Origin: Candidatus Babeliales bacterium
Lineage (GTDB): Bacteria > Babelota > Babeliae > Babelales > Vermiphilaceae
Length of the DNA stretch: 64,000 nucleotides
Direction of reading: 5' to 3'
NCBI GenBank assembly: GCA_963743635.1
Contig: CAVUQO010000003.1
Span: 352,001-416,000 of the forward strand
Below, piece after piece: positions 1 to 64,000 of this stretch. Positions within the stretch are counted from its first letter, which is position 1, and each line of letters opens with the position of its first letter. The notes beneath the pieces were generated by a model that was not told where the DNA came from, did not search any database, and saw only the letters and a program-made list of their open reading frames with translations. A program made the translations under genes and the position numbers.

Positions 1-123
1 TTAGTCGATAATGCACATCGCAATATGTCTCGTGGTGCTGAATATATCAATAAAGTCATTACGTGCGCTCATAAAGATCAGTGGCGCAAGCATATGAGAG
101 GCAGAGAACACAAGAAGAAATAG
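1..123 (+). CDS. 3' end of a gene entering the window (hypothetical)
   Basis: Frame 1 open from base 1 to TAG at 121-123 (LVDNAHRNMSRGAEY...REHKKK), converging on 145..489. Confidence 0.4.
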   Translation, partial: LVDNAHRNMSRGAEYINKVITCAHKDQWRKHMRGREHKKK

Positions 124-144
124 CGATCTCTCCAGTCAGAGTTT

Positions 145-489
145 TTACTGTTTATCTGCAGAAGCGCTAGAATGAGCGTTCCAGACTGTCACCGCACAAT
201 ATAAGACTAAGGCGCCAACAACCATGCGATAATTCCACGCATCCCTTGAGGCTTGAAGAGCATCAGCTTCTCGTGTATTTTCTGTGGTCCTAGCGCGATT
301 TTCTGCGCAGATTCTATCTTGTAGTTCCTGCGTCTCAGCGACGAGCGCAGTATCCGTACGTTGCGTCGGTTGCGTTGCATTCCTACGTTGCGTCGGTTGC
401 ATTGCGTGAACTGCTGGGCTGATAATGAGTGTTAGTATTAATATTTTCATTCTGAGTAGTGCCTTAGGCACGTATCGAAGAGTTTTCAT
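145..489 (-). CDS. Exported small protein, 'AM' leader, helical region plus C-terminal TM
   Basis: Leader ...PAVHA|MQ; hydrophobic MVVGALVLYCAVTVW near C-terminus. Confidence 0.75.
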   Translation of the reverse strand: MKTLRYVPKALLRMKILILTLIISPAVHAMQPTQRRNATQPTQRTDTALVAETQELQDRICAENRARTTENTREADALQASRDAWNYRMVVGALVLYCAVTVWNAHSSASADKQ

Positions 490-517
490 AATTTTATTCC
501 TTTAAATATGCAAAGTA

Positions 518-844
518 TTAGAGATTATTATAGGAATACATTGCAGCGGCTACGATTGCACTGCTCCCAAAAAAGAACACAGCCGTAGTCAGCGCGCGTA
601 TGGTCCGTTGTGAGTTTTGATCATTACGTTCAAGAACCGCGAGTCTGGCGTTGATGTGTGTTAATTGATCGTTTAATTTTTTTTCTGCTTGGCGAAGATA
701 GCTTACATTTTGGTAAGTGAGGTCTTCCATTGAGGACATTCTTGTTTCAAGATCACTAATGCGTCCGCTTTCAAGGTCAGGATCCATTGCAGAAATCTGC
801 GTGGCCGCACCAATAAGTGCGAGCAGTAATAATAGTTTTTTCAT
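518..844 (-). CDS. Exported coiled-coil, tail-anchored protein
   Basis: MKKLLLL...QISA|MD; ~55 aa heptad-like stretch then C-terminal hydrophobic segment. Confidence 0.8.
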   Translation of the reverse strand: MKKLLLLLALIGAATQISAMDPDLESGRISDLETRMSSMEDLTYQNVSYLRQAEKKLNDQLTHINARLAVLERNDQNSQRTIRALTTAVFFFGSSAIVAAAMYSYNNL

Positions 845-953
845 AATAATATTCTCTAGTTATTGTTATTTTGAACCATTTGGTCCGTTATAGTTTAATG
901 TTGTTCAGACGACAATTATCAAAGGTTGTATCCATTTCACGGTCAAGCAACAT

Positions 954-1769
954 CTACTTTTGAGCCTGTGCGCATAAAAATTGCGCTATCTCCATTAAGG
1001 ATGGGTGATGCGCAATGGTTAGTGTTGCGTTATTTAATTCATGTGACTCTTTGAGGTCAAAACGTCTATTTTTCGCAGCTTTACCTGCTCCCAGACCATA
1101 AAATCCTGATGGTTGTTCGCGATCGACCTTCATGAATTTCCGCATCCACAACGGCTGCTGACCTATTGCTACCATTGCTGCATCTACTTCTTGTTGACCG
1201 ACGTGAACAGGCGCCATAGTTTGAGCATCAAATGCATACGGCCAATATCCATCCTGTCCATTGCTTGCTGCAAATAATAATTTTGTACCGCGGTTTATCC
1301 AGCATACATATTGAATTGATTCATTACCCACCTCTGCGAGGGTAATATTTCGCCATTGTTTGGACGATTCTTCTTTCAACACGCGCAACACGCCACCGGT
1401 TTCTACCATGGCACATTGCGTAGCATCATTACTAATCGCAAAACTGTCTAGCGGCTTTAACGATAATGTTACCTGCGTAATCGGTGTAAATAGACCTATG
1501 AATCTGAAACGTTCTTGATCCGGCAATATGGTCTCTAGAGCGGATAGTACTGCTGCAGGATTCAATTGATTTGTGTTTTTAAGGGATTGTACTTTAGCTT
1601 GCACTGCCTCATAGAGCAAACGCGGTTCTGCTTGCGCTATAAACATCCCGATACGGGTAGTTATTTCCTGTTGAGCATCGTCCATCGTCATACTGGTGCA
1701 TGCATTGTCCATCGCCATACTGGTGCATGCGATGAATGAACTGAGCGCTATAATAAATATTTTCTTCAT
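954..1769 (-). CDS. Exported hypothetical protein, possible partial beta-propeller blades
   Basis: Leader ...TSMA|MD; blade-like segments SFAISNDATQCAMV and YVCWINRGTKLLFA. Confidence 0.75.
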   Translation of the reverse strand: MKKIFIIALSSFIACTSMAMDNACTSMTMDDAQQEITTRIGMFIAQAEPRLLYEAVQAKVQSLKNTNQLNPAAVLSALETILPDQERFRFIGLFTPITQVTLSLKPLDSFAISNDATQCAMVETGGVLRVLKEESSKQWRNITLAEVGNESIQYVCWINRGTKLLFAASNGQDGYWPYAFDAQTMAPVHVGQQEVDAAMVAIGQQPLWMRKFMKVDREQPSGFYGLGAGKAAKNRRFDLKESHELNNATLTIAHHPSLMEIAQFLCAQAQK

Positions 1770-1782
1770 TATTTTTTATCCT

Positions 1783-2109
1783 TTAGTTACCTGAATTGTT
1801 ATCTGTATTACAACACGTTATGTAAAGGCAGAAAGCACCCGCACATACACATAAGATTTTTGTTGAGGTCTGAAGAAATTCCATAGGGAAGTTAGCGATT
1901 CTATTGGCTTCTTCTGCTCTTCTATCTATTTCTGTATCATCGAACTGTTCATCGAGCCATAGAGTTGTTTTTTTAACAGCTCTTGCTGTTTTTCGTTGTA
2001 TGTGCGCTTCGTATGGTGTCGGGTTTAGTCCTGACTCGTCACCAAATTCTTCCATAGCCTGAGCAATGAACGGACTTATGAGAGCGAGGATGAATAATAT
2101 CTTCTTCAT
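1783..2109 (-). CDS. Exported small protein with Cys-rich C-terminal hydrophobic segment
   Basis: Start reassigned to MKKILFIL (ATG 2109); AQA|ME; ILCVCAGAFCLYITCC. Confidence 0.75.
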   Translation of the reverse strand: MKKILFILALISPFIAQAMEEFGDESGLNPTPYEAHIQRKTARAVKKTTLWLDEQFDDTEIDRRAEEANRIANFPMEFLQTSTKILCVCAGAFCLYITCCNTDNNSGN

Positions 2110-2117
2110 GGCTGACC

Positions 2118-2384
2118 TTACTTTGATGCGTCGTGAGCAGAAGCGTCTAGGCAACAGAAGACCAGAGTGCATAGAGATACTGCGGCGCACAGGCATATAT
2201 TTTGTAAGCATCTCTCTTCATTTTTGCGATCTTGAGCGTCTGCAGGGTTTTGATGGCGTTGAGGCGCATGATTTCTTCTGGCAGCGTTAGCAGCCATACC
2301 AGTTCTGTGCGTCATATTCATATGCATAGCAGACAGGTTGGGAGAGAGGGTAATTAGGGTAAGTATCAACATTAGTTTCTTCAT
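2118..2384 (-). CDS. Exported small protein with Cys-rich C-terminal hydrophobic segment
   Basis: NLSA|MH; ICLCAAVSLCTLVFCC; AAGGAT RBS upstream. Confidence 0.75.
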   Translation of the reverse strand: MKKLMLILTLITLSPNLSAMHMNMTHRTGMAANAARRNHAPQRHQNPADAQDRKNEERCLQNICLCAAVSLCTLVFCCLDASAHDASK

Positions 2385-2550
2385 GGTTTATCCTTTTATT
2401 AAGTGATTTATAATAATTATGTAACATAATACGTTACATTTCTATTGTAAATTATTTTATTATAAATGTAAAATGCCCCATTTTGAACCTGATTGCAGGT
2501 TGAGATTTGGGGAATAAAGGGGGATCCAGGAGGATAGGTTTGGGGGCTAT

Positions 2551-2823
2551 TTAGCTATGTATATGTGCATAATGGGCCAAATAGGCCATCACGTGGGCAC
2601 CTGCAAGGCAGCCGACCGATATCATCAAGAATTCGGCCGTTTTTACCCTTTCTGTGCGCTTACTGGTCTTTGGCTGCAGGGTATGGAGAGGGTGCGTTCC
2701 TCGGGGGTCGTTTTTCTCAAGGTCATATTCCTGAAATTCCCCCTGGCGATGCAAGAGGGGTTGGTTCATAGCATGCGCCATTGATCCCATGAGGATGCTC
2801 GATATCAAGACTAATTTTTGCAT
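2551..2823 (-). CDS. Exported small tail-anchored protein
   Basis: MAHA|MN; C-terminal FLMISVGCLAGAHVMAYL. Confidence 0.7.
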   Translation of the reverse strand: MQKLVLISSILMGSMAHAMNQPLLHRQGEFQEYDLEKNDPRGTHPLHTLQPKTSKRTERVKTAEFLMISVGCLAGAHVMAYLAHYAHIHS

Positions 2824-2834
2824 AGAGCGGGATA

Positions 2835-3389
2835 TTACTGATTCTGGCTGTAGTGGTTAGCTGAGTTGAGCAAGATTACTTGCTCTTTGAGCACTTTTTC
2901 TACTTCAAGGATTGATTCCAATTCTTGCTTAAGAGAAAGAAGTTTGGTCAATGCCGCGGTCAAGAGGGAGGTTAACGTACCAAAGGTTGATTCATCAACG
3001 GGCGTTGCATTGAACTGATCCATCAATTCATTCACGTCTTTGACGCCGTATAAGACGCCGGTAAGTTGCTTGCCAAGAGGAGCTATTAGATCGCCGATTT
3101 GAAAAGCCTGAAGTTGAATAGTTTCATCCGTGCTATTTTGAAGGTTTTCAACTTCATCATACACGGCTATGTATTCACTAGCGCAGGTCTGAAAGAGTTT
3201 TTCTAGGGCCAAATATTCTCGTGCCGTCATCGTGTAGAGTGACTGGAATTTTGCAAGAAAGGCAATAGTAGTAGGGCTTTGGGAGGTGGTTGTCTCGTCT
3301 ATTAACTCAAGATCAGCAATAGGATTTGATATTGGTACTGCTTGAATACCGATAGTAAAGAGACTGATGGCGAGGAATAGTTTTTTCAT
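2835..3389 (-). CDS. Exported all-helical/coiled-coil protein
   Basis: MKKLFLAISLFTIGIQA|VP; amphipathic helices; RBS AAGGAT. Confidence 0.75.
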   Translation of the reverse strand: MKKLFLAISLFTIGIQAVPISNPIADLELIDETTTSQSPTTIAFLAKFQSLYTMTAREYLALEKLFQTCASEYIAVYDEVENLQNSTDETIQLQAFQIGDLIAPLGKQLTGVLYGVKDVNELMDQFNATPVDESTFGTLTSLLTAALTKLLSLKQELESILEVEKVLKEQVILLNSANHYSQNQ

Positions 3390-3505
3390 GGAAGTGATCC
3401 TTTGAAGGGTATATTAACTTTCAGATAAATTAGATTATACACCTACTATACAGCCTTTTTTTTAAAGCGTAAAATAGTCTGTTTTTCTGAAATCGCGGAT
3501 TGTGT

Positions 3506-3973
3506 TTATTTATATTTATGGGCATGTATCCCGTATACGCTATAAAGATTAAGAGCCTTCTGGATTGAGAATAGCAGATCGTTTGCGACTTGACGTTGTT
3601 TTTCAACTGCTTTTATTTCTTCGTCGTAAAATCTCATTTGTTCTAGGCAAGTAATTGCCAGTTTTAGGTGAGTTGCTTCATGGAGCTGAGAAAAATGAGA
3701 CGCTATCTTTGCATAAAGATTGGCGCAGTTACTTGCATGAAGATCGGCGCAGATAGTATTGTTCTCTTGTATCAATAACTGAGACTTGCTCTCTAATACG
3801 GTAAGTTCGCCAATCAACTTTTCAACTTGCGCTGGAAATTGCTCAATCAGGAGCTGTACTTCTCGATACTCTTCGAGCTTCTGGCTGACCACATTGAAGT
3901 TTTCTGGTGTTATTTCATTCATCGCATGCATGCTTATACAAAAAATGCTGAGCATTAAGACTAATTTTTTCAT
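3506..3973 (-). CDS. Exported coiled-coil protein
   Basis: ISMHA|MN; heptad-rich. Confidence 0.75.
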   Translation of the reverse strand: MKKLVLMLSIFCISMHAMNEITPENFNVVSQKLEEYREVQLLIEQFPAQVEKLIGELTVLESKSQLLIQENNTICADLHASNCANLYAKIASHFSQLHEATHLKLAITCLEQMRFYDEEIKAVEKQRQVANDLLFSIQKALNLYSVYGIHAHKYK

Positions 3974-4017
3974 AAATTGTTCCCTAATGATTACTGTGAT
4001 TCAATACAGATACATTG

Positions 4018-4344
4018 TTATTGAACTCTATCCATCTTGTTTTCGATCATGGCAATATATTGTCCAATACTTGTGCTCAAGTCATGAATGGTCGCTGCAG
4101 TTGGTGCATGCGTAGAATGCAGTGTGTGATCATCTAGTCCGAGATTTTTATAGCGTTCGCGGACCGATTCTTCTTGCGCAATAAGCCTTCCAGCTTCATC
4201 GGGTGTTGGATTTTTTTGCATTGCCAAAGCAGCGGCTTGTTCATTGATGCCACGTAGCGCTGCAATATATGCATTTGCTTCAGCTTGCTGCATCGCATTG
4301 ATGGTTGCCGTAGTAAGGCAGAGGATTAAGAGTAATTTTTTCAT
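4018..4344 (-). CDS. Exported small helical protein
   Basis: TINA|MQ leader. Confidence 0.75.
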   Translation of the reverse strand: MKKLLLILCLTTATINAMQQAEANAYIAALRGINEQAAALAMQKNPTPDEAGRLIAQEESVRERYKNLGLDDHTLHSTHAPTAATIHDLSTSIGQYIAMIENKMDRVQ

Positions 4345-4485
4345 AGGTTACTTTCATTTTAAATATGATTTGAACCATAGTTTACGTGATAATTCCTTCT
4401 TCTTCAATTATCTATGCAGGTTTCTTGTAAAATGCGCGTTGCTTGCGTTATTCTGGCTCAAAGTTTTTTAACAAAGGATAGTGAT

Positions 4486-6375
4486 ATGAAACAAATGCAT
4501 GATATACAAGTTCTTATCGAGCGAAAGGCTTATAATATACGCCTTGCTTCAATAGTCATGACGTCAACGGCCGGGTCAGGACATCCTACCTCATGTCTCT
4601 CGGCAGCGGATATTGTTGCCACGCTTTTTTTCTATGCGATGCACTACGATCCTGAGCATTTTGATAATCCCAATAATGATCGCTTTATTCTTTCAAAGGG
4701 GCATGCAGCGCCCGTGTTATACGCGGCATGGAAAGAGTTGGGGATGGTCACTGAGCAAGAGTTACTGACCTATCGTGATATTCATTCGAATCTAGAGGGG
4801 CATCCAACTGCACGTTTTAAATATGCTGAGGCTGCAACCGGTTCATTAGGCATGGGACTTTCAATTGGCGCGGGCATGGCGCTCGTTGCGCAGCGCGATA
4901 AACGCAGTGCACATACATTTGTCCTGCTCGGTGATAGTGAACTTACAGAAGGGAGCGTGTGGGAAGCAACTGAGATCGCCGCATACTACAAACTTAACAA
5001 TCTCGTGGGGATCGTCGATTGTAATCGATTGGGACAAAGTACCGAAACCATACACGCATGGCATGTGCAGCGTTACGTCGATAAATTTGAAGCATTTGGT
5101 TGGAAAACGATCGTAGTTGATGGGCATGATGTGCACCATCTCATGGGTGCATTTGATCGGGCGCGTGAAGTTGAAGATCGGCCAGTAATGATCATTGCTA
5201 AAACGATCAAAGGGTATGGCGTTGAACAAGTTGAAAACAAAATGGGCTTTCATGGAAAGGCATTTCCAAAAACAGAAATGAATGACATTCTTGCAGAACT
5301 TGCGGCACGTTTTCCAAAAGCAGCTGCGTATACGGGTGATGACCGGGCATTTATGCCGACAGCACCAGCTCCCTCCGAAAATAACACGCCTGCAACGCTT
5401 TCAGAATGCGTTGATCTGGTAATGCCAGATCCACATTTTGCGCAGAGGGATTATATCTCAACGCGCAAGGCGTATGGTCAAGCACTTGCAGCATTGGGCG
5501 GCCATTGCAAAAATGTAGTGAGTCTCGATGCGGAAGTGAAAAATTCAACGTATGCAGATTTATTTGAACACAAACATCCTGAACGTTTTTTTCAATGCTT
5601 CATCGCCGAACAAAATATGGTGAGCATGGGAGTAGGTATGGAACGTCGGGGTAAGGTGCCCTTTATTTCCACATTTGGCGCATTCTTTAGCCGCGCCCAT
5701 GACCAAGTTCGGATGGCAGCCATCGGCTCGTCAGCGTTGAGATTAGTGGGCTCTCATGCAGGGGTTTCGATTGGACAGGATGGCCCTTCCCAGATGGCGC
5801 TTGAAGACATTGCCTTAATGCGGGCGATTCCTGGATCAGTGGTGCTGTATCCTTGCGATGGGGTGAGTACCCATAAATTGGTTGCGCAGATGGCGCTCTA
5901 TGATCAGGGGATTACCTATTTACGCACAACGCGTATGGATACGCCGGTTTGGTATTCAATTCAAGAAGAGTTTCCCATTGGCGGTTGCAAAGTGTTGGCG
6001 GAAAGTGAAGGGGATCAAGTCTGTATCGTTGCTGCTGGCATTACATTGGTAGAAGCAACGAAGGCGCGCGATCAATTGCTACAGGAAGGAGTTTTAGTCG
6101 CCGTCATTGATCTTTATTCCATTAAGCCATTGGATTACGACACATTATTACGCGTTGGTATGCAAACCAAATATGGGATCATAACGGTTGAAGATCATTA
6201 TCGTGAGGGCGGTCTCGGTGAGGCAGTTCTTTATGCATTGCGCAATACCGCTATTCCGATTCAGTGTCTTGCAGTAACACAGTTGCCGCGATCAGGAAAA
6301 CCGGAAGAGTTGCTTGCGCTTATGGGGATTGATGCAGCGGGGATTATACGGGGCGTAAAAGCGATGATTAAGTAA
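4486..6375 (+). CDS. tkt: Transketolase (single-chain, animal-TKT-like type)
   Basis: SGHPTS, DRFILSKGHAAP, TGSLGMG, GDSE..EG..WEA, IAEQNMV, GQDGPSQM, TVEDH; start at ATG 4486 after AAGGA. Confidence 0.95.
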   Translation: MKQMHDIQVLIERKAYNIRLASIVMTSTAGSGHPTSCLSAADIVATLFFYAMHYDPEHFDNPNNDRFILSKGHAAPVLYAAWKELGMVTEQELLTYRDIHSNLEGHPTARFKYAEAATGSLGMGLSIGAGMALVAQRDKRSAHTFVLLGDSELTEGSVWEATEIAAYYKLNNLVGIVDCNRLGQSTETIHAWHVQRYVDKFEAFGWKTIVVDGHDVHHLMGAFDRAREVEDRPVMIIAKTIKGYGVEQVENKMGFHGKAFPKTEMNDILAELAARFPKAAAYTGDDRAFMPTAPAPSENNTPATLSECVDLVMPDPHFAQRDYISTRKAYGQALAALGGHCKNVVSLDAEVKNSTYADLFEHKHPERFFQCFIAEQNMVSMGVGMERRGKVPFISTFGAFFSRAHDQVRMAAIGSSALRLVGSHAGVSIGQDGPSQMALEDIALMRAIPGSVVLYPCDGVSTHKLVAQMALYDQGITYLRTTRMDTPVWYSIQEEFPIGGCKVLAESEGDQVCIVAAGITLVEATKARDQLLQEGVLVAVIDLYSIKPLDYDTLLRVGMQTKYGIITVEDHYREGGLGEAVLYALRNTAIPIQCLAVTQLPRSGKPEELLALMGIDAAGIIRGVKAMIK

Positions 6376-6380
6376 ATTAC

Positions 6381-7355
6381 TTACGCAACGACTGGCTGAT
6401 TCTTTTTTGCGCGTGCAAGTTTGAATGGTTTACCATTGGTGCGGACATGCAACATTTTGATGAACTTGGTAAATGGTTTTTCTGCTGGTGCTTCTTTATG
6501 CCAATGATCCATGGTGTTGATAATATCTGCCAAAAAAGTCAGAAATCGTGGAAACACAAATTCACTATGGAAAATAGAACGGCCATTCATTTTTATTTTG
6601 ACTTGTTCGAGATTGTCTTGATCGGGGAAGTAACGGCCTGAAAGCCAGTGTGATGATTTGGTGCCATTCTTATAAAAACCTTGAGGATCAAGAATTTGGC
6701 ACATATCAATTTGCGAGTAAATGCAAAATATTTTTTTAAATGCCGGATCTTTAATGAGTGATGCTGTTTTATCTTGAACAGGGCAGGCGAGTAAAATCAG
6801 CTCATCCACCGTGAAGCCTTCTGGTTTTGAGGGAATGCGCGCTAAGTTGAGTGCGACATTGCCGCCATGACTATGACTTATAATACGCACGCTTGGCTTT
6901 ACATTATGACGTATTTGGTATTGCTCAAGAACTGCTATGAGATCTCTATAAAGATGTTCTGCGGCTTGTTCCCGTACGCCAAAATCAAGTTTGCCTGACC
7001 AACCAAAAATGTAGAACGTATCGTGTGAAAAGAGATTGGGCGCAGCATTGACCAATGTTTTACCTATTTGGTGCATATGATAGCGCGGTTCATAGTCGCG
7101 TGCCAAAGAAAGCCCAGGCCTTGAATAGATGAAGTTGCGCAGTGCGCCAGCTACGTCAAAAAGCCGTGTGCCGTGAATCCAGATGGTGATCGTATGATTG
7201 TCTTTTGCTTCAGGAGACACATCGATCGCGGTACGGACATTTTTAGGCGCAAAGACGACCTGCTTTTTCAGTGTCTGGAACCGTTGGGAAGAACAGCCAG
7301 GCAGCATAATCAGCAGTAGATAGAACAGGTGGAGGTAGGAAATGCGGGATTTCAT
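6381..7355 (-). CDS. Alpha/beta hydrolase-fold lipoprotein
   Basis: Lipobox-like LPGC; IWIHGT; nucleophile elbow SHSHGG. Confidence 0.75.
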   Translation of the reverse strand: MKSRISYLHLFYLLLIMLPGCSSQRFQTLKKQVVFAPKNVRTAIDVSPEAKDNHTITIWIHGTRLFDVAGALRNFIYSRPGLSLARDYEPRYHMHQIGKTLVNAAPNLFSHDTFYIFGWSGKLDFGVREQAAEHLYRDLIAVLEQYQIRHNVKPSVRIISHSHGGNVALNLARIPSKPEGFTVDELILLACPVQDKTASLIKDPAFKKIFCIYSQIDMCQILDPQGFYKNGTKSSHWLSGRYFPDQDNLEQVKIKMNGRSIFHSEFVFPRFLTFLADIINTMDHWHKEAPAEKPFTKFIKMLHVRTNGKPFKLARAKKNQPVVA

Positions 7356-7624
7356 TGTCGTGCGTCGCTACAATAAGCCTATAATAACAGTATCTAAACG
7401 TTACAATCCCTTTTAAAAAAGAATATGGTATTATATACAGCTTGTCAAACAACAAAAGGGGTTATCTATGTGTTTTTAGCTACTTTTTATGCTGCAGGCA
7501 CAGCTCCTTGAAGCCTTTAGGAGGTTTTTAGCCTTTATTTGAGCCAAAAAAGCGGCTTTGAAATTCTGATTGAGGCTCTAGATGGCTTTGTCTGAATTAA
7601 TTTGTTTCACGCTGAAATAAATCA

Positions 7625-7654
7625 TTGAGATATGTGATGTTTTTTTGATAGGCT
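7625..7654 (+). promoter_or_regulatory. Sigma70-like promoter upstream of ncRNA candidate
   Basis: TTGAGA (7625-30), 18-nt spacer, extended -10 TGa-TAGGCT (7646-54); +1 near 7660. Confidence 0.45.
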
Positions 7655-7659
7655 TATTC

Positions 7660-7768
7660 ATGAGGTTGGAGGCCAGCAGTCTAAACCCAGTGCGATCCTT
7701 GGATCCCGCTCGGTCTAGACTGCTTGAATGCGAGTAATCGTACCAAGCGCGCTACCTTCGGCCTCATG
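7660..7768 (+). ncRNA. Candidate structured ncRNA, three-way junction, family not recognised
   Basis: Closing stem ATGAGGTTGGAGG/CCTTCGGCCTCAT (G-U pairs fit + strand), arm AGTCTAAACC..GGTCTAGACT, arm GCTTG-aa-TGCGA-GTAA-TCGTA-c-CAAGC with GNRA loop; T-rich tail follows. Confidence 0.6.
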
Positions 7769-7950
7769 TCTTTTGTTTCACGAATTGAGCTGGTTTGAAA
7801 AGCGGTTGATGGATATTGCCTGTCATGTGCGGCTAAGATATGCATACCCTAGTTTAAATCCTAAAACCCCGAATCTCATTGCTTTTTAGGCCCCCTTTCC
7901 ATATACTGAAAGTGTAATAATTCTCTATTATAGCCGTTAAGGGGAATATC

Positions 7951-8379
7951 ATGGATACAATGGTATATATGTGGCTCAGCATCGCAGTATGCTTTCTCAT
8001 TTTTGAGGTCGGCCATCCCGGACTATTTTTCTTCCTTTCATTTTCATGCGGCGCGGTGTGCGCAGCAGCTCTGAGCTACGGTGAGTGTGGGCTTACCTGG
8101 CAAATTATTGGTTTTTTAATCAGTGCGGCATGTTCGTTACTGATCATGCGAAGCTTATTTCTAAGTAATGCGCAGAGCGGTACCCCGACCAATGTTTATG
8201 CATTGCAAGGAAAACATGCGGTGGTAACCCGTGCCATTCCAGCCCATGGTGTAGGGTCTGTGAAAGTAGGCGGGGAAGAATGGACTGCTGAATCGTTACA
8301 CAATGAGGCATATGCAGTTGGTACGCGTGTGACCATTATTCGAGTGCAAGGTGCTCGGGTGATCGTTGAGCGCGCTTAA
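7951..8379 (+). CDS. nfeD: NfeD-like (YbbJ) membrane protein
   Basis: Hydrophobic N-terminus plus OB fold GSVKVGGEEWTAES; directly upstream of SPFH gene. Confidence 0.9.
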   Translation: MDTMVYMWLSIAVCFLIFEVGHPGLFFFLSFSCGAVCAAALSYGECGLTWQIIGFLISAACSLLIMRSLFLSNAQSGTPTNVYALQGKHAVVTRAIPAHGVGSVKVGGEEWTAESLHNEAYAVGTRVTIIRVQGARVIVERA

Positions 8380-8418
8380 CATAATAAAAATAATCCTTAC
8401 ATAGGAAAGGGGTCGATT

Positions 8419-9402
8419 ATGATCTTAGAATTTGGCATTTTTGCCATCGTAGTATTCATCTTTTTGATGGTGTTCATTGCAAAAGCAATTTACTTGGTAA
8501 GGCAATCTGAAGTAATGGTCATTGAAAAGTTTGGTAAATTTAGTCGCGTATTGCATCCAGGGATTCACTTTGTGATTCCGTTTGCAGAAACTCCGCATCA
8601 AGTAACCTGGACATTCATCTATCAAGGTGAAGGCAAGCGTTATTATCGTGTGACCAAGCAAGTAACGCGTATTGATATGCGTGAGGCGGTCTATGATTTT
8701 CCAAAGCAAAATGTGATCACTAAAGATAACGTCACCATGGAAATTAACGCGTTGCTCTATTATCAAATTACTGATCCTAAAGCAGCAATGTATGAAGTAT
8801 ATGATCTTCCAGAAGCTATCGAGAAATTAACACAAACAACATTGCGTAACGTCATCGGCTCTCTTGATCTTGATGAATCACTCGTTTCACGTGACCAAAT
8901 CAATGAAAAGTTGCGCATCATTCTTGATGAAGCAACGGATAAGTGGGGCGTCAAAGTGAACCGCGTTGAGCTGCAAGAGGTAAATCCTCCAGCAGACATT
9001 CGTCAGGCGATGGAAAAGCAGATGCGCGCTGAACGCGATCGTCGTGCGGTAATTTTGGAAGCTGAAGGTAAAAAGCGAGCAGCTATTTTGCAAGCAGAAG
9101 GTGCGCAAGAAGCGGCAGTGCTTGATGCACGCGGTGAAGCTGAATCAAAGGCAATTCGTGCCCAAGGTGAAGCGGATGCACGCTTAAAGATTGTTGAGGC
9201 CGAAGCAAAGGCAATTGGCATGATTACTCAAGCGGTGCCGGGCGTCGATCCATTGCCATACATGATTGCGTTGAATTACATCAAAATGATGCCTGAATTA
9301 ACGGCAGGTAAGAATGATAAGCTTATCTTGGTTCCGTACGAGGCAAGTTCACTCGCTGGCTCATTAACGGCAATGAAGAAGATGTTTGAAGAAATCAAAT
9401 AA
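8419..9402 (+). CDS. qmcA: SPFH/band 7 (QmcA/stomatin-like) protein
   Basis: VITKDNV, QTTLRNVIG, WGVKVNRVE, AMEKQMRAERDRRA. Confidence 0.93.
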   Translation: MILEFGIFAIVVFIFLMVFIAKAIYLVRQSEVMVIEKFGKFSRVLHPGIHFVIPFAETPHQVTWTFIYQGEGKRYYRVTKQVTRIDMREAVYDFPKQNVITKDNVTMEINALLYYQITDPKAAMYEVYDLPEAIEKLTQTTLRNVIGSLDLDESLVSRDQINEKLRIILDEATDKWGVKVNRVELQEVNPPADIRQAMEKQMRAERDRRAVILEAEGKKRAAILQAEGAQEAAVLDARGEAESKAIRAQGEADARLKIVEAEAKAIGMITQAVPGVDPLPYMIALNYIKMMPELTAGKNDKLILVPYEASSLAGSLTAMKKMFEEIK

Positions 9403-9416
9403 ACAGAATACATAAC

Positions 9417-9453
9417 AAAAAAGAGGGACCTCTTTATCGGAGGTCCCTCTTTT
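9417..9453. terminator. Bidirectional intrinsic terminator
   Basis: AAAAAAGAGGGACCTC-tttatcg-GAGGTCCCTCTTTT between convergent genes. Confidence 0.85.
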
Positions 9454-9457
9454 CATT

Positions 9458-9538
9458 TCATGAGTGTGATTTATGTTCCTTATTCTTTTCCCGCAGCAAT
9501 GCGCTGGTAAGAAGTAGTGGAATTAATAACTTTTTCAT
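9458..9538 (-). pseudogene. Signal-peptide-only stub closing the GNAT array
   Basis: MKKLLIPLLLTSALLREKNKEHKSHS*; 9499-9551 is 50/53 identical to 10074-10126. Confidence 0.6.
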
Positions 9539-10113
9539 GATCGTACTCTTTTATTTATGTGTAACTTTTTCATCATGAATAACCACATTGGTCTATCATG
9601 CTCTGGTTGGGAATACTGTTGTTTTTTATAAAAATGTTGGGCATCGGAGATACTATTGAGGTACATATAATCAATGTTATTCTGGATAGCGTTATCTTCA
9701 GCTTTTTTTAAAAGTAATGCACCCAATCCTTTACGCTGTTGCTTAGGATCAACAACGAGCCACTCTATTTTGGCGCCATTCATTTTGTTTAGTTCGATCG
9801 TTGAGGGGCAGTCAGGCATTTCATTATAAGCAACAGCGCGCGACTTCGCTTGATATATAATACAACCGAGGAGACAATCAGGACGATTTGAGCGTGTTTT
9901 GCGATAACTTCTAACCGCAACATCAATCCAATTTTTTCGGCAAGCTCTGTGACGAGTGACCGCGGCTGGTGGCGTTATCCAGGTAAATTCTTGCGTAAGA
10001 AGTTTGAGTACGGAGTCTTTATCTGTTTCATGATTAAATGACCTGATGCGCACATCTTCCATTGCATGCATCGATGCGCTGGTAAGAAGGAGTGTAATTA
10101 ATAACTTTTTCAT
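9535..10113 (-). CDS. Exported GNAT acetyltransferase (array member 1)
   Basis: SMHA|ME; acetyl-CoA motif VVDPKQQRKGLGALLL; AQHFYKKQQY. Confidence 0.88.
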   Translation of the reverse strand: MKKLLITLLLTSASMHAMEDVRIRSFNHETDKDSVLKLLTQEFTWITPPAAVTRHRACRKNWIDVAVRSYRKTRSNRPDCLLGCIIYQAKSRAVAYNEMPDCPSTIELNKMNGAKIEWLVVDPKQQRKGLGALLLKKAEDNAIQNNIDYMYLNSISDAQHFYKKQQYSQPEHDRPMWLFMMKKLHINKRVRS

Positions 10114-10117
10114 GATC

Positions 10118-10606
10118 TTACTCTTTACTAATAGTCTTGCGCATGTAAAAGGGTATCTCTGTGTCTTCATAAGCATATCCTAGCTGTTCATAAAAAGATT
10201 GCTTGCCATTGATAGGCTGAAGAAATAGGTGATGGTCTTTTTTAGATGTCTGTATTGATTTTTCAACATGTTGCATGAGTAATTGGCCGTATCCCTTACA
10301 TCGATATTCGCGTGCAACAGATACTGCTTTGATTTCAGTCTCCGTTATTGATGAGCGATCCGTTGTTTGATATACAATGGCTCCCAATACTCTGTCTTCG
10401 CGCTTAGCCCGTGGTTTGACAAGAACATTTATTGTTATGTTAGGGTTACTTAAAATGTTGATGTCAATTAATGATTTGAATAGATCGAGGGCATTGCTTT
10501 GTTTTGCGGGATCAAACGGCACAATGCGCACATCTTCCATTGCATGCATCGATGCGCTGGTAAGTAGGATGGTTAGTAAGGCAAAAAGAGATCGTTTAGT
10601 ATACAT
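10118..10606 (-). CDS. Exported GNAT acetyltransferase (member 2)
   Basis: SMHA|ME; VSVAREYRCKGYGQLLM; FYEQLGY. Confidence 0.9.
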   Translation of the reverse strand: MYTKRSLFALLTILLTSASMHAMEDVRIVPFDPAKQSNALDLFKSLIDINILSNPNITINVLVKPRAKREDRVLGAIVYQTTDRSSITETEIKAVSVAREYRCKGYGQLLMQHVEKSIQTSKKDHHLFLQPINGKQSFYEQLGYAYEDTEIPFYMRKTISKE

Positions 10607-10619
10607 ATAAATTCCTTTC

Positions 10620-11279
10620 TTAGATTAAAAATTTAGTAAAGTGAAGACCTATGCCTTTGTTTTTGTTTTCTGTGCGGTCGTCTTTCACTTGCTTAAGCAT
10701 ATCTTGCATGTCTTCATTCATAGGGAGTGCCATCGAATCATGGGTTGTAGCATCGGCAGTGGTTTTAAAATATCCATGTTTTTCATAGAATGATCGAGTT
10801 CTATTAATTGCAACGAGGGCGATAATGTCTTGATCGGTCTTCTGCGCTACTTGCCCAATATGATTCAATAATCGTTGTCCAAATCCGTGTCCAGCACGCT
10901 TGTTAGTTTTGCGAAATTTATTAGCTATGGCCAGATAATCGAGCCGTAAAATATTAAGATAAGCTGATGAGTGTTTATATCTTCGTATGTCTGAAAAAGC
11001 TGCTTTATGCGGTATTGTTTCATTGTTCCAGATCGCAAAGCCAGCCGGTTTTTTTAGATATTCTAACACGGCGATTTTTGTTTCCGGATGATCTGTAGGT
11101 TTTGTAAGTTCTGAAGGGGGTTCTTCAGCATCAGGAAATGCGTTTAAGAAGATAGCTGAAACTTTTTTACCATGGGTCACGGGATTATAATCCACAATGC
11201 GTATCGCATCCTGATCCATTGCATGCAGCGAAGCACTGGCAAGAAAGAGAGCGAGTAGGTAGGAGTGTATTAATTTCAT
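10620..11279 (-). CDS. Exported GNAT acetyltransferase (member 3)
   Basis: SLHA|MD; LAIANKFR..AGHGFGQRLL; FYEKHGY. Confidence 0.88.
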   Translation of the reverse strand: MKLIHSYLLALFLASASLHAMDQDAIRIVDYNPVTHGKKVSAIFLNAFPDAEEPPSELTKPTDHPETKIAVLEYLKKPAGFAIWNNETIPHKAAFSDIRRYKHSSAYLNILRLDYLAIANKFRKTNKRAGHGFGQRLLNHIGQVAQKTDQDIIALVAINRTRSFYEKHGYFKTTADATTHDSMALPMNEDMQDMLKQVKDDRTENKNKGIGLHFTKFLI

Positions 11280-11291
11280 CCTTTGTCCTTG

Positions 11292-11942
11292 TTAAATGAA
11301 ATTTTTATTTAACAAGGTGGATTTTTGCTGTTCATAGTTTTCTTCACGTTTGGCGATTACCTCACGTAATATCTCTTTCATAGTATCATTCAGCGGCAGT
11401 GCCATGCGGTCTATTGAGAGTTGGCGAGGCAGAGTGTTGATGAAACCATTCTTTTCATAAAAAGGTCGCGAACCATAAGCTGCATGGAGGGATATGACAT
11501 CAGTCTCATATTCGTTCGCTTTTTCTCTAATGTAGTGTAATAAAGAAGAGCCAAGGCCCTTGCCTGCTCTGGTGTCAGTGTGGCGATGATTCTTGTGTAT
11601 TGCGATATGGAGGATCCGTACTATGTTAAAGTGTGTACGATTGTGGGTAGGATTATATATATCATTGAAGGCTTGATGCTTGGTCAATATTTCCCTTTCC
11701 CAGATTGCAAAACCAACGGTTTTCCCGTTCTCTTTCAGCACCGTTATATGCGCGTTGAGAGAAGTTGGCGTATTAATGAATACTGGATCAAGATCTGCGC
11801 CGCCAAATGCCTCTGAAAAGATATTTTGAACTTTGAGGGCATATTTTTGTGTAGGATCGTATTCAATATAGGTGAGATCTTTATGCTCCATTGCATGCAG
11901 CGATGCGCTGGCAAGAAGGAGAGTGAGTAATAATTTTTTCAT
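11292..11942 (-). CDS. Exported GNAT acetyltransferase (member 4, paralog of member 3)
   Basis: SLHA|ME; IAIHKNHR..AGKGLGSSLL; FYEKNGF. Confidence 0.88.
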   Translation of the reverse strand: MKKLLLTLLLASASLHAMEHKDLTYIEYDPTQKYALKVQNIFSEAFGGADLDPVFINTPTSLNAHITVLKENGKTVGFAIWEREILTKHQAFNDIYNPTHNRTHFNIVRILHIAIHKNHRHTDTRAGKGLGSSLLHYIREKANEYETDVISLHAAYGSRPFYEKNGFINTLPRQLSIDRMALPLNDTMKEILREVIAKREENYEQQKSTLLNKNFI

Positions 11943-12463
11943 GAGATTTTCCTTTTTTCTGTTGTTATATCGCTATCACGATTGAGATATTTTATCATGG
12001 TTAAAGATTCCGGCGCTTTCTCTCTGAATGCGAGCTTTTTTGTATAAAATTTTTTCGATTCTGGAGTAGCATTTATTTCTATTAAATCGATGTTATTTCT
12101 TGCCTGTACACCATCTATAAGCATCTGCACGAGGTTGGTGCCATAACCCTTAGATCGCATTGATTCAACGATAGCAAGGTTATATACATGGCGCTTTATG
12201 CGATTATTTGCAGTAAGAAAATCCCGAAAAATGGCAAATCCAATAAACGTATTATTGAGTAATAATGCGCAATTGCTGCTTTTTTGATCGTATAAGGCGT
12301 CTGACGCACTGCCATCAAATGTGCTACGATATAATTCTTCCGCTGCATGCCCATGGACCGCTTTATTAAGCGCGACGAGTTGAAGGTCATCAGGATTACT
12401 CCAGAGTGATGTGCTGCTCAGCAATAGAAGCGGTAATAATATATTAATCCTGAGAAGAGTCAT
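11939..12463 (-). CDS. Exported GNAT acetyltransferase (member 5)
   Basis: Hydrophobic leader; LAIVESMRSKGYGTNLV; KKFYTKKLAF. Confidence 0.87.
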   Translation of the reverse strand: MTLLRINILLPLLLLSSTSLWSNPDDLQLVALNKAVHGHAAEELYRSTFDGSASDALYDQKSSNCALLLNNTFIGFAIFRDFLTANNRIKRHVYNLAIVESMRSKGYGTNLVQMLIDGVQARNNIDLIEINATPESKKFYTKKLAFREKAPESLTMIKYLNRDSDITTEKRKIS

Positions 12464-12468
12464 AAGGT

Positions 12469-13074
12469 TTACTTCTTGCACCGTTTAAATGGATTAATGC
12501 TATCGATTATTCGTCTAGAAAATGAAGGAGTAAGATTTTTTATCATGATGGTTGAATCATTGGCGTCAATATAGGTGAAATTGCGTAACTCAAATGAGTG
12601 TTTTGATTCATCCCTTGTCCATGTAGACATGCGCATAATGTGCATTTCAGCAGCCGTTTCTTCCAGACATTGTATGGCCTTAGGCTCATATCTTTCATAT
12701 CCTTCTGTCATGATAAGATCATCGATCTTGAAAAGTTCTGTATTGGCGCGGCGCGTGCGTTGGCGGCTATAGAGTGCGATTCCTGCTATTTCGTTATTCA
12801 CTAGAAACACCGTTGCTGTTTGCTGACCAATGCGGTCATTGTGAGACGCCAGAGGATCAGTCGTTCCTTCCAAGGCGCTCGGCATGAGCTGACTTATTCT
12901 AGATTGCGGAGCATCGGCAGGGATCCTGGCAGCCGTAAACATTGCTTGTGCTTGCTCAGCATGGCTTGCAGGATTGAAAGGCACCATAGTGAGTTTCTGC
13001 GTGCATCCCATGAGAGAAATGCCGCTGGTAATTGCGATCAGCGCAATGAATATATTATTTTTTAAGGTCTTCAT
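12469..13074 (-). CDS. Divergent GNAT-fold lipoprotein (member 6)
   Basis: Lipobox-like LMGC; shares MVPFNP and IAGIALY elements; CoA motif degenerate (EGYERYEPKAI). Confidence 0.7.
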   Translation of the reverse strand: MKTLKNNIFIALIAITSGISLMGCTQKLTMVPFNPASHAEQAQAMFTAARIPADAPQSRISQLMPSALEGTTDPLASHNDRIGQQTATVFLVNNEIAGIALYSRQRTRRANTELFKIDDLIMTEGYERYEPKAIQCLEETAAEMHIMRMSTWTRDESKHSFELRNFTYIDANDSTIMIKNLTPSFSRRIIDSINPFKRCKK

Positions 13075-13091
13075 AGTGTTGTTCTCCATTT

Positions 13092-13658
13092 TTAGTTATC
13101 AAAAATATTATTGATGTAATTATCAAATACAATGAGTGTGGGCTCGGAGGTAATATGCTTATACATATGGCTCCTGAATGGCCCCATACGTTTGAAGCCA
13201 AGCTTCGCATAAAAATTAATAGCATTGCCTGTCGATAGTACGGTGAGAGCTTTTATGCCGGAATCACGCGCTTGCTGTTCTATCTGAGCCATAAAATATG
13301 CAGCATAATGCAATCCGCGATACGCTTTATGTATGATTAGATAGTCGATATTACGCTTTAGTTCTTCAGAATCGGTATAAATTAGGGTTCCTACTGCAGT
13401 ATCATGAGCTAATAAAATTTTTATGATTCGGTTGGAGCGCAGGGAGGCTAAGATAAAATCAAATGAGGTATTGAAAAAGTCTTTTTTGAATAGATCACGC
13501 ATATACGGTAGATGTGTTTCTTCAAAGGGCACAGCCTTGAGAGTGAATGACTGGTGGATAGCCGCAAGCTCTCGATACATCTGTTCAGGATTCGGGCTCA
13601 TAGCTTGAATAGCTATAGTCTGTGCTATAATTGCTAATCCAATTAATAATTTCTTCAT
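13092..13658 (-). CDS. Exported GNAT acetyltransferase (member 7)
   Basis: AIQA|MS; LIIHKAYRGLHYA; AINFYAKLGF. Confidence 0.88.
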   Translation of the reverse strand: MKKLLIGLAIIAQTIAIQAMSPNPEQMYRELAAIHQSFTLKAVPFEETHLPYMRDLFKKDFFNTSFDFILASLRSNRIIKILLAHDTAVGTLIYTDSEELKRNIDYLIIHKAYRGLHYAAYFMAQIEQQARDSGIKALTVLSTGNAINFYAKLGFKRMGPFRSHMYKHITSEPTLIVFDNYINNIFDN

Positions 13659-13841
13659 GTATTACCTCCTATTCCAGGTCAAAAAAAACCTTTGTTTACA
13701 ATACAATATTAACATTTATTGAATATATTGCAAGCGGGTTATTTTCTATCTGTCACTAGCAGAGAGGTGGCTTTTTGCAGGTTCGTGAACCTGGGCCAAT
13801 AAGGTCTAGGGGAAACAAAAAGGAGAAAATAGAGACTGCTT

Positions 13842-14429
13842 TTAGGCGAGTTGAGGAATGCATTGAAGATTATTGGCCGGAATCGCATCAAGAGCTTGAA
13901 AAGGTTCAAGATTCTTAACCATATAATTTGAATAAGAGCTTGTCGCCTCAAAGCCGAGTCTGGTATAGAACGGCGTAGCGCGTGATACCGCGTTTAAAGA
14001 GATGCTGGTTATTCCTTGGCTGCGGGATAATGCTTCAAATTGCTGCATAAAATGGGTTCCGAGCTTGTGATTGTGATAATCGGGATCTATAGCCAATAGA
14101 TTGACGTAGCGCATAACCTGGCCATTTTGATTGATTTCGTCTTGGTACTTGATAAAGCCAATGACAACGCCATTAAACATCAAGACGTGGGCTGAGGGAT
14201 TGCCCTTGCCGCATAGGAGTGGGGTGGTAACGTACTCAGGAGGCACGCTGAAGGCCCTTGAATAGATTGATTTTGCCTGTTTGCCATGTTTGGCTTCTAC
14301 AAAAGGCACAACTTTAAGATCTAAGCCTTGTTTTACCGTAAAGTTGGCTGTTTGCTGATCCGCGCAAAGAGGTGCGCTGCCAGCCAAAATGAAGAGTAGC
14401 GCAAAGAGTCTACTTCTGAAAATATTCAT
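13842..14429 (-). CDS. Exported GNAT acetyltransferase (member 8)
   Basis: Leader ...APLCA; LAIDPDYHNHKLGTHFM; ATPFYTRLGF. Confidence 0.88.
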   Translation of the reverse strand: MNIFRSRLFALLFILAGSAPLCADQQTANFTVKQGLDLKVVPFVEAKHGKQAKSIYSRAFSVPPEYVTTPLLCGKGNPSAHVLMFNGVVIGFIKYQDEINQNGQVMRYVNLLAIDPDYHNHKLGTHFMQQFEALSRSQGITSISLNAVSRATPFYTRLGFEATSSYSNYMVKNLEPFQALDAIPANNLQCIPQLA

Positions 14430-14544
14430 GAAATTCCCTAAAATCCCATAAGATTGATGTTCCCTAACAATCTTTAGAATATATAAATTATAGGAAAGAG
14501 CAAAGTTCTTATTGGCTGTTTATGGCGTATTTAAGGGCTTTTAT

Positions 14545-14629
14545 GGGTGTTGCAGGGATGCAGAGACTATGTCTATTGCAGCTTTTCCCAAGCCGCCAGC
14601 CTCACTCAGTTCCTTGCGCAGGGTGTTAA
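14545..14629. repeat. Direct-repeat copy of the ABC-F 3' end (other copy 15352-15443)
   Basis: 14557-14629 matches 15369-15443 except a 2-nt deletion. Confidence 0.9.
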
Positions 14630-14634
14630 TATTA

Positions 14635-15279
14635 TCATATCTTATTGGCTTTGATCTCTTTAATGAGAGAATTGCAGAATAAATCACTGCATTGGTAGTC
14701 ATTTCTTCGATAGAAATTTTTAGGCCTATCGAGAGATACTAAAGAGACGGTAGATACACCATCTTCAGCGGCTAGATCCTCAAATTCTTTTAATGCCTGA
14801 GTGCCAATGCCATTGCCACGATAGTGAGCCCCTACTGAAAAATAACAGAGATGACGGATCTTGTGATATTTTAGGGGTAACTCCTTGCCATAAAACCATT
14901 TATGCGTGAGATAATAGAATAAATCCACCGTCGTATAATCATAAACTGTATCATCTTTATAAATCATAGAGCCCATTACAGTATTATTTGAGACTATGGC
15001 GAATGCTTTGTGGGTCTTTTCTTTCCCATACGGTTCACCCCCGTTTAGCACAGAAGGCACACAATAGGAGGGGAATGCCTCAGCCCAAATCTTAGATGCT
15101 TTCTCTCCATGTTTTGCATGGTTAAAAGCTACCAATTTGGGTTGGTTACGTTGGTTAATTGATTGGTTAATTGATTGGTTAATTGATTGTGCTAAAAATG
15201 ATTGAAACATGCCAAAAGCAGGTACATAGCCTGCGAAGGCCATGGCCATAGCAAAAAATGCTTTTTTGATTCTATTCAT
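14635..15279 (-). CDS. Exported GNAT acetyltransferase (member 9)
   Basis: PAFG|MF; FSVGAHYRGNGIGTQAL; NFYRRNDY; (SINQ)3 tandem repeat. Confidence 0.88.
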   Translation of the reverse strand: MNRIKKAFFAMAMAFAGYVPAFGMFQSFLAQSINQSINQSINQRNQPKLVAFNHAKHGEKASKIWAEAFPSYCVPSVLNGGEPYGKEKTHKAFAIVSNNTVMGSMIYKDDTVYDYTTVDLFYYLTHKWFYGKELPLKYHKIRHLCYFSVGAHYRGNGIGTQALKEFEDLAAEDGVSTVSLVSLDRPKNFYRRNDYQCSDLFCNSLIKEIKANKI

Positions 15280-15384
15280 ACATTGTCCCTTTTTTATTAC
15301 AGTTCCTTTAATTACATATAGAATACCATGTGTATAAAGGCTTGTAAAAAGGGGTATTGCAGGGATGAGATGCAGAGACTATGT

Positions 15385-17249
15385 CTATTGCAGCTTTTCC
15401 CAAGCCGCCATTGCCTCACTCAGTTCCTTGCGCAGGGTGTTAAATTTAGTCTGAGCAGTATCAAATTCAGGGGTACCGTATTCAAGATCAGCAAACTGCA
15501 GGCCGACTTGGGCTATCTGTTGCTCATATTTTTCGATTTTACGCTCAAGCAGTCGGAGTTCCCTTTTCTGATCGTCAGCTTTGTCATCCGTATCTGGAGC
15601 AGCTGAAGCTGTTTTTGCCGCTGATGTTTTCTTTTCTTTTGGTTCAGTCAGATTAGCGAGGCATTCTTTTTGATAGCCAAAATCATCATAATTGCCGTGA
15701 TAGATATGAGTGCCTTCTGGTGTCAGTTCCATAACGTGGGTAGCCAGGTCATTGATAAAATCCCGATCATGCGAAACGAAAAGCATGGTGCCTTCATAAC
15801 TTTGCAATGCCTTCAATAACACTTGCTTAGCGAAGATATCAAGATGGTTAGTCGGTTCATCAAGCAGGAGTAGGTTTGCTTGTTGGAGCAATACGCTGGT
15901 CATACCAACTCTATTTTTTTCACCACCACTGAGAACTTTTACTTTTTTATTCACATCATCATTGCTAAAAAGCATGGCGCCGAGCATGGTGCGTGCTGAT
16001 TGTTGGGTGGCGCTTGGGCAACGCAACAATATGTTCTCAATGACTGTTTTATTGCCATCAAGTGCACGGGTTTGATCTTGGTCGAAAATTGTATGATGTA
16101 CCTTCTCGCCAAAGGTTATGGTGCCAGATTGGCAGGGCAATGAGCCGGTAATCATATTAAATAACGTGGTTTTACCGACGCCATTGGGCGCAACTAATGC
16201 AACTTTTTGTCCACGTTCAATGGTGAATGAAACATTCTTAAAGATCTCACGTTTGCCAAAATGTTGGCTTACATTGTTCACCGTCAACACAGTACGCGCC
16301 GGAACGTTGCGTCGGAGGAAAGGTGAAATGACATTGTGCGCGGTGATGGCGGCAATACGATCAGTTCCATTTTCTCAAGCTGTTTTATCATACTTTGTGC
16401 CATCTTTGCTTTGGAGGCAGATGCGCGAAAGCGGTTGATCGTTTCTTTTTTTTGTTTGATATCTTTTTGTTGCTCGTTATACGCCTGTTCAAGTAAGGCA
16501 GTACGTGCTTCTTTTTGCTCTTCATAATCAGCATAACTGCCGGTATACATCATGCCATTACCCAGCTCAAGCTCGTAAATATGAGAACAAAGCTCATTAA
16601 GGAGGTAGCGTTCATGGCAGACAATCATAAAGCCAAACGATGCTTGATGCAGAAAATTTAAAAACCATTCTTTTGCAAAGATATCCAAGTGGTTGGTAGG
16701 TTCGTCAAACAGGTAAAAATCAGCCTCTTCAAGAAGGAGTTTGGCAAGAACGATTCGCATTTTCCAGCCGACGCTCAAATGCTGTACAGGCTCATGAAAG
16801 CGACTTTTATCAAAACCAAGACCTTGCAAAATGCGTTCTGCATGCGCACGCTTTTGTTCTGGATTGAGTTGCAAGAGCCGTTCATGAATATCAGCATAAC
16901 GGTTAAGATGGTCATGAACCGGATCGGTTTCAATTTTTTTCTCTAGGATTTCAGCTTCAAGCTGCAAAGCGGCGATTTCGGTAAATACGCTGAGCGCTTC
17001 ATCTAATATGCTTTTATCCGAATCCAAGACCACTTCTTGAGGCATATATGCAATTTTTTTGTTACTCAGTATGGTAATAGCGCCGCTATCAAGCATTTGT
17101 GGATGATGAATAGCTTTGAGCAGCGTTGATTTGCCCGATCCATTACGGCCAACAAGCCCGACCCGTTGGGATGCATCCACGGTGAAGGAAATGTTGTTAA
17201 AGATTGGTTGTGTGCCGAATGTTAAAGTAACGTTTTTTGCATATATCAT
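15385..17249 (-). CDS. ABC-F family ATPase (Uup/YheS-like), frameshifted near 16290-16330
   Basis: GRNGSGKST, LSVGW, DEPTNHLD in 16284..17291; APNGVGKTT, LSGGEKNR, DEPTNHLD in 15385..16290; removing two single bases restores MSFTFPPTQRSGRTVLTV. Confidence 0.9.
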
Positions 17250-17403
17250 GCTCTTATATCCTTGGTAAATGAAGCGTATGAGGAAAGCCAAGCTGTGAAT
17301 GATGACAATTTCCGGACAAACAGATTGTTTGCATAGAAAAATGTAATTGTTTTGTTAAGCTTACAGACTGTAGTATTTGTTATACGCATACTCTAGGATT
17401 TAA

Positions 17404-18408
17404 ATGTACCGTAAAAGAGCCCTTTTGGCTATCATATGCTTAGTTCCTGCTCTCACGCAGGCGAATCTTTTCTTTATTAGCCCCGTAGGGTATGTGATTC
17501 AAAAAATAGTGGACCGCAGGCACAGGCCGCAGAATGACCCTCATTGGGATAGCTTTGATCCTGAATCACGAGAAGGGAAAACAAGAAATGCTGGAGGCGT
17601 AGATTTAAACGATCAAGCTCAAGACGATCAGGTCGTAGGAACTATTCCCAATGAAATTGAGGACATTCTCGAGTTTTTACGCAATCCAGAGCAGTTTCGC
17701 AAATTTGGGGTGAAAATGCCAAAAGGTGTACTCTTAGTCGGGCCTCCGGGAACCGGAAAAACGTCCACCGCGCGTGAATTAGCGCGTAAAGCGGGGGCAT
17801 TTTTTATCAACGCCACCGGTTCAGAGTTTGTAAATACGTATGTCGGCGTCGGCGCTGCAAACGTCAGAAAGCTTTTTGAACGAGCTCGTAATGTTCTGAA
17901 AGAGGGCAAATATAAGTCGGTTATTATCTTTATCGATGAAATTGATGCGCTCGGCGCAGCGCGTTCTGATCGAGCAGATGGCGGCAATAGTGAATATAAT
18001 CAAACCGTTAATCAGTTGCTCAGTGAACTCGATGGCTTTAAGCGCGAAGAAAATATACTGGTTCTTGCGGCAACAAACTTTGAAGATTCACTTGATCAAG
18101 CATTATTGCGCCCTGGCCGTTTTGATAGACGGGCTTATTTTAAGTTGCCGGGCCTCGAAGATCGATTAACTATCTTAAAGCATTATTGCAAAAATCGTCC
18201 GGTCGATGAGGCGGTTGATTTGGCGAACATCGCCCAAAGAACCGATCATATGAGCGGTGCAGATCTTAAGAATATCGTCAATGAAGCTTCGATTGAAGCT
18301 GCGCGCGAGAAGGGCAGTACGGTGATTACTCCTCAGCATTTTGAGGTTGCAGTACAAAAAGCAGAACAGCGCAGAAACGCTCAATTACGCTCACTCTTTA
18401 GACGATGA
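17404..18408 (+). CDS. AAA+ ATPase (FtsH/CDC48-like module, no protease domain) with signal-like leader
   Basis: GPPGTGKT, FIDEIDA, pore loop YVG, SRH AATN..LDQALLRPGRFDR; no HExxH domain. Confidence 0.9.
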   Translation: MYRKRALLAIICLVPALTQANLFFISPVGYVIQKIVDRRHRPQNDPHWDSFDPESREGKTRNAGGVDLNDQAQDDQVVGTIPNEIEDILEFLRNPEQFRKFGVKMPKGVLLVGPPGTGKTSTARELARKAGAFFINATGSEFVNTYVGVGAANVRKLFERARNVLKEGKYKSVIIFIDEIDALGAARSDRADGGNSEYNQTVNQLLSELDGFKREENILVLAATNFEDSLDQALLRPGRFDRRAYFKLPGLEDRLTILKHYCKNRPVDEAVDLANIAQRTDHMSGADLKNIVNEASIEAAREKGSTVITPQHFEVAVQKAEQRRNAQLRSLFRR

Positions 18409-18546
18409 TGCATCATTGTGATCTTCATGCTTATCGACGCGCGCTTGTTCAATGGCACGCTTGATATCAGCGGCGAACAAGCCTCGGAGGTAATCATTAT
18501 AGAGGACCTTTTTTGTTGATTGATAATCAAACAGAAGTGTATCCAT
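18391..18546 (-). pseudogene. Possible AAA lid-domain remnant (51 aa)
   Basis: MDTLLFDY...GLFAADIKRAIEQAR resembles the lid MSGADLKNIVNEA of the neighbouring AAA. Confidence 0.3.
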
Positions 18547-18569
18547 CCATTGTCAAAAATTAAAGAAAT

Positions 18570-20201
18570 TCAAGAAATGATGCAGCGGTGGGGGCCAGAA
18601 GGTGTCCCTGGCGAGGTCGGCGAGGCAGTTGGGGTAGTAGGCCTGGATGTAATTTCTTTATCATGCGAAGGAGAAGAAGGAGAAGCAGATGATGATGATG
18701 ATGATGTATGCCCTGTTCTCTTGTTATAATTATCGATCACTTCTTGCGTTCTCGTTTGAATCTCAGTCATCGAGTAATCCTCGGTTTGTTCTACAAGTTT
18801 TTTGAGGGTATTGCTCTCACATGTTGTATTGATACGGGAATTAATAAAATAGCTAATGAGTTTTGCCCGTGCGGGTGCATTAGGATGGGTTACCCGAATT
18901 GCGGCTGCTCCTTCTAACTTTTCTAAATAGTGCTGTGCCTCGCAGAATATGAGCATGGGAATTTGCTGGTTATCCAGATGCTGGGTATTGAAAAGCATAT
19001 CAAGTATGAGCTGAACTCTTCGTGTTTTTGGGTGATTCAGGAGATCATCAAGGTTGTTTATGACGAGTGCTGCGCGGGAAGCATTTTTTTCTTCTGCCTG
19101 ATGCAATGTTGGAGTAACGAATTTGTCTACAATAGCCTTTTTAAGGGCGTTTTCATCGGTAAGGGAGGGGAGTTGTGCAAGTATATCACTTGCATCAATC
19201 CATGCTGGTGCGCCATTAATTCTCGCCATGAAATCCATAATGAGTGTTGTTTTCCCCGAACCTGGCGGTCCATGAAATATGATCACATGGGGTTGATCTT
19301 CTTGCTCAGCATCATTGAGCAGTTTAATGAGTTTTTTTGCGGCTGGTGGCATGAGATTTGGCTGACCAAAAGAGTTTTGAGGGTCGTTATATTCTGTTGC
19401 CTGATACTCTTTTGCCTTCTGCAGCGCAAGATGACGTGCTGTTACTCTGAAATCTTTAATGGATTTCTGATGACAATCAGCTGCCATTTCATCGATTACT
19501 TTTTGATCGCATGTGAGTTTAAATTGATTAAGAAAGTAGGAGGCAAGTTGTTTGCATTGGGGAATGGATGGATATTCTACGCCGATATTTTCAGTGTTTC
19601 CTTGGTTTATCCTCGAGGCTGATTCTGCAATGACGAGTAGATGCAACCGGCCGCAGTCAAATCTGGTTTTAAAGATCACGCGTCGCAATATTGATCCCAT
19701 AGGAGAAGGGTCTTTGTAGAGGTCATTAAAATCGTCAAATACTATCACGGCATGCGGGCATTTTTTTACCTGAGCTTGCTGGCATGCCAGTTCAATGAGC
19801 TTTATCCAGACATTATCTCGTATTTTCTCTTCGGAATTATAATCATTGTTTTCACAATGAGTTGTAAGCTGATTGTAGTGTGTATACACACGATCAGCGC
19901 CAAGAGCTTCGGTGAATTGGTCAATGAGTGTTGACTTACCACATCCTTTTGGCCCATAAAAAAAGATATAGTCGGGTTGTATATATTTATTAGGATTTTT
20001 TAATCGGTTTACGAGCTCTTTGCCTGCTTGCGGCATGAGGTCAGGTTTTGAGGGGATTTTGTGCAAATGGCTTTCATTAAAGGGCTCATATACTGTTGCC
20101 TGCATGAGATCTTCATGAGTGGTCAACGTTGTGGAGTTCATGGCCTGCGCGCTACATACCGGCAGCAGGATGAGCAGTGCAAGTTTATGGATCAAGTGCA
20201 T
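18570..20201 (-). CDS. Exported tandem AAA-like P-loop protein with C-terminal CaaX
   Basis: SAQA|MN; Walker A GPKGCGKS and GPPGSGKT; S/P/T linker; ends CIIS. Confidence 0.85.
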   Translation of the reverse strand: MHLIHKLALLILLPVCSAQAMNSTTLTTHEDLMQATVYEPFNESHLHKIPSKPDLMPQAGKELVNRLKNPNKYIQPDYIFFYGPKGCGKSTLIDQFTEALGADRVYTHYNQLTTHCENNDYNSEEKIRDNVWIKLIELACQQAQVKKCPHAVIVFDDFNDLYKDPSPMGSILRRVIFKTRFDCGRLHLLVIAESASRINQGNTENIGVEYPSIPQCKQLASYFLNQFKLTCDQKVIDEMAADCHQKSIKDFRVTARHLALQKAKEYQATEYNDPQNSFGQPNLMPPAAKKLIKLLNDAEQEDQPHVIIFHGPPGSGKTTLIMDFMARINGAPAWIDASDILAQLPSLTDENALKKAIVDKFVTPTLHQAEEKNASRAALVINNLDDLLNHPKTRRVQLILDMLFNTQHLDNQQIPMLIFCEAQHYLEKLEGAAAIRVTHPNAPARAKLISYFINSRINTTCESNTLKKLVEQTEDYSMTEIQTRTQEVIDNYNKRTGHTSSSSSSASPSSPSHDKEITSRPTTPTASPTSPGTPSGPHRCIIS

Positions 20202-21012
20202 GGGACTTATCTTTTTCTAGGAAATCTGTGATAAATAAATTCCTATAGAATGTACCATAAATCGAACAATGCGTCGATTTTGACGCTTGTTTAGCAAGTT
20301 GGGTGGCGATTCCCTTCTCCTATGATTGGGTCTGCTGATGGTGCGGGAGTATAAGATTCGTGCGTTGATATAACGCGGTCCGTGGGCCTGCGTTATAAAG
20401 AGCAATTAGAGAGCCTATTTTGAGTAAGAGGAACGCCGCAATGATTGCGAGTGCACCAACGTATTCTTTACTTCGCATGATTATATTCCTTCTTTATAAT
20501 CAATTGATTTGAGAAATGTGGACGGTAATGTTTTGTCAGAAGTGACTGTGAATTTTTGACGCTATACGGCTATCACCAACCTTGAGGACATTTTACTTCG
20601 TATGACCGAAATCCTTTAAGAATATGGAGCACTGCTTACAGAATTTAGTTGTATCACAAAGACGGAAAAGCAGCAAGAGATTTAGGATCACTTCATTCAG
20701 CGTGAATCGAGCTGTGTGTTGATGAAGTTTGACTTTATATTTTTTTTATAAAATTCGATGTTTAAAAGATAACTACCGTGCTGTTTTTGATTACTGTATC
20801 TTATTTGTTCATGTTGTTTTTATATGTGCGGACTTCGTCTAACGAGGATGCAGGTGAGTGTGGTGGCTCATAAAGGAGGTTCGTCCGGATCACTGAGTAA
20901 TCGTTTTTTGTAATTAAATTAATCGAGGCGCAACGATGTCGGTATGAGTCGTCTATCAGTAGCGCCCCGATATGGATAGATGCGGATAGACGAAATTTGG
21001 GGGTATTTTTTA

Positions 21013-21166
21013 TTCTACTTCGCGAAATACCACATGCTTTAGTCTGTGGATGGAAGCGAATAGAATAACCCGGCGAAGCAAAACACTTCCTGAGGTATAA
21101 CTTCGAAGTATTAGCGAAGCCTGGGTGAGTCCAACTGCGAAGAACTCCATGCGATACAACGGGTTT
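21013..21166. repeat. Dispersed palindromic element, copy 1 (MITE/REP-like)
   Basis: Matches 63467-63607; 53-nt identical core 21074-21126 = 63525-63577. Confidence 0.85.
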
Positions 21167-21194
21167 TAACTTTTGTATCGCATGGAGTTCTTCG
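21138..21194. terminator. Perfect 22-bp inverted repeat at a gene 3' end
   Basis: CGAAGAACTCCATGCGATACAA-13 nt-TTGTATCGCATGGAGTTCTTCG abutting stop at 21195. Confidence 0.6.
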
Positions 21195-21614
21195 TTATTC
21201 GCTTATTTTAAACGAATTGCGTTTTATTTCTTCAGATTCTTCTTTAATTATGCGCTCGATTTCCTTATCGAGATCAAATTCCTTGCTTAAGTAGATCGAA
21301 AGCTCCAGTAAGTAGGCCAATAATTCGTCTTTTGTTTTGCAATCGCGATGCGCGGCGGCGATTGCGATGTTCACAATATTTCCCAAAATACCACCGACGT
21401 TTTGACCAACATTTGGTTTATTGTGCGGATCGCCGACGATTGATCCAACATGAGCAAGAATGTTGGCGACGCTGTGAATGATGTATTGCGGTCTTGAATT
21501 TTTAGGCTCTTGGCGAGCAATCTCATCTACCTCCTGCGTAGCATCCGTGGCGGCGTATGCGGTGACCGGATTTACTAGCAGTGACGATACAAAAAGACCA
21601 TATAACAGTTTCAT
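21195..21614 (-). CDS. Exported hypothetical protein
   Basis: Start reassigned to MKLLYGLF after AAAGGGAG; leader ending TAYA. Confidence 0.7.
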   Translation of the reverse strand: MKLLYGLFVSSLLVNPVTAYAATDATQEVDEIARQEPKNSRPQYIIHSVANILAHVGSIVGDPHNKPNVGQNVGGILGNIVNIAIAAAHRDCKTKDELLAYLLELSIYLSKEFDLDKEIERIIKEESEEIKRNSFKISE

Positions 21615-21807
21615 CTCATCTCCCTTTGGTATTTTTTGAGTGAGTCTACTGTGTTTTTTTTTAGCAAGACAAGGGTTTGGTGATTTTGCGATATCGGCGA
21701 AGCTTTCGATTTGACCCATAAAAAAGGCAACACATTATTGCTATGCGCTGTCTCTTTTGGGTATGGTCCTAACTATGAATATATTTGATCCATAAAGGGA
21801 GGAAGCA

Positions 21808-23106
21808 ATGAATAAAAGAGTCATTCTGTTCAGCGTATTGGCGCTGTGTGCATCGATTGGACTTGTGCGGGCCGGTGAATTTGGCAGACGGAGTGTTGAG
21901 AAGGGGGAGAGTTCTCGCGGTGCTAAACAGGCAATGACGGATGAAGAACTCTTTGAAGTGCATAAAGAAGATGCGATCGCAGCAAGGAAAAGTCATATCA
22001 CTTACGTAGCAGGTGTAGGGGATTTGAGGACGGTTGCTGCCTGGCTTAACGGTAAGATCCCATCGCGTTTAACGCTGGCGCAGTTGCTGCTACTCAAAGA
22101 TCAGCATGGATCAACGGCATTAATGTGGGCATCGAGCAATGGTCATTCGGAAGTGGTGGAACTGTTATTAGCTTATGCGGATAGGGCGGGAGTTTTGACG
22201 GAGATGTTGAAAGCAAGAGCGCTGAACGGCAATACGGCATTAACATGGGCAGCGAGTAGGGGGCGTGATGAGATAGTGAAAATGTTGTTAAAAACAGCAT
22301 TAGAGGAAACAGACATTTTGGTGGATCTGATGCAAGTGAGGGATAATGACGGCAAAACGGCATTATCGTGGGCGGCGGGCAATGGGCATGTCCAAGTAGT
22401 GCGACTTTTATTACGAGTAGCGAAAGGGGAGGGCATTTTGGCAGACATCGTGCAAGCTCAGAATAATGAGGGATCAACGGCATTAATGTGGGCGGCGAGC
22501 AATGGGCACACTGAAGTGGTAAAAAATTTATTGGAGAAAGTTCAAGAATTTGGCATGAGCAAATCAGAGCTCTGGAGTATTGCATCGCATGCAACTAAAG
22601 AAGGAATGAGCACATTGATGAGTGGAGCTACTGCGGGAAGTAGAGAAATTGTGCAATTGATTTTGAACTCTGCTTATACCAATAGGCCCTCTGATAAAGC
22701 GTTCATCGATTTTGTTAATGCTCAAGATGCTCTAAAGGGTAGAACCGCAATTCAGTGGGCGATTCGTTTTGTGCAAGGGTCTGTCGAAAAAGAAAAAGAG
22801 CAACATTCTGAGGATGAGATGTTGGGCGTTATAGAAGAAATCTTCAAGTATGATAATTTCCCGCATTTGACTGTGAATATTATTTCGCAAGATAAGAACG
22901 GGAAAACTGCAATTTTTTGGGCAGCCTACGCAGAATGCAATAAAATTCTTAGGTTTTTTGAGAATGTAGCACGTCGGCGCAACTATAGTAAAAATAAATT
23001 CTTTGAAGAAATTGAAGCCGGGAAAGAAATGGGAAGAACGTCGACCACGAGATCGCGATCCCCAATTTTCCAAGGATCTTCATCATCTGCATCTTCATCT
23101 AAATAA
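21808..23106 (+). CDS. Exported ankyrin-repeat protein
   Basis: Leader LVRA|G; about seven G.TAL.WAA..GH..VV..LL-type repeats. Confidence 0.93.
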   Translation: MNKRVILFSVLALCASIGLVRAGEFGRRSVEKGESSRGAKQAMTDEELFEVHKEDAIAARKSHITYVAGVGDLRTVAAWLNGKIPSRLTLAQLLLLKDQHGSTALMWASSNGHSEVVELLLAYADRAGVLTEMLKARALNGNTALTWAASRGRDEIVKMLLKTALEETDILVDLMQVRDNDGKTALSWAAGNGHVQVVRLLLRVAKGEGILADIVQAQNNEGSTALMWAASNGHTEVVKNLLEKVQEFGMSKSELWSIASHATKEGMSTLMSGATAGSREIVQLILNSAYTNRPSDKAFIDFVNAQDALKGRTAIQWAIRFVQGSVEKEKEQHSEDEMLGVIEEIFKYDNFPHLTVNIISQDKNGKTAIFWAAYAECNKILRFFENVARRRNYSKNKFFEEIEAGKEMGRTSTTRSRSPIFQGSSSSASSSK

Positions 23107-23130
23107 TACGATTGTAAAGCAGTATCAAAT

Positions 23131-23168
23131 AAAAAAGGCAGTGCACATTACGAGCACTGCCTTTTTTT
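23131..23168. terminator. Bidirectional intrinsic terminator
   Basis: AAAAAAGGCAGTGC...GCACTGCCTTTTTT. Confidence 0.85.
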
Positions 23169-23186
23169 ATACTTATCAAGAGATGT

Positions 23187-23269
23187 ATCCGTCTACGCTT
23201 GTCCGGGCTTTCGAGCTCGGCAAGCTACGCCGTGATAATCACGCCATAGGGCTTTGCGCGACGGCGGAT
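23187..23269. repeat. Palindromic REP-like element (related copy at 49855-49897)
   Basis: ATCCGTC...GACGGCGGAT ends; inner GCTTG-TCCGGGCT-TTCG-AGCTCGG-CAAGC. Confidence 0.6.
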
Positions 23270-24589
23270 TAGATTTCTCCAGGGCCATTATCCTCATCGG
23301 ATTTTTTGGTGAAGATCAGAACTTCAAGCACGCGTTTATCGCTTGCTTTTTGTACTTGAAAGTAATGATTTTTATAAAGAATTCGTTCACCTTTTTTGGG
23401 TAAATGCTGCAATTGCTCGGTTAGAAAACCAGCAAGCGTGATCGAGTCTTCTGATTCAAAGGTGATACCCAAATGGCTTGCAAGGCTTTCGAGTGGTGTG
23501 CTGGCATCAACGAGCCAACCACCTTGTTTGAGCGCAATAATTTTTTCATGTGAAGGATCATGTTCGTCACTAATTTCGCCGACGATTTCTTCCAAGATAT
23601 CTTCAAGTGTAATGAGCCCCGTAATGCTGCCATGCTCATTGAGTACGATTGCAATGTGCATGTGCTGCTGACGAAATTCTCGCAGGAGTTGATTTATTTT
23701 CACGCTTTCAGGAATAAACATAATCGGACGCACGATATCTTTGAGTGGCTTATCTTCATTGCGGGTGATGTAGCCAAACACGTCTTTCAAGTGCACCATG
23801 CCGATGATGTTATCTTGTTGCCCATTATATACCGGTAATCGGGTAAAATGCCGTTTGCCAAATATTTCAAGCGTATCTCTGATGGTGGCGGTTACATTTA
23901 CTGAAACGATATCGGTTGCAGGCACCATGATATCTTTAACGGGAGTCAGTCCAAGATCGAAAATGTTTTTAAGCATTTCACTTTTTTCTTGTTCCATAAG
24001 CCCTTTTTCATTGATGTAATTGATCAAGAATTGAATTTCTTTTTCGGAAGATACCCATTCAACGCCGCCACTCAACCGTGTGCCGCCGAGTGAATATACG
24101 ATGAAATCAGTCAGTTTAAGTAGAATTGTCACGATATGGATAAAGGAAGTAGAAAATGATATTGGTTATCCACAATGTTGATGGAAACAGTCTTCTCTCC
24201 ATGCGATTTTGCAAGATTTTTGGGTAATATTTCACCAAATATGAGAATTGCGAACGTGGCAAAACCAATACCCAGCGAAAAGCCAAGACCGCCCGTGATA
24301 TGAAAGCTGGCAAAGAATGCTTTCAATAATTTGAGTACCTAATGATGCAGCAGTCACTTCTGCAAGGCTGCTCGCAATCAAAATGGTAATCAACACACGA
24401 TGAGGCGTTTTTTCCAGTGCTTGAAAAAAATGCGCCATATTTATTGGTTGATGCGGCTAATTCTTTGAGTTTGAATAGCCGCAGAGCAGTGATGCTAGTT
24501 TCAAGAAATGAGAATAATGCGCGTGCAGTCAATGCTATTACAAAAAAAATAGCGGGTGACGACACGCTTTGCATACTACAGGGTTCCAT
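23269..24589 (-). CDS. HlyC/CorC (CNNM + CBS + CorC_HlyC) family protein, frameshifted
   Basis: [26 protein letters not shown] pair HFTRLPVY and [16 protein letters not shown], spread over four ORF pieces. Confidence 0.88.
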
Positions 24590-24639
24590 ATATAACTTTA
24601 CAATCCTTATATAATTAATAAAATTCATATTACTGAGTA

Positions 24640-26744
24640 TTATTCGTGTTTCATCAGTTTCTGCAAGAATTTCTTCATATCCATCTTCTCCGTCTTCTAG
24701 CTCTTGCAATTCTTTATCAAAGAATGTGTGCAGTTTTTTGCTGCGTGATGGATGGCGAAATTTGCGCAATGCTTTAACTTCAATTTGACGAATACGTTCA
24801 CGGGTAACTGAGAAGTCTTTACCAACTTCTTCAAGCGTATGCTCGGAGGCAACATCGATACCAAAACGCATTTTAAGTACTTTTTCTTCACGTGGAGTAA
24901 GTGTTTTAAGCACTTCGCGAACTCGTTCTTTCAGATCATTATTGCAACGGTATCAGAAGGTGAAAAATCAGTATCACTTTCAATAAAATCTTTAATGGAC
25001 GCATCTTCACTATCACCAACCGGTGTTTCAAATGAAATAGGCTCTTTAGAAATCTTGATGATATTTTTAATCTTCTTTTCATCAATATTAAGTTCTTTTG
25101 CCAATTCAGCATGGCTTGGTTCACGGCCATGTTCTTGAATAAAGGTACGTTTGATTTTATTGATCTTATTGAGTGTTTCAACCATATGAACCGGCACACG
25201 AATGGTACGTGATTGATCGGCAATTGCACGGGTAATTGCTTGGCGGATCCACCAGGTTGCATAGGTTGAGAATTTAAATCCACGCTCGAATTCAAATTTT
25301 TCAACCGCTTTCATCAAGCCGATATTACCTTCTTGAATCAAATCAAGAAAGTGCAGTCCGCGATTGACATATTTTTTGGCAATATTAACCACAAGCGCAA
25401 GTTTGCTTTTGCAAGATCATCTTTTGCGCGTTTATCTTTGACTTGTCCAGTCATGAATTGTTGAAAGTATTTAAACATGAGTGAATGTGGCAGACCAACT
25501 TCAACTTCAATTTTTTTGATCTCTTTTGCAGCTGCCACGTATTGCGATCAAGTTCTTCAATAGCGTGCAATTGATCTTCAGCGGTTTTTTGATCGCAAGT
25601 AATGGCTTTAATTGCTTTCAGTTGATCTTGAGAAGCATAATTTCTTTTTCTTGATTTTTTTAATATATTTTTCAATTTTTTTGCCAAGCTTTTTAATGAG
25701 CTTATTGGAAAGTTTAATCGTGCGAATAGTTTCGCCGATTTTTTCTTTATTCTCGCGCACCTTTTGAAGCATCTCATCTTTTTTCTCTTCAGAATCAAGC
25801 TTTGCCACGATAGCTTAAATAGATCTTTTCTTCATTATCAATCAGATCTTTAATCTCTTGAATGGTATCAAAAAGTGCTTTTTTTTCTTTTTCGATATTA
25901 GGAAGATTTTCTTCATCAAACTCAGAGAATTGAATAATATCTTTCAGAGCAACGGTATTTTTCTGAAGCTTTTCGCCCATCCATACAAATTCTTTATGAA
26001 TAACCGGAAAGCATGAAATAGCATTAAGACTATCTTTTTTGCTCTGGGCGATTTGTTCAGCGATGACTGTTTCAGTTTTTTTATTTAAAAGAGGAATTTT
26101 ACCAATGTCACGCAAATAACATTTGACCGGATCAGTGATATAGGCAGAACTTGCAGTACGGCTGGCTCTTTTTCATCGCCTTCATCTTCTTCATCATTAT
26201 CTTCATCAAAATGATCGGCGCCTAAATCAAGAGAACTCGAAATTTTAGCTTTGATGTTCAGGGGAGAATGCTCTTCATCCTGATCAAATGCTTCCAGGTC
26301 ATCAGGATTTCCCTCAAGCTCTTCTTGCATAATGAAATCAATGTTTTCTTTTTCCATGTGTCGGATGAGATCATTGGTTTCTTGTTCATTGAGATTGTTC
26401 TTTTCACCAAATTCGATCAATTCTTCATAGGTAAGAATGCCGTGTTTACGGCCTTTATCTACGAGTTCATCAACAAGATCTTGTTTTAAATCGAGACTTG
26501 AGCCTTTACTGACCTCTACTTTGACGTGAGGCTTCGGTGCGGCCTTTGATTTAGCTTTAGCCGCAGCTTTTGCGCCCGTTTTGGGCTTAGCGGTAACTTT
26601 TCGTGCTTTTAGTTCAGCAGGAGTTGTTTCTTCTTCATTTTCAGACTCTTCGGTTCTTGTTTTTGAAAATGCTGAAACGGCCGTTTTAAATAGGCGGCTT
26701 AACGCTGTTTCGGTCTTTTTTTCTTTTTTAATTTTTTTTGTCAT
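24640..26744 (-). CDS. rpoD: RNA polymerase primary sigma factor, about six frameshifts (likely assembly indels)
   Basis: Region 1.1 [50 protein letters not shown], region 4 [18 protein letters not shown]; downstream of dnaG. Confidence 0.93.
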
Positions 26745-26753
26745 TGAGAACCC

Positions 26754-28541
26754 TCAGATTAATTTTTTTTCAATCATCTTTTGTTTGAGCTCAAGAAAAT
26801 CACGCATAATGGTATTCATTTTTTCGGTATTTTCTTCTCTTTTTGCCTGTGCAAGTTTAGCTTTAATGGTGGTGACGATCCCTTTCCAATGCTTTTTTTG
26901 TAGTTGTATCATCAGATGATCAAAGTCTTTTTGTATAGGTTCTAATTCACCTTCCAGCAATACTTTGCTGACATAAAGCTGTTCCTCAATGCCAAGTGTG
27001 CCATAGTAATCAGTAAAGGTAAGCCCTTCTTGGCTGTTTTTGGCTGATTTGAGCTTTTCAAGCAAGGTGCTGAGTGGTTTGGGCAAGTACCCCAGCAGAT
27101 ATTCCTCATTTTCAGGATTGAATAATTGGATATTATTCATTATAGCAAAAAATATCATTTTTTCCAATTTTGGTATCCCTTCATCCATTAAGAGATGTGA
27201 TTCCGAGGGGATTTCAGGAGTGACGCCCTCAGGGGTACTCTGAGTTGGCGCTAAGCGTTGTTCTGCAAGTTCCTGTTTGAGCGAGTTAAAGGGGATATCA
27301 AGGGCCTTTGATGCCTTTTGCAGAAGAATGTCTTGTTTGAGAGAATCTTCTTGCTGGTGGATAATACTAATAATTTTTCTGGCTATTTTCAGCTTTGAGC
27401 CCAGGGGCATTGAGGCATAGTTCGTGCAGTGGGTGTTGATAAAAAACTCAAAAATATCCTGCCTTACGGCTAGGGTATTGAATTCTCCCTCGTTATGTTT
27501 GCCGCTCTCCAGGTATGAGGCTGGATCCTCTCCAGGAGGCATCACAATAACGCTCAGCTCCATGCTCACTTGCCAACACAGCTCGGTGAGGCGCAGGATA
27601 GCATCCTGGCCAGCCTTATCCCCGTCATAGAGGATAATCATGCGCTGGGCATAGCGTGAGAGCGTTTTAAGATGGGTACTGGTGCACGCAGTGCCAAGGG
27701 TTGCCACCGTATTGGGGTATCCATGTTGCACCATTGCAATGCAATCGGTATAGCCTTCAACTAAGAAAACCTCTTCTTTATCATGAATGGCCTTCTTTGC
27801 TCCATCAAGGCCAAAAAGTATAGAACCTTTTACGAAAAACTGATTTTCTCGTGAGTTATAATATTTTGCCCGTTCATCAAGCTCTTTAAAGCGTCTGCCG
27901 CCAAATCCGCAAAAACGGCCCAAATGATCTTTGATCGGAAACATAATACGCTCTTCAAAGGGAGAGTAGAGGACTGTCTTTCCTTGGGCAAGAATATGCG
28001 CCTGTATCAAATCGTCCGCGAGAATATGATGATTGCGCGCAAAGCTGAGCAAACGATTGATCGCATTAAGTCCGCCAGGGAAATATCCGATTGAAAAACG
28101 GTCAATGCTTTCTTGCGTAATGTTACGTTGCTTGAGATAAGCCATTAAAGAGGGCGTTTTTTTTAAGTTTTCAGAGCACCATTGCGCAACCATTTCACAT
28201 AAATCAAAGTATCGATTTTTGTCTTCAGTTGATTCGCTCGAATGAGCTTCTTTGAGCAATGCTTCGGGAATATCAACGTTGTATCGATCGGCAAGATGTT
28301 TGATTGCTTCAAAGGGGGTGCAGTTTTCTACCTTGCTAATGAAGGTAATAACATCTCCTCCTTCATGGCAGCCAAAGCAATAGAAAATTTCTTTGTGAGG
28401 GCTTACGGTAAACGATGCAGTCTTTTCATGATGAAAGGGGCAGTGCCCTTTAAAATAAAGGCCGGCTTTTTTGAGCGAAACATATTCGCCAATCACATCA
28501 AGAACAGAGATGCGTTGTTTCAGGTATGTAAAAACGTTCAT
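26754..28541 (-). CDS. dnaG: DNA primase
   Basis: CPFHHEKTASF zinc finger, KYYNS, VEGYTD, TOPRIM YDGDKAG. Confidence 0.97.
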   Translation of the reverse strand: MNVFTYLKQRISVLDVIGEYVSLKKAGLYFKGHCPFHHEKTASFTVSPHKEIFYCFGCHEGGDVITFISKVENCTPFEAIKHLADRYNVDIPEALLKEAHSSESTEDKNRYFDLCEMVAQWCSENLKKTPSLMAYLKQRNITQESIDRFSIGYFPGGLNAINRLLSFARNHHILADDLIQAHILAQGKTVLYSPFEERIMFPIKDHLGRFCGFGGRRFKELDERAKYYNSRENQFFVKGSILFGLDGAKKAIHDKEEVFLVEGYTDCIAMVQHGYPNTVATLGTACTSTHLKTLSRYAQRMIILYDGDKAGQDAILRLTELCWQVSMELSVIVMPPGEDPASYLESGKHNEGEFNTLAVRQDIFEFFINTHCTNYASMPLGSKLKIARKIISIIHQQEDSLKQDILLQKASKALDIPFNSLKQELAEQRLAPTQSTPEGVTPEIPSESHLLMDEGIPKLEKMIFFAIMNNIQLFNPENEEYLLGYLPKPLSTLLEKLKSAKNSQEGLTFTDYYGTLGIEEQLYVSKVLLEGELEPIQKDFDHLMIQLQKKHWKGIVTTIKAKLAQAKREENTEKMNTIMRDFLELKQKMIEKKLI

Positions 28542-29332
28542 AGTGCAGGCTTATTTTTGGTTTGATAGCGATAAGAACTGATGCCAATGATGCACCATCC
28601 TGTGGTAAAAAGTCCAATGGCAATCCATTGATGCATTGAAAAGGCTGCGGCCCATGGCGCATCAAAATAGATGCGATCCGCCCGCCAAAAATCAATGAAA
28701 AAACGATCGAAACTTGCGAGTACAAAATAGGCGCCCAATAGTTGGCCAGGTTTTTTAAAATAATATTGCAGTACGAAATACAGCAGTAAGAAATTGCCGA
28801 ACGAAAATAATGAATTATAGAGCTGCGTGGGATGCAGCGGCACCGAACAGGTTGCGGGACTGTGGGGATCGCTAAATACAACTGCCCATGGTAGGTTTGA
28901 TGGCATTCCATAACAGCAGCCCGCTAAAAAACAACCAATACGTGCAATGGATTGAATGATTGGTGCGTGAAGTGCGGCCAAATCAAAGAAAGGCAGTATG
29001 GGAATATGATGTCTATGTAAATACCAGGGCATGACGAGCATGATGCCCAAAATAGATCCGAGTATTGAAAAGCCGCCGCGCCATAGTTCAAATATTTCAA
29101 TAGGGTGTTCAATGAGATCCCAGCTGCTAAAGAGATATAAAATTCTTCCACCGGCAACGCCAACAAGAATGGCATAGGTAAGCACCATATGAAATTGCTC
29201 TTTGGTGATGAGCATTTTAAAGCGTGGATGACGCTGCATGAGCCATATGAAAACCAGCAATCCGAGCGCAATCATCACCCCGAAACTGTGAATGTAAATG
29301 GGTCCATAAACATGGAGTAATTCGCGATACAT
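28538..29332 (-). CDS. lgt: Prolipoprotein diacylglyceryl transferase
   Basis: GGRILY, WRGGFS, RIGCFLAGCCYG, HPTQLY. Confidence 0.95.
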   Translation of the reverse strand: MYRELLHVYGPIYIHSFGVMIALGLLVFIWLMQRHPRFKMLITKEQFHMVLTYAILVGVAGGRILYLFSSWDLIEHPIEIFELWRGGFSILGSILGIMLVMPWYLHRHHIPILPFFDLAALHAPIIQSIARIGCFLAGCCYGMPSNLPWAVVFSDPHSPATCSVPLHPTQLYNSLFSFGNFLLLYFVLQYYFKKPGQLLGAYFVLASFDRFFIDFWRADRIYFDAPWAAAFSMHQWIAIGLFTTGWCIIGISSYRYQTKNKPAL

Positions 29333-29333
29333 A

Positions 29334-30089
29334 TTACTCTTTTACGTCAGAAGGTACGGTATTTTTATTGTTGAAGAAAGAAGGCATATCTTTTTTTGTC
29401 GTGAAAGAAGGCATGCTTTTTGCGGTTGGAACAGGCTTTGCAGTCTTAGCTACCGGCTGAACTGTTTTAGTGTTATTCTCAACAACCTCATCCTTTTCGT
29501 CATCTTCATCACATTCTTCATCTTGTTCATCCGCGTTGTCAGATTTTTTCTCAGATTTTGGAGCTTGAGATTCTTTTTTTTCATCATCATCATCATCTTC
29601 TTCTTCTTTAGGCGCCTCATTGGCTGAAATAACCTTTGCGCCTTCGAGCTGTATTTTTTCTGGTGATTTCCAGTCAAACGTAACGGCATAGGTTTCTCCT
29701 GGCGTTACTGTTTGCGTTGAGACTTTTTCACCCTCATGCCCTGCAATAAATTTATATTTGCAGCGTGTGGTTACCGTATTGGAACCATCAATTTTAACGA
29801 CGATCGGTTCATCATTATTGATTTCGATTTCCTCATCATTGACCGTCAAAGAAACTGACGTTGGAGAATAACTCAATAAGCCATATTTGTAAGAAAGATC
29901 TTTTGATGAAATATCAGGTTCGAGCGTTATGGTAAGATCTTGAGTTTTGGGCTCTTTTTGAGTGGTATTTATGGTCAGTGTATTCTTTTCAGCCACAACC
30001 GGATAATTTGTTTTATTGTGTTTCATTGCAAGCGTAATAGTTCCTGCGATCAAGCAGGTTGCGATAATTTGTACATAACGATGATTCAT
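29334..30089 (-). CDS. Hypothetical exported protein with acidic low-complexity tail
   Basis: N-terminal hydrophobic segment (ITLA|MK), beta-rich core, poly-D/E tail. Confidence 0.7.
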   Translation of the reverse strand: MNHRYVQIIATCLIAGTITLAMKHNKTNYPVVAEKNTLTINTTQKEPKTQDLTITLEPDISSKDLSYKYGLLSYSPTSVSLTVNDEEIEINNDEPIVVKIDGSNTVTTRCKYKFIAGHEGEKVSTQTVTPGETYAVTFDWKSPEKIQLEGAKVISANEAPKEEEDDDDDEKKESQAPKSEKKSDNADEQDEECDEDDEKDEVVENNTKTVQPVAKTAKPVPTAKSMPSFTTKKDMPSFFNNKNTVPSDVKE

Positions 30090-30157
30090 TCAATTCCTTT
30101 CTTCGGCAGTTGCATTGTATCACCTTAGCAGTAGTGATGGGTAAAATAAAGTATCCG

Positions 30158-31978
30158 TTATATAGTGCGTCGAAGTCGTAGTTGATTGCTATGTATGCGA
30201 ATTCTAAAAATGAGCAATGAGATTGCGGCAGGTGTCATGCCCGGAATGAGTAATCCCTGCGCAATTGTTTTTGGCTTATGTTTGATTAATTTTTGTTGCA
30301 ATTCCTTTGATAATCCCGGCAATGATTTAAAATCAAAATCATCAGGAATCACGAGGTCTTGATATTGCTTTGATTTTGCAACTTCTTTTTCTTCCCGCTC
30401 CAAATAAGGTGCATAGCGGATTTCAGCATAAATGGTGAGAAGTGCGCGTTCAGATGCATGTGCAGGTACATGTTGTTTCAGGGCTTCTATATCACATTCG
30501 AGCTCACCAACGAGTTTCAAAAGTTGTGCGTGCGTATATTTTGCACGCAAATCAGCGAGTGCGGCGTGAATGAGATCTCGTTCAGCACAAAAATCTTGAT
30601 AGAGGGTTTCATCAATTAAACCGAGATTGTAGCCATAATCGGTTAGGCGTAAGAATGTGTTGTCTTGACGCAAGATCAAACGGCGTTCAGCGCGTGAAGT
30701 GAACATGCGATACGGTTCATCGACGCCGAGCGTCACCAAATCATCGATCATAACGCCGATATAGCTTTCGGTGCGATCAAGAATGAAGGGTGGTAGTTTT
30801 GCCGCTTTTAAATGAGCATTGATGCCCGCAAGCATTCCTTGTCCCGCCGCTTCTTCATACCCAGTAGTACCATTAATTTGGCCGGCTAAAAAGAGGCCTT
30901 CTACATTCTTTACTTCCAAGGTGTGCGATAACTGATCAGGCCATACCATGTCATATTCAATCGCATATCCGGCTTTGGTGATAACCGCGTTTTCAAATCC
31001 CGCAATGGTCTGAATGTACTCTTTTTGTACTTCATACGGCATTGAAGTTGAAATACCGTTCGGATAAATTTCATTATCGCATGCACCTTCAGGCTCAACA
31101 AAAATGTGATGGGAAGCCTTATCAGGAAAGCGAGAAATTTTATCTTCGATAGATGGGCAGTAGCGTGGTGCAGTTCCGGTGATGTTGCCTGAATAGAGTG
31201 GCGATTTATCTAAATTTCTTTTAATAACGTCGAGCGTATTTTGATTGGTATGCGTGATGTAGCATGCGCGGGTGTTTTCTACCTTGTGCGGATAAAACTC
31301 GAAAAGATAGTTTAAAACGTCTGGTTTCTGATATTCCATACGCGAGAAATCAAGACTTTCTCGGAGTAATCGAGGTGGTGTTCCGGTTTTAAGACGGCCC
31401 ATACGCAAGCCCATGCGCTTTAAACACGGCGTCATGCCATCTGGCGCAGCTTTTTCATCGCGGCGTCCACCAGAATAGTTTTCAAGGCCTACGTGAATGC
31501 GTCCGCCCAGGAAGGTTCCCGTCGTTAAAATAACGGTTGGCGCAGTATAGATCGCTTCGGTGCTTGTTTTGATGCCAGTAACTTTATTGTTTTCAGTGAG
31601 CACCTCATCAGCGCCTGCTTCGATCAGAGTCAGGTTAGGCAAGGATTTGAGTGTTTCCCTGGCTAAAGCATTATAGGCAAACTTATCGATTTGCAGACGC
31701 AAGCCTTGCACTGCTGGTCCCTTGCGGGTATTGAGCATGCGTACTTGCAGGTATGTTTTAGTGCAGAGTTTGGGCATCAGGCCACCAAGGGCACTAATTT
31801 CATAGACAATATGCCCTTTACCAACCCCACCAACGGCAGGATTGCAGGGCATTAAGCCAATTTTTTCAATACTGAGGGTAATAAGTGCGGTGCGAGAGCC
31901 CATACGAGCAGCTGCGTGAGCCGCTTCGATACCGGCGTGTCCACCACCGACAACAATGACGTCAAAATCGTAATTCAT
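30158..31978 (-). CDS. mnmG: tRNA U34 carboxymethylaminomethyl modification enzyme
   Basis: VVGGGHAGIEAA, MPCNPAVGG, RLKTGTPPR, PRYCPSIEDK, GQINGTTGYEEAA. Confidence 0.97.
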   Translation of the reverse strand: MNYDFDVIVVGGGHAGIEAAHAAARMGSRTALITLSIEKIGLMPCNPAVGGVGKGHIVYEISALGGLMPKLCTKTYLQVRMLNTRKGPAVQGLRLQIDKFAYNALARETLKSLPNLTLIEAGADEVLTENNKVTGIKTSTEAIYTAPTVILTTGTFLGGRIHVGLENYSGGRRDEKAAPDGMTPCLKRMGLRMGRLKTGTPPRLLRESLDFSRMEYQKPDVLNYLFEFYPHKVENTRACYITHTNQNTLDVIKRNLDKSPLYSGNITGTAPRYCPSIEDKISRFPDKASHHIFVEPEGACDNEIYPNGISTSMPYEVQKEYIQTIAGFENAVITKAGYAIEYDMVWPDQLSHTLEVKNVEGLFLAGQINGTTGYEEAAGQGMLAGINAHLKAAKLPPFILDRTESYIGVMIDDLVTLGVDEPYRMFTSRAERRLILRQDNTFLRLTDYGYNLGLIDETLYQDFCAERDLIHAALADLRAKYTHAQLLKLVGELECDIEALKQHVPAHASERALLTIYAEIRYAPYLEREEKEVAKSKQYQDLVIPDDFDFKSLPGLSKELQQKLIKHKPKTIAQGLLIPGMTPAAISLLIFRIRIHSNQLRLRRTI

Positions 31979-32090
31979 AAAGCTTTTAAAGTAATCTAGT
32001 CCCTAGAGAAATATCTAAGGACTAGTGTACGTTACATTGAAAATTGTGGCAAGAAAACCTGGTGTATTAAGAGAAAACCTCCATTTCCCC

Positions 32091-32609
32091 TTACGCCATA
32101 TTTATTCTTCCGTGGAAGTGATTCAAGAGAGAGAGCGAGCCATATTTAGCTTCAATCTTCTTCTCTACGTCCTTTTTCATATGAGGCAGTGCTTTATGTA
32201 GGTGATCAAAGTAGGATTTTACTGATATACCAAAAGCAATACAGTCCACAGTGCCAAACGTTTTATGCTCGACAGCTACTTTTTTACGGGCTTCTATGGC
32301 CTTGTTTTTGATGTGTGTTAAATTCTCATAAATTGCGACAAGTTTTTTGTCATTTTTATTCGCTGCTGCTAAAGCTTTAATTTCGGCAATCAGCGCATCG
32401 AAGTGCGCAATATGATCATTCCAACTGCGTTTTCCCAGTTTGTTTTCATGATCATTCAATTTATTGTGATAATCAAAGAAATGAGCAAATACGGTACATA
32501 CCTTTTCATTGACACTTTTCATATCTGGTGCTGCATTGGCAATGCTTCCACTGAGCATGAATGCCAGTAAGAATGCGATTGCTTTTGATTGCATATTGAT
32601 GTTTTTCAT
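32091..32609 (-). CDS. Exported helical hypothetical protein
   Basis: Leader ...SIANA|AP. Confidence 0.7.
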   Translation of the reverse strand: MKNINMQSKAIAFLLAFMLSGSIANAAPDMKSVNEKVCTVFAHFFDYHNKLNDHENKLGKRSWNDHIAHFDALIAEIKALAAANKNDKKLVAIYENLTHIKNKAIEARKKVAVEHKTFGTVDCIAFGISVKSYFDHLHKALPHMKKDVEKKIEAKYGSLSLLNHFHGRINMA

Positions 32610-32795
32610 AGGAAAATACCTCTGTTTAGCTGTTTATATGTGTTGGACCTAATATTCACTTTGCTAATTACCAGTATAAAGGGTCTGAAGTAAACCGCAA
32701 AAGCCCCCCCTTTTGATTGATTAAATGGGCTTATCCGCTATTATTGGGGTAATATCCAAATTAGGGAATTATGGCGTTATTGAAAGGTTTTTCCT

Positions 32796-33860
32796 ATGTT
32801 ATATCACTTGTCTCAACTCTTGCAGAACCAGTTCACGGTGCTGAACGTGGTACATTATGTCAGTTTTCGTGCATCGGCAGCACTGTTAAGCTCTTTATTC
32901 TTCTCATTATGCTGGGGGGATAGGTTCATTGAACACTCGCAGCGCCTTTTTAGATCAAAATCACGGGAATGGACCCCTGAGGGGCATCGCGCCAAAGACG
33001 ATATGCCGACCATGGGCGGACTTTTTATCATCTTTATCGTCCTGATAAATAGCTTGTTATGGTGCAATCTTGCACAGGTTCAGGTGTGGCTGTTCCTGCT
33101 CTGCCTCATTGGGTTTGGGGCCATAGGTTGTTGGGATGATTGGAGTAAGATTAGTACCCGCCAGGGCATTTCGGCGCGCACAAAATTCATATGCCAATGG
33201 AGCGTGGCGGCGATAATAGCTTTGGGGCTCGTTCTGATCAACGGAACTGATACTTCCCTTATCTTTCCCTTCTTTAAAAGTTTTCAGCCCAATATAGGCT
33301 GGTTTTATATCCCCTGGGCGATGTTTGTACTGGTGGCGATCAGCAATGCGGTAAACTTGACCGACGGCCTTGATGGCCTTGCTATTGGGTCATTGATCCC
33401 CAATTTCGCTACGTTCGCCATGATTTGTTATCTTGCGGGCCACTGCCTCTTTGCCGAATATCTGCATATACCGTTTGCCGATAGCGCAGAATTGGCAGTA
33501 TTGGGCGGCATTTTGGTAGGCGCCTCATTGGGCTTTTTATGGTATAACACCTATCCGGCCCAAATCTTTATGGGGGATGTTGGTTCACTCGCGCTGGGCG
33601 CAGTTCTCGGATTTATGGCCCTTGCTTCAAAGCAAGAGCTTCTTTTGGTGATCGCGGGTGGATTGTTTGTAGTAGAAACCGTTTCGGTAATGCTCCAGGT
33701 TTTCTCATTTCGCTATCTGGGAAAACGCATCTTTAAGATGGCGCCCATTCATCACCATTTCGAACTCCTTGGCTGGCCTGAATCTAAGATCACCGCACGG
33801 TTTGGCATCATTTCATTTGTGCTCTGTTTGCTCACATTGATGACGCTCAAGCTGCGCTAA
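32796..33860 (+). CDS. mraY: Phospho-N-acetylmuramoyl-pentapeptide transferase
   Basis: PTMGG, NAVNLTDGLDGL, IFMGDVGS, MAPIHHHFEL. Confidence 0.97.
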   Translation: MLYHLSQLLQNQFTVLNVVHYVSFRASAALLSSLFFSLCWGDRFIEHSQRLFRSKSREWTPEGHRAKDDMPTMGGLFIIFIVLINSLLWCNLAQVQVWLFLLCLIGFGAIGCWDDWSKISTRQGISARTKFICQWSVAAIIALGLVLINGTDTSLIFPFFKSFQPNIGWFYIPWAMFVLVAISNAVNLTDGLDGLAIGSLIPNFATFAMICYLAGHCLFAEYLHIPFADSAELAVLGGILVGASLGFLWYNTYPAQIFMGDVGSLALGAVLGFMALASKQELLLVIAGGLFVVETVSVMLQVFSFRYLGKRIFKMAPIHHHFELLGWPESKITARFGIISFVLCLLTLMTLKLR

Positions 33861-33861
33861 C

Positions 33862-34482
33862 TTACTCCTGGGCCTTTTTATAGCTGCGAATGAAATGCAT
33901 GATGCCATTAAATTGGAATTTCTTGAGTTCAGCAAGATCAGTAATGCCATTGCGGTTAAGGATGTACTGATAAGTCTCATTCTTCACGCCCATGAGCTTC
34001 ATGGACTCTTGCAGTTGGGTTATCTGTTCAGAATCAATGAATTCTCTGTCTCTTTTTTCTATATACTTGCGCTCAGCTTCGCCATCATCGTCTTCTGTTT
34101 CGAGTGCACAGAGTGATAAGACTGCGTATCTACGCATATAAGTATTGGTGCTGCCTATCGCCTGATTGCCCGGTTTTTCGCTTTTTAATGGTCTGGTATC
34201 TTGCACAAATTGACCAGATGGCGCGTGAATCAAGCGCGTATGCAATACCGATTCGGCATCAGCTAATCGTTCTGCAAAATGCCAAATAAATATGTTGTTC
34301 TGGTGTAGCGCTTCTTCTACCGCCTCGTAGACGGCAACTAAGTTTGCATACTTATGCAAATTACTTTTGGAGTTTTTCTTAGCTCCTCTCATGCGCATTT
34401 TAGCTTGCAAAAAAGCTTGCGTGAGTTGTCTGATATCATCAGACATGAGATGAGTTTTATTCGATTGGTGTTCTTGTTCCAT
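33862..34482 (-). CDS. ERF-family single-strand annealing protein
   Basis: KYANL..VYEAV, TRLIHAPSGQ, QAIGSTNTYMRRYAV, EDDDG. Confidence 0.88.
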   Translation of the reverse strand: MEQEHQSNKTHLMSDDIRQLTQAFLQAKMRMRGAKKNSKSNLHKYANLVAVYEAVEEALHQNNIFIWHFAERLADAESVLHTRLIHAPSGQFVQDTRPLKSEKPGNQAIGSTNTYMRRYAVLSLCALETEDDDGEAERKYIEKRDREFIDSEQITQLQESMKLMGVKNETYQYILNRNGITDLAELKKFQFNGIMHFIRSYKKAQE

Positions 34483-34635
34483 AGTGTCCCCCTTACATTG
34501 CTTATTGATGAGTATAATTTTCTTTCATTCCTCTTGCCTCTTCTTGCGCTTGAGCAAGCAATCGAGCATGTGTGGCTCGGATTGCATTGAGTACTATTGG
34601 AGGAATAAAGATTACAGAAAGCTCTGAAGTATGAT

Positions 34636-34872
34636 TTATTTCTTTTGTGGGTGACGTAGTACTTGTCGTCGCGCATAGATGACTACAGCATTTGTACCCT
34701 GATAATTGGGGTCATTAATAATTAGGCGCGGATCAAGTGGTGGAGGGGTACCTGGCCGGTTGGTTTGTTGGCTTGAGCTGTTCGATGCCTGGCGGTTATC
34801 ATCTCCTGCTATTGCAGAGGTTGTACTTGCGAATAAAATGAGTGTTACAAAAAGTGTCTTAAAAGAGTTCAT
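34636..34872 (-). CDS. Small exported protein
   Basis: Start reassigned to MNSFKTLF (GGGATA upstream); leader SAIA|G; PGTPPP. Confidence 0.6.
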   Translation of the reverse strand: MNSFKTLFVTLILFASTTSAIAGDDNRQASNSSSQQTNRPGTPPPLDPRLIINDPNYQGTNAVVIYARRQVLRHPQKK

Positions 34873-34906
34873 ACAATATCCCTTGATTGTAAGAGTGTTT
34901 AAAATT

Positions 34907-35002
34907 CTATTCATGATTTTGATTGGTAGGTTCATTGGCAATCATAGATGCCGAATAGCAGAATATGAGAAGACTCGCTATGAATGGTTTAAAAGAGTTC
35001 AT
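34907..35002 (-). pseudogene. Signal-peptide-only stub, paralog of the downstream leader
   Basis: MNSFKPFIASLLIFCYSASMIANEPTNQNHE*; shares ATGAACTCTTTTAA with the 34872 start. Confidence 0.5.
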
Positions 35003-35032
35003 TGGTATCCTTTATGCATGTTGTTTTATTGA

Positions 35033-36334
35033 TTATGCAGTTTTTCTCTTTTGAGTCATCAGATACATGACGGTGCCAAATATCAGAATCACGATAAACA
35101 CGTAGAGTGTTTCCAGGCCGTTGGCCATGAAGTTGTTGATGCAACTGGCAAGAAGGAGTAAGCAGTTACACACTGCAAGCCATGCAATTACTGATAATGT
35201 TTTTGATGCAGGTTTGCGCCAGAATGCGGCAACGAGTGCCATTGCACTCAGTGTGTATGTAATGGTGCTGCCAAATGCGCTCAATTGGCGCAATGGTATT
35301 GCTTCACCGCGTGTAATGGCAAGATAGAGAAAGGTGAGAAAACCTTCTGTAAGTATGCACATATACGGAATTGCATGTTTATTAAGTTTGGTGAATACCG
35401 CAGGAAGATATACGTGTTTATATTCTGCCAACGTGTGCAAGTTCCAGCTATTGGAAAAATAAATGCCATATGCTCCTCCGAGAGCTGATATTGCGATACC
35501 CATTTGCATGAGGCCGAGCAGTTTCATGCGGAATGCAGCGCTGAGTGGAATAATTTTATCGATGAAAAGGCCAAATACAGAATTGTATGGCGCGCCTGCA
35601 AGTTGTTGACCCAAAATTGCGTAGAAAAAAAATTGATAGAGTACTGATAGGGTAATTACAATCCCGAATGAAATGAGTACGGCGCGTGGTGCATTTTTTT
35701 CTGGATTTTCGATGCGGTTGCTCAGTGAGCATGCGGCTTCAAATCCCAAAATGGCATACAGTACGAGCGGTATAGTGCTATAGAATTCTTGCGCAGTATG
35801 CGGAACTAAGGTGAATGCATCGATATTGAAAAAGAATATGCCGCAGATGATCACAAAAAAGACGGGCAACATTTTAAAAACGATGAATGTTTTTTGAATG
35901 GCACTTCCTGTTTTCATGTTAAGCATATTGCACAGCAGGAAGAAGGTGATGATACCAATGTCAAAGGCAAAAGGAGATATGTGTGCGATGGCAGGTACTA
36001 ATTTTTGAATGAAAAGTACTGAAGCATGAATCATGATAGTGCATGAGGCCAGTTTACTCGTAAAATAGCTCCAAGTACTGATAAAACCGATAAAGGGATG
36101 CAATTCTGATGCCCCAAAACCATAAAACCCGGTAGTCGGATGACGGCGCAGGAGTTCAGCTATGGTCAGAATGAGGGGAAACATAAGAATGCCAATCAAT
36201 GCATAGGCAAGAAAGCCCAACCAGCCAGCGCGCTGCGCAAGGTCTGGGGTATTGATGAATATGCCTGCGCCCAACATAATATTGATGTTGATTAAGATGG
36301 CGGCAGGCAGAGATAATTTTTGGGTTTGAAGCAT
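35033..36334 (-). CDS. APC-family amino acid permease
   Basis: IMLGAGIF, YAILGFEAA, NPEKNAPRA; ~12 TM segments. Confidence 0.9.
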   Translation of the reverse strand: MLQTQKLSLPAAILININIMLGAGIFINTPDLAQRAGWLGFLAYALIGILMFPLILTIAELLRRHPTTGFYGFGASELHPFIGFISTWSYFTSKLASCTIMIHASVLFIQKLVPAIAHISPFAFDIGIITFFLLCNMLNMKTGSAIQKTFIVFKMLPVFFVIICGIFFFNIDAFTLVPHTAQEFYSTIPLVLYAILGFEAACSLSNRIENPEKNAPRAVLISFGIVITLSVLYQFFFYAILGQQLAGAPYNSVFGLFIDKIIPLSAAFRMKLLGLMQMGIAISALGGAYGIYFSNSWNLHTLAEYKHVYLPAVFTKLNKHAIPYMCILTEGFLTFLYLAITRGEAIPLRQLSAFGSTITYTLSAMALVAAFWRKPASKTLSVIAWLAVCNCLLLLASCINNFMANGLETLYVFIVILIFGTVMYLMTQKRKTA

Positions 36335-36427
36335 GTAATAACTTTGTATTAAAGAATTGTTCATATAATATGTGTGGATAGCTACTAACTACAATATCAA
36401 GAGTTAGGCATATTGGAAAGGGTAAAC

Positions 36428-37540
36428 ATGAAAATACAATCTATAATTATAGTATTTATGCTTTACTGGGCTGGGTTGTGCAGGGGTGAGGTATTCATCC
36501 ATGAACATGACAATACGATGGTTATTGAATCGATTTATGGTCGGGATGAGATTGACGAGCCAGTGTTGATTGCCCTTATTAAATGCCCCATGATGCAGCG
36601 CCTTAAAAAACTACGTCAATATGGGATTACCCACTATGCCGGCAAGACTCCCGAGTATAACCGTTTTGAACATTCGGTTGGGGTTATGCTCTTAACCCGC
36701 CGGTTTGGGGCATCCGTAGGGGAGCAAATCGCAGCTTTGCTTCATGATGTTTCTCATACCGCATTTTCGCACGTAGCTGATTATCTCTTCAAGGGTGGCG
36801 ATGGCAACACTTCATATCAAGATGACGTGCATGAATGGTTTATCGCTAAAACCGGTATAGATCTCATATTAGCGGAGTATGGCTATCAAGGAGTTTGCTC
36901 CAATCAAAACAAGCATGCATTTTGCATATTAGAGCAAGATTTGCCCGACTTATGCGCTGATCGCATAGAATATAATCTCAAGGGAGGCTATATCGAGGAC
37001 TTACTCACTGAAGCTGACGTTGCAGTGGTATTGCGCGATTTGCGCTTTGAAGATGGGCGATGGTTCTTTGTAAGCGAAGAATCGGCACTGTTACTTGCAA
37101 ACGTATCATTGAGCCTGACCGAGCATATCTTTGGTACTCGTAGAAATTTCTTTACCTACCGCCAGGCAGCCAAAGCATTAAGGCGTGCATTAGACATTGG
37201 TCTTTTAACGGTCGATGATATTTGTTTTTCTCATGATGATGAAGTCTGGGCACGCTTATGCGCAAGTAATGATGCTATTATTCACTGTGCGATTGAATGC
37301 GTTACCCATTGGAATGATCATTGCATTGAAGGCACGCCAGAATCGCACGATATAAAGGTGGTTGGTAAATTTCGTGGCGTGAATCCCTGGATTAAAACAG
37401 AGCATGGGTTTGAACGATTAACGGCAATTAATCCTTTGTACAAGCAAGAATATGAACGCGTAAAGCAGTTCATAGCCTCCGGCTGTTACATAAAATATGT
37501 CAGTTCTGAATGGCTGCAGTTATTGCGTTCACATGCTTGA
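36428..37540 (+). CDS. HD-domain phosphohydrolase (SAMHD1/YdhJ-like) with signal-like leader
   Basis: MQRLKKLRQYG, NRFEHSVGV, ALLHDVSHTAFSH, LCADRIEY. Confidence 0.88.
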   Translation: MKIQSIIIVFMLYWAGLCRGEVFIHEHDNTMVIESIYGRDEIDEPVLIALIKCPMMQRLKKLRQYGITHYAGKTPEYNRFEHSVGVMLLTRRFGASVGEQIAALLHDVSHTAFSHVADYLFKGGDGNTSYQDDVHEWFIAKTGIDLILAEYGYQGVCSNQNKHAFCILEQDLPDLCADRIEYNLKGGYIEDLLTEADVAVVLRDLRFEDGRWFFVSEESALLLANVSLSLTEHIFGTRRNFFTYRQAAKALRRALDIGLLTVDDICFSHDDEVWARLCASNDAIIHCAIECVTHWNDHCIEGTPESHDIKVVGKFRGVNPWIKTEHGFERLTAINPLYKQEYERVKQFIASGCYIKYVSSEWLQLLRSHA

Positions 37541-37557
37541 TGCAATAAGCGCTTATC

Positions 37558-37782
37558 CCAAAATTAATTTTTAACGTGAAAGCAGAAATTTTTATCCCCG
37601 TTCGCCCTGAGGGTTTTTAGTTGAGTGTAACGAAACTAAAAATGTCTCGAATGGGTAACGGAGTAAGATGGCATAGTCGTTTAATGTATTATATGCAAAG
37701 TTTATGTATCCCCGTACCCATTCGATACGCTTCGCTACTCAGGGCGAACGGGGAATAAATATCATTGAATTTATGAATTTTG
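37558..37782. repeat. Long nested palindrome (CCGTTCGCCCTGAG...CTCAGGGCGAACGG type)
   Basis: Perfect 16-bp IR 37596-37611/37738-37753; inner TCGAATGGGTA/TACCCATTCGA; outer CCAAAATT/AATTTTGG. Confidence 0.8.
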
Positions 37783-37796
37783 GAATGGATTGTAAA

Positions 37797-38546
37797 TCAC
37801 AGATCTTTAGACAAATATGCAGAATATAATGCAACCGAACCAGCAACAGCAGCATTTAAGCTTTCCGTTTTGCCTGGCATCGGGAGGGTGCATTGTTGAT
37901 CGCACGCGGCGATGATGTCCTCGGGTAGTCCCCGTGCTTCATTGCCAATAACCAAAACCGTTTGCTTGAAATCAAGTTCATTTGGCATTTTGCCATGTTT
38001 GACGACGAGTGCGCAGAGCGAACTTTTTTTCTTACATTTTTCTACAGTTGCCCAATCAGTGTGATAGATGCTGACGTTGCCAATGGTGCCAACGCTTGCG
38101 TGTACTACTTTCGGATTCCATGAATCGGCTGCATCAATGCAGATTACTTGTTTTAATCCAAGTGCAGCGACGGTTCTTATGAGCGTGCCCATATTGCCTG
38201 GGTCTGCAATGCCATGCAGGATAACGCTGCTTTTAAGACTCGCTAATGGTTTTGGCGTGGGAATTTCAAACACGCACAAGATGCCGCTCGGAGATTCTGC
38301 GGTGCTCATCTTTTCCATTACATCATCAGTTACGCCAACTATCTGCGCAGTAGTAATAAAGGATGAAACTTGTTTGACCATTGCATCTGTAACATAACAC
38401 GTTATAAGTGCGCAGGTTTTAACGAGTGTTTCGCACGTGCGTAATCCCTCTGCAATAAACATCTGGTGCTCCGTGCGGCCCTTGCGCGCATGTAAGCTTG
38501 TGATTTGTTTTACGATAGGATTAGTGCGAGACGTTATATATTTCAT
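37797..38546 (-). CDS. TrmH/SpoU-family RNA methyltransferase
   Basis: ADPGNMGTLIRT, VIGNEARGL, ESLNAAVA. Confidence 0.93.
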   Translation of the reverse strand: MKYITSRTNPIVKQITSLHARKGRTEHQMFIAEGLRTCETLVKTCALITCYVTDAMVKQVSSFITTAQIVGVTDDVMEKMSTAESPSGILCVFEIPTPKPLASLKSSVILHGIADPGNMGTLIRTVAALGLKQVICIDAADSWNPKVVHASVGTIGNVSIYHTDWATVEKCKKKSSLCALVVKHGKMPNELDFKQTVLVIGNEARGLPEDIIAACDQQCTLPMPGKTESLNAAVAGSVALYSAYLSKDL

Positions 38547-39673
38547 ACATCACCGTTTAGAATACGTTCACGATATTGGCACATCAACTGTACCATAAAA
38601 TGAAGATTATGAATGCTTGCAAGTGTATATGCAGTCATTTCGTTTGCTTTAAATAGATGATGAAGGTATGCGGCGGTGTAGTTTAAGCATGTAGAGCACG
38701 TGCAATTTTCATCTACGGGCCTGAAATGTTCTTGGTATTTGCCTTGTAATATTTTGACGTTACCCCGACTCGTAAAGAGCAGACCGTGCCGTGCGCAGCG
38801 CGTAGGATGAGAGCTATCAAAGGTATCGATGCCGAGCCTAATGCATGCATCAAGCGATGCTAAATCTGCAATGCCGAGCAAATGATTTGGCTTATCTTCG
38901 GGTAGTAGTGGCATCACTTGCGTGAGCATGGTGATCATTTCTTCACGCGTTTTGCCCATACTGCCCCCAATGGAATAACCATCGAATGGAAGCTTGGTGA
39001 GGTAATTGCAACTTTGTGTGCGCAGCGTCACATCAGTGCCTCCGTGTACGACGGCATACATTGCTTGATTATTCCGGTTTGATAAATGAGTATCGAGTGA
39101 GCGTTTTTCCCACCGATGGGTACGTTCTAATGAAGCAATTAATTTTCGTTTATCGACGTGATAGGGCGGCAGTTCATCAAGCGGAATAATAATATCAGCG
39201 CCTAAATCTTTTTGGGCTTGTACCGAACTTTCCGGGGTTAAGAGTATTTTATCCCCGTTGCGATAAGATCGGAATAAGACGCCGGCTTCAGTAATTTTGA
39301 GCACCGAACCATCATTCTTTTTCTGTCCCTTACTTTTAAGCTCATCAGCAACGCTGCCATAGGCAAGGCTAAATACTTGAAATCCGCCCGAATCCGTAAT
39401 AATTGGATTGGTCCGATTCATGAACTTATGGAGTCCACCCGCATGCTTTATTACGCTTGAGCCTGGCTGCAATATCAAATGATAGGTATTGCAAAACATC
39501 AGCTGAATGCCAAGAGCATTAACCGCAAGGCTATCAACTCCCTTCATGGTTGCATTCGTACCAACGGGTACAAAGCCGGGTGTATCAATGATGCCGTGTG
39601 GTGTATAAATACGGCCTACGCGCGCTCGAGAACGGGAAGATTGGTGAATGAGTTCAAATCGAAAAGTGCTCAT
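38543..39673 (-). CDS. tgt: tRNA-guanine transglycosylase (Chlamydia-like)
   Basis: TPGFVPVGT, TDSGGFQVFSL, HLLGI, CTCSTC zinc site, IHNL. Confidence 0.96.
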   Translation of the reverse strand: MSTFRFELIHQSSRSRARVGRIYTPHGIIDTPGFVPVGTNATMKGVDSLAVNALGIQLMFCNTYHLILQPGSSVIKHAGGLHKFMNRTNPIITDSGGFQVFSLAYGSVADELKSKGQKKNDGSVLKITEAGVLFRSYRNGDKILLTPESSVQAQKDLGADIIIPLDELPPYHVDKRKLIASLERTHRWEKRSLDTHLSNRNNQAMYAVVHGGTDVTLRTQSCNYLTKLPFDGYSIGGSMGKTREEMITMLTQVMPLLPEDKPNHLLGIADLASLDACIRLGIDTFDSSHPTRCARHGLLFTSRGNVKILQGKYQEHFRPVDENCTCSTCLNYTAAYLHHLFKANEMTAYTLASIHNLHFMVQLMCQYRERILNGDV

Positions 39674-40374
39674 GATCCTGAAGGTTTATAAATTTTATGG
39701 GATAGCGCTAAGAATGGCGTTGAAATAAGAATTGCTACCACTTTGATACCATAGCTGATGGCAATAATCTGCCACAATTCAGCTATAGTAGGAATTATAC
39801 CACTAATTCCCAAAAATGGTATAGAATAGAGCGCTAAAAAGCTGAATAAAATCGTATCTACTAGCTGCACGATCAGTACCGAACAGTAGTTGCGAAGTAT
39901 CAGATATTTACCTTCAAAAATGCGTTTGAGAGTGCCATAGAGGAAATAATCGAGCTGTTGGGTAATGAAGTAGACGATCAATGAGGCTGCAATAATATGA
40001 GGCATAGTTCCCAGTATGGCTTGAAAGTGAGCATTCATAACGTCATGCGGATGGGGTATATAATAGATATGAATCTGTGAAACGATGCCATAAAACATGA
40101 GGCTGAACAAACTGATCCAGATCGATTTTTGGGCAATCTCGCGGCCATAATATTCTTGAAGAAGATTAAGCCCGAGTACCGTTCCAATGGTAAATGCATC
40201 CGCGCCGGTTGAGGCAAGGCCAAAGTGGGTAACTTCTTTTACCACAAAAAGATTTGAAAGCACGGCCTGCACACTAATGAGGGCGACGAGCGCTTCTTTG
40301 CCCATGCGCAATGCTATGAGTGTTGAAAGACTCATTATCACAATATGGGTGAAAAATATCGTTTCATTAATCAT
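39670..40374 (-). CDS. yhhQ: Queuosine precursor transporter (YhhQ/VUT)
   Basis: SNLFVVK, LLQEYYG, QQLD, RNY.S..IVQLVDTILF; overlaps tgt start. Confidence 0.9.
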   Translation of the reverse strand: MINETIFFTHIVIMSLSTLIALRMGKEALVALISVQAVLSNLFVVKEVTHFGLASTGADAFTIGTVLGLNLLQEYYGREIAQKSIWISLFSLMFYGIVSQIHIYYIPHPHDVMNAHFQAILGTMPHIIAASLIVYFITQQLDYFLYGTLKRIFEGKYLILRNYCSVLIVQLVDTILFSFLALYSIPFLGISGIIPTIAELWQIIAISYGIKVVAILISTPFLALSHKIYKPSGS

Positions 40375-40560
40375 CGTTTGTTTCCTTATGGTTAGATACC
40401 TACATATTTATTGCGAAGTTCAAACTATACCATAGAAAAGGAATAGTCGAAAGTACAAGTAATCCAATTCAATTCAACATTTTATATCATTTCTCTGCAT
40501 GAATCCGCTATACTAATAGACGTAAATATAATAGTCGTACTATACGAGGGGGGATTTCGT

Positions 40561-41358
40561 ATGTGGTATATCGTGGTAGTAATGTGCCTATGGTCAATAA
40601 GTTGCTCGGCAATGCATACTCCAAGCGTCGTAACCATTCATAAAAATAAGCCTCGCATGGATAAGCATGCAGCCTGGGAATCTGCAATGATGTTTTATGA
40701 GCATCGTAACAATAAAAAAATTTCTGATGATGAGAGGGCATTGCATACAGCATGCATCGATTATCTTATGAACTTTTCGCATGATCTGGATAATATTCCA
40801 TTAGATCAATCGCCTTTGGCGATGGTGCATGGATTTAAAAATGCGCTTATCTGGTTGCCTTTTCATAATGCTGAACGCGAAGCAAGAGTTTTATCAGTGG
40901 GCACACTTGCGCAATTTGTATTATGTTCGGTCATGGGTCATAAAGATCACTCAGTGGTCTGCGCCGTAGACAAGGAAAATAGTGTGCATAAATGGACGCT
41001 CAAGTGGACACATATCCCAGGAGGCTACGGATACCATGAATCTCGTGTCAGTTATATGCAATCCATTCCTTGCCCGATTAGTACAGTGCGTCTTATGCAT
41101 GAACACGCAGCAGCTCTTTTTACCGATCGCGGCATAAGTCTTGCGGTAGATTCTGATGATCAACATTCTATTCTAGCGATCCCAGATTCGAGTGACGTGA
41201 TGCGGATAAAAGCCAATATCAAACAGCGGTTGTATAAATGCATTAATGCAGATAAAACTGCGTCAACCTATCGCATTGATGGAAATAATCTGGAGCTTGT
41301 TGAAAATGCGCAGGCATTAGAAAAGCAGTTTCAGAGCACTGAGTGTACTATTCAGTAA
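40561..41358 (+). CDS. Exported hypothetical protein with C-terminal CaaX
   Basis: SCSA|MH; ends TECTIQ. Confidence 0.75.
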   Translation: MWYIVVVMCLWSISCSAMHTPSVVTIHKNKPRMDKHAAWESAMMFYEHRNNKKISDDERALHTACIDYLMNFSHDLDNIPLDQSPLAMVHGFKNALIWLPFHNAEREARVLSVGTLAQFVLCSVMGHKDHSVVCAVDKENSVHKWTLKWTHIPGGYGYHESRVSYMQSIPCPISTVRLMHEHAAALFTDRGISLAVDSDDQHSILAIPDSSDVMRIKANIKQRLYKCINADKTASTYRIDGNNLELVENAQALEKQFQSTECTIQ

Positions 41359-41365
41359 CGTAATC

Positions 41366-42346
41366 TCAGCGCTTTAACGGATATTCTTTAAATCCAATTA
41401 ATCGGCATTCAGGTTGCGGGATGATGCCATACTGTTGGTGCACGAGTTCTTGCATCGTGCGTGCAACATCAATAATATCTTGCGTAGTGGCATTGCCGCG
41501 ATTAACAAGCATATTGGCGTGTTGGTATGAAACGATTGCATCGCCAATGCTCAGCGCGCCTTTCACGCCGATCTTATCCAAATAATAGGCAACAAAGATC
41601 ATTTTCTTACCATGGCTTTCAATAGTGACTTCATTTTCATGAAAATTTCTAAAGAAGCTGCCGCAGGTATTTTTCGATGGATACCGAGAAACGCGATGTC
41701 GAATAATTTCAACGCGTCTGCCGCGCGCATAGGCCGTTTCGATATCGGTTGCGCGTGCGAGTCTAAATGTAGCATTCAATAAATAGTGCTGTTCGTCATG
41801 GAGCGTGGATTGGTTGTAACCAAAATTAAACCATGCATTATCAACCGTTTTTACGATGCCGGTTGCGCGTTCGATCACCGTTGCGCTGACCATAAATTGC
41901 GCGAGCAGAAATTGGAAATAATGGAGATTGATATACACCGATCCGCCCACTGTCCCCGGAATGCCGCTAAATTCTTCAAGGCCAAGAATGTTATTGCTCA
42001 AGCAATATTCAATTAATGCATCCATGGTAACGCCCGCTCCGGCAGTTACTAATGCATGTTCAGCATCTTCAGCGCGATTCACAATTTGTGTGAGTTGAGG
42101 CCGAATGACGAGTCCATCAAAACCATCATCACTGATTAAAATATTGGCACCTTCGCCGAGCACGAAAATTTTCAGATTATTTTCGCGCGCGAATTTGAGT
42201 GCATATGCAAATGATTCTGCATCGGTTGGTTCGGCGTAAAAGCGCGCCGGCCCGCCCGTGCGGAACCAATTTTTATCGTGAAGTGGAATATTTTCTTGAA
42301 TGATGAGTGGTGTCGGGTTTTCTTGGGTGGTGATGGTTTGGTTCAT
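41366..42346 (-). CDS. murB: UDP-N-acetylmuramate dehydrogenase
   Basis: FRTGGPAR, LGEGANIL, GIPGTVGG, GSFFRN, HANMLVN. Confidence 0.96.
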   Translation of the reverse strand: MNQTITTQENPTPLIIQENIPLHDKNWFRTGGPARFYAEPTDAESFAYALKFARENNLKIFVLGEGANILISDDGFDGLVIRPQLTQIVNRAEDAEHALVTAGAGVTMDALIEYCLSNNILGLEEFSGIPGTVGGSVYINLHYFQFLLAQFMVSATVIERATGIVKTVDNAWFNFGYNQSTLHDEQHYLLNATFRLARATDIETAYARGRRVEIIRHRVSRYPSKNTCGSFFRNFHENEVTIESHGKKMIFVAYYLDKIGVKGALSIGDAIVSYQHANMLVNRGNATTQDIIDVARTMQELVHQQYGIIPQPECRLIGFKEYPLKR

Positions 42347-42387
42347 GATAATGCTGCATACGTAATAAGGATTGATATAGGTATAGT

Positions 42388-42894
42388 TTACATCATCACT
42401 ATCAAGGCAACAAGTATCGCGGAGGCTATAAGGTTTCCTATTAAAACGGGAGCAATTAATTGTTTTGCAGGAAGTCGAAATGCGACGGCGAGAGTTATGA
42501 GCATAAGCAGGGAATTAGTGAAGGCTAATAGGAATGCAGTAAGGGATATTAGCATCACTGTAAAGTAGTATTCTCCAAGTTTGAGAGGCATCACTAACGC
42601 TGCGGCGATGTCTGCGTGATAGCTCACTATGATGGAAAATCCAGTGCTGCCCAAAGCACCAAGGAGGGCTGAGGGAATATTGCCAATGCATGCCATTAAG
42701 AATGCCTTAGAATATGTAATATCATTCAGGAAACGTGGAAATAATAGAGTTTGAATAATAAGAGCAAAAACTATTGTTGTCGGCGCTATGAGGGGGTTAA
42801 TGCCAGGGTAAGTAAATACCGTGAACCAGGCTAGATTTGCAGATGCAGGCGTTGCATATAGCAGTGTGCACAGCGTGGCGAAGATTTTTTTCAT
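42388..42894 (-). CDS. Hypothetical polytopic membrane protein
   Basis: Leader plus 4-5 hydrophobic segments. Confidence 0.7.
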   Translation of the reverse strand: MKKIFATLCTLLYATPASANLAWFTVFTYPGINPLIAPTTIVFALIIQTLLFPRFLNDITYSKAFLMACIGNIPSALLGALGSTGFSIIVSYHADIAAALVMPLKLGEYYFTVMLISLTAFLLAFTNSLLMLITLAVAFRLPAKQLIAPVLIGNLIASAILVALIVMM

Positions 42895-43007
42895 TTGAAT
42901 TCCTTATGAGTGGGGCCATTAATACTGCATTAGTCTTTCACGGCGCTCGACGGGAAGTCAAGATCATGGAAGAGTGAGAAAACAGAATCAGCCTCTGCGC
43001 GCAAGGG

Positions 43008-46000
43008 TTATGCAATAATTACGGGCACATGCACACTTTCAATGCCACTGACATTGACTGCGGTGATTGAGACATTTTGCCCCGTGTCATCGTTTCTAAG
43101 CAGCATATTAAAGGTCAGTGCCTGTGATGCAGAGACATTGCCCATTAATGTTGTGCCATTGTAGACATTATATGATGTAACGTTTGTGCTGCTACTTGGG
43201 CTCCAGGTTATTGTCAGAATGCGTTCAGTTTTATCAAGAAAGACATTGAATTTGCGTATCCCCATAACATTTGTTGGGGGTAGTGGCGCGGACGCGCACG
43301 GTTTGCTTACGGTAACACTCACTGGTTCTGAAGTGTCACCATATGCGTCAGCGGATACTATGTAATAAGTATGGATAATATTTGGATCTAAATTAGGTGC
43401 TTCATAGACTAACTGCCCAGTAGCGGGAATAGTAGCAATGAGATATGTCAGATAAGGATCAGTAAATATTTGATATTCAGTAGGGTTTTGGCCATGCGCT
43501 GGTGGGGTCCAGGTAATAACGTTCGTTACGGTATTGCCCTGTTGGAATATGCAACCATTTATTGAAGCAGGGGGAAATAGAGTTGGGTAACATGTTGCTG
43601 TGACGGTAACGCTTGCGGGTTCCGAACTGTCGCCATATGCATCAGCGGATACGATGTAATAAGTATAGGTAATATTTGGATCTAAATTAGGTGCTTCATA
43701 GACTAACTGCCCAGTAGCGGGAATAGTAGCAATGAGATATGTCAGATAAGGATCAGTAAATATTTGATATTCAGTAGGGTTTTGGCCATGCGCTGGTGGG
43801 GTCCAGGTAATAACGTTCGTTACGGTATTGCCTCGTTGGAGTATGCAACCATCTATTGAAGCAGGGGGAAATAGAGTTGGGTAACATGTTGCTGTGACGG
43901 TAACGCTCACTGGTTCTGAAGTGCCACCATGTGTATCAGCGGATACTATGTAATAAGTATAGGTAATATTTGGATCTAAATTAGGTATTTCATAGATCAA
44001 TGGATCAGTCGCAGGGATGGTAGCGATGCGATATGTCAGAGAAGGATCAGTAAATATTTGATATTCGGAAGGCGTTGCACCATACGCTGGTGGGGTCCAG
44101 GTAATAACGTTCGTTACGGTATTGCCTCGTTGGAGTATGCAACCATCTATTGAAGCAGGGGGAAATAGAGTTGGGTAACATGTTGCTGTGACGGTAACGC
44201 TCACTGGTTCTGAATAATCACCATATGCATCAGCGGATACGATGTAATAAGTATAGGTAATATTTGGATCTAAATTAGGTATTTCATAGATCAATGGATC
44301 AGTCGCAGGAATGGTAGCGATGCGATAAGTCAGAGAAGGATCAGTAAATATTTGATATTCGGAAGGCGTTGCGCCATACGCTGGTGGGGTCCAGGTAATA
44401 ACGTTCGTTACAGTATTGCCTCGTTGGAGTATGCAACCATCTATTGAAGCAGGAGGAAATAGTGTTGGGTAACATGTTTCTGTTACGGTAATGCTCACTG
44501 GTTCTGAATAATCACCATATGCATCAGCGGATACGATGTAATAAGTATAGGTAATATTTGGATCTAAATCGGGTACTTCATAGATCAATGGATCAGTGGC
44601 AGGGATAGTAGCGATGCGATTATGTAAATAAGGATCGGTAAATATTTCATATGATGCAGGCGTTGATCCTGATGATGGTGGGGTCCAAGTAATAACGTTC
44701 GTTACGGTACTGCTTTTTTGGAGTGCGCAACCATTTATTGAAGCAGGAGGAAATAGAGTTGGGTAACATGTTTGTGTTAAGGTCACGCTCACTGGTTCTG
44801 AAGTGTCGCCATGTGCATCGGCGGATACGATGTAATAAGTGTAGGTAATATTTGGATCTAAATCGGGTACTTCATAGATCAATGGATCAGTGGCAGGGAT
44901 AGTAGCGATGCGATATGTCAAAGAGGGATCAGTAAATATTTCATATGATGCAGGCGTTGATCCTGATGATGGTGAGGTCCAGGTAATAACGTTCGTTACG
45001 GTATTGCCTCTTTGGAGTGCGCAACCATTTATTGAAGCAGGGGGAAATAGAGTTGGGTAACATGTTTGTGTTAAGGTCACACTCACTGGTTCTGAAGTGT
45101 CACCATGTGCATCGGCGGATACGATGTAATAAGTGTAGGTAATATTTGGATCTAAATTAGGTATTTCATAGATCAATGGATCAGTCGCAGGAATGGTAGC
45201 GATGCGATATGTCAGAGAAGGATCAGTAAATATTTGATATTCGGAAGGCGTTGCGCCATACGCTGGTGGGGTCCAGGTAATAACGTTCGTTACGGTATTG
45301 CCTCGTTGGAGTATGCAACCATCTATTGAAGCAGGGGGGAATGGTGTTGTGTAACATGTTTGTGTTACGGTAATGCTCACTGGTTCTGAAGTGTCACCAT
45401 ATGCATCAGCAGATACAACGTAATAGGTATACATCAGATATGGATCGAGATTGGATTGTTGGTAGATTAATGGGCTGCTTGCAGGAACGGTTTCAAGAAG
45501 ATTATATAAATCAGAATCACTAAATATTTGATATTGAGTAGGCGCGGCTCCTGATGTGGGATGCGTCCAGGTGATGGTGTTGGTTATGGTATTTCCCACG
45601 GTGGTGAAGCATCCGGATATTGTACTTGGCGGAAATAGTGTTGGATAACATGTTTGTGTTACGGTAATGCTTGCAGGTTCCGACATATGACCATAAGAAT
45701 CAAAAGAGACGATGTAATAGGTATAGGTCATGCTCGGATCTAAATCTGGTATCTCATAGATTAATGGTTCAGCGGCAGAGATGGTAGCAATTCGATTATA
45801 TAAATAAGGATCGGTAAATATTTCATAATATTGAATCGGCGTTACGCCAGATTCGGGTGTTGTCCAGGTAATAACATTGGTTACGGTATTGCCCCTTTGG
45901 AGTGCGCAAGCTTCGAGATGAGTGGGTGGATATACATATGGTTCAAAAGCATAAGAAGTAATAGTCGGCTTATAGTTTAGTCCAGACGTAGAGAGGAAAT

Positions 46001-47093
46001 AGGTTTTTTCATTGTTAATAGGTGAAAATGCAATATCTTCAAGAAAGAGATTATTTGATGCTATAGGCAATGGATCACCAAATTGAGTAAGGTTCCCATA
46101 GGTATCAATATTATATACCAGTATAAAGCCTTGTCCGGTATTATAAGAATCATCATAGGCAAGCGCAAGAAATTGCGAATCAGGGGAAAAAGCTACCAGT
46201 TGATTGCCCATGGTATATGGATTGGTAGTGATGGTTGATGCCCATGTTGGTACTCCAGTTGTGGGGTCGACGGTAAATATGGCAAGGATATTGCTTTCGT
46301 CAGCTACTGCAAGAAATGCACCATCAGGTGAATAGGCAATTGATATAAAACTGGAGCCCTCAGCGTAGGGCACTTCATAATCAATTCCATATCCCAGATC
46401 ACCAGTTTTTTGGTCAACATGGAAAATGGTTATCGAATTAGTATCAATATTTGCTTGAGCAATAAATTTGCTATCGGGAGAGAAGGCGAGTGTGTCGGAG
46501 GTGCTGGTTGAGATGAAGTGATTAGTTGGAAAAACACCGATAGACGTGAGCGCACCAGTTGAGCTATTGACGCTAAACATTTTAATAGATGCGGGTAAAT
46601 AATCCTCTGTAAGCAAGGAACCAGCCAAAAATTTTTCATTGGGTGCATAGATAACAGTGCCTACATGGTTTGCTTCGGGTATGGTAGTGCTTTCGTAGGT
46701 CAGCTCGCCTGTTGTTTGATTAACAGAAAAGAGCGTTAAGCTTGCCTCTCCTTGATTAGCCACTACTAAAAATTTACTATCGGGAGAATAGGCAATGCTC
46801 TCTGGTAGAGCGGCTGTTGGGCCAAATGGTGAGTAAGCAATACTGTCCAGTGCACCATCTTGAGCAACTGAAGCAACATTAACTGCATCAGGCGTTTCAG
46901 GTGTGTTGGTCCATGCGCACCATTTTCCATTGGGGGAATAGGTAATGCCAAAAGTGCCAAACGTAGTTATTGGATGATTAAATGGGGATCCCGGCACTAG
47001 AGATATATTAGCCATAGCTGCATTAGTCTGGATTTCAAGGCAGAGTAATACTATAAGCGTAATGAACTTTAATATTTTTATCTTTATTTTCAT
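43008..47093 (-). CDS. Large exported protein: lactonase-type beta-propeller plus nine 98-aa FN3-like repeats and a terminal FN3-like domain
   Basis: IAYSPD/FSPD blades; repeats with NVITWT..P..Y.IF and YTYYIVSAD..G..SEP; 294-bp period. Confidence 0.9.
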   Translation of the reverse strand: MKIKIKILKFITLIVLLCLEIQTNAAMANISLVPGSPFNHPITTFGTFGITYSPNGKWCAWTNTPETPDAVNVASVAQDGALDSIAYSPFGPTAALPESIAYSPDSKFLVVANQGEASLTLFSVNQTTGELTYESTTIPEANHVGTVIYAPNEKFLAGSLLTEDYLPASIKMFSVNSSTGALTSIGVFPTNHFISTSTSDTLAFSPDSKFIAQANIDTNSITIFHVDQKTGDLGYGIDYEVPYAEGSSFISIAYSPDGAFLAVADESNILAIFTVDPTTGVPTWASTITTNPYTMGNQLVAFSPDSQFLALAYDDSYNTGQGFILVYNIDTYGNLTQFGDPLPIASNNLFLEDIAFSPINNEKTYFLSTSGLNYKPTITSYAFEPYVYPPTHLEACALQRGNTVTNVITWTTPESGVTPIQYYEIFTDPYLYNRIATISAAEPLIYEIPDLDPSMTYTYYIVSFDSYGHMSEPASITVTQTCYPTLFPPSTISGCFTTVGNTITNTITWTHPTSGAAPTQYQIFSDSDLYNLLETVPASSPLIYQQSNLDPYLMYTYYVVSADAYGDTSEPVSITVTQTCYTTPFPPASIDGCILQRGNTVTNVITWTPPAYGATPSEYQIFTDPSLTYRIATIPATDPLIYEIPNLDPNITYTYYIVSADAHGDTSEPVSVTLTQTCYPTLFPPASINGCALQRGNTVTNVITWTSPSSGSTPASYEIFTDPSLTYRIATIPATDPLIYEVPDLDPNITYTYYIVSADAHGDTSEPVSVTLTQTCYPTLFPPASINGCALQKSSTVTNVITWTPPSSGSTPASYEIFTDPYLHNRIATIPATDPLIYEVPDLDPNITYTYYIVSADAYGDYSEPVSITVTETCYPTLFPPASIDGCILQRGNTVTNVITWTPPAYGATPSEYQIFTDPSLTYRIATIPATDPLIYEIPNLDPNITYTYYIVSADAYGDYSEPVSVTVTATCYPTLFPPASIDGCILQRGNTVTNVITWTPPAYGATPSEYQIFTDPSLTYRIATIPATDPLIYEIPNLDPNITYTYYIVSADTHGGTSEPVSVTVTATCYPTLFPPASIDGCILQRGNTVTNVITWTPPAHGQNPTEYQIFTDPYLTYLIATIPATGQLVYEAPNLDPNITYTYYIVSADAYGDSSEPASVTVTATCYPTLFPPASINGCIFQQGNTVTNVITWTPPAHGQNPTEYQIFTDPYLTYLIATIPATGQLVYEAPNLDPNIIHTYYIVSADAYGDTSEPVSVTVSKPCASAPLPPTNVMGIRKFNVFLDKTERILTITWSPSSSTNVTSYNVYNGTTLMGNVSASQALTFNMLLRNDDTGQNVSITAVNVSGIESVHVPVIIA
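43290..45935. repeat. Nine intragenic 294-bp tandem repeats
   Basis: GTCCAGGTAATAACGTTCGTTAC recurs at 43507, 43801, 44095 and onward. Confidence 0.93.
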
Positions 47094-47196
47094 GATTTCC
47101 CTTTTTGATTTACAAGGTAATGTAGGAAAATCTAATATAATCTCACGCTTGATGCAAGGACGCGATATTTTCTATGCCGTTCATATTAAAATAAAA

Positions 47197-47281
47197 AATC
47201 AGCCTCTGCGCCCTTCAATACATTTCGATACTTTCCCCAAACTCGGGGCAGTATCGAAATACTCAGGGGCAAAAGGCTGAT
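47197..47281. repeat. Palindromic element (CCCTTC...ACTCAGGG type)
   Basis: ATCAGCCT/AGGCTGAT outer stem; ATTTCGATACT/AGTATCGAAAT inner stem. Confidence 0.7.
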
Positions 47282-47305
47282 CAAGAATTGCTTACGGTAT
47301 GGTTC

Positions 47306-48223
47306 TTATAACTGACACGCCGAAACGGTATTACGTTGCGGACGCGGTTTTACCGCATTCGTTCGTAGGAGTTCCTGACACGCAGTGCTGCAAGTATTGT
47401 CATACGATTTAAGGCATGCTGGGCACCCAATAAAATGTTCATTACATTCTGCGTTCAGGCAGTTGGTGTAATCATCGCATGGTGTTGGGCACAAGTTGCA
47501 AGTGGAAAGAATATCGTCATTCACTCGCACTCCAATACGATCGTCAAACACATAGTTTTTACCGCGGAAGAATCCATCGGGGTATTGTTCCGCGTAACGA
47601 TGAATGCCGCCAAGAATTTGGTAGACTTCTTTTGCAACACCTTTTTCTTTCATGTAGGTTGTCGCGCGTTCGCAGCGAACACCGCCCGTGCAATACATCA
47701 ATACTTGCTTATCTTTGAATTGCTCAAGATTATCGTCAACGAATTTTGGAAACTGACGGAAATGTTCGATGTCTGGCAAGATTGCGCCTTCAAACGCACC
47801 AATGCGCCATTCATAATCATTGCGTGTGTCGAGAATAACTAAATCTTTTGGTTTTTGAGCAATAAGATTATGCGTTTCTTCCGGCGTTAAATGTTTACCA
47901 CCATTTTTGGGAGTAACTGTTTTAGGATCAAGGCCGAGATATACAATTTCATTTTTTATGATGATGCGCATGCGCGGGAAGCATTGTTCACCGCCATCGC
48001 TGTCTTTAAAATCGATGCCCGCAAAGCGTGGATCTTTGAGCAGGGCTGTTTTAAAGATTTCGGTATTTTTTTCGCTACCGTCGACGGTGGCATTGATGCC
48101 TTCGTGAGCAATAATAATGCGTCCGGTCAGACGCAGATCAGCGCAGAGCTTTTGCAGCCATTTTTGCACTTGTTTTGGATATTCCAAGTCTACATATTTG
48201 TAGAAGAGTAAGATCTTTCCCAT
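47306..48223 (-). CDS. trhO: tRNA U34 hydroxylase TrhO (YceA/UPF0176 rhodanese)
   Basis: LLFYKY, GRIIIAHEGINAT, DTRNDYE, MYCTGGVRCE, GKNYVFDDR. Confidence 0.93.
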   Translation of the reverse strand: MGKILLFYKYVDLEYPKQVQKWLQKLCADLRLTGRIIIAHEGINATVDGSEKNTEIFKTALLKDPRFAGIDFKDSDGGEQCFPRMRIIIKNEIVYLGLDPKTVTPKNGGKHLTPEETHNLIAQKPKDLVILDTRNDYEWRIGAFEGAILPDIEHFRQFPKFVDDNLEQFKDKQVLMYCTGGVRCERATTYMKEKGVAKEVYQILGGIHRYAEQYPDGFFRGKNYVFDDRIGVRVNDDILSTCNLCPTPCDDYTNCLNAECNEHFIGCPACLKSYDNTCSTACQELLRTNAVKPRPQRNTVSACQL

Positions 48224-48317
48224 GGTCCGTATAACCTCAATAGAAAGGGGCCTTAAAATGATTTAATAAGACCAATTCTAGCATAAAACTCGCCAAACGT
48301 CGATTTCCAAATGAGAA

Positions 48318-48659
48318 TTACTCTCCAGGTTCAGGTGGTCCAAATAGCGGGCAGCATGATTGAAAAAGATTAAAAATAACAAGATATGATTCTAGCAGGG
48401 CGTCCTGGGATGCCTCTTGACGTGGGTTGCCAGGCCTTACTCCGGTATTGGCAGCATTGAGATCATCTGCAGGATCGAGGAGCGGTCGATACCCTGATGC
48501 AATGGGATCATCAGAGGCAGGATTGTGGTGGGTTTGCATTCTCAATTCTCGCAATTCTGTTGCTAGAGGTTGGGAATGGCCTTCGTCTTTGGGTGGCTGT
48601 GCCTGGGATGTTATAGACATGAGCAAGAGTAATGAAAGCGTGGAAACATAGAAGTTCAT
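48318..48659 (-). CDS. Small exported hypothetical protein
   Basis: Start reassigned to MNFYVST after AAGGAG; TSQA|QP; hydrophobic/Cys C-terminus. Confidence 0.6.
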   Translation of the reverse strand: MNFYVSTLSLLLLMSITSQAQPPKDEGHSQPLATELRELRMQTHHNPASDDPIASGYRPLLDPADDLNAANTGVRPGNPRQEASQDALLESYLVIFNLFQSCCPLFGPPEPGE

Positions 48660-48780
48660 AATCGACTCCTTTTTTTTAACCATTAGTATATGCTGATGAG
48701 AGTATAGAAATTGTACATGAAAAAGAAATGAAAACCTACAATGAGACCGTAAAGCGGTCAATTACCCTCAAAGGATAGTT

Positions 48781-49305
48781 ATGAAATATACCCCATTTGT
48801 TATGGTTGCCGCGCTAGTGCTCATGGGCACAAGCTGTACCACTGAATCAAAAAAAGGAAAACATATGGAAAAACCGGTCGTCGGCAGCATGGCTCCCGAT
48901 TTTACGTTGCCTGATCAAAATGAAAAAGAACACACACTTTCATCATACCGCGGTCACCGCGTAGCGCTCTATTTCTATCCAAAAGATGAAACGCCTGGCT
49001 GTACTGCAGAAGCTTGTAGTCTTCGCGATGGCCGTGAGCAACTCGAAGCTGCAGGCATCGTAGTGCTTGGCGTGAGTTACGATTCTCCAAAATCGCACCT
49101 TGCATTCGCAAAAAAACATAACCTTAATTTCACTTTACTAAGTGACACTAGTAAAGAAGCCAGTGCAGCGTACGGCGTTAAGGGCTGGTTTATGCCATCA
49201 CGCGTAACCTTCCTTATCGACGAAGACGGCAAAATTGTTTCGATCTTAAAGAACGTTAACGTCAGCGACCATGCAGATGAAATTATTGAAGCCTTTAACA
49301 AGTAA
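48781..49305 (+). CDS. bcp: Peroxiredoxin BCP/PrxQ with lipoprotein-like leader
   Basis: APDFTL, YFYPKDETPGCTAEAC, RVTFLIDEDG; leader ends GTSC. Confidence 0.92.
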   Translation: MKYTPFVMVAALVLMGTSCTTESKKGKHMEKPVVGSMAPDFTLPDQNEKEHTLSSYRGHRVALYFYPKDETPGCTAEACSLRDGREQLEAAGIVVLGVSYDSPKSHLAFAKKHNLNFTLLSDTSKEASAAYGVKGWFMPSRVTFLIDEDGKIVSILKNVNVSDHADEIIEAFNK

Positions 49306-49411
49306 GTAAACGCGCAATTTACGTCGATGAACGAGTTGACGAATGTTTGTAAAAAACATAGATTACACCGTTGAAAACATATTTATACACACATCAAAAA
49401 AAGGATGTCGT

Positions 49412-49849
49412 ATGCGCAAAAATCGTATATTATTAATGAGTAGTTTATTATCACTTTCATTATTAACTGGGTGTAAACCTTCTATGGATCAAAAAGAAAT
49501 TAAAACAAGTTCAGGATTGCGATATATCGTGCTTAAAGCGCCAGCAGCGGATGCTAAATCACCAACGCGCGGCAAACCGGTTATTGTCCATTATACTGGA
49601 TGGTTAGACAAGAATGATGAAAACGGCACGAAGTTCGATAGCAGTGTTGACCGTGGCGCACCATTCCGCTTTGTAGTTGGTGTTGGCCAAGTAATCGCTG
49701 GTTGGGATGAAGCAGTGTTGGGTATGAAGGTTGGCGAAAAACGCCTTATCATACTTCCTGCAAACCTTGCATACGGCACGCGTGGCGCTGGAGCAGTTAT
49801 ACCTCCAAACGCAACGCTTCGCTTTGAAGTTGAACTTCTAGAAGTGTAA
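49412..49849 (+). CDS. FKBP-type peptidyl-prolyl isomerase, lipoprotein
   Basis: LTGC lipobox; VHYTGWL, FDSS, VIAGWDE, IPPNATLRFEVELL. Confidence 0.93.
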   Translation: MRKNRILLMSSLLSLSLLTGCKPSMDQKEIKTSSGLRYIVLKAPAADAKSPTRGKPVIVHYTGWLDKNDENGTKFDSSVDRGAPFRFVVGVGQVIAGWDEAVLGMKVGEKRLIILPANLAYGTRGAGAVIPPNATLRFEVELLEV

Positions 49850-49854
49850 TCCCT

Positions 49855-49897
49855 CTTCGTTTATCCGGGCCTTCCGGCTCGGCAAACTACGTCGGAC
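49855..49897. repeat. REP-like palindrome, same family as 23193-23234
   Basis: CTTCGTTTATCCGGGCCTTCCGGCTCGGCAAACTACG vs CTACGCTTGTCCGGGCTTTCGAGCTCGGCAAGCTACG. Confidence 0.6.
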
Positions 49898-49921
49898 ACA
49901 GCCAATTCGATAATTAAAAAT

Positions 49922-64000: not shown

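Follow-up and report, generated by a model that had tools for sequence, protein, structure and literature searches.

The 64-kb stretch of DNA analyzed here, referred to below as the window, contains a 595-nt spacer between a gene for a PGAP1-like alpha/beta hydrolase and a divergently oriented nfeD gene, which is followed by a gene for an SPFH/Band 7 protein. The hydrolase carries an LPGC motif near its N terminus, which we read as lipobox-like. The spacer also holds a predicted structured RNA with promoter-like and terminator-like sequences at its two ends. The features of the locus, in window positions, are the following.

6381-7355, minus strand: PGAP1-like alpha/beta hydrolase, the divergent neighbor (Pfam PF07819, E = 2.6e-5)
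7625-7630, plus strand: -35-like hexamer TTGAGA, matching TTGACA at 5 of 6 positions
7646-7654, plus strand: extended -10 TGATAGGCT, separated from the -35 hexamer by an 18-nt spacer (sequence reading)
7659-7768, plus strand: structured RNA of ~110 nt, a predicted three-way junction (folding, and a match to covariance model R2 with exactly these ends)
7659-7672 (5' strand) with 7755-7768 (3' strand), plus strand: P1, the closing helix, 14 bp with 3 G-U pairs (folding, inverted repeat)
7675-7677 with 7751-7753, plus strand: P1b, a 3-bp extension in which AGC pairs with GCU (folding)
7678-7721, plus strand: P2, a variable long hairpin arm of 44 nt with single-mismatch interruptions (folding, inverted repeat I1)
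7722-7748, plus strand: P3, a 27-nt hairpin interrupted by an internal loop and capped by the GNRA tetraloop GUAA at 7734-7737 (folding)
7769-7779, plus strand: U-rich tract UCUUUUGUUUC directly 3' of P1, a putative intrinsic termination site (sequence reading)
7951-8379, plus strand: nfeD (Pfam)
8419-9402, plus strand: SPFH/Band 7 protein (Pfam)

The initial annotation had described a GC-rich island in an AT-rich spacer that folds into a three-way junction with a G-U-containing closing stem, a long interrupted arm, and a GNRA-capped arm. Every one of these elements was present when we folded the region, with a closing stem of 14 bp instead of the 13 bp given there and a GC content of 0.56 for the element versus 0.35 and 0.39 in its flanks. 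The predicted structure has 44 pairs (22 GC, 17 AU, and 5 GU), such that ~80% of the bases are paired and ~20% are unpaired. The 121-nt stretch containing the element has a minimum free energy (MFE) of -54.3 kcal/mol (z = -6.68), and none of 200 dinucleotide shuffles was as stable. The mean pair probability is 0.95, the MFE structure holds a 0.36 share of the ensemble, and the fold is stable across 20 to 45°C and is also kept within a 321-nt context. The second AGC/GCT pairing noted earlier does exist; it extends P2 by pairing AGC at 7675-7677 with 7722-7724, and it is less favorable by 2.4 kcal/mol (-51.2 versus -53.6 kcal/mol).

When 8518 windows of 120 nt from both strands were scanned, this element had the lowest absolute MFE in the 64-kb window. 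After correction for GC content, its MFE lies at -3.75 standard deviations and ranks roughly seventh among distinct loci; the only two higher-ranked loci that were folded, 21137-21195 and 47170-47300, are long simple terminator hairpins with U-runs.

The element did not correspond to a known RNA class in our searches. Rfam 15 returned no match at the gathering score anywhere in the window and no match at E ≤ 10 within 7640-7790, including none to 5S rRNA (RF00001) or to the signal recognition particle (SRP) clan, and the predicted fold is a three-way junction rather than a single long hairpin. Rfam likewise identified no rRNA in the 64 kb, and ARAGORN identified no tRNA or tmRNA gene in it. 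The absence of a strong Rfam match agrees with the earlier description of an uncharacterized RNA, which is further supported by the single copy in the window and by the two homologs with a conserved fold described below.

Two small open reading frames (ORFs) overlapping the region were considered and rejected as genes. A 54-aa ORF on the minus strand has no homolog, and a 53-aa ORF on the plus strand has four weak matches (E = 2.7e-12 to 2.5e-4) to proteins of 201 to 1817 aa, three of them in several short stretches and one without a scored stretch, which we read as compositional. The reading frame that starts at an AUG conserved in all three RNAs comprises 25, 82, and 6 codons, respectively. 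Since this frame varies so widely in length and the 54-aa ORF lacks a homolog, the element appears to be noncoding.

Homologs of the element were sought in 79 loci of 20 kb around hydrolase homologs, which were collected in a genome scan and are mostly titled Dependentiae, Babeliales, or TM6. Single-sequence blastn and nhmmer searches detected no homologs; only an unfiltered covariance search succeeded. A model built from the window sequence alone (R1), when run without filters, gave full-length matches to L009:6178-6280 on the minus strand (25.1 bits, E = 0.0017) and to L004:9682-9788 on the minus strand (16 bits, E = 0.16), which were its top two matches within the 38 kb searched. A second model (R2) was built from the L004 and L009 sequences only. 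Even though the window sequence is absent from this model, R2 recovered positions 7659-7768 on the plus strand of the window exactly, at 49.2 bits (E = 2.2e-10), whereas its runner-up was a terminator hairpin at 21.0 bits.

Folded singly, the L004 and L009 RNAs adopt the same architecture as the window RNA, with a P1 of 13 to 14 bp that P1b extends by 3 bp, a P2 that varies, and a P3 whose loop is GUGA in L004 and GUAA in L009. The three RNAs are ~103 to 110 nt long. The L009 RNA has an MFE of -40.3 kcal/mol (z = -4.27) that was reached by 0 of 200 shuffles; the L004 RNA alone (-37.2 kcal/mol, z = -2.82, 1 of 200 shuffles) is only modestly more stable than shuffled sequences. Both are also GC islands (0.47 versus 0.30 in one case and 0.40 versus 0.26/0.24 in the other). 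Neither of them gave more than chance matches to Rfam, with scores of 7 to 20 bits against gathering scores of 37 to 102.

The search for further members was extended in several ways. R1 and R2 with default filters over all 79 loci added no homologs, and a search of the same loci (--max setting) with profile hidden Markov models (HMMs) for the RNA and for the promoter together with P1 retrieved L004 and L009 only. A third covariance model, R3, run unfiltered on 25 loci, found only simple hairpins with a deleted interior (≤20.7 bits). Filter-free searches with one model or another covered 27 distinct loci in all, and filtered searches and profile HMMs covered the remaining 52. Within this coverage, the RNA was found in 2 of the 79 loci, that is, in 3 of 80 sequences when the window is included, and most related genomes whose loci we examined lack the element at this slot. 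The initial annotation regarded many dispersed copies as the mark of a repeat; within the sequence searched, the 64 kb of the window plus 1.39 Mb, the RNA occurs once in the window and once each in L004 and L009, and phage and plasmid collections contained no match to it.

Several candidates were set aside in the course of these searches. The R3 match at L069:12520-12607 (17.3 bits) has many broken pairs and lies inside a transketolase gene. L012:342-459 on the minus strand looks similar by eye and was not counted, since it matched neither R2 nor unfiltered R3 and has a z score of -2.56. L054:15613-15728 matches only in its end motifs and was rejected. Descriptor and regular-expression scans gave many chance matches and no further member. 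The carriers were also compared in a quick tree of transketolases, where all three share one poorly resolved half without forming a supported clade. The RNA may have a single origin in them.

The three RNAs are 39 to 53% identical in pairwise comparisons, and the hydrolase proteins that flank them are 40 to 44% identical. In a three-sequence alignment (A7), which was guided by a model based on the fold of the window RNA itself and whose pair counts therefore lean toward that fold, 88.5% of the 113 pair cells were paired, compared with 31 to 47% when the partners were slid by 1 to 3 columns. Both partners had changed in 27 of the 40 pairs. These two-sided changes affect 8 of 10 pairs in P3 and 14 of 17 pairs in P1 plus P1b, the latter count being inflated by a one-column offset of L009 in P1. 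None of 500 shuffles reached any of five covariation measures on A7. The RNAalifold consensus comprises 33 pairs, 26 of which show two-sided changes, and it keeps P1, P1b, the base of P2, and P3.

In contrast to these conserved helices, P2 varies in length and sequence in L004 and L009 and can be aligned at its base only, and the linkers at the junction are conserved neither in length nor in sequence across the three members. Three members are too few for a statistical covariation test of the R-scape type; within this set, and in a model-guided alignment, the fold is nevertheless kept through many two-sided changes. The lack of covariation that the initial annotation had listed among the signs against a functional RNA was thus not observed, and its suggestion to collect homologs yielded two full-length ones.

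The flanking sequences are conserved in position as well. The TTG of the -35-like hexamer occupies the same alignment column in all three members (TTGCTA in L004 and TTGCAT in L009), and the extended -10 is equally spaced in each (TGTTATGGT in L004 and TGATATCAT in L009) and ends 4 nt before the first P1 base. The resulting pattern, TTG-N15-TTGnTAnnnT-N4 upstream of P1, is aligned without internal gaps in all three. At the other end, a U-run follows the 3' strand of P1 in every member (UCUUUUGUUUC in the window, UUUUUUUAU in L004, and UUUUUUCUUGG in L009). These positions are in line with the -35/extended -10 and the T-rich run after the last paired base that had been proposed from the window alone. 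A stricter consensus scan called neither the promoter nor the terminator; its terminator search allows loops of 3 to 8 nt, and P1 encloses a branched interior of 82 nt, which is unusual for a terminator hairpin. The promoter pattern itself is not enriched in the window (3 sites versus 3.3 ± 2.1 in shuffles).

The conserved upstream motif and the U-run in the three members argue for transcription from the plus strand as a separate unit. The minus strand of the element folds less well (-51.6 kcal/mol, z = -5.15). P2, being nearly palindromic as DNA, can fold on that strand too. The five G-U pairs on the plus strand versus approximately two on the minus strand are a weak indicator that would not settle the matter by itself, and we chose the plus strand chiefly because of its promoter, U-run, and closing helix.

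Taken together, the fold, its retention in diverged sequences, and the fixed geometry of the flanking motifs suggest that the element is probably a genuine, conserved structured RNA gene that is separately transcribed from the plus strand. It represents a family without an Rfam match that has at least three members, all of them in "Candidatus Dependentiae." Judging from the sequences, a sigma-70-type promoter with an extended -10 at a fixed distance of 4 nt from the first paired base would drive its transcription, and P1 together with the U-run would act as an intrinsic terminator, giving a discrete, closed RNA of ~105 nt.

The genes around the three RNAs bear on the alternatives to this interpretation. 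The hydrolase (orthologs at L004:9953-10924 and L009:6587-7573) is the sole neighbor common to the three RNA loci; it is always divergent and lies 165 to 320 nt away. The gene 3' of the RNA differs from locus to locus (nfeD in the window, an ankyrin-like gene in L004, and an ORF of 272 aa in L009), so that the association with nfeD-SPFH is not conserved. In all three loci, the RNA and the next gene are on the same strand. The gap between them is 183 nt in the window, 149 nt in L009, and, in L004, ~22 nt past the U-run. Directly 3' of the RNA in L004 (7654-9701, minus strand) there are two tandem paralogous genes whose products have ankyrin-like repeats and a hydrophobic N terminus by eye.

In the wider set, the hydrolase is present in 258 confirmed genomic places, and its homologs are named "Candidatus Dependentiae" (TM6) and Babeliales. 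The best identity to the window's hydrolase among the 79 loci is 46%, and closer relatives (P0002-P0015) are 64 to 74% identical to it. Thirty-one loci have the same order, transketolase - hydrolase followed by divergent nfeD - SPFH. In two other Dependentiae genomes, the hydrolase-nfeD spacers (L011:8828-9979 and L027:9310-9955) share a GC-rich palindromic element (GTCATCCCGAG...GGGGATCCAG), which looks like a dispersed repeat unrelated to the RNA.

The main rival to a separate RNA gene is a 5' leader or attenuator, in which the promoter would drive the downstream gene and P1 plus the U-run would form a leaky or regulated terminator that gates read-through. The shared orientation of the RNA and the next gene in all three loci is what this model predicts, and the arrangement in L004 is particularly suggestive, since GAGG and the start codon (ATG) of the ankyrin-like gene come within ~22 nt of the U-run, leaving no room for a separate promoter. 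This makes the earlier description of the element as a stand-alone gene less than fully secure. In the window and in L009, however, the gaps to the next gene are considerably wider, and nfeD has a plausible promoter of its own near 7879-7921, as read from the sequence. The downstream genes are also unrelated to one another, which argues against a dedicated cis-regulator. The nonconserved junction and linker nucleotides make a ligand-sensing core unlikely, and no competing antiterminator fold was found, given that the sole alternative pairing retains P1. On balance, we consider a leader unlikely, albeit the best of the competing explanations.

A related possibility, a riboswitch of the three-way-junction type, was examined and rejected, as its linkers are not conserved and the genes downstream are unrelated. 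Like purine-type riboswitches, the element forms a P1-closed junction and precedes a gene in the same orientation. Unlike them, it has a junction that is not conserved, a P1 whose length and stability would prevent switching, and no visible expression platform.

If the RNA gene is instead tied to its one constant neighbor, it could act as a local regulator of the divergent hydrolase gene, through either promoter interference or pairing with the hydrolase mRNA. Besides the shared, always divergent position of the hydrolase, this idea draws on an 11-mer, ATAGGCTTATT, which lies at the RNA's -10 (7648-7658, plus strand) and recurs in inverted orientation at 7372-7382 on the minus strand, 17 nt before the hydrolase start codon. 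Such an inverted copy is within chance, however, since shuffling the intergenic region yielded one in 225 of 1000 trials, and none was seen in L004 or L009. Moreover, the 258 genomic places of the hydrolase contrast with the RNA's occurrence in 2 of 79 loci, and the RNA has almost no unpaired sequence with which to pair an mRNA. Local control of the hydrolase is therefore a possible but unsupported reading, to which we attach little probability.

It is still less probable that the element has no function and is a palindromic insertion, a mobile-element remnant, or a decayed gene fragment that happens to fold. The length of the spacer is compatible with an insertion, since it measures 595 nt in the window but falls below 300 nt in 20 of 31 loci that have this gene pair, and so are the near-palindromic P2, the folding of the minus strand, and an 11-nt direct repeat, TTTGTTTCACG, that flanks the element (7601 and 7772). 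We rejected this repeat as a target-site duplication because 79 of 1000 shuffles contained an equivalent one, which is not significant. A gene remnant was rejected as well, since tblastn with ORFs from the spacers of other loci and a search with the hydrolase profile gave no match. The element also occurs as one copy per locus and matches no phage or plasmid sequence. Its fold, promoter geometry, and slot have been kept at 39 to 53% identity with two-sided changes, which neutral decay would not be expected to do.

A highly divergent version of a known RNA, namely, 5S rRNA, 4.5S/SRP RNA, 6S RNA, or a Y RNA, is very improbable, since the resemblance in size and paired ends to 5S rRNA is outweighed by the absence of any Rfam family at E ≤ 10, by the low scores of the homologs relative to the gathering scores, by the lack of an rRNA or tRNA gene nearby, and by the absence of the element from this slot in most related genomes, which does not fit an essential RNA.

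Having weighed these alternatives, we return to the reading of the element as an independent RNA gene, for which the architecture offers some indication of how the product might act. By analogy, we tentatively suggest a stable protein-binding RNA that serves as a scaffold or decoy, a proposal that we hold at less than even probability. Since both ends are buried in P1 and only ~20% of the bases are unpaired, seed pairing with mRNAs is unlikely, and the buried termini, the ~80% of bases that are paired, the freedom of P2 to vary, and the nonconserved linkers make protein binding the most likely mode among those considered. A small RNA (sRNA) that works by seed pairing, a riboswitch that senses a ligand, or a ribozyme seems less likely to us.

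Like a generic sRNA gene with a sigma-70 promoter and an intrinsic terminator, the element is an intergenic GC island with a promoter-like motif and a helix followed by a U-run; unlike such genes, its helix before the U-run closes the whole molecule, with no separate 3' hairpin and almost no single-stranded seed. 5S rRNA has a length of ~110 to 120 nt, ends paired in helix I, and a three-way junction with two arms. The element resembles this architecture (RF00001) in size, paired ends, and junction but differs from it in having a 14-bp P1 and one GNRA-capped arm, in lying outside an rRNA operon, and in being found in 3 of 80 sequences. 6S, Y, and 4.5S RNAs are end-paired, stable RNAs that act through protein binding, and the element shares with 6S, Y RNA (YrlA), and 4.5S its paired termini, its high stability, and the small number of unpaired bases. 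In contrast to them, it has no Rfam match, lacks the central bubble of 6S, and lacks a tRNA-like module.

In its most ambitious form, the proposal would make the element the founding member of a Dependentiae-specific group of stable, end-paired ribonucleoprotein RNAs, a counterpart of 6S and Y RNAs with a dedicated protein partner, in which P1 would be both terminator and recognition helix. We regard this extension as speculative and rather unlikely. The window's ORFs gave no Pfam match to a Ro/Rsr domain and include no evident protein partner.

The Dependentiae (TM6) are an uncultured phylum of obligately intracellular parasites of amoebae and other protists. To our knowledge, no regulatory RNAs have been described in them, and among the records that literature searches listed, none dealt with a structured or regulatory RNA particular to "Candidatus Dependentiae." A fold, promoter geometry, and slot that are conserved in three genomes therefore provide a testable entry into the RNA biology of this group. 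The family would be an addition to Rfam, and R3 can be used to collect members. The closing helix of a branched RNA that apparently doubles as a terminator stem is also of some interest for the study of termination. With three members in hand, the find is a modest one.

The terms nfeD, SPFH, stomatin, flotillin, band 7, and Dependentiae do not occur in the main text of PMC11109978, nor do nfeD, SPFH, stomatin, flotillin, band 7, and TM6 occur in the main text of PMC8632094, although the supplements of either paper may list motifs. The passages available from PMC13100048 held nothing relevant.

Several other features of the window were noted along the way. A stretch of ~1 kb at 20202-21194 has no ORF of ≥110 aa and no Rfam match; it ends in the perfect 23-bp hairpin at 21137-21195, which is followed by a U-run and is probably a terminator (z = -6.67 for the 211-nt stretch around it). 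On the minus strand, nine ORFs lie in tandem at 9535-15279, eight of them with matches to GNAT acetyltransferase domains. Two translations from this array were inspected, and both begin with a similar hydrophobic, signal-peptide-like N terminus.

The sigma-70 gene (rpoD; 24323-26744, minus strand) is broken up into four ORFs whose reading frames differ, with region 1.1 in 26085-26744, regions 2 to 3 in 24931-25392, and region 4 in 24323-24913. This arrangement points to frameshifts, caused by either indel errors in the assembly or pseudogenization. A gene for an ABC-F type ATPase (15385-17291, minus strand) is similarly divided between two ORFs, 15385-16290 and 16284-17291, which overlap and differ in frame, and this second apparent frameshift suggests that the assembly may carry indel errors.

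An ERF-family recombinase gene at 33862-34482 (minus strand) is possibly a prophage remnant. The window also encodes a TLC-type ATP/ADP translocase (54696-56102, minus strand) and an ankyrin-repeat protein (21808-23106, plus strand), both of which fit an intracellular, host-dependent lifestyle.

Follow-up and report, generated by a model that had tools for sequence, protein, structure and literature searches.

Near-identical leader DNA in a tandem array of diverged, predicted secreted acetyltransferases from a Candidatus Babeliales bacterium

Why should the DNA encoding a signal peptide be almost unchanged among paralogs whose catalytic domains show no obvious nucleotide similarity? The question is raised by a 64,000-nucleotide stretch of a Candidatus Babeliales genome (the window), in which nine tandem minus-strand paralogs, G1 to G9, encode a family of GNAT acetyltransferases that are predicted to be exported. 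An earlier note on this DNA regarded the leader as a recombination anchor, through which catalytic payloads are duplicated, converted or swapped in the manner of polymorphic-toxin cassettes. The present analysis retains one half of this proposal, in that the leaders have been copied or exchanged as DNA (as seen in the shared codons of G1 and G2, the mosaic structure of the G1 leader, out-of-frame homology upstream of the start codon and a leader-only stub), but not the swapping of payloads, since the leader is a conserved peptide and the leader and domain trees are broadly congruent. The shared leader DNA most probably arises by an ordinary process and not by a cassette-swapping system.

The acetyltransferase array

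The array is closed by an intrinsic terminator (9418..9454, minus strand) with a 15-pair stem and a T run, which is conserved in a related metagenome contig, L004. Proceeding from the terminator, and likewise on the minus strand, are found a leader-only stub (G0frag, 9458..9538), a 26-codon ORF encoding MKKLLIPLLLTSALLREKNKEHKSHS and a stop codon, the ATG of which overlaps the G1 stop (ATGA); G1 (9535..10113, 192 aa), with P0019 as its nearest relative (75% identical); G2 (10118..10606, 162 aa), the nearest relative of which, P0028 (67% identical), likewise carries TSASMHAMED; G3 (10620..11279, 219 aa), 38% identical to G4; and G4 (11292..11942, 216 aa). These four genes form one subfamily and have in common a Sec-type leader of 17-23 residues, (M)KKLL..LLL[AT]SAS[LM]HA, followed by M[ED]. 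The leaders of the other five differ: that of G5 (11939..12463) ends in …SSTSLWS before NPDD, that of G6 (12469..13089) is lipobox-like (LMGC), G7 (13092..13658) has a third type ending in …IAIQA before a MSPNPEQMYRELAAIHQ linker, G8 (13842..14429) a fourth ending in …SAPLCA before DQQ, and the leader of G9 (14635..15279) ends in …YVPAFG, followed by M and three SINQ repeats. From G7 to G1 the packing is operon-like, the genes being spaced at -4 to +13 nt ahead of one terminator. Directly downstream of G9 lies a displaced copy of an ABC-F gene 3' end (14557..14634), which forms a direct repeat (D3, 42/42; D4, 94% of 36 nt) with the 3' end of the resident gene (15369..15448, stop at 15385-15387). 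Split ABC-F and rpoD genes are also present in the window. The genome is small (1.45 Mb) and that of a host-dependent organism, and four ATP/ADP-translocase homologues (TLC transporters) were verified in it.

All nine ORFs except G6 match GNAT profiles at E<=1e-4, and seven (G1, G2, G4, G5, G7, G8 and G9) pass the curated cut-off of PF00583, PF13508 or PF13673; G3 falls under it (24.0 versus 27 bits, E 5e-5) and G6 has no Pfam match at all. The family profile A2, itself constructed from these rows, matches all nine in a search of the genome. The AlphaFold model of G4 (pLDDT 91.3) has the GNAT fold, and its best Foldseek matches are GNATs without exception. The acetyl-CoA loop of GNAT enzymes has the motif R/Q-x-x-G-x-G/A; across 37 aligned rows G129 is conserved in 89% and G131 in 100%, and the loop looks degenerate, by eye, in G6 and G7. 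By profile, the best solved relatives are GCN5/PCAF-type and N-terminal acetyltransferases (1qst, 1q2c and 5gcn, E about 9e-10), which also stand among the top Foldseek matches, together with GNAT toxins of the AtaT/TacT type. With all of these the array proteins have the GNAT fold and acetyl-CoA core in common, but they are predicted to be exported and lack both a bromodomain and partner domains, and the identities are only 13-17%, so that these matches are generic to GNATs and cannot fix a substrate. The family is mostly metagenomic (177 representative clusters at E<=1e-10) and, of 80 genomes in the organism's taxonomic family, 43 contain a match. The array enzymes may act as effectors, and this family of GCN5-like proteins, if exported as predicted, would provide good candidates for effectors directed at the host.

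Extent and borders of the shared leader DNA

Five copies of the leader DNA, all on the minus strand, are confined to this array, as judged by blastn against the whole genome. The identity of 41/41 previously reported between 10046-10086, in G1, and 10524-10564, in G2, is exact, has abrupt ends on both sides and was equalled in 0 of 100 shuffles of the window; on the minus strand this tract reads LTSASMHAMEDVR(I), as the earlier note had it, and with one mismatch allowed it grows to 45/46 (10046-10091 versus 10524-10569, the latter being the full extent of the G2 copy). The approximate 52/58 given for the G4 copy (11887..11944) against the leader of G1 proves to be exactly that figure over 10058-10115, and the further copy noticed at 11215-11245, in G3, belongs to a longer and real one, 11215..11257, which matches 11887-11929 at 39/43 positions. 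The fifth copy (9499..9551) belongs to the leader-only ORF, takes in about 13 nt upstream of its ATG and matches 10074-10126 at 50/53 positions. The G1 copy (10046..10131) is a mosaic, its 5' half resembling the stub and G4 and its 3' half being identical to G2. Outside the leaders, the reported lack of obvious nucleotide similarity is likewise confirmed, the domains of G1-G4 having a codon-aligned identity of 0.37-0.52, which is near random, and a repeat search of the region found no other above-chance repeat of at least 20 nt linking array genes. Over 57 nt, the leader pairs of G1-G4 are 0.63-0.88 identical, compared with a mean of 0.363 (sd 0.07, 99th percentile 0.544) for 11,315 pairs of leaders from this genome with mature parts unrelated by BLAST.

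The borders of these similarities do not follow the peptide. Homology between the stub and G1 extends about 18 nt 5' of the ATG, where it encodes KRVRS and a stop at one site and SKE and a stop at the other; homology among the leaders also reaches 14 nt beyond the predicted cleavage site, and the sharp ends of the exact tract bear no relation to the n-, h- and c-regions. In the stub, the homology with other leaders ends within the leader, immediately ahead of the TGCATGCA palindrome. Such sharp-bordered near-identity in otherwise diverged genes, with synonymous and non-coding positions included, is the mark of segmental conversion.

Codon choice provides a second line of evidence. G1 and G2 use the same codon at all 11 degenerate positions of their shared peptide (P = 1.8e-6 under leader codon usage), and across the six G1-G4 pairs identical leader residues share their codon in 48/65 cases (0.74), as against 0.298 (8,111/27,210) for this genome's unrelated leaders and about 0.37-0.54, near that baseline, in the G1-G4 domains. 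The earlier note had proposed to abandon its reading if the synonymous sites of the leaders were as diverged as those of the domains and the two trees agreed; the outcome favours its reading, since the synonymous sites of the leaders are far less diverged than those of the domains.

A conserved leader peptide ending at methionine

The earlier note started from the premise that signal peptides diverge fastest, which fails for this subfamily. In an alignment of 37 representatives from metagenomes, each taken from a different 50%-identity cluster, the leader is the best-conserved segment, with a mean top-residue fraction of 0.68 versus 0.34 for the rest; Met occupies position +1 in 37/37, Ala position -1 in 95% and Ser position -4 in 92%. 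Signals for Sec and signal peptidase I have a basic n-region and a hydrophobic h-region of about 10-12 residues, with position -1 taken by a small residue and position -3 by one that is allowed; L or M at -3 is tolerated under the von Heijne rule, though not typical. G1-G4 have the n-region, the h-region and Ala at -1, with L or M at -3; the leader would presumably be cleaved after Ala-1 and the proteins exported. Single leader positions are not frozen, as is apparent from the close pair M3 and P0016, in which 6/21 leader residues differ and 19/149 in the rest.

Such conservation is not a general property of exported proteins in this genome, where the leader exceeds the mature part in nucleotide identity in only 34 of 108 diverged secreted paralog pairs, although leader-restricted likeness does occur in other families (for example C2:542265/543281, leader 0.93 versus mature 0.49). 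It is also absent from arrays of the GNAT family in other genera, where leaders are 0.25-0.58 identical and the rest 0.42-0.50, one recent pair having 0.80 versus 0.64.

The ending of the peptide, by comparison, is a signature found genome-wide. A small residue, methionine and a polar residue ([AGS]-M-polar) after an N-terminal hydrophobic stretch occur in 133 ORFs, and when methionine is exchanged for other residues the runner-up is Ala, with 81; per background frequency, Met at +1 is enriched 5-9 fold over most other residues. This residue-swap control is a better measure than a crude and noisy (-3,-1) site picker, which placed Met at +1 in 59/412 sites, against a background frequency of 2.4%. 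No description of such an ending was found in the accessible portions of the papers retrieved on Babeliales and signal peptides. The genome-wide methionine at +1 is a more unusual by-product of this analysis than the sharing of leader DNA, and the stereotyped ending could offer a straightforward way to predict which proteins these uncultured parasites secrete. An N-terminal Met ahead of Asp, Glu, Gln or Asn makes a NatB-type substrate, and Met is a stabilising residue under the N-end rule. It is conceivable, if doubtful, that the leader is a lineage-specific code for export and processing rather than a generic Sec signal, releasing mature proteins that start with Met-Asp/Glu/Gln/Asn; the new N-terminus would then resemble that of a nascent NatB-type substrate with a stabilising residue, allowing effectors in a protist host to escape N-degron degradation, and the shared leader DNA would follow from this, as would its role as the sole stretch competent for recombination, through which leaders and payloads are re-paired.

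Origin of the shared leader DNA

The reading that best accommodates these observations, to which a probability of about 0.6 is assigned, combines selection on the leader peptide with gene conversion restricted to the 5' end and unequal recombination, accompanied by gene birth and death in a tandem array of putative effectors, and involves no dedicated system for swapping payloads. Peptide-level selection would keep the leader alike across many organisms, and the conservation among the 37 representatives indicates that it accounts in large part for the likeness of the leaders. Superimposed on this, DNA would be copied from neighbour to neighbour. RecA is present (438 bits), and with it the machinery for homologous recombination, and no stretch other than the leader has the similarity and length that this process needs, so that exchange would be confined to it. 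The traces of such copying would be the 41-nt exact patch, probably transferred from G2 to G1, and older patches of 43-58 nt linking G1, G3 and G4. Both conversion as the mechanism and its direction are inferred. At position -2, G1 has H like G2, while its three nearest domain relatives (P0019, P0025 and P0029) carry Y. The stub may represent the leftover of gene turnover at the end of the array, and the outcome would be mosaic leaders, changes in copy number and, now and then, a new combination of leader and domain. P0002 has a G1-type leader on a domain of the G3/G4 type.

Selection without any recombination, conserving the leader at the peptide and nucleotide levels through what translation start and Sec targeting require of codons or mRNA in an operon with tight coupling, is an unlikely alternative that takes its support from the strong conservation of the leader and from comparison with L004. 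This was the 1 metagenome contig to match a degenerate leader pattern, with 0 matches in genome contigs and 0 in viral contigs (a search for related loci with profile A3 matched 16 stretches, by estimate about the number expected by chance, of which none was confirmed). L004 shares the terminator and the SPFH-gene end with the window and contains three genes of this sort, with leaders of the type seen here. Between the two genomes the same codon is used at 76/106 residues, as high a proportion as within them (48/65 and 13/17), CTT is used at 6/6 Leu codons at position -8 in both, and in the likeliest ortholog pair, G2 and M3, identical codons are as frequent in the leader (6/10) as in the domain (32/58). 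Leader identity averages 0.78 within the window, 0.73 between the window and L004 and 0.68 within L004. Leaders are thus not more alike within genomes than between them, as concerted evolution would have it, and there is no genome-specific homogenisation beyond the patch identical in G1 and G2, contrary to ongoing conversion; constraint at the nucleotide level, or homogenisation predating the split of the lineages, accounts for the likeness equally well. What selection alone leaves unexplained is that homology passes the ATG on its upstream side and enters coding ends that are non-homologous and translated in different frames, that it continues past the cleavage site and ends sharply without regard to the peptide regions, that a leader-only stub is homologous at the DNA level, that orthologs as close as M3 and P0016 differ in their leader residues, and that unrelated leaders show no such codon preference. 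Nor did the windows from -25 to +75 at all ten starts give any signal of RNA structure (z -1.3 to +0.85, mononucleotide shuffles), and Rfam had no match to the leader, its two sub-threshold chance matches falling at the terminator.

The more elaborate proposal, in which the leaders are homology arms by which whole catalytic cassettes are excised, reinserted and exchanged between strains, as in polymorphic toxins or integrons, is improbable. Each payload is flanked by two leader copies, a leader-only stub occupies the terminator-proximal end, an ERF-family single-strand-annealing protein is encoded in the window 19 kb away, and the gene order of L004 (M2, which is G1-like, then M3, which is G2-like) is the opposite of that in the window (G2 then G1), all of which would suit such a model. 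However, the grouping of M2 with G1 has an SH-aLRT of just 87% at 30% identity; the ERF-family protein is the sole recombination-family match among the 29 other ORFs of at least 110 aa scanned (145-37540), which include no integrase or transposase; and, contrary to the comparison with polymorphic toxins made in the earlier note, every array gene is complete, with its own start and ribosome site, while the ORF map shows no extra ORFs, and there are no immunity genes, large delivery part or promoterless orphan 3' modules. Neither does the absence of an integrase and of structure in the leader windows fit an integron-like element.

The trees point in the same direction. G1-G4 sit in one starred half of the domain tree, in which 38/52 rows have this leader type, so that leader and domain trees are broadly congruent, and leader type requires 15 changes on the domain tree versus 30.9 in shuffles, with 0/500 as low. 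The agreement is broad and imperfect: P0043 and P0062 have an A-type leader within a clade (starred support, 99) in which the other members have a different leader plus linker, and monophyly of the A-type leaders is rejected by an AU test (delta lnL 270, p 4e-57), a result inflated by borderline leaders on both sides of classes defined by by-eye regular expressions. Its sole use is to establish that clades cannot be read cleanly from leader type. In a comparison of strains for junction variants, contigs from four runs in two studies contained no leader-to-leader joints; all four runs represent one strain and contigs drop rare variants, so that this comparison had little power and neither supports nor excludes ongoing recombination.

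That G1-G4 are recent duplicates, in which the catalytic parts diverged very fast under diversifying selection and the leaders are ancestral, is very unlikely. The family does evolve fast, G2 and M3 being just 43% identical despite conserved synteny, and families of secreted effectors and toxins are known to pair a conserved signal with a mature part that is hypervariable. This explanation is nevertheless largely refuted by the contrast in synonymous sites, near baseline in the domains and far more alike in the leaders, and by the tree, in which G1, G2 and G3/G4 are closer to proteins of other organisms and occupy separate subclades on long branches; the paralogs therefore predate the species. 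From their sequences, the array domains are old paralogs, each with a closer relative elsewhere.

Hardly credible, finally, is a collapsed or chimeric metagenome assembly as the source of the identical tract, for although short-read contigs break at both 41-nt copies and the window has other oddities in its split genes, read-derived contigs from three to four runs show 0 differences from the window across the array (listed pieces), two of them (10096-10685 and 10235-11045) cover the G2 copy together with its flanks on either side, so that the flank pairing of the G1 copy is fixed too, and contigs of X1 and X3 span the stub without differences.

Comparison with known systems

Polymorphic-toxin, CDI and Rhs loci have a large delivery domain, an immunity gene and orphan C-terminal toxin/immunity cassettes. 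They resemble the present array in the conserved junction beside variable enzymatic parts and in recombination scars, here the displaced gene 3' end, but the sole orphan of the array is the conserved part, the leader, and not the variable one. The precursors of conotoxins and amphibian antimicrobial peptides combine a conserved signal with a hypervariable mature peptide and are encoded by eukaryotic multi-exon genes; the inverted gradient, in which conservation is higher in the signal than in the mature part, is common to both cases, and the mechanisms proposed differ.

Among bacteria, the SVM signal of phytoplasmas (PF12113) is a conserved signal-peptide motif on different effectors such as SAP11 and SAP54 (PMC8026896). 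The two cases share a host-dependent bacterium with a reduced genome and one conserved N-terminal signal on diverse secreted proteins; the SVM proteins come from regions rich in mobile units and have mutually unrelated mature parts, whereas here the mature parts all belong to one GNAT family, and PF12113 itself matched none of the nine array proteins in a Pfam scan at E<=0.1. As a DNA phenomenon, the array most probably adds one more tandem family to those with gene conversion restricted to the 5' end, and illustrates how brief motifs under selection end up as the sole substrates for recombination where the effector arrays of reduced genomes evolve fast. The babA, babB and babC paralogs of Helicobacter pylori acquire short tracts from one another close to the initiation codon, at about 60-240 bp from the start, through homologous recombination within the genome, and the resulting chimeras are polymorphic among isolates and alter phase variation (PMC4552749). 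Short 5' tracts in both systems yield chimeric genes the bodies of which remain different, with the distinction that the tracts described here, known from the sequence of one strain, are of 41-58 nt and lie in a tandem array of nine genes.

The GNAT array and its surroundings

Nine minus-strand paralogs lie between an SPFH/band-7 gene (8419-9402, plus strand) and a split ABC-F gene (15385-17291, minus strand) in the window (G000:C3:352001-416000; genome G000, 1.45 Mb, three contigs, 42% G+C): G1 (9535-10113), G2 (10118-10606), G3 (10620-11279), G4 (11292-11942), G5 (11939-12463), G6 (12469-13089), G7 (13092-13658), G8 (13842-14429) and G9 (14635-15279), together with G0, a 26-codon leader-only ORF (9458-9538, minus strand). 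Every member of the array is provided with a start and a ribosome site of its own. The stretch from G7 to G0 looks like a single operon, since its genes are spaced by -4 to +13 nt and G0 is followed by a 15-pair terminator (9454-9418).

The curated Pfam GNAT cut-off is passed by seven of the nine paralogs, with G3 slightly below it (E 5e-5) and G6 showing no Pfam match; the family profile A2, itself derived from these rows, recognises all nine. The predicted model of G4 is a confident GNAT fold (pLDDT 91.3). Profile comparison places GCN5/PCAF histone acetyltransferases and N-terminal acetyltransferases closest among solved structures (E about 9e-10), and Foldseek also returns AtaT/TacT-type toxins; these structural matches are generic for GNATs. 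G6 has a lipobox-like leader (…SLMGC), kept in its relative P0061, and appears to have lost the Gly-rich acetyl-CoA loop. G-x-G is likewise missing from G7, and these two members of the family may lack catalytic activity. In G9, three tandem SINQ repeats (QSINQSINQSINQ; 15130-15190) directly follow the leader. A second secreted tandem pair of GNAT-family genes, with unrelated leaders, is found elsewhere on the same contig (C3:269340-270533; profile E about 1e-10 to 1e-11). The genome also encodes four ATP/ADP-translocase homologues (0 of 14 control genomes).

The final 64 nt of the ABC-F gene and 16 nt downstream (15369-15448) are repeated directly after G9 (14557-14634), matching at 42/42 and then, shifted by 2 nt, at 34/36, so that a displaced 3' end of that gene brackets G9. 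A single low-depth contig of sequencing run X3 leads from 15412 back to 14599, and a circle, a tandem form or an artefact of the graph could account for it; one contig of run X4 lacks 2 nt at 15411. The ABC-F gene consists of two overlapping ORFs (16284-17291 and 15385-16290), and a sigma-70 gene (24323-26744) appears as three Pfam-matched pieces (regions 1.1, 2-3 and 4), an ORF without a match (25451-25798) lying between them; assembly errors or real pseudogenes may be the cause. At 16104-16210 the contigs of three runs mutually agree and depart from the window at seven positions.

Leader DNA in neighbouring genes

The signal-peptide-coding DNA (leader) of G1 at 10046-10086 is identical to that of G2 at 10524-10564 (41/41), with a mismatch directly at both edges, a match reproduced in 0 of 100 shuffles. 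When the leaders are searched with blastn across the genome, five copies appear, every one inside the array, with pairwise identities of 45/46 (G1/G2), 50/53 (G0/G1), 52/58 (G1/G4), 39/43 (G3/G4) and 31/34 (G2/G4). The leader identities reported in the earlier note are therefore right, the fifth copy being the G0 stub, and its claim that the catalytic domains lack obvious nucleotide similarity agrees with their codon-aligned identity of 0.37-0.52 among G1-G4. Against a null drawn from the leaders of this genome's other secreted proteins, superimposed at the cleavage site over 57 nt and with mature parts unrelated by BLAST (mean identity 0.363, sd 0.07, 99th percentile 0.544; 11,315 pairs), the G1-G4 leader pairs reach 0.63-0.88. 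Read-derived contigs from four runs concur with the window and two of them cross the G2 copy with both flanks, which rules out an assembly artefact as the source of the repeat. The leader core GCATCGATGCATGCA (10060-10082, with equivalents in G2-G4 and in gene M2 of the related metagenome contig L004) contains the overlapping perfect palindromes GCATCGATGC and TGCATGCA, and the homology of the G0 stub stops exactly before TGCATGCA.

The identity at synonymous sites goes beyond selection on the peptide. In the peptide common to G1 and G2, 11 of 11 degenerate codons are the same (P = 1.8e-6 under leader codon usage), and of the 65 identical leader residues in the six pairwise comparisons of G1-G4, 48 share their codon, as compared with fractions of 0.298 in unrelated leaders and 0.37-0.54 in the G1-G4 domains; synonymous divergence of the leaders to the level of the domains, which the earlier note named, together with congruent trees, as refuting leader exchange, is not seen. 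The G0/G1 homology reaches back to about 18 nt before the ATG, into sequence that is read as the end of G1 (KRVRS*) in one copy and, in another frame, as the end of G2 (SKE*) in the other, and the G1/G2 tract extends 14 nt past the predicted cleavage site. The G1 leader is a mosaic, with a G0/G4-like 5' half and a 3' half identical to G2. The nearest relative of the G1 domain, P0019 (75%), reads …MYAMENVSIRPF where G1 reads …MHAMEDVRIRSF, while TSASMHAMED is common to G2 and its relative P0028 (67%), which suggests, as far as direction can be inferred from these endings, that G2 was the donor of the G1 patch. No further tracts of at least 20 nt join the array genes; the leader is the sole stretch similar enough for recombination, and exchange is consequently confined to it. 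The genome encodes RecA, and an ERF-superfamily single-strand-annealing protein (PF04404, E 5e-17; 33862-34482, minus strand), encoded at a distance of 19 kb from the array, might allow short repeats to recombine independently of RecA.

Apart from the G1/G2 patch, genome-specific homogenisation of leaders is absent in the comparison of the window with L004: leader identity is 0.78 within the window, 0.73 between window and L004 and 0.68 within L004, with the same codon used between genomes at 76 of 106 residues. Two readings fit: homogenisation of the leaders that predates the split of the two lineages, or some nucleotide-level constraint; neither an RNA structure signal around the leaders nor an Rfam family was found. 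The L004 gene M3 and its close relative P0016 (85% overall) differ at 6 of 21 leader residues versus 19 of 149 in the remainder, which indicates that single leader positions toggle among a few permitted residues and are not frozen.

L004 (2,162 nt) carries three genes of this family and has the terminator and the SPFH gene end in common with the window. On this contig (216-2067) M2, which groups weakly with G1 (SH-aLRT 87, 30% identity), precedes the G2-like M3, the last gene before the conserved terminator. The order in the window (9535-11942) is the opposite, with G2, then G1, then the leader stub, which points to an array that was rearranged or that gained and lost members.

Conservation of the leader peptide and methionine at +1

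The earlier note's assumption of fast-diverging signal peptides breaks down in this family: the mean top-residue fraction in a 37-row subfamily alignment is 0.68 for residues 1-18 and 0.34 for the remainder, with Met+1 in 37/37 rows, Ala-1 in 95% and Ser-4 in 92%. Among 1.84 billion cluster representatives, searched with a profile, there are 177 proteins at E<=1e-10, each representing a separate 50%-identity cluster, and most of the best 100 of the 177 carry a nearly identical leader (e.g. MKKLLLTLLLASASLHAME…). The leader ending is not specific to GNATs: in 133 ORFs of the genome [AGS]-Met-polar follows an N-terminal stretch that is basic and hydrophobic, as against 5 to 81 when any other residue is placed at +1, an enrichment per background frequency of 5-9 fold over most other residues. 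The polar residue is D/E/Q/N/S, and examples in the window, all on the minus strand, are 145-489, 518-844, 954-1769, 1783-2211, 3506-3973 and 4018-4344. As a speculative suggestion, the predicted mature N-terminus Met-Asp/Glu/Asn/Gln may imitate a NatB substrate of eukaryotes or an N-end that confers stability. Family-wide leader conservation and the genome-wide Met+1 signature are the more unusual points, and the accessible portions of the literature on Babeliales signal peptides yielded no description of them.

In other secreted multigene families of this genome, too, the leaders resemble one another much more closely than the rest of the genes does (C2:542265-544507; C2:1816-3774, 109168-115734 and 381407-383224; C3:1314-8194 and 751777-753060; C3:500885-509096). 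The leader MERNKIIAVAVLAIGIIAWRMGA occurs on at least 10 genes, and in one tandem pair nucleotide identity is 0.93 in the leader versus 0.49 in the mature part.

Leader type, domain tree and known systems

In a domain-only tree of 93 rows, with leader classes set by eye, a starred split (96) places G1-G4 among 52 rows, 38 of which have A-type leaders (the G1-G4 kind), and G5-G9 fall across the split, with leader types of their own. Leader types and domain tree are broadly congruent, the A-type label requiring 15 changes versus 30.9 in shuffles (0/500 as low). There are exceptions. P0043 and P0062 carry an A-type leader, and in the other members of their clade (support 99*) another leader is combined with a linker of 15-30 residues; this pair is the best candidate for an N-terminal module that was replaced. 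A single A-type clade is rejected by an AU test (delta lnL 270, p 4e-57), a result inflated by the by-eye classes and borderline leaders.

The earlier note's reading of the leader as a recombination anchor for payload swapping, as in polymorphic-toxin cassettes, is partly supported, for local copying of leader DNA and not for a dedicated swapping system. The array contains no immunity genes or orphan 3' modules, and among the 29 ORFs of at least 110 aa scanned in 145-37540 no integrase or transposase was found, the ERF-family annealing protein being the sole exception. Tests of polymorphic-toxin and integron membership came out negative. Junction variants at the leaders did not materialise either: the contigs of the four runs, which represent one strain throughout and give little power, contain no leader-to-leader joints.

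The proposed leader copying in the window matches the segmental, 5'-restricted gene conversion of the Helicobacter pylori bab paralogs, as presented in the accessible part of that report (PMC4552749). The conserved signal of the array is likewise similar in pattern to the phytoplasma SVM signal, which the accessible part of its source describes as a single conserved signal across many effectors of a reduced, host-dependent bacterium (PMC8026896), although the nine array proteins are not members of the SVM family by sequence.

Follow-up and report, generated by a model that had tools for sequence, protein, structure and literature searches.

In the published account of Babela massiliensis, signal peptides are reported on 79 of 126 ankyrin proteins and on an AAA family, which were interpreted as reaching the amoeba cytoplasm by secretion, and type II secretion is given as the sole secretion system found. 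For Chromulinavorax destructans, the published text reports a signal peptide on 44% of the CDS, and vesicles were observed. Work on Dependentiae has already described a route from a Sec leader through type II secretion or vesicles to the host cytoplasm. The gene array reported here is therefore not without precedent, and the view of the first-pass annotation that no described system has this form fails for the general strategy. The main texts of the Babela, Chromulinavorax, and TM6 literature describe no GNAT expansion or array and do not use the word "acetyltransferase"; the Babela supplementary annotation table holds three acetyltransferases, all with hydrophobic N-termini, and two COG0456 genes. 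Outside this group, Legionella VipF is a GNAT effector that enters the host through the Dot/Icm type IVb system and acts on the eIF3 complex there (PMC10936415), Mycobacterium tuberculosis Eis is an intracellular-survival GNAT that acetylates small molecules and a host protein (PMC5799202), and the nematode protein Hg-GLAND1 is a secreted candidate effector and putative GNAT thought to be active in the host plant (PMC4828791). Likened to the array by its published description only, VipF is a bacterial GNAT that uses host acetyl-CoA on a host target, but its delivery route is type IV secretion and not a Sec leader (PMC10936415). Eis has two GNAT regions and a sterol-carrier fold and forms no array, and its abstract describes no Sec leader (PMC5799202); Hg-GLAND1, unlike the array, is a single eukaryotic gene of bacterial origin, secreted via gland cells (PMC4828791).

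The analysis covered a stretch of 64,000 nt from a Candidatus Babeliales genome (the window). The array consists of nine consecutive co-oriented ORFs on the minus strand at 9535-15279, with products of 162-219 aa. Coordinates of g1 to g9 are given from the likely starts, with the leader included. From g7 to g1 the genes are spaced -4 to 17 nt apart, and the g8/g7 and g9/g8 gaps are 183 nt and 205 nt; g7 probably opens a seven-gene operon, g7-g1. The array ends in a terminator-like hairpin at 9418-9454 on the minus strand. Its stem of 15 pairs runs into a stretch of T, and the RNA folds at -24.6 kcal/mol (z -6.2), with 0 of 200 shuffles equally stable. Next to the hairpin lies a leader-only remnant ORF of 26 codons (9458-9538, minus strand), read as a shortened extra array member; the 59 nt at 9493-9551 match the g2/g1 junction at 10068-10126 with 92% identity. 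The array had been first annotated as spanning 9458 to 15443, and the lower bound is the stop of the remnant ORF, whereas the upper falls in the 3' end of the adjoining ABC-F gene. Both rpoD and an ABC-F gene are frameshifted in the assembly, which calls for caution with gene models.

Exported GNAT proteins are predicted from eight of the genes. The product of g1 (9535-10113; 192 aa from an MKK start; Pfam GNAT E 4e-9) has the leader MKKLLITLLLTSASMHAM, the strict P-loop QRKGLG, and an FY motif, and that of g2 (10118-10606; 162 aa; E 4e-10) has the P-loop RCKGYG and FYEQLGY. The sister types g3 (10620-11279; 219 aa; E 5e-5, sub-cut-off) and g4 (11292-11942; 216 aa; E 6e-9) carry FYEKHGY and FYEKNGF, and in g3 the cofactor loop is longer and the C-terminal tail conserved; a tail ending in ..LI is common to g3, g4, and the outside relatives P0008, P0011, and P0016. 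The g5 protein (11939-12463; 174 aa; E 8e-8) has the P-loop RSKGYG and a leader ending in ..SLWSNP. GGAGG precedes the ATG of g7 (13092-13658; 188 aa; E 9e-10), and g8 (13842-14429; 195 aa; E 7e-11) was chosen for structure prediction. The most divergent member, g9 (14635-15279; 214 aa; E 2e-7), has the P-loop RGNGIG and three QSIN copies past the leader, and is flanked by direct repeats with 32-nt perfect copies at 14557-14588 and 15369-15400. The remaining gene, g6 (12469-13074), encodes a lipobox-like (LMGC) GNAT-fold protein.

Pfam Acetyltransf_1/7/10 models matched eight of the nine proteins (E 5e-5 to 7e-11), although for g3 all matches were under the curated cut-off (best 24.0 bits vs 27). 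The ninth, g6, had 0 Pfam matches, and its AlphaFold2 model (mean pLDDT 84.0) matched solved GNATs with Foldseek (best 8osp_A, E 3.3e-7), which bears out the first-pass annotation of nine consecutive co-oriented GNAT-fold genes. The AlphaFold2 model of g8 (pLDDT 82.2 overall, 50-57 for residues 1-30) had GCN5/PCAF histone acetyltransferase (HAT) domains as its best Foldseek matches, at E 1e-8 (5trm_E, E 1.1e-8, TM 0.56/0.66); such fold matches are generic, with at least 500 chains at E<=0.001 for g8 and for g6. The family profile searched against PDB gave a putative streptothricin acetyltransferase as best match (3pp9_A, 1.8e-14), slightly above the second best, Tetrahymena GCN5 (E 1.8e-13). 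Identity to GCN5/PCAF HAT domains is 16-21%, and the family, unlike these, has no bromodomain or partner module. The residue that we take to be the catalytic glutamate of Tetrahymena GCN5 aligns to a non-conserved family position. Streptothricin, aminoglycoside 6'-, thialysine, and polyamine acetyltransferases share the fold and size of the array proteins; these enzymes are generally cytoplasmic and are not known to have a leader.

It had been proposed that eight members keep the acetyl-CoA loop and the FY motif. The FY motif is indeed found in eight of nine (absent from g6) and is near-invariant over 66 aligned family members, but the strict [RQ]xxGx[GA] loop occurs only in g1, g2, g5, and g9 (4/9). 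The cofactor loop is lengthened with a GxG end in g3 and g4 and lacks the first Gly in g7 and g8. As the strict pyrophosphate loop is present in only four of nine, some array members may bind cofactor poorly or not at all. Over the 66 members, F154-Y155, G124, and G91 (g8 numbering) are at least 90% conserved, and the P-loop and alpha4 (mean pairwise column identity 0.29 and 0.31) are among the best conserved regions of the family. Both sequence and length vary most in the acceptor-side loops (0.13 for the alpha1-alpha2 loop), in agreement with the substrate-side divergence noted at first pass.

All nine array proteins begin with an n-h-c type Sec leader, with K/R ahead of the hydrophobic core and small residues at -3/-1. 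The uncharged run is 15-21 residues, and 37 in g9, where it extends into the uncharged QSIN repeats. Leaders were called with a crude custom n/h/c-region rule, which was positive for 9/9 array proteins, as had been claimed for each gene, vs 18/51 other window ORFs of at least 120 aa (Fisher one-sided p = 3e-4). Some of the latter are evident false positives: the rule picks up Lgt, LspA, and a transketolase whose start is doubtful, none of them a secreted protein. Shine-Dalgarno (SD)-like GGA/GGAG motifs stand upstream of most leader-bearing ATGs, weakly for g5. Few regions of the family are as well conserved as the leader (mean pairwise column identity 0.33 vs 0.29-0.31 for the catalytic core), and the alignments support its being a conserved, selected feature of this GNAT family. 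Because about one-third of the other window ORFs look exported, GNAT export appears to be part of a genome-wide habit; judged from these leaders, the leader type is genome-wide and GNAT export is no special mark of the array.

The family, as traced by sequence, is not private to the source genome. Profile search gave 277 family representatives at E<=1e-10, and leaders were present in 46/50 at ranks 1-50, 35/50 at ranks 51-100, and 16/50 at ranks 101-150. Close one-to-one cytoplasmic orthologs in free-living bacteria had been named in advance as evidence against the host-effector reading, and no leaderless close one-to-one relative was found at profile-search ranks 1-100, where at least three leaderless entries (P0006, P0020, P0032) look like family members with truncated starts and several more contain multiple GNAT domains or are generic GNATs. 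In two scans of 185,579 species genomes, no family member was found except on a 580-bp contig. The best outside relative of eight of the nine array proteins is 42-75% identical (g1-P0006 75%, g2-P0012 67%, g6-P0027 58%, g7-P0017 52%, g5-P0046 46%, g4-P0008 43%), and that of g9 only 25%. The window paralogs are 13-32% identical among themselves; for 8/9 a non-window relative is closer than any window paralog, and each falls in its own subclade (NJ tree). By these comparisons the array paralogs are old and maintained. VipF, in contrast, carries two GNAT domains in one protein and has no paralog array. P0006, P0017, P0027, and P0024 are each on a 241,948-bp contig, and P0010 and P0048 each on an 8,389-bp contig; from the equal contig sizes, several family members probably share contigs elsewhere.

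Two proteins depart from this pattern. In g6 the acetyl-CoA loop is missing, with the region reading EGYER..YEPKAI, and motif B is SFELRNF, without the FY tyrosine; both alterations are kept in P0027 (58%) and P0086 (30%), and g6 is probably a pseudoenzyme that looks catalytically dead. Several of its Foldseek matches are small-molecule GNATs (aminoglycoside, thialysine, and polyamine acetyltransferases). The one lipobox leader first annotated is recognisable here as L-M-G-C, conserved in the 58% relative P0027, although Met at -2 is outside the strict lipobox consensus and the regex gave no flag. The tenth exported GNAT proposed at 50104 (g10; 50104-50772, plus strand) is a GNAT by Pfam (Acetyltransf_10 E 3e-5, 24.4 bits, cut-off 23.6) with the same leader type, but its own leader has no K/R and so scored negative by the n/h/c-region rule; five relatives of 58-67% identity retain the leader, with an Arg. 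It belongs to a separate GNAT family (hhalign probability to the array family only 13.5%) and has no FY motif.

These features suggest an undescribed family of exported enzymes, most likely acting on the host. At about an even chance, we propose that the array encodes Sec-exported acetyltransferases acting where host acetyl-CoA is available, with export, activity, and targets all predicted. The nine genes would encode lineage-specific, small, GNAT-fold, acyl-CoA-dependent acetyltransferases made as precursors with Sec-type signal peptides. Signal peptidase I would cleave eight of the nine, and g6 would be lipid-anchored by Lgt and LspA, both encoded in the window. By analogy with Dependentiae, the mature enzymes would leave the periplasm through a type II secretin or in outer-membrane vesicles and would act in a compartment that contains acetyl-CoA, i.e., the eukaryotic host cytoplasm. 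Each old paralog may acetylate a different amine acceptor (protein lysines, N-termini, or small molecules), and g6, having lost the cofactor loop and catalytic tyrosine, would be a non-catalytic, envelope-tethered relative. We infer all of these elements: cleavage, outer-membrane passage, host location, enzymatic activity, and substrates.

The proteins might instead be exported and held in the periplasm or on the envelope, using host acetyl-CoA that enters through porins or another acyl donor, and modifying envelope components of the bacterium itself, metabolites imported from the host (polyamines, amino sugars), or host antimicrobials. We consider this unlikely, though not strongly so: a leader proves only targeting to the Sec translocon, the lipobox-like g6 would be membrane-tethered, the best PDB profile match is a streptothricin acetyltransferase with aminoglycoside, thialysine, and polyamine acetyltransferases among the fold matches, and no secretion-system gene, outer-membrane components included, was found among the 52 larger window ORFs scanned with NCBIfam or the 23 scanned with Pfam. 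To our knowledge, however, no periplasm has an acetyl-CoA pool, and acetyl-CoA (810 Da) exceeds the usual porin limit. Nine old paralogs with variable acceptor loops also suit many targets better than a single envelope task, and the same leader on an ankyrin-repeat protein and ATPases of the window is hard to fit with a periplasmic role; in the Babela account such leader-bearing ankyrin and AAA proteins were taken as host-secreted. There is a small chance that most members are exported pseudoenzymes that use the GNAT fold for binding, sequestering host or envelope ligands or docking onto them. Surroundings free of acyl-CoA would relax catalytic selection, and the losses in g6 and its relatives, the altered loops of g3/g4 and g7/g8, and the missing FY of g10 point that way; the conservation of F154-Y155, G124, G91, the P-loop, and alpha4 argues against it, as do the Pfam GNAT matches of 8/9 via motifs A and B.

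That the proteins are not exported at all seems improbable. The hydrophobic N-terminus would then be an uncleaved inner-membrane anchor with a cytoplasmic domain, or a start-codon artefact, and the products ordinary cytoplasmic acetyltransferases of, for example, ribosomal proteins or antibiotics. An in-frame ATG directly after the leader (..HAM / ..QAM) in g1-g4 and g7 makes a leaderless product possible, relatives are annotated as "RimI-like" or "RimJ/RimL family", and the frameshifts make the gene models less certain. No SD-like motif precedes these internal ATGs, however, in contrast to the upstream starts, and g5, g6, g8, and g9 have no such ATG; the leader peptide is conserved across dozens of divergent members, and K/R before the hydrophobic core predicts N-in/C-out topology, with small residues at -3/-1. 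Very improbable is a role as toxins of toxin-antitoxin modules (TacT, AtaT, KacT type) acetylating aminoacyl-tRNA: Foldseek did match TacT, AtaT, KacT, and GmvT chains (E about 2e-7 to 8e-7), but no better than many other GNATs, the intergenic gaps (-4 to 17 nt within g7-g1) hold no small antitoxin ORFs, and the export leader present on every member would take the proteins away from tRNA.

For the preferred reading of host-directed enzymes, the surroundings of the array are relevant. The leader type of the array is also found on an ankyrin-repeat protein (21808-23106), an AAA ATPase (17404-18408), and a double P-loop protein (18570-20201). In this the window resembles Dependentiae secretomes, in which the published accounts interpret ankyrin-repeat proteins and AAA ATPases with N-terminal signal peptides as exported to the cytoplasm of the host. 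It also encodes a TLC nucleotide transporter, lgt, and lspA, and from the window content alone the source bacterium is probably host-dependent. The GC content of the window is about 42%, vs 27.4-40.8% quoted for TM6 in the published text.

The open reading frames of the window were listed with each start picked by its upstream motif, and nine consecutive minus-strand genes were found in tandem, in agreement with the first-pass annotation: g1 (9535-10113), g2 (10118-10606), g3 (10620-11279), g4 (11292-11942), g5 (11939-12463), g6 (12469-13074), g7 (13092-13658), g8 (13842-14429), and g9 (14635-15279). An SPFH/NfeD pair lies on one side (7951-9402, plus strand), and on the other is a split ABC-F gene (15385-17291, minus strand). 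Within g7-g1, the intergenic gaps are only -4 to 17 nt, pointing to a single operon, unlike the 183-nt and 205-nt gaps at g8 and g9. The array ends in a hairpin with a T run (9418-9454; fold of -24.6 kcal/mol, z -6.2), and a promoter scan gave 11 sites against 18.6 in shuffles, i.e., fewer than expected. Between g1 and the hairpin is a minus-strand ORF of 26 codons (9458-9538) that encodes a leader (an N-terminal segment resembling a Sec-type signal peptide) and a few more residues. DNA comparison showed 59 nt of this region to be 92% identical to the g2/g1 junction, so the ORF is a stump that remained of another array copy after unequal recombination, and it is because this stump ends at 9458 that the first-pass annotation began the array there. 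Just downstream of g9, the ABC-F 3' end occurs a second time (copies at 14557-14630 and 15369-15447). The two copies agree perfectly over a 32-nt core (14557-14588 and 15369-15400) and span about 95 nt overall as judged by eye; since these direct repeats bracket g9, this gene probably reached its present position by a separate event. The leader-coding DNA of g1-g4 forms a 70-nt repeat family (10032-10101, 10510-10579, 11189-11258, and 11861-11930) in which the g2-g4 copies are 60-84% identical to that of g1, whereas the proteins are only 24-33% identical to g1 or g2; gene conversion or a strong constraint on the 5' end could be the cause.

Pfam GNAT models (Acetyltransf_1/7/10) matched eight of the nine array genes (E 5e-5 to 7e-11) as well as g10, a separate gene at 50104-50772; every Pfam match of g3 lies under the curated cut-off, and g6 had no match. 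An AlphaFold2 model of g6 (mean pLDDT 84.0, 18-sequence alignment) was compared with solved GNATs using Foldseek, with 8osp_A as the best match (E 3.3e-7), followed by aminoglycoside 6'- and thialysine acetyltransferases. The model of g8 (pLDDT 82.2, 66-sequence alignment) has the usual GNAT order of strands and helices, and its best matches were the HAT domains of human GCN5, PCAF, and Tetrahymena GCN5 (E about 1e-8, with TM scores of 0.56-0.58 for the query and 0.65-0.70 for the target), with many other GNATs following, including N-terminal acetyltransferases and GNAT toxins. The two models matched solved GNATs, with at least 500 chains at E<=0.001. A profile of 66 family members matched 159 PDB sequences at E<=1e-3, headed by the putative streptothricin acetyltransferase 3pp9_A (1.8e-14) and Tetrahymena GCN5 (1.8e-13), with human KAT2A at 2.3e-11, while Foldseek against viral structures and a search of the ESM Atlas with g4 gave generic GNAT matches and clusters only. 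Given the Pfam, AlphaFold2/Foldseek, and PDB profile matches, the GNAT fold assigned to the array genes in the first-pass annotation is certain. The likeness to GCN5 is a lead only. Assignment to the GCN5/PCAF-type HATs by a conserved catalytic glutamate was rejected: the β4 glutamate in GCN5 ..FAEVAFLAV.., which we take to be the catalytic base, pairs with a variable family position (consensus k) in the HMMER alignment with Tetrahymena GCN5.

The catalytic motifs vary along the array. Taking the pyrophosphate loop of motif A to be Q/R-x-x-G-x-G/A, the strict form [RQ]xxGx[GA] was found in g1, g2, g5, and g9, plus g10; the loop is lengthened in g3 and g4, with GxG at its end, lacks the first Gly in g7 and g8, and has no counterpart in g6. 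The earlier count of eight genes with a recognizable acetyl-CoA loop was therefore generous, four being strict and the other five altered or without it, but the FY..G[FY] motif was present in eight of nine, as had been stated. The tyrosine of this motif (motif B) is the general acid, and F and Y are both at least 90% conserved among the 66 members. The motif is missing from g6, which reads SFELRNF at the site, and from g10. Both losses of g6 (loop and FY) are common to its relatives P0027 (58% identity) and P0086 (30%), the P entries being matches of the profile search described below, so g6 stands for a conserved subtype that is probably non-catalytic.

All nine array genes were positive for an N-terminal export leader, as claimed, by our heuristic rule, which is not SignalP. 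Sec/SPI precursors carry a positive n-region, a hydrophobic core of 7-15 residues, and small residues at -3/-1. Each array leader starts with one to three K/R, followed by 15-21 uncharged and mostly hydrophobic residues with a hydrophobic core of 9-18 by the rule, and has small residues at -3/-1; ends such as ..ASASLHA|M, ..SLWSNP, and ..APLCA|D are typical. In g9, the uncharged run is 37 residues long and extends into uncharged QSIN repeats, three of which directly follow the leader (window about 15130-15200, g9 residues about 33-45). The rule was also positive for 18 of the 51 other ORFs in the window (Fisher p = 3e-4 for 9/9 in the array), with transketolase, Lgt, and LspA as evident false positives. 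Across the family, the leader ranks among the best-conserved segments, with a mean pairwise column identity of 0.33, in the range of β1, α4, and β6, against 0.09-0.17 for the loops, and it forms a separate low-confidence helix in the AlphaFold model of g8. A lipobox had been noted for one leader. That of g6 is lipobox-like, with L-M-G-C at its end, but the Met at -2 departs from the strict consensus [LVI][ASTVI][GAS]C, and our search pattern did not match it. This L-M-G-C is retained in P0027 and absent from P0086, and both lgt (28538-29332) and lspA (61859-62329) are present in the window.

To find relatives, a profile of the nine proteins was searched against 1.84 billion representatives. 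It gave 18,514 matches at E<=1e-3, most of them generic GNATs; the number fell to 277 at E<=1e-10 and to 10 at E<=1e-30. The best 150 matches fall into about a hundred clusters at 50% identity, and 97 of them passed the leader rule (46/50 for ranks 1-50, 35/50 for ranks 51-100, and 16/50 for ranks 101-150); among the failures in ranks 1-50, P0006, P0020, and P0032 begin inside or after the leader, and P0040 has no K/R. Most members have in common the leader followed by [ED]-x-x-[IV]-V-P-F-[DN]-x-x-x-H. Names given to the relatives are only "GNAT superfamily," "RimI-like," "RimJ/RimL family," and "hypothetical protein." The nearest relatives are P0006 for g1 (75% identity), P0012 for g2 (67%), P0027 for g6 (58%), P0017 for g7 (52%), P0046 for g5 (46%), P0008 for both g3 (45%) and g4 (43%), P0014 for g8 (42%), and P0069 for g9 (25%), and the window paralogs are 13-32% identical to each other. 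A neighbor-joining tree without support values was built in Biopython from 165 columns of 89 sequences, namely the ten window proteins and 79 matches of ranks 1-100 with 140-260 residues, leaving out longer or shorter entries and those identical or 99.5% identical to window proteins. Each array gene grouped with non-window members in a subclade of its own, with g10 outside; the array duplications are thus old and the set is maintained. The α1-α2 loop (9-34 residues), the β2-β3 region (18-37 residues), and the C-terminal tail (1-51 residues) vary most in the family, which bears out the substrate-side divergence noted in the first-pass annotation. The g3/g4 subtype (10620-11942) has, together with P0008, P0011, and P0016, a conserved C-terminal extension, ..MALPLN[ED].., closing with the hydrophobic pattern ..[FL]-x-x-x-[FL]I.

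Several family members probably sit together elsewhere too, judging from contigs of equal size: P0006, P0017, P0027, and P0024 are each reported from one of 241,948 bp, and P0010 and P0048 from one of 8,389 bp. P0019 and P0022 come from contigs of 2,677 and 2,528 bp. P0007 (358 aa) and P0021 (354 aa) have a leader and two GNAT domains per chain, as if two adjacent array genes had been fused. No informative fusions were found among the long matches (P0076, P0078, P0088, P0053, P0084, and P0062), in which nothing but generic GNAT domains is repeated. When 185,579 species, each represented by one genome, were scanned with two patterns, no member turned up except on one 580-bp contig: the leader pattern (16-sequence alignment) matched 13 stretches with none confirmed, and the g8-type pattern (3-sequence alignment) matched 106 with one confirmed. 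This match, on a contig from an assembly titled Piscinibacter defluvii, covers residues 68-158 of the g8 type at 33% identity and represents a generic GNAT or else a stray contig. The scanned set is evidently without the window's own genome since the leader pattern fits g2 exactly yet was unconfirmed. A word-index homolog search with g8 returned only g8 itself among 124 candidates, the index being too coarse for this family. Two small ORFs (3506-3973 and 954-1769) were considered as members and rejected, having only the leader in common with the GNAT profile.

A tenth exported GNAT had been placed at 50104. This gene, g10, is a GNAT by Pfam (E 3e-5, with a score just over the cut-off). Its leader is without K/R; in five relatives of 58-67% identity, the leader is the same but includes an arginine, and it likewise ends in ..HAM. 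Alignment of g10 to the array profile with hhalign gave a probability of only 13.5%, and g10 belongs to another family than the array. Two unrelated GNAT families of this genome thus bear the leader.

The leader type heads other proteins too and is thus not special to GNATs. It was found in an ankyrin-repeat protein (21808-23106, plus strand), an AAA ATPase (17404-18408, plus strand), a protein with two P-loop domains (18570-20201, minus strand), an HD-domain protein (36413-37540, plus strand), a lipase-like lipoprotein (6381-7355), a 1361-aa fn3/beta-propeller protein (43008-47093), and several small family-less proteins. The AAA ATPase, double P-loop NTPase, ankyrin, and HD proteins have cytosolic-type domains and seem to be exported. 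Leaders of unrelated window proteins end alike, in ..[HQSM]A-M and then an acidic or polar residue (e.g., in 954-1769, 3506-3973, 18570-20201, 40561-41358, and 50104-50772), which looks like a lineage-typical cleavage region. The window also encodes a TLC-type nucleotide transporter (54696-56102, minus strand; PF03219, 99.8 bits), which scores well under the NCBIfam cut-off for the classical family (95 vs 387 bits), an amino-acid permease, salvage enzymes, and peptidoglycan genes.

In its leader-bearing ankyrin and AAA proteins, TLC transporter, and transketolase, the window resembles Dependentiae. The accessible text on Babela reports signal peptides on 79 of 126 ankyrin proteins and on an AAA ATPase family, taken as secreted into the amoeba cytoplasm, with type II secretion as the sole secretion system found; that on Chromulinavorax gives a signal peptide on 44% of CDS and on 78% of ankyrin proteins and describes outer-membrane vesicles; and that on TM6 genomes lists common type II components, two gspD copies, and the pentose phosphate pathway. 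Sec-leader-bearing effector repertoires are therefore already known in this group. The GC content of the window (about 42%) is slightly over the 27.4-40.8% quoted for TM6 in the same text, and no secretin or gsp gene was found within the 64 kb. The accessible part of the Babela supplementary annotation table has three acetyltransferases, each with a hydrophobic N-terminus; for one of them, a single SignalP mode out of three is positive and TMHMM gives one segment, and gene_812 resembles g10 as judged by eye only. The word "acetyltransferase" is absent from the main texts of the Babela, Chromulinavorax, and TM6 genome papers. The papers listed in a literature search for GNAT with Dependentiae were, by title, community surveys, and searches for Dependentiae with acetyltransferase and signal peptide returned nothing. 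GNAT effectors are known from Legionella (VipF, PMC10936415), mycobacteria (Eis, PMC5799202), and a nematode (Hg-GLAND1, PMC4828791), at least from the accessible parts of these papers. Subscription papers and the Chromulinavorax and bioRxiv supplements aside, no description was found of a large, radiated, leader-bearing GNAT family whose paralogs, one of them lipobox-like and probably dead, stand in tandem. The first-pass annotation had recognized no described system of this form; this holds for the GNAT array but must be qualified by the known GNAT effectors and the Dependentiae Sec-leader repertoires.

The reading we prefer, on which we put even chances, is that the array encodes Sec-exported acetyltransferases acting on different acceptors in the host cytoplasm; of its steps, only those at the level of sequence are shown. 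The precursors would pass through Sec, signal peptidase I would cleave eight of them, and g6 would become lipid-anchored. The soluble enzymes would then move on to the host cytoplasm through a secretin or in vesicles, and there the old paralogs, which differ in the variable α1-α2, β2-β3, and C-terminal parts, would acetylate different acceptors. To our knowledge, the host cytoplasm is the only nearby compartment that holds acetyl-CoA. A role in the periplasm or envelope with a host-derived cofactor we consider rather unlikely. That the proteins bind without catalysis is improbable.

Two further readings would keep the proteins in the bacterium. An in-frame ATG lies directly after the leader in g1-g4 and g7, so a leaderless product, and with it no export at all, has to be weighed. 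GGA/GGAG-type motifs precede most of the upstream starts by 5-10 nt (weakly for g5), none was found ahead of the internal ATGs of these five genes, and we regard the absence of export as very unlikely. Toxin-antitoxin toxins, among the fold matches of g8, would need a cytoplasmic location, whereas all members have export leaders, and the gaps of g7-g1 leave no space for antitoxin ORFs; this reading is barely credible. Going further than the preferred reading of host-directed, Sec-exported enzymes, we tentatively propose, while rating the whole as doubtful, an undescribed and widely radiated Sec-exported GNAT family in conserved multi-paralog arrays of uncultured host-dependent bacteria, forming a host-directed battery that differs in its targets and may include GCN5-like acetyltransferases of proteins or histones, with one dead, lipid-anchored paralog as a docking or regulatory partner.

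If the enzymes reach the host, a whole family of bacterial acetyltransferase effectors would be using the general secretory route with no injection system, the nine old paralogs would be a natural series for mapping the targeted host amines, and a new enzymatic class would stand beside the ankyrin repeats, proteases, and ATPases in the little-understood secretomes of Dependentiae-like protist parasites. If they are periplasmic instead, a host cofactor would be used in the bacterial periplasm, itself unusual. The family offers a clear and cheap test of the rule that, in uncultured intracellular bacteria, a Sec leader on an acyl-CoA enzyme marks a host-directed protein.

Some other genes of the window were irregular. 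The ABC-F ATPase gene (15385-17291, minus strand) consists of two ORFs overlapping at 16284-16290, i.e., a frameshift, and is either a pseudogene or the product of an indel error. The rpoD gene (24323-26753, minus strand; local GC low at 0.366) is spread over at least four reading frames, with region 1.1 at 26085-26753, region 1.2 at 25795-26172, regions 2-3 at 24931-25416, and region 4 at 24323-24952, the last piece continuing into what seems to be the N-terminal part of the neighboring CorC-like gene; since rpoD is essential, the breaks suggest assembly indel errors. The transketolase (4414-6375, plus strand) is of the short type, with NF004559 as the best NCBIfam model, and scores about 600 bits against 3MOS, 3OOY, and 4KXU (presumably human transketolase), compared with no more than about 155 bits for 2R5N and 1QGD (presumably that of E. 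coli). A phage-like single-strand annealing protein of the ERF superfamily (33862-34482, minus strand; PF04404, E 5e-17) lies alone between mraY and a permease.
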